21,017 nt of DNA. It comes from Candidatus Fervidifonticultor quintus. Its GTDB lineage: Bacteria; Sysuimicrobiota; Sysuimicrobiia; Sysuimicrobiales; Humicultoraceae. Positions 1 through 21,017 of this stretch are shown in pieces. How positions within the stretch are numbered: position 1 is the stretch's first letter; every line of letters begins with the position of its first letter. A model generated the notes under the pieces. The model saw only the letters and a program-made list of their open reading frames with translations. It made no database searches and was not told the origin of the DNA. The stretch covers positions 1-21,017 of the forward strand of contig JAVKIJ010000056.1 in the NCBI GenBank assembly GCA_031459535.1, in the 5' to 3' direction. The position numbers and the translations under genes are program-made.

Positions 1-719
1 TCCACCGGCCCGGCCTCGACGATGCGGCCGGCGTACATGACGTAGACCATCTCACAGACTTCTGCCACGATACCCAGATCGTGGGTGATCAAGAGCAGAG
101 CCATGCCCAGCTGGTGGCGCAGCGCGCGCAGCAGCTCGAGGATCTGGGCCTGGATGGTGACGTCGAGTGCCGTGGTCGGCTCGTCAGCGATCAGCAGCGT
201 AGGACGGCACACGGTGGCCATGGCGATCACGGCGCGCTGCCGCATCCCTCCGGACAGTTCGTGGGGAAAGCGATGGTAGGTCTGCTCGGGGTCCGGGAGT
301 CCCACCAACCGCAGGGCCTCGACGGCCTGCTGGCGGGCCTGCAACCACCCGAACCGCATCGCGTAGGCTTCGGCGACCTGATAACCGACGGGTAGCACCG
401 GGTCGAGGAAGGTTGTCGGATCCTGGAAGATCATGGCGACCTCACCGCCACGCACCCGGCGCATGGCGTCCTCCGGGAGGGTGAGCAGATCGCGACCCGC
501 GAGTCGGATGCGGCCGGCTATGATGCGGGCGCGTGCCGTGGGAAACAGTCGCATCACAGAGAAGCCGGTCATGGACTTGCCGGACCCGGATTCACCGACG
601 AGTCCGACCGTACTCCCCCGCGGCACGGTCAGCGAGACGCCGTCCACCGCACGCACAACGCCGCGGGGGCTTGAGATGTGCGTGTGAAGATCCTCGATCT
701 CCAGGAGCGCCTCACTCAT
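1..719 (-). CDS. Dipeptide/oligopeptide ABC transporter ATP-binding subunit (DppD/OppD-like), 3' end outside the window
   Basis: Absent from the ORF track (no stop codon in the window). Manual translation from ATG 719 gives [14 protein letters not shown]...AVDGVSL...GESGSGKS (Walker A), MIFQDP (Q-loop), [12 protein letters not shown] (signature), [19 protein letters not shown] (Walker B/D-loop), ITHDLG. Overlaps the upstream permease stop by 8 nt. Confidence 0.95.
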
Positions 720-1539
720 CGAGGCGGGGATTGGCGGCGTCGTTGAGCCCGTCACCGGTCAGGTTGAACCCGAGCACGGCCATCGAGATGGCCAGACCCG
801 GGAAGACGCTCATCCACCAGGCCTGCCGCAGGTGCGCCTGCGCGTTGTTGAGCATCATGCCCCACGAGATGCGGTTGGGATCACCCAGGCCGAAGAAACC
901 GAGGCTGGCTTCCAACAGGATGGCGCCTGCCACGTCCAGCGAGGCGATGACCACCACCGGCGCCAGCACATTGGGCAGGATCTCCGAGAAGATGATGCGG
1001 CTAGCCGAGAGGCCCAGCCCCCGGGCCGCGTCCACATAGGCGGCACCGCGGAGCGCCAGGAACTGCCCCCGGACCACCCGCGCCGCCTGCGGCCAGGATA
1101 GGATGCCGATGACGACGATCAGCTTCCACAGCCCGGTCCCGAACAGGGCGACGACGAGCAACGCCAGCACGAAGCGCGGGACCACCTGGAACAGCTCGGT
1201 GAGGCGCCCCAGGAAGGCGTCGACCCACCCCCCGTAAAATCCCGCGAGGGCGCCGATGAACACACCGAGGGAGACCGCGGTCGCCGCCGCACAAATGCCG
1301 ACGGTGAGGGAGACACGGCTGCCCCACAGGACACCGCTCAAGATGTCGCGGCCGAGGTTGTCGGCGCCGAGCGGATAGCCCGGGGTGCCCGGCGGCGCCA
1401 GCGTGGCCATGGAGGTGGTGTGAGGATCGGCAGGGGCCAGCGCAGGGGCGGCGATAGCCGCGACAACCAGGACGAGGACCAGGCCCAGGCCTACCGGCCC
1501 GGTGCGGGTCCGGAGAAATCGGCGCCACATCGGCTCCAT
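712..1539 (-). CDS. Peptide/nickel ABC transporter permease (DppC/OppC-like)
   Basis: [21 protein letters not shown]-loop YVDAARGLG...[22 protein letters not shown]...[18 protein letters not shown] coupling to the upstream permease. Confidence 0.95.
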
Positions 1540-2525
1540 CAGTAGCGCACCCGCGGATCCAGCACGGCGTAGATCAGGTCCACCAGCAAGTTGACCACAA
1601 CCACGGTCACCGAGACCACGAGCAGGATTCCCAACAGGACGGGCGTGTCGCGTTGCAAGATGGCATCATAGAGCAGTCGGCCGATCCCCGGCCAGCCGAA
1701 CACCGTTTCAACGAGCGCCGAGCCCGCCAGCACGAATGCGAAGTTGTAGCCGATCACGGTGACGACGGGGAGCGCGGCGTTTCGCAGCCCGTGCTGCAGG
1801 AGCACCAGCCGCTCCGGCAGGCCGCGGGCCCGTGCCGCCAGGATGAAGTCCTGGCTCATGGCTTCCAGCATCGCGGCCCGGGTCAGGCGGCCGATCAACG
1901 CCATGTAGCGGAAGGAGAGCGCCGCTGCGGGCAGGACCAGATGGCGCAGTAGGTCACTGAGCGCGGCCAGGCCCACGTACTCCTCCCGCACCGACCGGAT
2001 GCCCTGGGCCGGGAGCCACCCCAGCGCCACGGCGAAGAGGAGCACCAGCAGCTGGGCCAGCCAGAAGTCGGGAACAGCGTAGCCAGCCAGGGAGATGCCG
2101 GTTGACGCGGCATCGAGCACAGACCCGGGCCGCCGCGCGGCGACCACGCCCAGGATGACTCCCAGCACGGCAGCTCCTGTCAAAGCGGTGGCCATGAGCA
2201 GGAATGTGTTGCCCAATCGCTCGACCACCAGGGTGGAAACCGGGAGCCGGTATGCGAACGAGAAGCCAAGGTTGCCCTGCGCCACGTTCCACGCGTAGAG
2301 CGCCAGACGCACGGGCGCAGGGCGGTCCAGCCCGAACTCACTCCGCAACCGGGCCACGTACTCCGGCGGCGCCGGATACTCACCGAGCAGAACGGTGACG
2401 GGATCGCCCGGAGCCAAGGCGATGAGCAGGAAATTGACGGCCACGACGCCGGCAAGCAGCGGGAGGGCCTGCGCCAGCCGGCTGGCCGTATAGCGTGCGA
2501 GCGATGCCCCTGGAGCGCCTGCCAT
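1539..2525 (-). CDS. Peptide/nickel ABC transporter permease (DppB/OppB-like)
   Basis: APGDP, FGLDRP, GNLGFS, PDFWL, HLVLPA, EAA-loop DFILAARARGL...HGLRNA, ETVFGWPGIG, DLIYAVLDPRVRY. Confidence 0.95.
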   Translation of the reverse strand: MAGAPGASLARYTASRLAQALPLLAGVVAVNFLLIALAPGDPVTVLLGEYPAPPEYVARLRSEFGLDRPAPVRLALYAWNVAQGNLGFSFAYRLPVSTLVVERLGNTFLLMATALTGAAVLGVILGVVAARRPGSVLDAASTGISLAGYAVPDFWLAQLLVLLFAVALGWLPAQGIRSVREEYVGLAALSDLLRHLVLPAAALSFRYMALIGRLTRAAMLEAMSQDFILAARARGLPERLVLLQHGLRNAALPVVTVIGYNFAFVLAGSALVETVFGWPGIGRLLYDAILQRDTPVLLGILLVVSVTVVVVNLLVDLIYAVLDPRVRY

Positions 2526-2529
2526 GCCT

Positions 2530-2555
2530 GGGGCGGTTCAGCGTCCGGCCGCCCC
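2530..2555 (-). other. GC-rich stem-loop between the binding-protein gene and the first permease gene
   Basis: GGGGCGG (2530-2536) / CCGCCCC (2549-2555) inverted repeat in the 41-bp spacer, without a U-tract. Such hairpins often stabilise the SBP part of the mRNA (inference). Confidence 0.4.
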
Positions 2556-2566
2556 GCTGGCCACGT

Positions 2567-4141
2567 CTACTTCTGGATCCACACCGCGTCCCAACGGTCA
2601 CGGATCTCCGCAGCTGTCCAGATGCCGCGGAGGCTGGCGCGCGCTGCATCCACGCCGATCTCATCGAAGAGGACCAGCGTCGGCAGGTCGGCGGCCAGGA
2701 TCTTGCCGACCTGGGCGTAGATCTTGCTGCGCGCCGCCTGGTCCGAGATCTCGGCAGCTCTGGCGAGGAGCTGGTCGACCTCGGCTCTGGCATACCCCGT
2801 CGCATTCACAAACGGCGTGCCCGGCGGCGCCGATGCGTAGATCCGGTGATAGCCGATGGCCGGGTCACCACCGCTGGTGAAGGTCTGTACGGTGAGCTCG
2901 TAATCCGGCCTCGTATAGACCCGGTCGATCATGACCGCGCGGTCCATGGGTACCAGATCCACCGTGACGCCCACCAGTCGGAGGTTGTCCCGAATGATGG
3001 CCGCGGTGGCCACGAGCGGCGCTCGGGCTGCATCGTAGACCATCCGCAGGCGAATGGGTCGCTCGCCGCCGGCGCCGCGGGTCAGGCCGGCTTCATCGAG
3101 GAGCGCGCCGGCTCGCTCGATACTGAACGGATAGAGCCTGTTGTAGTCGGCCTCGGGCGAGAACGCCCACTTGAAGCCGTCACCGAACGGCCCGCGGGCC
3201 GGCCGAGCCAGGTTCCCCATGGCCTGGGTCACGATCTGCACCCGGTTGATGGCATGCGCGAGCGCCTGACGTACCTTCACGTGGTCCAGGGGCGGCCGCC
3301 GGGTGTTGATGAACATGAAGCCTATGGACGGGATGGGCTGGCCCAGCCGGATGCGGATGGCGGCGTTGCGCCGCAGCCGGTCCACATCGGTCTTCGGCAG
3401 GTAGAAGTCGGCAATGACGTCCACCTCGCCAACTTCGAGCGCGGTCACCCGCAACGCGGCGTTGGGGATCACCCGGAACACCAGGCGATCCAGGTAGACC
3501 GGACCCCAGTAGTCCGGGTTGCGTTCCAGCACCACCCGATCGCCGCGGATCCACTCGCGAAACCTGAAGGGCCCGGTGCCCACCGGATCGTTGTTGCGCG
3601 GATGCCGGGTTGGGTCCTCGCCCTGGTAGAGGTGCCGGGGCAGGATCGGGCTGTCGAACACCGTGAGCAGCCGCAGGAACGGCGCGTAGGGCCGCTTCAA
3701 CCTGATGACGATGGTGGACGGGCTCGCGGCGGTGACGCTCTCGAAGTTGGCGTACGCGCTCCGGAAGCGACCGTGATACTTGCCGGTCACCTCGTCCATG
3801 GTGAACTTCACGTCGTGGGCCCCAAACGGCCGACCGTCGTGCCACTTGACACCCTTGCGCAGTTCGAACGTATACGTCAGCCCATCGGGGGAGACGGTCC
3901 ACGAGGTGGCCAGGGCGGGCTGGACCTGATCGCGCGCGTCGATCCACACCAGGCCGCTGAAGATACTGGCGGCCACGGCTCCAACCGCATACCCGGTCGT
4001 GATCCCGAGGTTGAGCGTCTCGGGATCACCCCCGATGGCCACAACCGCCGTGCCTCCGCGCTGCGGTTCCACCGACGCCGCGGGGCTGGAACTGCCGAAC
4101 AGCAGCACGACCGCCAAAGCAGCAATCAGGGGGGTGCGCAT
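2567..4141 (-). CDS. Family 5 (peptide/nickel) ABC substrate-binding protein
   Basis: Start moved from 4276 to ATG 4141, which follows a GAGGAGG SD and begins a Sec-type signal peptide MRTPLIAALAVVLLFGSSSPAA. Motifs PALATSW..SPDGLTYTFELRKGVKWHDG..F.A.DVKFT, GTGPFRF, LERNPDYWG, VRQALAHAINR. Confidence 0.95.
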   Translation of the reverse strand: MRTPLIAALAVVLLFGSSSPAASVEPQRGGTAVVAIGGDPETLNLGITTGYAVGAVAASIFSGLVWIDARDQVQPALATSWTVSPDGLTYTFELRKGVKWHDGRPFGAHDVKFTMDEVTGKYHGRFRSAYANFESVTAASPSTIVIRLKRPYAPFLRLLTVFDSPILPRHLYQGEDPTRHPRNNDPVGTGPFRFREWIRGDRVVLERNPDYWGPVYLDRLVFRVIPNAALRVTALEVGEVDVIADFYLPKTDVDRLRRNAAIRIRLGQPIPSIGFMFINTRRPPLDHVKVRQALAHAINRVQIVTQAMGNLARPARGPFGDGFKWAFSPEADYNRLYPFSIERAGALLDEAGLTRGAGGERPIRLRMVYDAARAPLVATAAIIRDNLRLVGVTVDLVPMDRAVMIDRVYTRPDYELTVQTFTSGGDPAIGYHRIYASAPPGTPFVNATGYARAEVDQLLARAAEISDQAARSKIYAQVGKILAADLPTLVLFDEIGVDAARASLRGIWTAAEIRDRWDAVWIQK

Positions 4142-4287
4142 CAGAGTCCTCCTCACTGGCGCGCTGTCGGGTTGCTGAGGTGCTTTGACAATCTGCGGCC
4201 CCACACCTGCCCGGGCGCCGTCGCAGGACGGAGCGCGCCGCCAGGGGAATGATCCTCTGGCGTTGGCCACTGACACGAGGGTGTACC

Positions 4288-5709
4288 ATGAGTCGGCTCA
4301 TTGATGACGAGGTGTTCTTCGCGACCGCCACGGAGTTGGGCAGGCTGCTCCGGACCCGGGAGGTCTCGAGCGTCGAGCTCACGCAGGCGTTCCTCGACCG
4401 CCTGGAAGCCCTGGGGCCGCGCTACCACGCCCTGGCGGAGCTTGCGCGGGATCTGGCCCTGGGGCAGGCGCGGCGCGCGGATCGGGCGCTCAGCCGCGGG
4501 GCACGAGAGCAGGATCGGGCACACTGGCCGCTGCTCGGGGTGCCGTATGGAGCGAAGGACCTGTTGGCCACCACCGGCATCCCCACGCGGTGGGGGTCAC
4601 CCGCGCATCGTCACCAGGTGTTCGACTACGATGCCACCGTGATCCGCCGGCTGGCGGAGGCGGGCGCGGTGCTGCTCGGCAAGCTGGCCATGGTCGAGCT
4701 CGCCGGTGGCGGCGGATACGAGTACGCCAACGCCTCGGCGGACGGCCCCGGGTTGAACCCCTGGAATCTCAACCACTGGTCAGGCGGGTCGTCATCGGGA
4801 TCGGGCAGCGCGGTGGCGGCTGGACTCGTGCCGTACGCACTGGGATCCGAGACGTGGGGGAGCATCGTCACACCGTCCGCGTTCTGCGGCGTCACGGGCC
4901 TGCGGCCGACGTGGGGGCTGGTGAGCCGGCACGGCGCCATGGAGCTGGCCTGGAGCATGGACAAGGTGGGTCCCATGGCCAGGAGCGCGGAAGACTGCGG
5001 CTGGGTCCTGCACGCCATCGCGGGCGCCGACCCCCGTGACCCCACCAGCGGCTCGGCCCGTTTTGCGTTCAACCCCCGGCTGCCGCGGCGGAGGTGGCAC
5101 CTGGGGATCCTCCCGGCCGACTTCACCGACGCCCCCGCACTCGAGCGGGCATTCGATGACGCCCTTCGCGTCCTGCGTCGGGCGGGCATGCGCCTGCAGA
5201 GCGTCGCCCTGCCCGACCACCCCTATGAAGAGACGGCGCGCACGCTGCTCAACGGTGAGATGGCCGCGGCGCACGCAGAGTTCATCGCGAGCCCGGGCCT
5301 CGACGAGCTGGTGGACGCCGGCCAGAAGGCCGGACTGCGCGGGGCCCTGGAGCTGCGCGCCTCCGACTACGTCCGCGCCCAACAGCGGCGCGTCGAGATC
5401 ACCCGCAGCGTACTGGCCCTCTTCGAGGAGGTGGACGCCCTCGTGGCACCGACGCTGATGACCGAGGCGCCCACGTTGGACACCAACCTGAAGGCCACGT
5501 TCCGACGACGCGGCGGCTACAGCGTCCTGGGAGCGCTGTGCGGCGTGCCCGCGTTGAGCGTCCCCATGGGATTCGGCCGCCAGGGGCTGCCGCTGGGCCT
5601 CTCCTTCACCGGGGACCGCCTGTCGGAGAACACGCTGGTGGCAATCGGCATGATCTTCCAGCGCGAGACCGACTGGCACCGCCGGCGGCCGCCGGCCCTT
5701 AGAGCTTGA
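4288..5709 (+). CDS. Amidase-signature family enzyme (GatA-like fold, stand-alone amidase)
   Basis: Ser-cisSer-Lys motifs: GVPYGAKD, GGSSSGSGSAVAAG, GSETWGSI; also GLRPTWG.VSR.G, SMDKVGPMARS, GVPALSVPMG. Start moved to ATG 4288 (GAGGG upstream). No gatC or gatB adjacent. Confidence 0.92.
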   Translation: MSRLIDDEVFFATATELGRLLRTREVSSVELTQAFLDRLEALGPRYHALAELARDLALGQARRADRALSRGAREQDRAHWPLLGVPYGAKDLLATTGIPTRWGSPAHRHQVFDYDATVIRRLAEAGAVLLGKLAMVELAGGGGYEYANASADGPGLNPWNLNHWSGGSSSGSGSAVAAGLVPYALGSETWGSIVTPSAFCGVTGLRPTWGLVSRHGAMELAWSMDKVGPMARSAEDCGWVLHAIAGADPRDPTSGSARFAFNPRLPRRRWHLGILPADFTDAPALERAFDDALRVLRRAGMRLQSVALPDHPYEETARTLLNGEMAAAHAEFIASPGLDELVDAGQKAGLRGALELRASDYVRAQQRRVEITRSVLALFEEVDALVAPTLMTEAPTLDTNLKATFRRRGGYSVLGALCGVPALSVPMGFGRQGLPLGLSFTGDRLSENTLVAIGMIFQRETDWHRRRPPALRA

Positions 5710-5714
5710 CGCCG
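5682..5714 (+). repeat. Direct repeat copy 1 (last codons and stop of the amidase gene)
   Basis: CCGGCGGCCGCCGGCCCTTAGAGCTTGACGCCG, 29/33 identical to 7054-7086. Confidence 0.85.
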
Positions 5715-5753
5715 CCCTCCGCGAGCCCGGCGATGAGACGGGGAGAGCACCGT

Positions 5754-7019
5754 ATGGCGAGACGCGCGGTCATTGCCGGCATTATAGCCACCGGGCTCGG
5801 AGTCCTGGTCTCTCCAGGACTCGGTCAGGCAACCATTCAATTCTGCCGTGATGTCAGACCGGGCCCCACGTGTGTTGCAGTGCGCGCCACGGTGGAGTGG
5901 CGCGGCCAGGGGAATCTCCCTCCCAGTCACGTGTCCGCCCAGCTGCCCGGCCCCACTCCGGCGGCCGTCTACGAACCACCGGCGACGATCTCCTCGGACG
6001 GCTCCGCAGACGTGACGGCGGCGCTAAACGCGTGGCTGGCTAACGTCCCCAACGGCGCGACGGTCCGGTTCCGACCTGGGGCGGTCTATCGGATCGACCG
6101 CGAGATCACCCTCACGGATCGGAGGGGACTGACGTTCGAGGGAGACGTGACCTTCCGGGCCGGTCCTGAGCCTGCAGATCTCACCGCGCATCAGCGCCGT
6201 ACCCTCAGCGTCTTCAGGCTGCAGGGCGGCGGTGGCTACACGTTTCGGGGCATCCGCATCATCGGGCGGCATCCGGCCGGTGGGACGGCCGAGGCGGCCT
6301 ATGACGCCACGCGCGAAGCGCAGCACGGCTTCTGGCTGGCAGGCGTCCAGGGCATCACCATCGAGGGCACGATCATCAGTGACGTGTACGGGGACTTTGT
6401 GTACGTCGGGCCGGACCTGCGTTCAGGCGTCGTCTGGTCCCGCAACGTCACGATTCGCGGCGGAGAGATGACGCGAAACGGGCGTCAGGGCATCGCCATG
6501 GTGGCCGTGGATGGCATGACCGTCGAGGGCGTGAGGCTGTACAACCTCCGGCGCGCCGTCTTCAATATGGAGCCCACAACCTCCTCCTGGGGAGCACGGA
6601 ACGTGCGCATTATCGGCAACCGCACGGGGGCCGCACGTCTGCTGTGGTTCTCCTCCGCCGGCCAAGGCTGGAACGTCTCCGACGTGGTGATCAGCAGGAA
6701 CGTGATGGAGACAGCCACCGGCGTCCCCTTTGTCTATATGGTCGCCCCTCGCGGCGGCTACCGTGGGCCGCTGGTGGTCGAGCACAACACGATGATCTCG
6801 GGCGGCAGCCCGGCACCTGGGATGCGCTTCGACCGCGTCCGAGTCATTGTCCGCAACAACCTTGTGACGTTCCCACCCCGGCGCCTCATGACCGCCGTGG
6901 GTCTCACCGACGCGGAGGCGACCGTCCAGGGTGACCGCTTCTGCGGCGCGGCGCGGGCCGTGGGCGCGGATCCGCTCTCGCGCGTCACGGAGTCGGACAA
7001 CGTCCTGGTCTGCCCTTAG
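5754..7019 (+). CDS. Secreted right-handed parallel beta-helix (pectin-lyase-like fold) protein
   Basis: Start at ATG 5754 after GGGGAGAG. Signal peptide MARRAVIAGIIATGLGVLVSPGLGQA, Pro-rich linker, D(V)TAALNAWL...GATVRF.PG..YRI N-cap, and repeated beta-helix coils (GITIEGTIISDVYGDFVY, RNVTIRGG...RNGRQGI, DGMTVEG, FNMEP, RNVRIIGN, SDVVISRN, VVEHN, IVRNN). Confidence 0.8.
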   Translation: MARRAVIAGIIATGLGVLVSPGLGQATIQFCRDVRPGPTCVAVRATVEWRGQGNLPPSHVSAQLPGPTPAAVYEPPATISSDGSADVTAALNAWLANVPNGATVRFRPGAVYRIDREITLTDRRGLTFEGDVTFRAGPEPADLTAHQRRTLSVFRLQGGGGYTFRGIRIIGRHPAGGTAEAAYDATREAQHGFWLAGVQGITIEGTIISDVYGDFVYVGPDLRSGVVWSRNVTIRGGEMTRNGRQGIAMVAVDGMTVEGVRLYNLRRAVFNMEPTTSSWGARNVRIIGNRTGAARLLWFSSAGQGWNVSDVVISRNVMETATGVPFVYMVAPRGGYRGPLVVEHNTMISGGSPAPGMRFDRVRVIVRNNLVTFPPRRLMTAVGLTDAEATVQGDRFCGAARAVGADPLSRVTESDNVLVCP

Positions 7020-7053
7020 TCTGCGCTGTTGCGATTGAATGACCGATTCCTAC

Positions 7054-7086
7054 CCGGCGGCCAACGGTCCTTGGAGCTTGACGCCG
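7054..7086 (+). repeat. Direct repeat copy 2 (degenerate copy of the amidase 3' end, intergenic)
   Basis: CCGGCGGCCAACGGTCCTTGGAGCTTGACGCCG, 29/33 identical to 5682-5714. Weaker similarity extends on both sides (GACCGA at 7041 vs 5667; TCCGCG shortly downstream of both). Confidence 0.85.
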
Positions 7087-7117
7087 AAAGTCCGCGGCCA
7101 TGTCCGCAAGAGACGAA

Positions 7118-7148
7118 TTGACAGGAAGACGCATTTCATGATAATCAT
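7118..7148 (+). promoter_or_regulatory. Sigma70-type promoter of the TA operon with an overlapping palindromic operator
   Basis: TTGACA (7118-7123), 16 nt, GATAAT (7140-7145). The palindrome ATGAT-A-ATCAT (7138-7148) covers the -10, in an AT-rich patch of GC-rich DNA. Confidence 0.75.
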
Positions 7149-7163
7149 ATTTTAGTGACTCTC

Positions 7164-7445
7164 ATGGCGACGAAGCTGAGCGTTACAGAAGCGGTGAGGA
7201 ATTTCTCCGAGGTCATCGGCCGCGTCCGCTTCAAGGGCGAGCGCTTTGTCCTCCTGAAAGGCGGTAAGCCCGTGGCCGAACTGCGACCGGCCGACACCGC
7301 GGCGCTGGTTCGCCTGAGCGAGCTGCCGGCGCTCCTTGAATCACTGCCGCATCTCGACCCGGGCGATGCCGACCGCTTCGCCGATGACCTCGAGACGGCC
7401 CGCAGCGCGGCGGGTACCACGCCCAAGCCACTGTGGGCATCCTGA
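7164..7445 (+). CDS. Type II antitoxin, Phd/YefM family (VapB role)
   Basis: LSVTEAVRNFSEVIGRV...GERFVLLKGGKPVAELRP matches the Phd/YefM N-terminal pattern; acidic C-terminal half; overlaps the PIN gene. Alternative start GTG 7155. Confidence 0.88.
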   Translation: MATKLSVTEAVRNFSEVIGRVRFKGERFVLLKGGKPVAELRPADTAALVRLSELPALLESLPHLDPGDADRFADDLETARSAAGTTPKPLWAS

Positions 7446-7840
7446 TCGACTCGAGCGTCTTTATCGCCGCAGAGCGCGGCCGCGTGGCCCTGGCCGAGTA
7501 CATTCGCGGCCGTGAGCACGAGCCGGTCGCCATCAGCGCGATCACGGCCAGCGAACTGCTCCACGGGGTCCATCGGGCCCGCGATCCTCGCCAGCGCACT
7601 CGCCGGGCGCAGTTCGTCGAGGCCATCCTGGCCCGCCTGCCGGTCGTCGAGTTCGACCTGGAGACGGCCCGGGTGCACGCGCAACTGTGGGCCGACCTAC
7701 TGGACCGCGGACAGGCGGTAGGAGCGCACGACCTGATCATCGGGGCCACGGCGATTGCCATGGACGTCCAGGTGGCGACGGTCAACGCTGGCGACTTCGA
7801 GCGGATCCCTGGCCTTCAGGTCCAGATCTGGGGCGCATAG
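7433..7840 (+). CDS. vapC: Type II toxin, PIN-domain ribonuclease (VapC family)
   Basis: 135 aa with ILIDSSVFI, SAITASELLHG, GAHDLIIGATA, VATVNAGDFERIPGL (PIN acidic-residue pattern D/E/D/N-D). Directly downstream of, and overlapping, the antitoxin. Confidence 0.93.
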   Translation: MGILIDSSVFIAAERGRVALAEYIRGREHEPVAISAITASELLHGVHRARDPRQRTRRAQFVEAILARLPVVEFDLETARVHAQLWADLLDRGQAVGAHDLIIGATAIAMDVQVATVNAGDFERIPGLQVQIWGA

Positions 7841-7868
7841 CCTCACCATCGGCGACGCGCCGGTGAGG
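7841..7868. terminator. Hairpin between convergent vapC and glnA (possible bidirectional terminator)
   Basis: CCTCACC (7841-7847) / GGTGAGG (7862-7868) enclosing an inner GGCG/CGCC stem; no U-tract. Confidence 0.4.
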
Positions 7869-7903
7869 TCCACGCGTCCGTTCCGGGCTCACCTTTCCGC
7901 CGC

Positions 7904-9358
7904 CTACGCGTCGTAGTACAGGTAGAACTCCGACGGGTGCGGCCGCAGCCGGATGTAGTCCACGTCCTTCTTCCGCTTCGTCTCCACGTAGGTCTCGATC
8001 AGGTCCTCGGTGAACACCCCGCCTTCCAGCAGAAACTTGTGGTCCTTCTCAAGCGCGTCCAGCGCTTCGGCCAGGGACCCCGGCACCTGTTTGATCCTGG
8101 CTGCCTTCGAGGGCGGCAGCTCGTAGAGGTCCACGTCCATCGGTTCACCGGGGTCGATCCGGTTCCTGATGCCATCCAGCCCGGCCATGAGCATCGCGGC
8201 GTTGGCCAGATAGGGGTTAGCGGTGGGATCCGGGGGCCGGTACTCGATGCGCACCGCCCTGGGGTTGGAGGAGTACATCGGGATGCGGACGGCGGCGCTG
8301 CGGTTGCGCTTGGAGTAGACCAGGTTCACCGGTGCCTCGAAGCCGGGCACCAGGCGGCGGTACGAGTTGGTGGTCGGCGCGCAGAACGCCAGCAGGGCCG
8401 GCGAGTGCCGCAGCAGGCCGCCGATGTAGTACCGGGCGATCTCGCTGAGATTCGCGTACCCCCTCGGGTCGTGGAACAAGTTGACGCCGTCCTTCCACAG
8501 ACTCTGGTGGGTGTGCATGCCGGAGCCGTTGTCCCCGAACAGCGGTTTGGGCATGAAGGTCGCAGTCTTGAAGTGCGAGCGGGCCAGCATCTTCACCAGG
8601 TACTTGTAGAGCTGCATCTGGTCGGCCATCCGGGTCAGGCTCCTAAACCGCATGTCGATCTCGCACTGGCCGGCGGTGGCGACCTCGTGGTGGTGCACCT
8701 CGACCTCGATGCCCGCCTCCTGCATCTTCAGCACCAGCTCACTGCGGAAGTCCTGCAGGCTGTCCGAGGGCGGGACCGGGAAGTAGCCTTCCTTAAACCG
8801 GGGCTTGAACCCCAGGTTGGGCTTCTCATCTCGGCCGGTGTTCCACGAGCCTTCACTGCTATCGACGAAGTAGAAGGCGTGGTTGGCGGTCTGATCGTAG
8901 CGCACGTCGTCGAAGACGAAGAACTCGGCCTCAGGCCCGAAGTACGCGGCGGTGGCGATGCCGCTGGCCCGCAGAAAGTCTTCAGCTTTCTGGGCGACGT
9001 ACCGGGGGTCGCGGGTATACCGGCTCCTGGTGATCGGGTCGTAGACATCGCACGTCAGCAGCATGGTCGGCACGCGGGCCAGGGGGTCTATAACCGCTGT
9101 CCCGGCATCGGCCAGGAGGATCATGTCGCTCTCGTGGATGTGCTGGAAGCCGCGGATGCTGCTCCCGTCGAACCCGATGCCCTCTTCAAAGAGGTCTGGG
9201 GTCAGTTCGCGGGCCGGGATCGAGAAGTGCTGCCACATCCCGAACAGATCGGTGAACCGGAGGTCCACAATCTGGACCCCGTGCGATCTGGCCATTTCGA
9301 TGGCCTGTTCGGGGGCCGCCGCGACATCCGCCGACGGCCGGTCGCCTACCATTGCCAT
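7904..9358 (-). CDS. glnA: Glutamine synthetase type I (GSI-beta)
   Basis: FDGSSIRGF, GPEAEFF, GYFPVPP, HHHEVATAGQCEI, PKPLFGDNGSGMHTHQS, NSYRRLVPGFEAP, RNRSAAVRIP, RIEYRPPDP, adenylylation loop DLYELPP, C-terminal RPHPSEFYLYYDA; GSI-beta insertion present. Start moved to ATG 9358 (GAGGAGG 8 nt upstream). Confidence 0.98.
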   Translation of the reverse strand: MAMVGDRPSADVAAAPEQAIEMARSHGVQIVDLRFTDLFGMWQHFSIPARELTPDLFEEGIGFDGSSIRGFQHIHESDMILLADAGTAVIDPLARVPTMLLTCDVYDPITRSRYTRDPRYVAQKAEDFLRASGIATAAYFGPEAEFFVFDDVRYDQTANHAFYFVDSSEGSWNTGRDEKPNLGFKPRFKEGYFPVPPSDSLQDFRSELVLKMQEAGIEVEVHHHEVATAGQCEIDMRFRSLTRMADQMQLYKYLVKMLARSHFKTATFMPKPLFGDNGSGMHTHQSLWKDGVNLFHDPRGYANLSEIARYYIGGLLRHSPALLAFCAPTTNSYRRLVPGFEAPVNLVYSKRNRSAAVRIPMYSSNPRAVRIEYRPPDPTANPYLANAAMLMAGLDGIRNRIDPGEPMDVDLYELPPSKAARIKQVPGSLAEALDALEKDHKFLLEGGVFTEDLIETYVETKRKKDVDYIRLRPHPSEFYLYYDA

Positions 9359-9407
9359 GTCCTGTCCCTCCTCACCCCCCGTGGTGATTGGGGGGAGATT
9401 CTCGTCC

Positions 9408-9443
9408 GGAAAAGCAGAAGGCGCCCACACCAGGGGCGCCTTC
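9408..9443 (-). terminator. Intrinsic terminator/attenuator inside the glnA 5' leader
   Basis: Minus-strand RNA GAAGGCGCCC-CUGGUGU-GGGCGCCUUC (perfect 10-bp stem, 9443-9417) followed by UGCUUUUCC, lying between the promoter and the glnA start. Confidence 0.8.
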
Positions 9444-9466
9444 GCCCGAAGTACGTCTCGGTACTT
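9434..9466 (-). promoter_or_regulatory. Dual hexaloop-hairpin RNA element (ANTAR-target-like antiterminator)
   Basis: P1 AAGUAC-CGAGAC-GUACUU (9466-9449) and P2 GGGC-GAAGGC-GCCC (9447-9434). Both have C-G closing pairs, 6-nt loops and G at loop position 4. P2 overlaps the terminator 5' arm. Confidence 0.65.
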
Positions 9467-9473
9467 GCCCGCT

Positions 9474-9502
9474 ACTATAGCAAGACGACTTCAGCCCGTC
9501 AA
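9474..9502 (-). promoter_or_regulatory. Sigma70-type promoter of glnA
   Basis: TTGACG (9502-9497), 17 nt, TATAGT (9479-9474) with an extended -10 TGn. Predicted +1 near 9466-9467. Confidence 0.85.
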
Positions 9503-9551
9503 CAGGGCTGCCAACAATGACGGGCGGCGGAACAGGCCGCTCGCCAGACGG

Positions 9552-11315
9552 TCACAGCGCCGCCTCGATCACCTCGACGGCCTCCTCAAGCGCCCACCGC
9601 ACCCAGTTGGCCCGACGCCGCAAGAGAACCTCCAGCAAGCGGGCTTCGTGGGTCGCCGGATCCAACGTCCCCAGTAGCGCCGACTGGGCCAGGGCCGGCA
9701 CCGGGGCGGTCACAGGGCCGGGATCGTGATCGAACGGCCCCCCCACGGTGTAGCCAACTGGGACCAGCAGACGCCCGAGCCGCATCACCGCGTCATTGAG
9801 GACCCGCAGCCGTCGCTCGTCACCTGCGGCCTCCGCCGCTGCCAACGCATCGTTCAATCCGGCAGCCGCGACCTCGAGGCGCTCGGCCGCGGCCACCTCG
9901 GTCGAGAGGTCCAGGCGGCCCCGAGCCGCAGCCTGGTAGCCGGCGAGCGCCCGGTGCAGTTCCCGGGCGGTCTGGGCGTAGTCCAGCGGCAGCGCCGGCT
10001 TGTTGACGAGCCTGTAGACCGCCGCCGTATAGATCTGCGTGTCCCGCACCAGCAACGCCTCGTCAATCTTGTCGGTGGTGTCCTCGGTGGTGTGCCACCA
10101 CCAGCCCAACCCCGCCGCGCGCCCGGCGGCGCCCTCGAACAGCGAGAGGCCCCGGGCGGTCTCGGGATTTGCCGCGTCCTGCTCGGAGAAGGTGCCGAAG
10201 AGCGAGGGTACTCCGATGCCGACAAACGACTGGTCGGCGAACCGACCAATGCGCCTGCCGCGGAGCTCCTGTCCTCCGATGGCGCGGACCAGGTCGGCCG
10301 CCAGGGCGATGGTCTCGGCCATGACCGGCGCGTCTTCGAGGACGGTGGCGCCGCGACCGCCCGTGGAGTCGGCGTTCACGTGGGCCACGCAGTGCCGGTA
10401 CAGGTCGTGCCAGAAGGTGTCGGCATACCAGGTCGAGCCGGCGAACCGTCCGTGGGAGTGTCCCGACCAGAACGCGATGCGGATGCAGCGGCGCCGGGGC
10501 CTGGCGGCCAGCACGCCCACGACCTCCAGCATGGTGGCGTTGGCCGACCCGTTGTCCATGGCGCCGTAGTGCCACGAGTCGAGATGGCTCGACAGCAGCA
10601 CGAACCGGTCGGGCTCGACCTGTCCGGGCAGATCGCCGACCAGGAGAGGAATCGTACGCCAGCCCGTCTGCACCTCGCCCCAGGCGCGCACCCGCACTGG
10701 CCCCCGGGCGAGCAACTCGCCAAGCCGCTGGCCGGCTGACCGGGTGACCGAGAAGCTTGGCGTCCTGGGGAGCAGGTCGACGGTCTGGGGCGTCGGTGGC
10801 CCCCACAGGGGCGACACGCTGGTCTCGTGGGTGCAGTCGCCGTGGACATAGATGTGGGCCACCGCGCCGTGCTGCTCGGCCAGTTGCGCCCGGGCACCCA
10901 GTGCCAGACCTTCCACCAGCGCGATCTTGCCCCGCACATCGGCCCGCGCGTACTCCTCCGGCGTGCCGCGCCCGACCGGCACCAGCTCGCCCTCGACGCC
11001 CCCGGGACCGGTGGGTGCCGCGAAGGCGTGGGTGATGCACGGAACTGGCTCATGGACCGGTTCCACGATCTCCATGCGCGCTGCACCCGGCAGGCTGATG
11101 AACGCATGGTGCTGGTAGAGGTGGGTGCTCAGCCCGAGCCCTCGGAGCACACCTTCCACATACTCGAACGCCCGCCGCTCGTCGGGCTCCCCAGACAACC
11201 GAACCCACTGCGCGATTCGTCGGGTGTATGCCATCAACCGGGCGCCCGAGACCGCCGCGACGGCCGCGGCTTCCCCCCGCGCCGGGTCCGGAAGGGCGGA
11301 GGGCACCGCGGTCAC
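9552..11315 (-). CDS. M28-family metallopeptidase with PA domain and helical C-terminal domain; atypical active site
   Basis: PA domain (GELVPVGRGTPEEY...DVRGKIALV), metal-ligand motifs SHLDSW, GAMDNGS, VNADS, WWHTTEDT. FWSGHSHGRFAGS replaces W-x-x-EE-x-G-x-x-GS. GTGA coupling with the upstream gene; no signal peptide. Confidence 0.88.
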   Translation of the reverse strand: MTAVPSALPDPARGEAAAVAAVSGARLMAYTRRIAQWVRLSGEPDERRAFEYVEGVLRGLGLSTHLYQHHAFISLPGAARMEIVEPVHEPVPCITHAFAAPTGPGGVEGELVPVGRGTPEEYARADVRGKIALVEGLALGARAQLAEQHGAVAHIYVHGDCTHETSVSPLWGPPTPQTVDLLPRTPSFSVTRSAGQRLGELLARGPVRVRAWGEVQTGWRTIPLLVGDLPGQVEPDRFVLLSSHLDSWHYGAMDNGSANATMLEVVGVLAARPRRRCIRIAFWSGHSHGRFAGSTWYADTFWHDLYRHCVAHVNADSTGGRGATVLEDAPVMAETIALAADLVRAIGGQELRGRRIGRFADQSFVGIGVPSLFGTFSEQDAANPETARGLSLFEGAAGRAAGLGWWWHTTEDTTDKIDEALLVRDTQIYTAAVYRLVNKPALPLDYAQTARELHRALAGYQAAARGRLDLSTEVAAAERLEVAAAGLNDALAAAEAAGDERRLRVLNDAVMRLGRLLVPVGYTVGGPFDHDPGPVTAPVPALAQSALLGTLDPATHEARLLEVLLRRRANWVRWALEEAVEVIEAAL

Positions 11316-11998
11316 CGGTTCACCCCCGCGATCAGCTTACGCTCCGCCATGGCCGCGAACTCCGCTGCGGTCATGACAAACCCCAGCGCCGCCTCGATCT
11401 CCATCAGCGCGAAGCGGTGGTAATCGGCGCCATTCATGGACCCGCACGCATCGGAGAGGACCACGACGCGGAAGTCGCGGCTGTGAGCGTCGTAGACCGT
11501 GGCCAGGACGCAGTTGTTGGTGTTGACCCCGCAGACGAAGAGCGTCTCCGCCCGCAGCCCGCGGAGGACGGTCTCCAGGTCGGTCCCGTAGAACCCGCTG
11601 TACCGGCGCTTGACGACCACGGGTTCATCGCGCTGCGGGGCCAGCTCCGGCAGGATCTCAGCGTAGACCGACCCCTCCACGTTCTTTCCACTCTGCCGGG
11701 GCCGGCCCATGCCGGGCACGATCTTGCCGGTCTGGTACTCCCAGAACGGATTGCGGTGGTCCACCAACCCCCAGGGCGACGATCGCCGGGAGCAGGTCGC
11801 CACGTGCACGACCGGCATGTGGACCCGCCGGGCAGTCTCCAGGCCGGTGCGCGCCGCGGCGACGATGCCAGCGATTACCGCCGGATCAACCGGATGGTAG
11901 GCGACCGCCGGATCCACATGGCGGCGCTGCATGTCTATCTGGATGTATGCGCTGGCGTCGAGCCTGACGGCATCTTCGACCTCAGCGGGAAGTGCCAC
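11312..11998 (-). CDS. Isochorismatase-family cysteine hydrolase
   Basis: Asp-Lys-Cys triad motifs IDMQ, VVKRRYSGFYGTDLETVLRGL, GVNTNNCVLATVYDA, VVVLSDAC. GAGGAGG SD before GTG 11998. Confidence 0.93.
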   Translation of the reverse strand: MALPAEVEDAVRLDASAYIQIDMQRRHVDPAVAYHPVDPAVIAGIVAAARTGLETARRVHMPVVHVATCSRRSSPWGLVDHRNPFWEYQTGKIVPGMGRPRQSGKNVEGSVYAEILPELAPQRDEPVVVKRRYSGFYGTDLETVLRGLRAETLFVCGVNTNNCVLATVYDAHSRDFRVVVLSDACGSMNGADYHRFALMEIEAALGFVMTAAEFAAMAERKLIAGVNR

Positions 11999-12016
11999 GA
12001 GATACGCCTCCTCTGT

Positions 12017-13228
12017 TCACGGGATCTGTTCTCGCTCGGGCAGGTAGAACGACCGGACCGGCGGGCTGTAGGGGCCAGCCCCCGTCTTCTGCGGTACCAG
12101 GACCATCCTGTTCAGGTCCCGGGGGAGCCTGCCGTCCAGCGCATCCCTCAACCAGTCGGCCAGGAAGGGGTAGATGTCCATCCCCGCGATCCCCTGCCGC
12201 CCGGTGATGCGGTGGAACTCGTTCTCGAACACCCAGAGTTCCCGCGGCCCGGCCAGCTCGTGCACGAACTGCAGCACGTCCTCGAGGTGGCAGAGCGGAT
12301 CGTACTCGCCGGTGACCACCAGCGTCGGGCAACTGATGCGCGCACCGTACCCCTCGGTGGTCATGCGGGCGGCCATCTCGTCGAACGCCGCCTCGTCCCG
12401 CATTCCGGCCATGTACATGAACATCTGCTTGAAGCGCGGCGACGCCTCCTCAAAGATGGCCCGTTTCGACCCGTACACGGCGTGGGTGGTCGCCAGGGCC
12501 CGCACGCGATCGTCCCGCGCGGCCAGCCGGGCGCCCCAGTGGGATCCGAAGCTGGTGCCGTAGACGCCCACGCGGCCGGCGTCCACCTCGGCCCGTCGAA
12601 CCAAGTAGTCGAGACAGGCCTGCGCCGCCCGCTCGTAGTTGTCGTCGGTCACCCAGATCTTGCGGAGGCTGCTGATCCCCTGGCCTGGTCCATCAATGGA
12701 CAGCACATGCATGCCTCGCTGCGCGAAGGCGTTGTCGAGGGGGTTGGGAAAGGCCTCTTTCGTCATATCCATGCCGGGGATGAACAGGATCGCCGGCGCG
12801 CGCGTGCGCCCCGGGAGCAGGTGCAGCAACCCCGCGATGGACCGGCCTTCCCAGGGGATCTCCACGGGCTCGATCGGGTAGTCCGCGAAGGCGATGACCT
12901 TCTCGTAGCACGCGAGCAGACGACCGTGCAGGAACACCTTCTCGGGATGGTCCTCGACGAAGATCGCGTGCTGGGCCTCTCGGTAGGTCTGCGCGGCGCG
13001 CCAGTACAGGGCCAGCGCAGTCCGCCGGTGTCCGGCGCGCTCGGCGGCCCGGGCGATGTCCTCCTCGTGGCGAGCCTTGCGGTAGAGGACCCGCGGGATC
13101 ATCCGGTAGCTCTTCACCTCGGGGGGCAGGTCCCGTTCGTCGTTGGCGAAGTTCTGCACCCGGCCCGTCTGCTTGACGAGCCAGTCCAGGATCCACTGCT
13201 GGTTGTCCCGCCGTCGCACGGTCTTCAT
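12017..13228 (-). CDS. Alpha/beta hydrolase (FrsA / 2,6-dihydroxypseudooxynicotine-hydrolase-like)
   Basis: Helical N-terminal region, then VEIPWEG, PGMDMTKE, DGPGQG, nucleophile elbow GTSFG, acid GEYDPL, His NEFH. AGGAG SD. Confidence 0.85.
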   Translation of the reverse strand: MKTVRRRDNQQWILDWLVKQTGRVQNFANDERDLPPEVKSYRMIPRVLYRKARHEEDIARAAERAGHRRTALALYWRAAQTYREAQHAIFVEDHPEKVFLHGRLLACYEKVIAFADYPIEPVEIPWEGRSIAGLLHLLPGRTRAPAILFIPGMDMTKEAFPNPLDNAFAQRGMHVLSIDGPGQGISSLRKIWVTDDNYERAAQACLDYLVRRAEVDAGRVGVYGTSFGSHWGARLAARDDRVRALATTHAVYGSKRAIFEEASPRFKQMFMYMAGMRDEAAFDEMAARMTTEGYGARISCPTLVVTGEYDPLCHLEDVLQFVHELAGPRELWVFENEFHRITGRQGIAGMDIYPFLADWLRDALDGRLPRDLNRMVLVPQKTGAGPYSPPVRSFYLPEREQIP

Positions 13229-13276
13229 CGGCCCACTCCTGCCGGTTCAGCCATCGAGCGCCTCGAACGGCGCGCG

Positions 13277-14167
13277 TCAGCGCCGCGTCGCACGGGGATC
13301 GAGCGCATCCCGCAGCCCGTCCCCGAACAGATTGAACCCCAGCACCACCAGCATCACGGCCAGCCCGGGATAGATCGCCACGTGGGGGGCTGTGCGCAGG
13401 TACGTGCGTCCGTCAGACAGCATGGCGCCCCACTCCGGAATCGGCGGCTGGGCGCCGAGCCCGAGAAAACCCAGGTAGGCCGCCGACAGAATGGCACCGG
13501 CTAGGTTGAGGGTAGACTGCACGATCACCGGCCCCACGGCATTGGGAAAGACGTGGCGCACCAGAATGCGCCCCTCGTGCAGACCCAGCGCCCGGGCCGC
13601 CTCCACGAACGTTTCCGCCCGCAGGCGGATGACTTCGCCCCGGATGAGCCGCGCATAGAGGGGCATCTGGGCCACGCCGATGGCAATCATCGCGTTGCGG
13701 ATGCCCGGACCGAACAGCGCGACGATGATGATGGCAATCAGGATGGCAGGAAACGACAGGAGGATGTCGATCAGCGTCATCAGGACGTGTCCGACCCATC
13801 CGCCGCGGTAGCCGGCAATCGCGCCGATGGGGAGACCGATGACCGCGGCCACACCCACGGCGATGATCCCGATGACCAGAGAGACCCGTCCGCCGTAGAT
13901 AATGCGGGACAGCAGGTCGCGGCCCTGCTGATCCATCCCCAGCCAGTGCTGGCTTGAGGGGCGCGCCAGCCGCAGCGAGAGGTTGGCGTCCGTGGGGCCG
14001 TAGGGCGCTGCAGCCGGGGCGAAGACCGCCAACAAGACGAAGACCAGCACGACCCCCAACCCGGCCTGGGCGCCCCGATGCCGGCGAAAGCGGCGCCACG
14101 CCCAAGACGTCCTGACCCGGAGAAGCGGACGGCCGGCCGCTGGGGTCTCGGCGGCTGCCTCACGCAT
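13277..14167 (-). CDS. Peptide/nickel ABC transporter permease (DppC-like)
   Basis: HWLGMDQQGRDLLSRIIYGGRVSL, FVEAARALG...HVFPN, LGFLGLGAQPP.PEWGAML, NLFGDGLRDALDPR. Confidence 0.95.
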   Translation of the reverse strand: MREAAAETPAAGRPLLRVRTSWAWRRFRRHRGAQAGLGVVLVFVLLAVFAPAAAPYGPTDANLSLRLARPSSQHWLGMDQQGRDLLSRIIYGGRVSLVIGIIAVGVAAVIGLPIGAIAGYRGGWVGHVLMTLIDILLSFPAILIAIIIVALFGPGIRNAMIAIGVAQMPLYARLIRGEVIRLRAETFVEAARALGLHEGRILVRHVFPNAVGPVIVQSTLNLAGAILSAAYLGFLGLGAQPPIPEWGAMLSDGRTYLRTAPHVAIYPGLAVMLVVLGFNLFGDGLRDALDPRATRR

Positions 14168-15080
14168 GGCGGATCCTGGGATCGAGGGCGGCGTAGGCCA
14201 CGTCCACCAGCATGTTGATCAGCACGAAGACCACCGCCAGCCAGAGCACGATGCCCTGGACCACCGGGTAGTCGCGCTTCGCGATGGCGGTCAGCAGGAA
14301 ACTTCCTAGGCCCGGCAGGCTGAAGACGGTCTCGGTGAGGATGGCGCCGCCCAGCATGCGGCCGAACTCCAGTCCCACGATGGTGACCACGGGAATCAGC
14401 GCGTTGCGCAGGGCGTGGACGACGGCGACGCGCGGGGTCGGCACGCCCTTCGCGTGCGCGGTGCGCACGTAGTCCTGCCTCAGCACGTCGAGCATGGCGG
14501 ACCGGGTCTGGCGCGCGATGATGCCCGCGGCGAAGAACCCCAGGCTCACCGCGGGCAGGATGAAGGCCTGCCAGCCCTCGGCGCCGCCGCTGGGCAGCCA
14601 TCCCAGCACGACCGCAAAGAGGAGGATCAGCAGCATACCCGACCAGAAGATGGGCGTGGAGACGCCCAGCATGGCCACCACCATGCTGCCGTAGTCCCAG
14701 AGCGTGTACACCCGCATCGCACCCAGCAGGCCGGCGGACAGGCCGATGACCAGCGCCACGGCCATGGCCGCAACGGCCAGCACCAGGGTGACCCGGAAAC
14801 GCTGGGCGATCTCCTCGCGGACCTCGAGGTCGCTCACGATGGACCGGCCGAGGTCACCGCGCACCAGGTTCCGCAGGAACACCCCGTACTGGACGGGCAG
14901 CGGCTGGTCCAGACCCCACTGGGCGCGGATGGACGCCACGGTCTCCGGCGTGGCGAAGTCGCCGGCCAGCAGCACCGCCGGGTCTCCCGGCACCGCCCGC
15001 AGCGCCAGGAAGATCAAGACGGTGACGGCCAGCAGGCTGGGGATCGCCAGCAGGAGCCGGCGGGCCAGGTATTGCTTCAT
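14160..15080 (-). CDS. Peptide/nickel ABC transporter permease (DppB-like)
   Basis: PGDPA, GLDQPLPVQY, GDLGRS, PIFW, QDYVRTAHAKG...HALRNALIP, TETVFSLPGLG, RDYPVVQG, LDPRIR. ATGA coupling. Confidence 0.95.
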   Translation of the reverse strand: MKQYLARRLLLAIPSLLAVTVLIFLALRAVPGDPAVLLAGDFATPETVASIRAQWGLDQPLPVQYGVFLRNLVRGDLGRSIVSDLEVREEIAQRFRVTLVLAVAAMAVALVIGLSAGLLGAMRVYTLWDYGSMVVAMLGVSTPIFWSGMLLILLFAVVLGWLPSGGAEGWQAFILPAVSLGFFAAGIIARQTRSAMLDVLRQDYVRTAHAKGVPTPRVAVVHALRNALIPVVTIVGLEFGRMLGGAILTETVFSLPGLGSFLLTAIAKRDYPVVQGIVLWLAVVFVLINMLVDVAYAALDPRIRHA

Positions 15081-16639
15081 CTGAACTCTACGTCATGGAG
15101 CGGCCACGTGGTGGACAGGGAAGTGACGTGCCTGGCGTATCCGTGCACGTTCTTGCGCGTCGCCCAGAAGATGGGCTGCTGGTACATGGGGAGGACCGGC
15201 AGGTCTTGCATGATCACCTGCTGGATCTGCCGGATGATGGCCCGCCGCTTCTCCTGGTCCGGCTCGGTCTGCTGGGCGGCGTAGAGCCGCTCGAACTCCT
15301 CGCTGACGTAGAACGGCACGTTGTTGCCCCGCGGGGGCAGGTCGGCGCGGGTGAAGATGCCGATGGCGCTGTCGGCGTCGGCGTTCACCGTGCGCCACCA
15401 TGTGAAGGTCATCTGGCTGGGGTTTCGTTCCAGGGGCAGCCGCAGCATGGCCGAGTACTGGCCCCACTCCATCTGGTTGATGCGCATCGTCACGCCGATC
15501 TTGGCCAGCTGGGCCTGCACCGCCTCGACGACCTCCTTGTCCATCAGATAGCGGCCGGCGCCATACGAGAACGTAAAGGTCAGGTTGGGGACCCCCGCCT
15601 CCTGGAGCAGCGCCCTGGCCCGTTCGGGGTTGTACCGGTAGATGTCATAGGTGTCCACGTACCCCATGGCGTTGGAGGGCACCGGCGAGTGCGCCACCTT
15701 GGCCAGGCCGGCGAAGATCTGCTTCACGATCGCTTCGCGGTCGATGGCGTAGGCCATAGCGTGGCGCACGCGGATCTCGTTGAACGGCGGCCGCTGGGTG
15801 TTCATGTTGAAGCGGATGAAGCCGGCAGACGGCGGGTTGATGAAGACCAGGTTCGGGTTCCGCTTGATCCGCTCGGCGTCCTGCGGGGTGAAGTCGTGGA
15901 TCACGTCCACGTCGCCCGACTCCAGAGCCGCCACTCGGGCGCTGATGTCCGGGACGTAGCGCACGACGACCCGGCGGATCTTCGGCTTCCCGGCCCAGTA
16001 CTGGTCGAAGGCCTCGAGCTCCATCCGGTCGCCGCGCACGAGCCGGACGAACTTGTAGGGGCCCGGGCCGATCGGGTGCCTGGCGAACTCCTGGTCGCTG
16101 CCGGCCTTCTCGATGGCGGCCTTGCTGAAGATGCCCACGGATTGGTAGGTGAAGGTACGCAGCAGCGGTGCAAACGGCGCCTTGGTGCTGACCTTGACTC
16201 GGTTACCCGGCAGCACGGACACACTCTCCACCGGGGCCAGGGATGAGCGGCCGATGGCGATCCGGCGAAACCGGTCCAGGCTGAAGGCGACGTCGTCTGC
16301 TGTCAGCGTGCGGCCGTCGTGCATCTTCACGTTGTCGCGGATCTTGAAGACCAGCGATCGGCCGCCGTCCTCTTCGGTCCACGACTCGGCGAGCCAGGGT
16401 GTGACCTTGCCCTTTTCATCCAACACCACCAGCGTGTCGGAGATCTGCGCCACCAGGCCGATGGCCGGCAGTCCAATGGCCAGGTGCGTGTCTGCCGACG
16501 GAACCTCGATGGGCAGGGCGATCACCAGGGTGTCCTTCGTCTGCCCCCATGTCGGTCCGGCCAGCACCAACCCCAGGCCGGCCAGCACCACGGTCGCCAC
16601 TCGTACCCACCATCCCACTGCGTCGGTCGTTCTCACCAT
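15077..16639 (-). CDS. Family 5 ABC substrate-binding protein
   Basis: Start moved to ATG 16639 (GAGGAGGAGGGG upstream), followed by a hydrophobic signal peptide. PWLAESW, FKIRDNVKMHDG..LTADDV.FS, IGPGPYKF, FDQYWAGKP, VRHAMAYAIDR. Confidence 0.95.
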   Translation of the reverse strand: MVRTTDAVGWWVRVATVVLAGLGLVLAGPTWGQTKDTLVIALPIEVPSADTHLAIGLPAIGLVAQISDTLVVLDEKGKVTPWLAESWTEEDGGRSLVFKIRDNVKMHDGRTLTADDVAFSLDRFRRIAIGRSSLAPVESVSVLPGNRVKVSTKAPFAPLLRTFTYQSVGIFSKAAIEKAGSDQEFARHPIGPGPYKFVRLVRGDRMELEAFDQYWAGKPKIRRVVVRYVPDISARVAALESGDVDVIHDFTPQDAERIKRNPNLVFINPPSAGFIRFNMNTQRPPFNEIRVRHAMAYAIDREAIVKQIFAGLAKVAHSPVPSNAMGYVDTYDIYRYNPERARALLQEAGVPNLTFTFSYGAGRYLMDKEVVEAVQAQLAKIGVTMRINQMEWGQYSAMLRLPLERNPSQMTFTWWRTVNADADSAIGIFTRADLPPRGNNVPFYVSEEFERLYAAQQTEPDQEKRRAIIRQIQQVIMQDLPVLPMYQQPIFWATRKNVHGYARHVTSLSTTWPLHDVEFR

Positions 16640-17523
16640 GCCCCTCCTCCTCTCCGCGATGGCCTCTGGTGCGCCGTGACTCCGGCCCCGGCGCGCAGCC
16701 TGCGCGTAGGACGATCTGCCCACGGAGAGCCCGCGCCGTAGCCCAGGTCTCTAGAAATGGCAGCCGCGGTGCGGGTCACCTCAGCGACGAGTTGAGGGAT
16801 GCGGTCCCGCGGGATGCGCGCCGCCGGAGCCAGGACGCTGATGCTGGCCACCACCGATCCGGTGTGGTCGCGCACCGGCGCCGCGACGCCGTGGACGCCC
16901 TCGTGGGACTCTCCGAACGTGACGCTGTAGCCCCTGGCCCGGATGGCAGCCAAGTCGCGTCGCAGCCGCTGCGGGTCGGTAATCGTCAAAGGCGTCAGCG
17001 CCGGCAGCCCGCGCCGGATCACCTGCTCGATCCGTTCGGCCGGCAGGTGCGCCAGCAGGACCTTCATCGAGCACCCGGCATGGAGCGGCCGACGCATTCC
17101 CACCCGCGTCCACAGCCGGAACCCGGCCAGCGGTTCCAGTTTCTCGACGTAGATCCCCTCGTGGCCGTCGACGACCTGCAGCGAGACGGTCTCGCCGGTC
17201 CGGTCGCGCAGCCGCTCCATGTGGGGCCGGGCGATGGGACGGAGCTCGATCTGTTCGCTGACCAGGTAGCCGCGTTCGAGCAACTTGTAACCCAGACGGA
17301 AGCCGCGGGTCGCCGCATCGTAGTGGAGATAGCCGAAGTCTCGCAGGGCAGAGAGCAGCCGGTGGGTGGTGGCGCGGGGGAGGCCGGACGCCTCGGTGAG
17401 CTGCTGGAGGGTGAGCTCAGGGCGCTCGAGGCTGAACAGGTCCAGCAGGCCCAGGGCTTTGCCGAGGCTCGAGGGGGAATCGAGCCGGGACCGGTGTCGC
17501 CGCCCAGGGGTCGTATATCTCAC
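16633..17523 (-). CDS. IclR-family transcriptional regulator
   Basis: SLGKALGLLDLF, HTH LQQLTEASGLPRATTHRLL, FRLG, GETVSL, VGMRRPLHAGCSMKVLLA, IRARGYS...E...GVHGVAAPV. The track's start (17562) lies inside the promoter, so GTG 17523 is preferred; the start remains uncertain. Confidence 0.93.
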   Translation of the reverse strand: MRYTTPGRRHRSRLDSPSSLGKALGLLDLFSLERPELTLQQLTEASGLPRATTHRLLSALRDFGYLHYDAATRGFRLGYKLLERGYLVSEQIELRPIARPHMERLRDRTGETVSLQVVDGHEGIYVEKLEPLAGFRLWTRVGMRRPLHAGCSMKVLLAHLPAERIEQVIRRGLPALTPLTITDPQRLRRDLAAIRARGYSVTFGESHEGVHGVAAPVRDHTGSVVASISVLAPAARIPRDRIPQLVAEVTRTAAAISRDLGYGAGSPWADRPTRRLRAGAGVTAHQRPSRRGGGAW

Positions 17524-17532
17524 TATGTGAGA
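17518..17532. promoter_or_regulatory. 15-bp palindrome, candidate IclR operator
   Basis: TCTCAC-TAT-GTGAGA, a perfect 6-3-6 inverted repeat downstream of the promoter and overlapping the likely GTG start. Confidence 0.7.
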
Positions 17533-17552
17533 CGCCGTCCTATATTTTGTGC

Positions 17553-17581
17553 ATCGTAGCACGGTGGCAGCGCGCGTACAA
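17553..17581 (-). promoter_or_regulatory. Sigma70-type promoter of the IclR operon
   Basis: TTGTAC (17581-17576), 17 nt, TACGAT (17558-17553) with an extended -10 TGn. Confidence 0.72.
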
Positions 17582-17595
17582 GGCCAGTCCAGTCG

Positions 17596-17621
17596 CGGGC
17601 GGACGCCGGGCCCGTCGCCCG
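17596..17621 (-). terminator. Possible hairpin terminator after the Opu-like operon
   Basis: CGGGC-GACG / CGTC-(C)-GCCCG stem (9 bp, one bulge) right after the permease stop codon; no U-tract. Confidence 0.3.
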
Positions 17622-17622
17622 T

Positions 17623-18255
17623 CTACCGACCCTCGCCCTGCGCGGCACGCACTGCCCGCAGCTCGACCTTCCGCAGGGTCCAGTTGGCGGTCAGCGCCAG
17701 CCCCGATGACCCCAGAGCGCCCGCCATGATCTTGTCGGGATGGCTCTGGGCCACGCCGGCGAAGAGCAGGACCCCCAGACCCCCCGCGTTGATGAACGCG
17801 GCGATGGTCCCGATTCCGATGATCGTCAGGATCGCCACCCGGGTGCCGGCTACGATCACGGGCAGAGCCAGCGGCAACTCCACCCGCCACAGGCGCTGCC
17901 AGGACGTCATCCCCATCCCCCGGGCCGCCTCTACGGCGGCCGGGTCGACCCCCAGCAACCCGACGGTGATGTTGCGGACCAGGATGACCTGCGCGTAGAC
18001 CGCCAGCGCCATTACCGCGGGTACGAACCCCAGCCCCATCAACGGGATCAACAGCACGAACAGGGCCAGACTGGGAATGGTGTAGATCACGCCCAGGACA
18101 CCCAGCAGCAACCCGCGGAAGCGGGGACGGCGAGCGGCCAGCACACCCAGCGGCAGCGCGATACCCGCGGCCACCGCCAGTGAGGCCGCGGTGAGCCACA
18201 GGTGCTGGCCGACCAGCCCGAGCACCACCGTCGGGTGCGCGATCAGGTAGCGCAT
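17623..18255 (-). CDS. Osmoprotectant-type (OpuBB/ProW-like) ABC permease
   Basis: True start ATG 18255 (TGATG overlap with the ATPase stop); the longer track ORF is a spurious extension. IYTIPSLALF, VEAARGMGMT..QRLWRVELPLALPVI.AG.R, IAAFINAGGLG. Confidence 0.93.
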   Translation of the reverse strand: MRYLIAHPTVVLGLVGQHLWLTAASLAVAAGIALPLGVLAARRPRFRGLLLGVLGVIYTIPSLALFVLLIPLMGLGFVPAVMALAVYAQVILVRNITVGLLGVDPAAVEAARGMGMTSWQRLWRVELPLALPVIVAGTRVAILTIIGIGTIAAFINAGGLGVLLFAGVAQSHPDKIMAGALGSSGLALTANWTLRKVELRAVRAAQGEGR

Positions 18256-19232
18256 CAGGTCGCCACCGACGGCCGCCCTGCCAGGATCGTCCGCCTGATG
18301 TCCTCGAAGGCCAGCCGTCCCACCACCCGACCGGCCTCTCCGAGGACGGCCACGCTCGCCGACCCCGTCTGGAGCAGCAGCGACAGCGCCGTGCGCAGGG
18401 TATCCGCGGGCCCGACGGCCGGTCCCAGACCGCCGTCGTCCGGCCCCGGGCCTGCTGCCGCCATTGCCGAGGCGACCGGCACTAGGCTCAGGTGGCGCAT
18501 CACGTCGTCGGTCCCCAGGAGCTGCCGGACGAAGTCGTCGCGCGGCTGTGTGACGACCGCCAGCGGCACGTCGTGCTGGACGATGCGGCCGGCGCGCATA
18601 ACGGCGATCCGGTCGGCGAGCCGCAGCGCCTCGTCCACATCGTGGGTCACGAAGACCACGGTCTTGCGCAGCCGCCGCTGGATCGCCAGGAGCTCGTCCT
18701 GCAGGCGGGCGCGGGTGATGGCATCCAGGGCGCCAAACGGCTCGTCCATCAACATGATGGCGGGGTCTGCGGCCAGCGCCCGCGCGAGCCCCACCCGCTG
18801 CTGCTCGCCGCCGGAGAGCTGGCGGGGATATCGCCGACCGTAGGACCGTGGCAGGCCCACCAGGTCCAGCAGCTCGTCCACCCGAGCGCGGATCCGGTCT
18901 CTCGGCCATCCGAGCAACTCGGGGACCGTGGCGATGTTGTGCTCGACGCGCAGATGGGGAAACAGGCCAACCTGCTGGATCACATAGCCGATGCGGCGTC
19001 GCAGCTCATGGCCACGCATGGTCTGGACGTCGACGCCGTCCAGCAGGATCCGGCCGCGATCGGGCTCGTACAGCCGGTTGATCAGCTTCAGCAGGGTGGT
19101 CTTGCCCGAGCCCGAGGGTCCGAGCAAGACCACGAGGGTGCCGCGGTCGACTGACAGCGAGCAGTCCCAAACCGCCGGGTGCGCAGTCCCCTCAAACTGC
19201 TTGCTGACGTGCTCGATGTCGATGGCGCCCAC
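18255..19232 (-). CDS. Osmoprotectant-type ABC ATP-binding protein (OpuBA/ProV-like) with a CBS-like C-terminus
   Basis: GPSGSGKTT, LRRRIGYVIQQVGLFPH, YPRQLSGGEQQRVG, LMDEPFGALD, FVTHDVDEA. The C-terminal segment TLRTALSLL...VAVL...GRVVGRL resembles a CBS repeat. Confidence 0.95.
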   Translation of the reverse strand: MGAIDIEHVSKQFEGTAHPAVWDCSLSVDRGTLVVLLGPSGSGKTTLLKLINRLYEPDRGRILLDGVDVQTMRGHELRRRIGYVIQQVGLFPHLRVEHNIATVPELLGWPRDRIRARVDELLDLVGLPRSYGRRYPRQLSGGEQQRVGLARALAADPAIMLMDEPFGALDAITRARLQDELLAIQRRLRKTVVFVTHDVDEALRLADRIAVMRAGRIVQHDVPLAVVTQPRDDFVRQLLGTDDVMRHLSLVPVASAMAAAGPGPDDGGLGPAVGPADTLRTALSLLLQTGSASVAVLGEAGRVVGRLAFEDIRRTILAGRPSVAT

Positions 19233-20134
19233 TAGCGCTTGATCAAACCCTTCGCCTGCAAGAAGGCCCTGGCGACCGCCGCGTACTCTCGCTTGTCCGG
19301 CCCGTCCACCTGCCAGTTGAGGCCGGCCATGACCTCGTTGGTCAGCAGCGGAGCCAGCTTGCTCAACGCCTCGGCGATCTTGGGATTCTTCTCCAGGACC
19401 TCGGCGCGCACCACGGGAGCGGCCTGGTAGGCCGGGTAGAACCCCTTGTCGTCCTCCAGCAGCACCAGACCGAGCCCGCTGATCTGTCCGTCGGTGCTGA
19501 ACGCGACAACCACGTCCACCTGACCGGCCCGCAGGGCTTCATAGCGCAGGCTCCCGGTGCCGAGCTGGCGGAATTCCTTGAACTGGAAGCCCCCGTACGC
19601 CCCCTGCAGGCCCTTGATGCCATCTTCGCGTTCGGCGAACTCCGCCGGACCGCCCAACCGCAGCTCGGGGGCTTTCGTCGCCAGGTCCGAGAAGGTCTTG
19701 ATGCCATATCGCTCCGAGACGTCCTTCGTGGTGGCGAGCGCCTGCGTATCATTGAACTGCGCGGGTTCCAGCCACTCGAGCTTGAACTGCTCCTTGTACC
19801 CTTTGCGCACGGCCTCCAGGACCGCCTTCGGATCAGCGATGGGCGGCTGTTTGAGAACCGTCAGCAGGCCGGTGCTGGTGTACTCAGGGTACAGGTCGAT
19901 CTCACCTTTCACCAGCGCCTCGTGGGCCACCGGCGTTCCTCCCAGGTTGAACTTCCTCTCGACCTTGAAGCCAGCATCCTCGAGCAGCAGAGCGTACATC
20001 TCGGCAAGGATGAACTCCTCGGTAAAGTCCTTCGAGCCCACCCTGAGCGTGACCGGCGCCCCACCCCGCGGCCCACAGGCTGCCACCAGTGCCACAACCA
20101 GGAACACCACCGACAGACGCCACCAGCGCTTCAC
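19232..20134 (-). CDS. Glycine-betaine/osmoprotectant-family ABC substrate-binding lipoprotein (OpuBC/OsmF-like)
   Basis: Lipobox LVAAC; VGSKDFTEEFILAEMY, LGGT, DLYPEYTST, EFAEREDG, FSTDG, LEDDKGFYPAY, LN.QVD. Confidence 0.93.
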   Translation of the reverse strand: MKRWWRLSVVFLVVALVAACGPRGGAPVTLRVGSKDFTEEFILAEMYALLLEDAGFKVERKFNLGGTPVAHEALVKGEIDLYPEYTSTGLLTVLKQPPIADPKAVLEAVRKGYKEQFKLEWLEPAQFNDTQALATTKDVSERYGIKTFSDLATKAPELRLGGPAEFAEREDGIKGLQGAYGGFQFKEFRQLGTGSLRYEALRAGQVDVVVAFSTDGQISGLGLVLLEDDKGFYPAYQAAPVVRAEVLEKNPKIAEALSKLAPLLTNEVMAGLNWQVDGPDKREYAAVARAFLQAKGLIKR

Positions 20135-20150
20135 ATCGACCCCCCCTTGT

Positions 20151-20792
20151 CTATGCCGTGTGGACCAGCGTCTTGAGCATCCGCTGAATGCCGGCCAGCA
20201 CAGCCTCGGCGCCGATCGTCAGCACGGCAACCGGGATGGCGCCGACGAGCATGATGGACGGATTGAAGAGCGCAAACCCCCTGGCAACGAAGTCGCCCAG
20301 GCCCCCGCCGCCGATGAACGCGGCGAGGGTGGCGCTGGCGAACACGTCGACCGCCGCGGTCCGCACACCGGCCATGATGACGGGAGCGGCCAGCGGCACC
20401 TCCACGCGCCAGAGCACCTGACGGCCGCTCATGCCCATACCGTGCGCCGCCTCGACGACCGCGGGGTCGAGCCCTCGGAATGCGGCCTCGGTATTGATGA
20501 GAATGGGCGGGCACGCCAGAACCGTCAGGGCCACCAGGGCCGGGGTGAACCCCAGGCCGAGGTAGGGCACCGCGAGGAAGAGGATAGCCAGGCTGGGAAC
20601 CACACGCAGCCCGGCAAACAGCCCCAAGATCTCGGCTGCCAGCCGACGCCCGCGGGCCACATGGAGCCCCAGCGGGATGCACACGATCGCCCCGATGGCC
20701 AGCGCCAGCACGGACAGGCGCACATGCACCGCCACAGCTGCCCAGAACGCCGCGCGGTTAGCCATGGCGTAGTGGTAGGCTGATACGAACAT
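20151..20792 (-). CDS. Osmoprotectant-type ABC permease
   Basis: RVVPSLAIL, PPILINT, VVEAAHGMGMS..QVLWRVEVPLAAPVIMAGVRTA, ATLAAFIGGGGLG. Start uncertain (ATG 20792, ATG 20801 or GTG 20813). Confidence 0.92.
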   Translation of the reverse strand: MFVSAYHYAMANRAAFWAAVAVHVRLSVLALAIGAIVCIPLGLHVARGRRLAAEILGLFAGLRVVPSLAILFLAVPYLGLGFTPALVALTVLACPPILINTEAAFRGLDPAVVEAAHGMGMSGRQVLWRVEVPLAAPVIMAGVRTAAVDVFASATLAAFIGGGGLGDFVARGFALFNPSIMLVGAIPVAVLTIGAEAVLAGIQRMLKTLVHTA

Positions 20793-20799
20793 CTCCCCC

Positions 20800-20805
20800 A
20801 TTCTA
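20800..20805 (-). promoter_or_regulatory. Candidate -10 element of a leaderless transcript
   Basis: TAGAAT, 7 nt, ATG 20792; no good -35. Confidence 0.45.
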
Positions 20806-20819
20806 CCGGCCACCGCGCG

Positions 20820-21017
20820 CTACGATGACCTGCCTGGCAGGCGGTGCGACGGCAGCACCCCCTGCGCGTCCAGGCGCAGCACGGTCTGGAGCAGCACTTC
20901 GGCGCCCAGCGCCGCGTCAGCCCACTCCGTCCACTCGCGCGGCGAGTGGCTGATGCCGCCGCTGCTGGGTACGAAGATCATTCCGGCGGGCACGTGGGGC
21001 GCCAGGACCATGGCATC
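20820..21017 (-). CDS. M20-family Zn-dependent amidohydrolase (allantoate amidohydrolase / N-carbamoyl-L-amino-acid hydrolase type), C-terminal part only
   Basis: DAMVLA..VPAGMIFVPS.GGISHSPREWT matches the C-terminal (GH)DA...MIFVPS..G.SH.P.E motif of the AllC/HyuC family. The 5' part lies outside the window. Confidence 0.88.
   Translation of the reverse strand, partial: DAMVLAPHVPAGMIFVPSSGGISHSPREWTEWADAALGAEVLLQTVLRLDAQGVLPSHRLPGRSS

Follow-up and report, generated by a model that had tools for sequence, protein, structure and literature searches.

Sequence comparison indicates that the glnA leader of Candidatus Fervidifonticultor quintus is a genuine attenuator, conserved among relatives and probably of the ANTAR type; its most likely operator is the REC-ANTAR regulator encoded in the same genome. 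The leader lies within a 21,017-nt stretch of DNA, referred to below as the window, and an ANTAR-type reading had been put forward for it from the sequence letters. This reading is now supported by the presence of a regulator, by covariation in P2 and the terminator, by recurrence of the module before amtB and REC-ANTAR genes, and by a kinase/ANTAR operon adjacent to the leader in four relatives. The mechanism is not new, the leader representing a known kind of switch in variant form. It departs from the described form in having C at loop position 1, only one conserved hairpin and an apparent shift of the recognition loop to the P1 hairpin, and published target lists may already include related leaders. 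The analysis provides a testable picture of nitrogen-assimilation control in an uncultured lineage, in which glnA and amtB-glnK would be under a single two-component system that acts through an RNA-binding output and that, in relatives, would also control its own gene.

Leader Anatomy

All elements of the leader are found on the minus strand, upstream of glnA (Table 1). The promoter TTGACG-N17-TATAGT, postulated in the original prediction, is present at 9502-9474 and is the sole promoter-like site in the 4 kb scanned on both strands (7500-11500), as compared with 0.3 ± 0.6 sites in shuffled sequences. A TTGAC[G/A/C] box occurs at an equal distance in 18 of the 18 glnA leaders aligned. Judging from the -10 box, which is separated from P1 by a gap of seven bases, transcription would start at about 9468-9465.

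The hairpins P1 and P2 and the 10-bp terminator were likewise found where they had been predicted. Bases 9443-9434 are common to P2 and the 5' arm of the terminator, and the two structures are therefore mutually exclusive, as had been claimed. The terminator scan revealed a helix of 10 pairs (eight G-C) with TGCTTTTCC behind it; the scan gave two terminator-like sites in all, with 1.1 ± 1.0 expected. The 3' ends of the terminated RNA would be located near 9412-9409.

The start codon of glnA is the ATG at 9358, and not one further downstream; it yields the N-terminus MAMVGDRP that is common to relatives. The deduced protein scores 664 bits against TIGR00653 (cut-off 429; residues from 9349). 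The closest named GlnA, with 75% identity, is that of the metagenome-assembled 'Bacillati bacterium ANGP1'. The hairpin of C- and G-runs that precedes the ribosome-binding site is found, with other loops, at the same position in the leaders of G009, G003, G014, G004 and G011. Upstream of the leader, on the same strand, lies a gene for an M28 peptidase (9552-11315), itself preceded by peptide-transporter genes, and the terminator scan detected no terminator of its own between this peptidase gene and the glnA promoter.

Table 1. Features of the glnA leader region in the window.
Feature	Sequence or description	Positions	Strand	Basis
-35 box	TTGACG	9497..9502	-	promoter scan
-10 box	TATAGT; extended -10 (TG two bases upstream); spacer 17, ending TGC	9474..9479	-	promoter scan
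P1 hairpin	AAGUAC / loop CGAGAC / GUACUU, 6 bp	9449..9466	-	sequence and fold
P2 antiterminator hairpin (putative)	GGGC / GAAGGC / GCCC; linker C at 9448 (1 nt)	9434..9447	-	sequence and alignment
Intrinsic terminator (predicted)	GAAGGCGCCC / CUGGUGU / GGGCGCCUUC (DNA: GAAGGCGCCC-CTGGTGT-GGGCGCCTTC)	9417..9443	-	scan, fold and covariation
U-rich tail	UGCUUUUCC	9408..9416	-	terminator scan
Hairpin before ribosome-binding site	CCCCCC / AAUCACCAC / GGGGGG	9375..9395	-	sequence and fold
Shine-Dalgarno	GAGGAGGG, 7 nt before ATG	9366..9373	-	read from sequence
glnA	type I glutamine synthetase, 484 aa, ATG at 9358	7904..9358	-	TIGR00653 GlnA

The minimum-free-energy fold contains P1 and the terminator. 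When evaluated separately, P1 with the terminator has an energy of -24.7 kcal/mol and P1 with P2 one of -11.2 kcal/mol. Since the former combination is far more stable, termination would be the default, and read-through would need a factor that stabilises P2. The fold of the 136-nt leader is no better than those of shuffled sequences (z = -0.37), and the case thus rests on conservation and not on energy. Two further pairings were considered and rejected: a loop-loop interaction between UGGUG of the terminator and CACCA of the downstream hairpin is specific to this genome, being absent from G009, G003 and G014, and an alternative hairpin overlapping P1 and P2 (CCGAG-ACGUAC-UUCGG) is not kept in G009.

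Conservation of P2 and the Terminator among Relatives

A blastn comparison of the 221-nt upstream stretch with 40 relatives revealed clear similarity in four of them (G009, G003, G014 and G015), and in the case of G009 and G014 the similarity starts exactly at the first base of P1 (9466). The glnA gene was located in 34 of 41 genomes at E ≤ 1e-100, and its upstream region was examined in 29. In 20 of these 29 relatives (19 of 28 without the unpublished genome G013), the motif [G/A]GGC-N6-GCC[C/U] with an overlapping terminator stands directly before glnA. All of these 20 leaders share a TTGAC-type promoter, followed about 30-36 nt on by [G/A]GGC, and the six bases together with GCC make up the 5' arm of the terminator. 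In seven other genomes (G025, G030, G031, G033, G036, G039 and G040), a match to R1, a covariance model of P2 and the terminator, lies 1.7-4.2 kb upstream of glnA on the same strand; another gene directly precedes glnA, and the match is usually found before amtB. We infer that the upstream match and glnA belong to one operon in these seven genomes. No such element was found near glnA in G016 and G034 among the 29 upstream regions examined.

Two alignments were used to evaluate the pairing. In the alignment of 18 glnA leaders (A1), compensatory changes were observed at 6 of the 11 pairs of the terminator helix, none of 500 shuffles reached its covariation score, and P2 is paired in 72 of 72 cells. 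The wider alignment, A2, was built of 52 model matches (51 distinct rows), including the training rows, one place represented twice and two partial rows from the reverse strand, and was fitted to the terminator structure of the model, not to P2. P2 pairing was found in 197 of 198 cells of A2, and 0 of 500 shuffles reached its paired percentage or covariation score. The outer pair of P2 is G-C in 36 rows, A-U in 8, G-U in 4 and other in 1. The 5' GGGC of P2 is present in 49 to 50 of the 51 rows, its outer base covarying with the partner; the inner three pairs are nearly invariant and therefore uninformative either way, and, the aligned sequences being kin, all of these counts overstate the independent support. 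Thus, of the elements proposed for comparison with relatives, P2 and the terminator proved to be conserved with covariation, whereas P1 was found in only five genomes. In its own genome, the exact words of P1 and of the terminator loop are unique to the leader, except for look-alikes in coding regions.

P2 Loop Sequence

Among 49 distinct rows, the P2 loop consists of six letters in 47 and begins with C in 39 (A in 3, T in 3, G in 2, a gap in 2). All 49 rows have G at position 4 and a purine at position 5 (A in 33, G in 16), and 48 have C at position 6, which gives a lineage-wide P2 loop of C-R-Y-G-R-C. Neither hairpin of the window has the consensus A at position 1 (P1 has C, P2 has G), and G4 is kept in P1 of all five glnA leaders that bear this hairpin. 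The loop letters had thus been read correctly (C1 and G1 in place of A1, with G4 retained). They are less unusual than had been supposed: in the EutV-RNA model described by Walshe (2022, PMC8934654), G4 is the sole base-specific contact, and Mehta (2021, PMC8164766) reported A1 and G4 of actinobacterial ANTAR targets as conserved at only >50%. As far as these two accounts go, A1 is a consensus feature and not a protein contact (PMC8934654, PMC8164766). The roughly 50 natural leaders assembled here, in which G4, R5 and C6 are fixed, A1 is replaced by C and a second hairpin is seemingly dispensable, should help to define what ANTAR proteins read. Strict searches for dual hairpins with A1 and G4 would miss such sites, because of the C at loop position 1 and the missing second hairpin.

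The REC-ANTAR Regulator and Its Partner Kinase

The genome search for ANTAR proteins (PF03861) that had been suggested yielded exactly one match, of 87.7 bits, encoded on another contig. The regulator (G000:C110, 187 aa) consists of a receiver domain (PF00072, 96.4 bits) followed by the ANTAR domain (PF03861, 84.6 bits). Its gene starts 7 nt after that of a 554-aa histidine kinase of the build GAF-GAF-HisKA_2-HATPase_c, and the two genes are presumably co-transcribed. In this genome, the kinase/ANTAR operon is not located beside glnA. In G021, G017, G023 and G007, genes for a kinase of the same build and a REC-ANTAR protein end directly before the promoter of the glnA leader, and with the unpublished G013 the genomes that have an ANTAR gene next to the glnA leader number five. 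Over its full length, the regulator shares 62-63% identity with the glnA-adjacent REC-ANTAR proteins of G007, G023 and G021. The genomes of family f1 that were searched contain at most one ANTAR match over the cut-off each, except for G022, and their REC-ANTAR proteins are therefore most likely orthologues. ANTAR proteins were detected in 37 of 41 relatives, the exceptions being G001, G008, G018 and G024. In these four genomes R1 found no match, or only a 23.7-bit match inside a peptidase-like frame, and three of the four are also without this glnA. The unpublished G013 and G022 are included in the tallies of 40 or 41 relatives and of 94 genomes, and no conclusion rests on either.

The regulator aligns end to end with two chains of solved structure, 1s8n_A (E-value, 1.5e-55; residues 2-186), which we take to be PdtaR / Rv1626 ('putative antiterminator'), and 6wsh_A (E-value, 4.4e-42), which is presumably EutV. 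Assuming a two-residue offset in chain numbering, R141, E159 and F163 of the regulator line up with R142, E160 and Y164 of EutV, residues which are reported to hold the flipped G4 (PMC8934654). The best solved relative of the regulator, 1s8n_A, as well as the HisKA_2-type partner kinase with an N-terminal GAF domain, recall two-component systems of the PdtaS/PdtaR type. The kinase analysed here differs in having two GAF domains, and the proposed targets differ in being glnA and amtB leaders with terminators.

Other Leaders Carrying the Module

R1 matches were found in 38 of 41 relatives at E ≤ 0.05 and, at E ≤ 0.001, in 63 of 94 genomes of the phylum; all 94 belong to one order, and one genus had matches in 0 of 8 genomes. 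In total, 40 further matches were fetched, with the glnA training leaders left out and the first plausible downstream gene taken. Nine of the 40 precede genes for ammonium transporters (amtB), five of which, plus this genome's own, were confirmed by Pfam, the rest being assigned by clustering. Another seven stand before REC-ANTAR genes, all seven over the Pfam ANTAR cut-off, and eight before a conserved small ORF of 46-59 aa (DPMxLWVGTW). Genes without a family follow five matches, and two are cut by contig ends. The other nine, which were judged by eye, are probably false: each is located within a long open frame, is not followed by a U-tract and has an E-value of ≥ 0.001.

The best R1 match in the genome itself is the glnA leader (51 bits), and the second, at C46:19841-19887 (21 bits; E-value, ~0.09), is the leader of amtB-glnK. 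The suggestion to look for the same arrangement before nitrogen genes thus led to a second candidate in the own genome. This leader has a promoter TTGACA...TATAAG, the hairpin GGGC-CGCGAA-GCCC, a terminator CGCGAAGCCCCC/GGGGGCUUUCGC with the tail UUUUGC and, further on, amtB and a gene for a P-II protein. Two regular-expression scans of the genome for a hexaloop plus terminator returned 80 and 56 matches, nearly all of them intragenic; on inspection by eye, the leaders of glnA and amtB alone were convincing. The glnA and amtB-glnK leaders are expected to form a small nitrogen-assimilation regulon under one regulator.

The small ORF sits between leader and glnA in one relative, and the DPMxLWVGTW protein could be a small regulator of glutamine synthetase. 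Searches of the own genome (89%-complete assembly) for this ORF by tblastn and with a profile did not find it; the matches fall within other genes and are in a different frame or setting. NCBI gives the label 'Armatimonadota bacterium' to a protein identical to the small ORF of G006.

P1 Hairpin and Features Particular to the Window

A conserved P1 was not found across all leaders; among glnA leaders, it occurs next to P2 in G000, G009, G003, G014 and G015 only, with the loops CGAGAC, CGUGAC, CAAGAU, CGCGAC and CGAGAG, respectively. Two leaders of G030 also have P1, one of them nearly identical (GUAC-CGUGAC-GUAC). The five P1-bearing genomes belong to four genera; within the genus of this genome, three other members have P2 without P1. 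Of 45 leaders, 15 have a hairpin of at least 4 bp with a hexaloop and G4 upstream of P2 (7.0 ± 2.4 in shuffled sequences), several of the 15 falling in promoters or upstream terminators. P1 lies outside the overlap with the terminator, and protein binding to P1 alone would thus present no obvious block to the terminator.

In the five P1-bearing leaders, the P1 loop carries the P2 consensus of the lineage (C-R-N-G-R-Y). The P2 loops of the same leaders are GAAGGC, AAGGGC, UCAGGC, GAGGC and UGGC, i.e., 6, 6, 6, 5 (G014) and 4 (G015) nt long, and the P2 stem GGGC/GCCC is retained. Folding of the isolated P2 of this genome showed that G1 and C6 of GAAGGC pair, resulting in 5 bp and a tetraloop. 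Of the P2 hairpin claimed in the original prediction, the stem GGGC/GCCC is present, and the six-base loop is doubtful in this genome, as it can close a fifth G-C pair. Considering this tetraloop fold and the loop lengths of 6, 6, 5 and 4 nt in the closest leader relatives, P2 may be no protein-binding hexaloop at all in this genome. Since the P1 loop is consensus-like, the P2 loop has drifted and the P2 stem is kept, it is likely that the P1 loop of the window is the protein-binding loop and that P2, one base away, is the competing helix.

If the recognition loop has moved to P1, the regulator would have to protect P2 from the neighbouring hairpin. As to how P2 might be secured, our guess is that one dimer spans the two hairpins or that their helices stack. 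In seven leaders of relatives, the -10 box is located only 6-8 nt before P2, and from these deduced starts the RNA probably begins at P2. A broader reading is tentative and, taken as a whole, rather doubtful: the ANTAR regulator of the phylum might read the single hexaloop (C-R-Y-G-R-C) of the antiterminator, which frequently would be the first element of the transcript, instead of two A-x-x-G hexaloops, with the recognition loop moved to P1 and only the stem of P2 left in the window, and with the 46-59 aa protein included in the regulon.

Proposed Mechanism and Alternative Explanations

On account of the genomic context, the REC-ANTAR protein is the best-supported factor acting on the leader. 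A mechanism can be proposed on this basis, the protein-RNA binding, the start and stop points and the signal sensed being those that we infer. Transcription would begin with P1 or shortly upstream of it. In the default state, the 10-bp terminator would form and the polymerase would stop near 9410, releasing an RNA of ~55 nt. Under the conditions that activate it, the kinase would phosphorylate the REC-ANTAR regulator (G000:C110), which would then bind the nascent leader at the hexaloop or hexaloops and keep the P2 helix GGGC/GCCC closed. A closed P2 would withhold the 5' arm of the terminator, allowing the polymerase to read into glnA, and the same regulator would act on the amtB-glnK leader. 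By analogy with GnfK/GnfR, as described for Geobacter (PMC2995071), the switch may be on under nitrogen limitation.

It is unlikely that the switch is real but has another operator, i.e., a different RNA-binding protein or a small molecule (a riboswitch). A1 is missing from the loops, which would fit such an operator, and the five closest leaders all have the same terminator loop, CUGGUGUG, a constancy that a plain terminator does not need. On the other hand, only ~20-30 nt are available upstream of P2, and with the -10 box 6-8 nt before P2 in seven leaders no room is left for an aptamer. The Rfam comparison of 9000-9900 at E-values of up to 10 gave no match to any riboswitch, including the glutamine riboswitch; it revealed chance-level similarities only (mir-3960, snoZ206, sraL and Six3os1), none of which reaches the gathering score, the best in the leader being sraL (15.3 bits; E-value, 0.82; gathering score, 39). 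The riboswitch alternative, which had been raised together with the suggestion of an Rfam check, found no support. The motif moreover occurs before seven REC-ANTAR genes and beside four kinase/ANTAR operons, and the frame of P2 is that of the GnfR motif.

An unregulated structure is also improbable, in which the terminator would stop transcripts arriving from the peptidase gene or lower glnA expression to a constant degree, with P1 as a 5' stabiliser and P2 as a G+C-rich accident. In its favour, no terminator separates the M28 peptidase gene (9552-11315) from the promoter, P2 is only 4 bp long and the z-score of the fold is not significant. An accident would hardly be kept as the 5' GGGC is (49 to 50 of 51 rows, with a covarying outer base), together with G4, R5 and C6 of the loop, and the module recurs specifically before glnA, amtB and ANTAR genes, despite differing upstream neighbours. 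Finally, an independent small RNA of ~55 nt composed of promoter, P1 and terminator, with glnA expressed from elsewhere, is very improbable: promoter and terminator do delimit a short transcription unit, over which the weak, chance-level sraL similarity (15.3 bits; E-value, 0.82) extends, but the promoter scan found no second promoter-like site between terminator and glnA, a coding gene in the same orientation always follows the module directly, and most leaders lack P1.

Relation to Known Systems

The preferred reading, an attenuator operated by the REC-ANTAR regulator, was compared with the systems described in the literature. Ramesh (2012, PMC3369931) described the ANTAR target as a dual hexaloop with A1 and G4, and the predicted targets given there include P-II, ammonium-transporter, urea, nitrate, nitrogenase and glutamate/glutamine synthesis genes; the accompanying commentary (PMC3369936) names leaders of glutamine synthetase. 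The dual-hexaloop model needs two hexaloops with A1 and G4, whereas here A1 is absent and P1 is found in a subset of leaders only.

GnfK/GnfR of Geobacter sulfurreducens, both partners of which are reported to be needed for nifH read-through (Ueki and Lovley 2010, PMC2995071), resembles the present system in that a histidine kinase and a REC-ANTAR protein act on leader terminators of nitrogen genes. The site that GnfR was proposed to bind, CAGGCAANGGCGCC, overlaps the terminators of several genes, nifH, glnK and amtB among them (PMC2995071). The frame of the GnfR motif CAGGCAANGGCGCC, as given there, is that of P2: GGC, six bases ending in GGC, and GCC. The Geobacter loop starts with A (AANGGC), and the loop of this lineage mostly with C (39 of 49 rows). 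In the same paper, GnfK is described as having no apparent sensor domain, and nifH and glnB as being under RpoN (PMC2995071); the kinase studied here has two GAF domains, and the promoters are predicted to be of the sigma-70 type. A further difference from the GnfK/GnfR system is the presence of glnA among the proposed targets.

The eut leaders of Enterococcus faecalis, which are controlled by EutV/EutW, share with the present leaders a REC-ANTAR protein and a six-base loop with G4 (PMC3369931, PMC8934654), as well as a P2 whose loop and 3' arm lie inside an intrinsic terminator, as far as the eut leaders are described there. In contrast to the eut leaders, some leaders of the relatives appear to start at P2, and the targets concern nitrogen assimilation, not ethanolamine use.

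The glutamine riboswitch (glnA RNA motif, Rfam) is likewise an RNA element tied to the control of glutamine synthetase; it is without the logic of a hexaloop overlapping a terminator, and the leader of the window is not a member of this family. NasR and AmiR differ from the regulator in their sensors (a NIT domain and the AmiC partner, respectively), neither is a phosphorylated response regulator, and their targets differ. What NasR/nasF and AmiR/amiE have in common with the proposed switch is that an ANTAR protein overrides a leader terminator at nitrogen-related operons, with A1 and G4 reported to matter (PMC3369931).

With regard to the occurrence of the region in nature, three hot-spring metagenome DNA runs, available as contigs, were found to contain 0.91-0.97 of its sampled words and may include the sample of origin. 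One metatranscriptome run (contigs), which gives no cover over the leader, contains 0.21 of the sampled words and includes a 538-nt contig over 9500-10037 with 5 differences.

Conservation and distribution of the glnA leaders

Leaders of the P1 type, in which an additional hairpin (P1) lies upstream of the module formed by the P2 hexaloop hairpin and the overlapping intrinsic terminator, are common to genomes of four genera (G000 and G003; G009, G014 and G015). The genus of Candidatus Fervidifonticultor quintus is mixed, with P1-type leaders in its own genome (G000) and in G003, and P2-only leaders in G002, G004 and G005, and the other three P1-type leaders (G009, G014 and G015) belong to other genera. 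Judged from these sequences, glnA leader type fails to track genus assignment, and its distribution could be the result of exchange of the glnA region or of repeated loss.

The terminator loop CUGGUGUG and its adjoining GGCGCC arms are invariant in all five P1-type leaders, even though the tails and P2 loops of these leaders vary. Such conservation evidently exceeds the requirement of a terminator loop. Several leaders of relatives carry a C-run/G-run hairpin with another loop in the position equivalent to that of the C6/G6 hairpin preceding glnA, which might serve as an mRNA stabiliser or as a gate on access to the ribosome-binding site.

In genus g4, no matches to the covariance model built from the glnA-leader modules were obtained at E ≤ 0.001 in its eight genomes (G008, G018, G024 and five more), and neither an ANTAR match nor a glnA of the window's type was present in the three members searched (G008, G018 and G024). 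This genus may have a different nitrogen assimilation.

Tandem modules and genes behind the module

Two modules were found in tandem within one leader at four loci, in one example as GGGC-CGGGAA-GCC... with its terminator, about 45 nt upstream of a second GGGC-CAGGAC-GCCU with its terminator. By their arrangement, the double modules look like tandem attenuators, which are described for some ANTAR regulons.

A conserved ORF of 46–59 aa directly follows the module at eight loci in eight genomes, and has the pattern M..DDPMRLWVGTW.P... followed by a variable, charged tail. In G028 (locus L139), the interval separating the leader from glnA contains a related ORF, MERRWDPLMLWDD.... The Pfam search assigned the small ORF to no family, its sole named homologue is annotated as "hypothetical protein", and it was not found in G000. 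It may encode a nitrogen-regulated small protein that perhaps acts on glutamine synthetase.

Membrane proteins encoded after the module are 403–404 aa long in G036 and G033 and 511 aa long in G040, and contain no Pfam families in these three genomes; in G040, the gene is placed between the module and glnA. The genes neighbouring glnA in the window are ordinary.

Features of the window and of loci (L) fetched from the genomes of relatives
Feature	Location	Strand	Context
Terminator loop CUGGUGUG	window 9427-9433	-	equivalent place in L003, L004, L005, L006
C6/G6 hairpin	window 9375-9395	-	immediately 5' of glnA ribosome-binding site
Tandem modules	L177 (G004), L183 (G002)		amtB leaders
Tandem modules	L161 and L184 (G039)		
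Small ORF	L164:1544-1720	-	directly after module
Small ORF	L160:163-303	+	directly after module
Small ORF	L171:163-303	+	directly after module
Small ORF	L173:1533-1676	-	directly after module
Small ORF	L169:1578-1718	-	directly after module
Small ORF	L163:161-307	+	directly after module
Small ORF	L159:1561-1698	-	directly after module
Small ORF	L168:175-351	+	directly after module
Membrane protein	L154:266-1474	+	after module
Membrane protein	L165:437-1648	+	after module
Membrane protein	L176:113-1645	-	after module
PIN-domain gene	window 7433-7840	+	convergent with glnA
Amidase gene	window 4249-5709	+	glnA neighbour
Isochorismatase-family gene, alpha/beta hydrolase, oligopeptide-type ABC transporter	window 11312-16723	-	upstream of glnA, same strand

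Follow-up and report, generated by a model that had tools for sequence, protein, structure and literature searches.

An IclR-led operon in a hot-spring bacterium that probably imports and hydrolyzes a small nitrogen-containing compound

Results

Organization of the seven-gene unit

The 21,017-nucleotide stretch analyzed here (the window) comes from the hot-spring bacterium Candidatus Fervidifonticultor quintus and carries seven co-oriented genes on its minus strand. The first encodes an IclR-family regulator (16633..17562; Pfam HTH_IclR E=1.4e-14, IclR_C E=1.1e-44), followed by a solute-binding protein of family 5 and Dpp/Gsi type that carries an N-terminal signal peptide (SBP; 15077..16639; SBP_bac_5 E=2.5e-92) and two ABC permeases, PermB of the DppB/GsiC type (14160..15080; BPD_transp_1 and BPD_transp_1_N) and PermC of the DppC/GsiD type (13277..14167; BPD_transp_1 and OppC_N). 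Downstream lie an FrsA/DHPON-hydrolase-like alpha/beta hydrolase (ABH; 12017..13228; PF06500 at 49.6 bits against a cut-off of 22), an isochorismatase-fold cysteine hydrolase (ISO; 11312..11998; PF00857 E=1.8e-40) and an M28-like protein with the three-domain fold of GCPII and the transferrin receptor and no signal peptide (9552..11315; Peptidase_M28 and PA).

Reading of the junctions shows that adjacent genes overlap or are separated by at most 48 nt. The SBP open reading frame spans 15077-16723, and its start was taken at ATG 16639, downstream of GGAGGAGG; with that start, IclR and SBP overlap by 7 nt (ATGGTGA). The PermB start sits on the SBP stop codon (ATGA), PermB and PermC overlap by 8 nt, and ISO and the M28-like gene share GTGA, while gaps of 48 and 18 nt separate PermC from ABH and ABH from ISO. 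None of the seven reading frames is disrupted, and their GC3 is high. RNA-library contigs are present in 27 of 30 bins and run across both the ISO/M28 and the PermB/PermC junction, a weak indication from contigs only, in which DNA carry-over is possible and which cannot prove one single transcript. Pfam domains confirm three hydrolase folds and no oxidoreductase domain in the seven genes.

Upstream of IclR, a promoter-like site on the minus strand (17553..17581) consists of a −35 block TTGTAC (17581-17576), a 17-nt spacer and an extended −10 block TGcTACGAT (17561-17553). Because a consensus promoter scanner made no call there, the promoter is one that we infer, from blocks that are kept in all four orthologous loci. 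A perfect 15-nt palindrome, TCTCACATAGTGAGA, lies at 17518..17532; its exact sequence occurs once in the 3.1-Mb genome, and the consensus TCTCAyATnGTGAGA is found in all four orthologous loci. It is the probable IclR operator. Since the first GTG of the IclR frame (17562) falls inside the −10 element, translation probably begins at GTG 17523 and yields a product of 296 aa. IclR reaches no NCBIfam equivalog cut-off, and its orthologs in three related loci (L002, L092 and L093) are 79-80% identical. The first-pass annotation had described one promoter and one palindrome ahead of a tightly packed, IclR-led uptake-plus-hydrolase unit, and the gene content, the spacing and the retained regulatory sites bear this out.

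That annotation also proposed that ammonium released by the unit is taken up by the adjacent glutamine synthetase, a coupling that the locus does not favor. The type I enzyme gene glnA (7904..9430, minus strand; TIGR00653 at 663.7 bits against a cut-off of 429) follows the M28-like gene after a gap of at least 121 nt, within which lies a promoter-like site of its own (TTGACG-17-TATAGT, 9502-9474). At none of the four other loci with an M28-like ortholog (L002, L016, L092 and L093) does glnA follow that gene. It is a neighbor and not a member of the unit.

The importer

The nearest solved relatives of SBP are YliB/GsiB and DppA. The genome holds about 50 Dpp-type cassettes, mostly without ATPase genes, and 57 SBP_bac_5 matches; an ABC ATPase lies within 4 kb of 3 of 51 PermC-type genes, whereas 32 of the 51 have none within that distance with the contig end more than 4 kb away. 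In this genome, which is 89% complete, the search turned up just two ATPase genes of the oligo_HPY type. Supply of ATPases in trans is therefore the norm in this genome.

What might such a system carry? Import of nickel or of a metallophore, with the other proteins as accessories, would agree with permeases that score near the nickel models Opp2B (312.6 against a cut-off of 350) and Opp2C (294.2 against 300) and with an SBP that matches Opp5A/NikA at E=1.7e-55. However, all of these scores lie under their cut-offs, glutathione and dipeptide models do equally well or better, the genome has some 50 cassettes of this kind, and three cytoplasmic hydrolases with an IclR regulator are ill-suited to metal uptake, so that this reading is highly improbable. 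The kinship to DppA and GsiB and the abundance of family-5 binding proteins point instead toward ordinary peptide scavenging, in which di- or oligopeptides imported by a Dpp-type system would be digested in the cytoplasm by a serine peptidase resembling S9/S33, an amidase acting on C termini and an M28 peptidase. The excerpted text of PMC11604079 describes expression of peptide and amino-acid assimilation genes in CSP1-3 bacteria, which is in line with scavenging of this kind.

The three hydrolases

ABH carries the motifs PGMDMTKE, DGPGQG and GTSFG at residues 151, 179 and 224, matching the PGMDxTKE, DGPGQG and GxSxG pattern noted earlier, and a catalytic triad of Ser226, Asp310 and His339; across 14 homologs the motifs are invariant or nearly so and the triad is invariant. 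The proposed resemblance to the FrsA/DHPON-hydrolase family holds by sequence, where 2jbw is the best PDB match (E=9.5e-17), and by fold, where 2jbw again ranks first (E=8e-21, TM 0.69/0.77), followed by Wdyg1p, Ayg1p and AntI. Besides FrsA-like models, ABH matches other alpha/beta-hydrolase models including Peptidase_S9, S15 and S33, as well as the acylaminoacyl peptidase 3fnb in both searches, all of which would suit peptide scavenging. However, both sequence and fold place it closest to C-C hydrolases and not to peptidases, and its orthologs in other phyla (55-84% identical) occur mostly in non-peptide contexts, beside MFS, TctC, MoCo-subunit, PdxA-like, SnoaL and amidase genes. Such neighborhoods suggest that the substrates are small carboxylates or heterocycles and not peptides, and the ABH-ISO pair may therefore have a substrate different from that of the M28-like protein.

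ISO has an intact Asp22-Lys130-Cys163 triad, and its nearest solved proteins are 3irv, triuret and biuret hydrolases, N-carbamoylsarcosine amidase and RutB, which puts it nearest to amide and ureide hydrolases, the kind of isochorismatase-fold enzymes named at first pass. The equivalog cut-offs for BiuH and RutB are not reached (RutB 71.7 bits against 378).

The M28-like protein is the most unusual part of the operon. Its model (pLDDT 90.4) superimposes on GCPII, GCPIII and TfR1 with TM values of 0.75-0.80, but His286-Ser287-His288 stand in place of the catalytic Glu-Glu; the alignment to 4twe sets 'ghsh' against 'aeef', and the segment FWSGHSHGR is invariant in 15 sequences. PDB titles name the GCPII variants E424A and E424M as inactive. 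The residue at which mutation inactivates GCPII is thus missing from the protein, which for this reason may be something other than a hydrolase. Six paralogs of the family occur in this genome, adjoining uptake systems and enzymes of peptide or amino-acid metabolism (PGA_cap/MslH-like, AstE/AspA, MR_MLE, gamma-glutamyltranspeptidase, Asp/Glu racemase). The family is present in 37 of 41 related genomes and ABH orthologs of at least 77% identity in 3 of the 41, both tallies taking in the unpublished G013 and G022. The invariant loss of Glu-Glu, together with the relatives and contexts of ABH and a dedicated IclR that suggests one specific inducer, makes ordinary peptide scavenging unlikely.

Mosaic composition in related loci

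The annotation had further suggested that the three hydrolases form one redox-free route. Such a dedicated pathway would dismantle one imported nitrogen compound stepwise, with the neighboring glutamine synthetase capturing the ammonium. In its favor, seven genes are packed as a unit without an oxidoreductase, L002 and L016 also have the trio, and five of seven related Dpp-linked clusters (window, L092, L093, L003 and L075) are hydrolase- or lyase-only. ISO-type enzymes release ammonia. However, a gene-neighborhood check found the trio in just those 2 of 80 other ABH loci. L092 and L093 (IclR-Amidohydro_2-M24-SBP-PermB-PermC-M28-like) retain the regulator, importer and M28-like genes but neither ABH nor ISO, and L075 (ABH-SBP(77%)-PermB-PermC-ISO(80%)-TPP decarboxylase-PrpB-like lyase) retains SBP, ABH and ISO but no M28-like gene. 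The absence of redox enzymes stands for the window's seven genes and the five clusters but fails as a rule: the same gene run includes a molybdopterin oxidoreductase (MoCo) subunit in L002 and an OYE flavoenzyme in L016 (SBP-PermB-PermC-ISO-M28-like-PGA_cap-OYE-ABH), and in 37 of the 80 ABH loci an oxidoreductase lies no more than three genes away. With glnA also separate, we consider one dedicated pathway improbable. ISO occurs in 8 of the 80 loci, four of which have an SDR adjoining ABH, and L003 reads M24-M24-SBP-PermB-PermC-ISO-ABH-Amidohydro_2. SBP orthologs (92% identical in L002, 77% in L075, 76-78% in L092/L093) accompany differing enzyme sets across genomes.

L002, the nearest relative and of the same genus, shares 77-85% DNA identity over IclR and over the SBP-to-M28 segment, and its operon contains a 3.3-kb segment, a MoCo subunit plus Amidohydro_2, that is absent from the window. 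This indel could mark the window as the decaying remnant of a nicotine- or nicotinate-like heterocycle or beta-dicarbonyl cluster, in which an ancestral molybdenum hydroxylase and an Amidohydro_2 decarboxylase acted upstream of the C-C hydrolase and amidase and were since deleted, leaving the copy incomplete or dependent on paralogs. Of the 80 ABH loci, 16 also contain the MoCo large-subunit cluster and 7 Amidohydro_2, and two further gene clusters in the window's genome read ABH-like-M24-MoCo (on C62) and ISO-M24-CoxM-CoxL (on C81). The genome's best matches to the L002 MoCo and Amidohydro_2 genes are 42.5% and 41% identical; orthologs could sit in the unassembled part of this 89%-complete genome. 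Against decay, the frames are intact, GC3 is high and active-site residues are retained; the models closest to the L002 subunit are those of glyceraldehyde dehydrogenase and CO-dehydrogenase-like enzymes, with all scores under the cut-offs, and not that of a named heterocycle hydroxylase; the L092 and L093 operons have no MoCo gene; and no ring-cleaving dioxygenase was found in the window. A remnant is therefore an improbable explanation.

Discussion

As first noted, the gene set matches no characterized pathway: NCBIfam equivalog cut-offs are met solely by GlnA, and a literature search found no paper. We favor, with moderate confidence, an operon for the uptake and hydrolysis of a small nitrogen-containing organic compound, inducible by its substrate, autoregulated by IclR and built as a mosaic of separately evolving modules with no fixed three-step pathway. 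The conserved core comprises promoter, palindromic operator, IclR, SBP, two permeases and the M28-like gene. A second module is the ABH-ISO pair, placed in this genus between permease and M28-like gene and elsewhere with SDR, Amidohydro_2 or M24, and a third a variable slot between IclR and SBP, occupied in relatives by a MoCo oxidoreductase subunit, Amidohydro_2 or M24 and empty in the window. Since relatives freely exchange the enzymes, we regard the operon as uncharacterized yet of a fairly ordinary scavenging type.

Gene content, packing, conserved promoter and operator, catalytic triads, folds and modular distribution are observed; the scheme that follows is putative in every catalytic step, in substrate class and in regulation. 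The substrate, most likely a modified peptide, an amino-acid conjugate or an amide-bearing organic acid, would be caught by SBP and imported through the two permeases, powered by Dpp-type ATPases encoded elsewhere. The cytoplasmic GCPII-fold protein might then release an amino-acid moiety that is acidic, gamma-linked or unusual in another way, ISO would strip a terminal amide, carbamoyl or ureido group to yield ammonia, and ABH would act on a C-C bond beside a carbonyl or else on an ester or amide. Substrate or an intermediate would free IclR from the palindrome. A shared operon is no proof of a shared substrate among its enzymes.

How does this unit compare with known systems? DHPON hydrolase (2,6-dihydroxypseudooxynicotine hydrolase, 2JBW) and the polyketide-shortening hydrolases Wdyg1p, Ayg1p and AntI have in common with ABH an N-terminal helical domain, an alpha/beta core, the Ser-Asp-His triad and DGPGQG. 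However, identity to DHPON hydrolase is just 22-23% in structural alignment, neither ketone-dehydrogenase nor pyridine genes occur in the window, and the ABH family forms a separate, very conserved clade. N-heterocycle catabolism pairs an alpha/beta hydrolase with an isochorismatase-fold cysteine amidase, as does the window, in NicD/NicF (maleamate route) and RutD/RutB (pyrimidine use); the window differs in that it has neither a monooxygenase nor a ring-cleaving dioxygenase, and we take ABH to be of the FrsA-like family, not the small NicD/RutD type. Triuret and biuret hydrolases and N-carbamoylsarcosine amidase share fold and aligned Asp-Lys-Cys triad with ISO, but at E-values of only 1e-14 to 1e-17 and with no equivalog cut-off reached.

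The M28B proteins GCPII/GCPIII, NAALADase-L and transferrin receptor 1 share their full three-domain architecture with the M28-like protein over about 720 alignment columns. Four of five GCPII-type metal-ligand positions align (His244, Asp254, Asp316 and His408, to which we presumptively assign these roles), whereas His286-Ser287 replace Glu424-Glu425, and the M28-like protein is prokaryotic and has neither signal peptide nor membrane anchor. Finally, although the unit has no ATPase genes, it shares with Dpp/Gsi-type (PepT family) ABC importers both the family-5 binding protein and the DppB- and DppC-type permeases.

Gene organization and control region

Reading frames were chosen by third-position G+C, as longest-ORF calling produces shadow ORFs in 68% G+C DNA, and G+C content ranges from 65 to 71% across the window. 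The tight packing of seven genes described in the first-pass annotation is borne out by Pfam domains and measured junctions. All seven lie on the minus strand and encode an IclR regulator (16633-17562; HTH_IclR PF09339, E=1.4e-14; IclR_C PF01614, E=1.1e-44), a family-5 solute-binding protein (SBP; 15077-16723), two Dpp-type permeases with BPD_transp_1 domains (14160-15080 and 13277-14167), an FrsA-like alpha/beta hydrolase (ABH; 12017-13228), an isochorismatase-fold cysteine hydrolase (ISO; 11312-11998) and an M28-like protein with Peptidase_M28 and PA domains (9552-11315). The successive junctions are overlaps of 7, 4 and 8 nt, gaps of 48 and 18 nt, and a final 4-nt overlap; the true SBP start is probably ATG 16639, preceded by GGAGGAGG. 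The glnA gene (7904-9430, minus; Pfam) follows after at least 121 nt, and it alone among these genes reaches an NCBIfam curated cut-off.

Upstream of the regulator gene, a promoter-like site read by eye (17581-17553, minus; TTGTAC, 17-nt spacer, TGcTACGAT) is followed by the perfect palindrome TCTCACATAGTGAGA at 17518-17532; a simple consensus scan did not call the site. In an alignment of the window with three orthologous loci, the palindrome (TCTCAyATnGTGAGA) and the two hexamer blocks are kept in all four sequences, and the 3.1-Mb assembly has a single exact copy of the palindrome. A second copy with one mismatch (C138:5442-5456) was rejected as being at chance level, a reversed-pattern control also giving one match. 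The first GTG of the IclR ORF (17562) falls within the -10 element, so the regulator probably starts at GTG 17523. The unit is real, with a conserved promoter and operator, and IclR binding is predicted.

The regulator combines an N-terminal HTH_IclR with a C-terminal effector domain, as in the IclR class. None of the named regulators compared (BhcR, PcaR/PcaU, KdgR, IclR, AllR) exceeds its NCBIfam equivalog cut-off, the best score being 170.2 bits against 350 for BhcR, and the best NCBIfam matches across the unit (GsiB/C/D, FrsA, BiuH, RutB, BhcR) all fall far under their cut-offs. Rfam gave no matches across the window at gathering scores.

Transport and genome context

By Pfam, the SBP and the two BPD_transp_1 permeases form a PepT-type importer, and none of the seven genes encodes an oligo_HPY-type ATPase; the nearest ABC_tran match is part of an Opu-type system upstream. 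Is this absence peculiar to the unit? Counted as tblastn matches at 50% coverage or more, the window's own genome holds 57 matches of SBP_bac_5 type, 53 of DppB type (PermB) and 51 of DppC type (PermC), together with 4 ISO-like and 2 ABH-like matches; a search for full oligo_HPY ATPase genes yielded only two, each on contig C76. An ABC_tran match of any kind lies within 4 kb of only 3 of the 51 PermC matches; another 16 are close to a contig end, and the other 32 lack one within 4 kb despite being over 4 kb away from any contig end. For this reason, absence of a nearby ATPase can be taken as the rule in this genome, which suggests that numerous importers draw on a small number of shared ATPases.

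Dpp-type cassettes number about 50 in the genome (e.g. on C106, C94, C62, C67 and C69). The window carries a second one at 3-4276 (minus), with genes for an SBP and two permeases and, running into the contig end, the first part of an ABC ATPase gene; divergent from it at 4249-7019 (plus) are an amidase-signature gene and a gene for a 437-aa protein without a Pfam match. A Phd/YefM antitoxin and PIN-domain toxin pair (7155-7840, plus) is convergent with glnA. The Opu-type (glycine betaine/choline) system, with two permeases, an ATPase and an OpuAC binding protein (17623-20813, minus), lies directly upstream of the unit and also precedes IclR in the same-genus nearest relative (locus L002).

Three hot springs metagenome DNA runs contained 95-97% of sampled words, an RNA-library run from that study contained 33%, and runs X5-X7 contained 0.06-0.07 of words. 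Contigs from the RNA library, which cannot prove a transcript and may include DNA carry-over, give low-depth cover of 27 of 30 bins and bridge the ISO/M28-like and PermB/PermC junctions. Of the three uncovered bins, two fall within glnA and the third is located upstream of the promoter, and the contigs are uninformative on absence, starts and strands. One published account assigns Fervidifonticultor to phylum CSP1-3 (Sysuimicrobiota) and cites expression of peptide and amino-acid assimilation genes in CSP1-3 bacteria (PMC11604079).

The ABH and ISO hydrolases

The proposed likeness of ABH to the family of 2,6-dihydroxypseudooxynicotine (DHPON) hydrolase and FrsA is upheld: the protein carries the motifs PGMDMTKE, DGPGQG and GTSFG, passes PF06500 (49.6 bits, cut-off 22), and finds DHPON hydrolase 2jbw as its best solved relative in a sequence search (E=9.5e-17). 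It scores 56.6 bits against the cut-off of 477 for the esterase FrsA equivalog NF003460. A fold search with the ABH model (pLDDT 77.7) ranked 2jbw first, followed by Wdyg1p, Ayg1p and AntI, which are polyketide-shortening C-C hydrolases, and then by SMU_737 and FrsA. By analogy with 2jbw, Wdyg1p, Ayg1p and AntI, ABH may catalyze C-C (retro-Claisen) hydrolysis. The catalytic triad of Ser226, Asp310 and His339, in which Ser226 is the GxSxG nucleophile, is invariant in 14 homologues.

ABH belongs to a strongly conserved family. Among 8000 scored candidates, 932 proteins match at E<=0.001, the best 120 being 55-100% identical, and 457 stretches in a species-genome collection encode a relative; the clade spans Bathyarchaeia to Proteobacteria at 55-84% identity. 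Six Bathyarchaeia contigs (L047, L055, L057, L074, L077, L078) encode members 66-70% identical to the window protein, and this identity, above that of most bacterial phyla, hints at transfer between domains. A plasmid collection yielded 25 records with relatives, all at most 41% identical and none surrounded by a named pathway. Of the three contexts examined, in Bacillus the gene stands alone with MarR/LysR, and in Cupriavidus it adjoins a Liv-type ABC transporter. In the third, on a Haloarcula plasmid (NZ_CP142029.1, 209782-212519), a relative (41%) precedes an ABC transporter and is divergent from an Xaa-Pro/M24 peptidase gene, an arrangement that echoes the bacterial link between ABH and M24. 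In the ESM Atlas, the clusters matched by ABH and the M28-like protein carry no more than the generic labels "alpha/beta hydrolase" and "M28 family peptidase".

ISO carries PF00857 (E=1.8e-40) and an Asp-Lys-Cys triad: in alignment, its D22, K130 and C163 fall on the triad regions of 6xix and 3irv. The cysteine hydrolases aligning in these regions include triuret/biuret hydrolases, N-carbamoylsarcosine amidase and RutB; the ISO scores stay below the equivalog cut-offs for both BiuH (72.6 against 370 bits) and RutB (71.7 against 378 bits).

A variant active site in the M28-like protein

The M28-like protein has the Peptidase_M28 and PA domains and three-domain fold of the M28B type, lacks a signal peptide and is taken to be cytoplasmic. 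Its model (pLDDT 90.4, pTM 0.91) superposes over the full length on GCPII, GCPIII, NAALADase-L and transferrin receptor 1 (TM 0.75-0.80). The adjacent Glu-Glu pair that supplies the general base and a zinc ligand is absent; in alignment, His286-Ser287 stands opposite the Glu-Glu of 4twe and the bacterial aminopeptidase 2ek8, and His288 comes next. In GCPII itself, the E424A and E424M variants are called inactive in PDB titles. Does this exchange reflect decay? The motifs FWSGHSHGR, HxDSW, GAMDN, NxDS and GWWWHT are invariant in all 15 family members, drawn from several phyla, so that the active site is a conserved variant rather than a decayed one. Four metal-ligand positions are retained in the branch.

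The window's own genome gives seven tblastn matches to this protein, six of them full length (C106:6218-8029, C106:20066-21868, C84:50624-52438, C101:1240-3030, C39:165-1934 and 9552-11315 in the window), and related genomes give up to 13 each. Five paralogue contexts were found: SBP-PermB-PermC-PGA_cap-ApbA-SDR-M28-like; two AstE/AspA genes with PermC-PermB-SBP-SBP; AroM-M28-like-MR_MLE-PermB-PermC-SBP-GntR; SSF-M28-like-PGA_cap; and gamma-glutamyltranspeptidase-Asp/Glu racemase-M28-like. These contexts suggest that the family acts on unusual peptides or amino-acid conjugates. The M28-like gene adjoins PGA_cap/MslH-like genes in three contexts, and the PGA_cap protein of the Bacillota locus L016 is nearest to the lasso-peptide epimerase MslH, under its cut-off. 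A more ambitious reading, which we consider improbable, is that the M28-like protein is active with a rebuilt metal centre and new M28-fold chemistry, would form with ABH and ISO a purely hydrolytic route for a natural product of hot-spring communities (a modified, gamma-linked or D-residue peptide conjugate), and would belong to a toolkit of six to thirteen paralogues per genome.

Do the three hydrolases form one pathway?

The first-pass annotation had proposed that ABH, ISO and the M28-like protein form a redox-free pathway whose released ammonium is taken up by the adjacent glutamine synthetase. In a neighbourhood comparison seeded on ABH, the window's proteins were compared with the best 80 loci, and Pfam was run on representatives of neighbour clusters. 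ISO orthologues (47-83% identical) occur in 8 of these 80 (L001, L002, L003, L004, L008, L009, L016, L075), an M28-like orthologue in two (L002, L016) and GlnA in one (L024, 30% identical). The more frequent partners are an SDR (23 loci, 18 within three genes), an MFS transporter (17, adjacent in all), a PdxA-like dehydrogenase (17), a molybdopterin large subunit (16), SnoaL_4 (15), amidase and luciferase-like monooxygenase (10 each) and Amidohydro_2 (7). With the trio in only 2 of the 80 best loci and enzymes exchanged between relatives, the fixed pathway is not sustained.

The orthologous operons make this exchange explicit. L002, counted once with G001:C68, which shares its gene order, is 77-85% identical in DNA to the window over IclR and over SBP to M28-like, and has, between IclR and SBP, 3.3 kb of additional DNA with genes for the large subunit of a molybdopterin oxidoreductase and for an Amidohydro_2 protein. 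In another genus of the same family, L092 and L093 encode IclR (79-80%), Amidohydro_2, a creatinase/prolidase-like M24 protein, SBP (76-78%), PermB, PermC and M28-like (73%), without ABH and ISO. L075 has ABH, SBP (77%), PermB, PermC, ISO (80%), a split TPP decarboxylase and a PrpB-like lyase, with no M28-like gene in the run. L016 reads SBP, PermB, PermC, ISO, M28-like, PGA_cap, OYE, ABH; L003 (Thermomicrobiaceae) reads IclR, M24, M24, SBP, PermB, PermC, ISO, ABH, Amidohydro_2; and L001, L004 and L009 have the order ISO-ABH-SDR. These differing gene sets indicate that the SBP orthologue is coupled to different enzyme sets. Among 41 related genomes, a set that includes the unpublished G013 and G022, ABH orthologues at least 77% identical occur in three (G000, G001, G029), the remaining 10 ABH matches being 31-35% identical, and the M28-like family occurs in 37. 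From these comparisons, the M28-like gene belongs with the transporter core, and ABH-ISO is a separate pair, patchy in this order.

The redox-free character holds in part. No oxidoreductase lies in the co-oriented runs of the window, L092, L093, L003 and L075, five of the seven related Dpp-linked clusters; however, L002 has the molybdopterin enzyme, L016 has OYE, and an SDR stands beside ABH in 4 of the 8 ISO-ABH loci. Counting five oxidoreductase clusters, 37 of the 80 best loci have a member of one or more of them no further than three genes from ABH. A further point that weakens the redox-free reading is the lack of close orthologues of the L002 molybdopterin and Amidohydro_2 genes in the window's own genome, whose assembly is 89% complete (best 42.5% and 41% identical). 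Elsewhere in this genome are a cluster of ABH-like (28%), M24 and molybdopterin large subunit genes (C62:2-4489) and a Liv-type ABC-ISO (43%)-ADH-M24-2-hydroxyacid DH-ADH-CoxM-CoxL cluster (C81:10529-20000), so that with the window the same enzyme families come together three times in one genome.

Coupling to glutamine synthesis is not supported. Unrelated genes follow the M28-like orthologue in L002, L016, L092 and L093, glnA adjoining none of the four, and in the window glnA has its own promoter-like site within the 121-nt gap (9502-9474, minus; TTGACG-17-TATAGT plus a TG extension, 10 matches out of 12); we treat the adjacency as coincidental. Between this site and the likely glnA start (Met25, about 9358) lies a 10-bp G+C-rich hairpin with a T-rich tail (9417-9443, minus), which has no Rfam match and could be a leader attenuator or the upstream operon's terminator.

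Discussion

The unit is best read as something other than a pathway of three enzymes, fixed and redox-free, that feeds glutamine synthetase. On balance, we think it somewhat more likely than not that it belongs to a family of Dpp-linked hydrolase cassettes of varying content, in which a conserved core of IclR, transporter and M28-like genes is joined by a separate ABH-ISO pair and by a variable slot between IclR and SBP. The favoured substrate is a modified peptide, an amino-acid conjugate or a small amide-bearing acid. Nickel/metallophore uptake was rejected as the identity of the unit. Membership of the maleamate (Nic) and Rut pathways was likewise rejected, as neither the operon nor the rest of the window encodes a ring-cleaving dioxygenase or RutA-type monooxygenase. 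The earlier remark that the gene set is not a recognised one stands: equivalog cut-offs, PDB, literature searches and annotated plasmids matched no described pathway, and a literature search that did not extend to subscription journals found no paper linking DHPON hydrolase, FrsA or a C-C hydrolase with an isochorismatase gene cluster.

As a pathway, the unit is ordinary, one among many uncharacterised regulator-transporter-hydrolase operons. If the modular reading is true, what makes the unit valuable is a pair of enzyme families, not a new pathway. The substrates of these families, once found, would annotate thousands of genes and would also reveal the purpose of the roughly 50 ATPase-less Dpp-type cassettes in hot-spring bacteria. 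One family is the ABH clade, whose nearest studied relatives cut C-C bonds, and the other is a prokaryotic branch of the GCPII/transferrin-receptor fold in which the catalytic Glu-Glu is exchanged for an invariant His-Ser-His.
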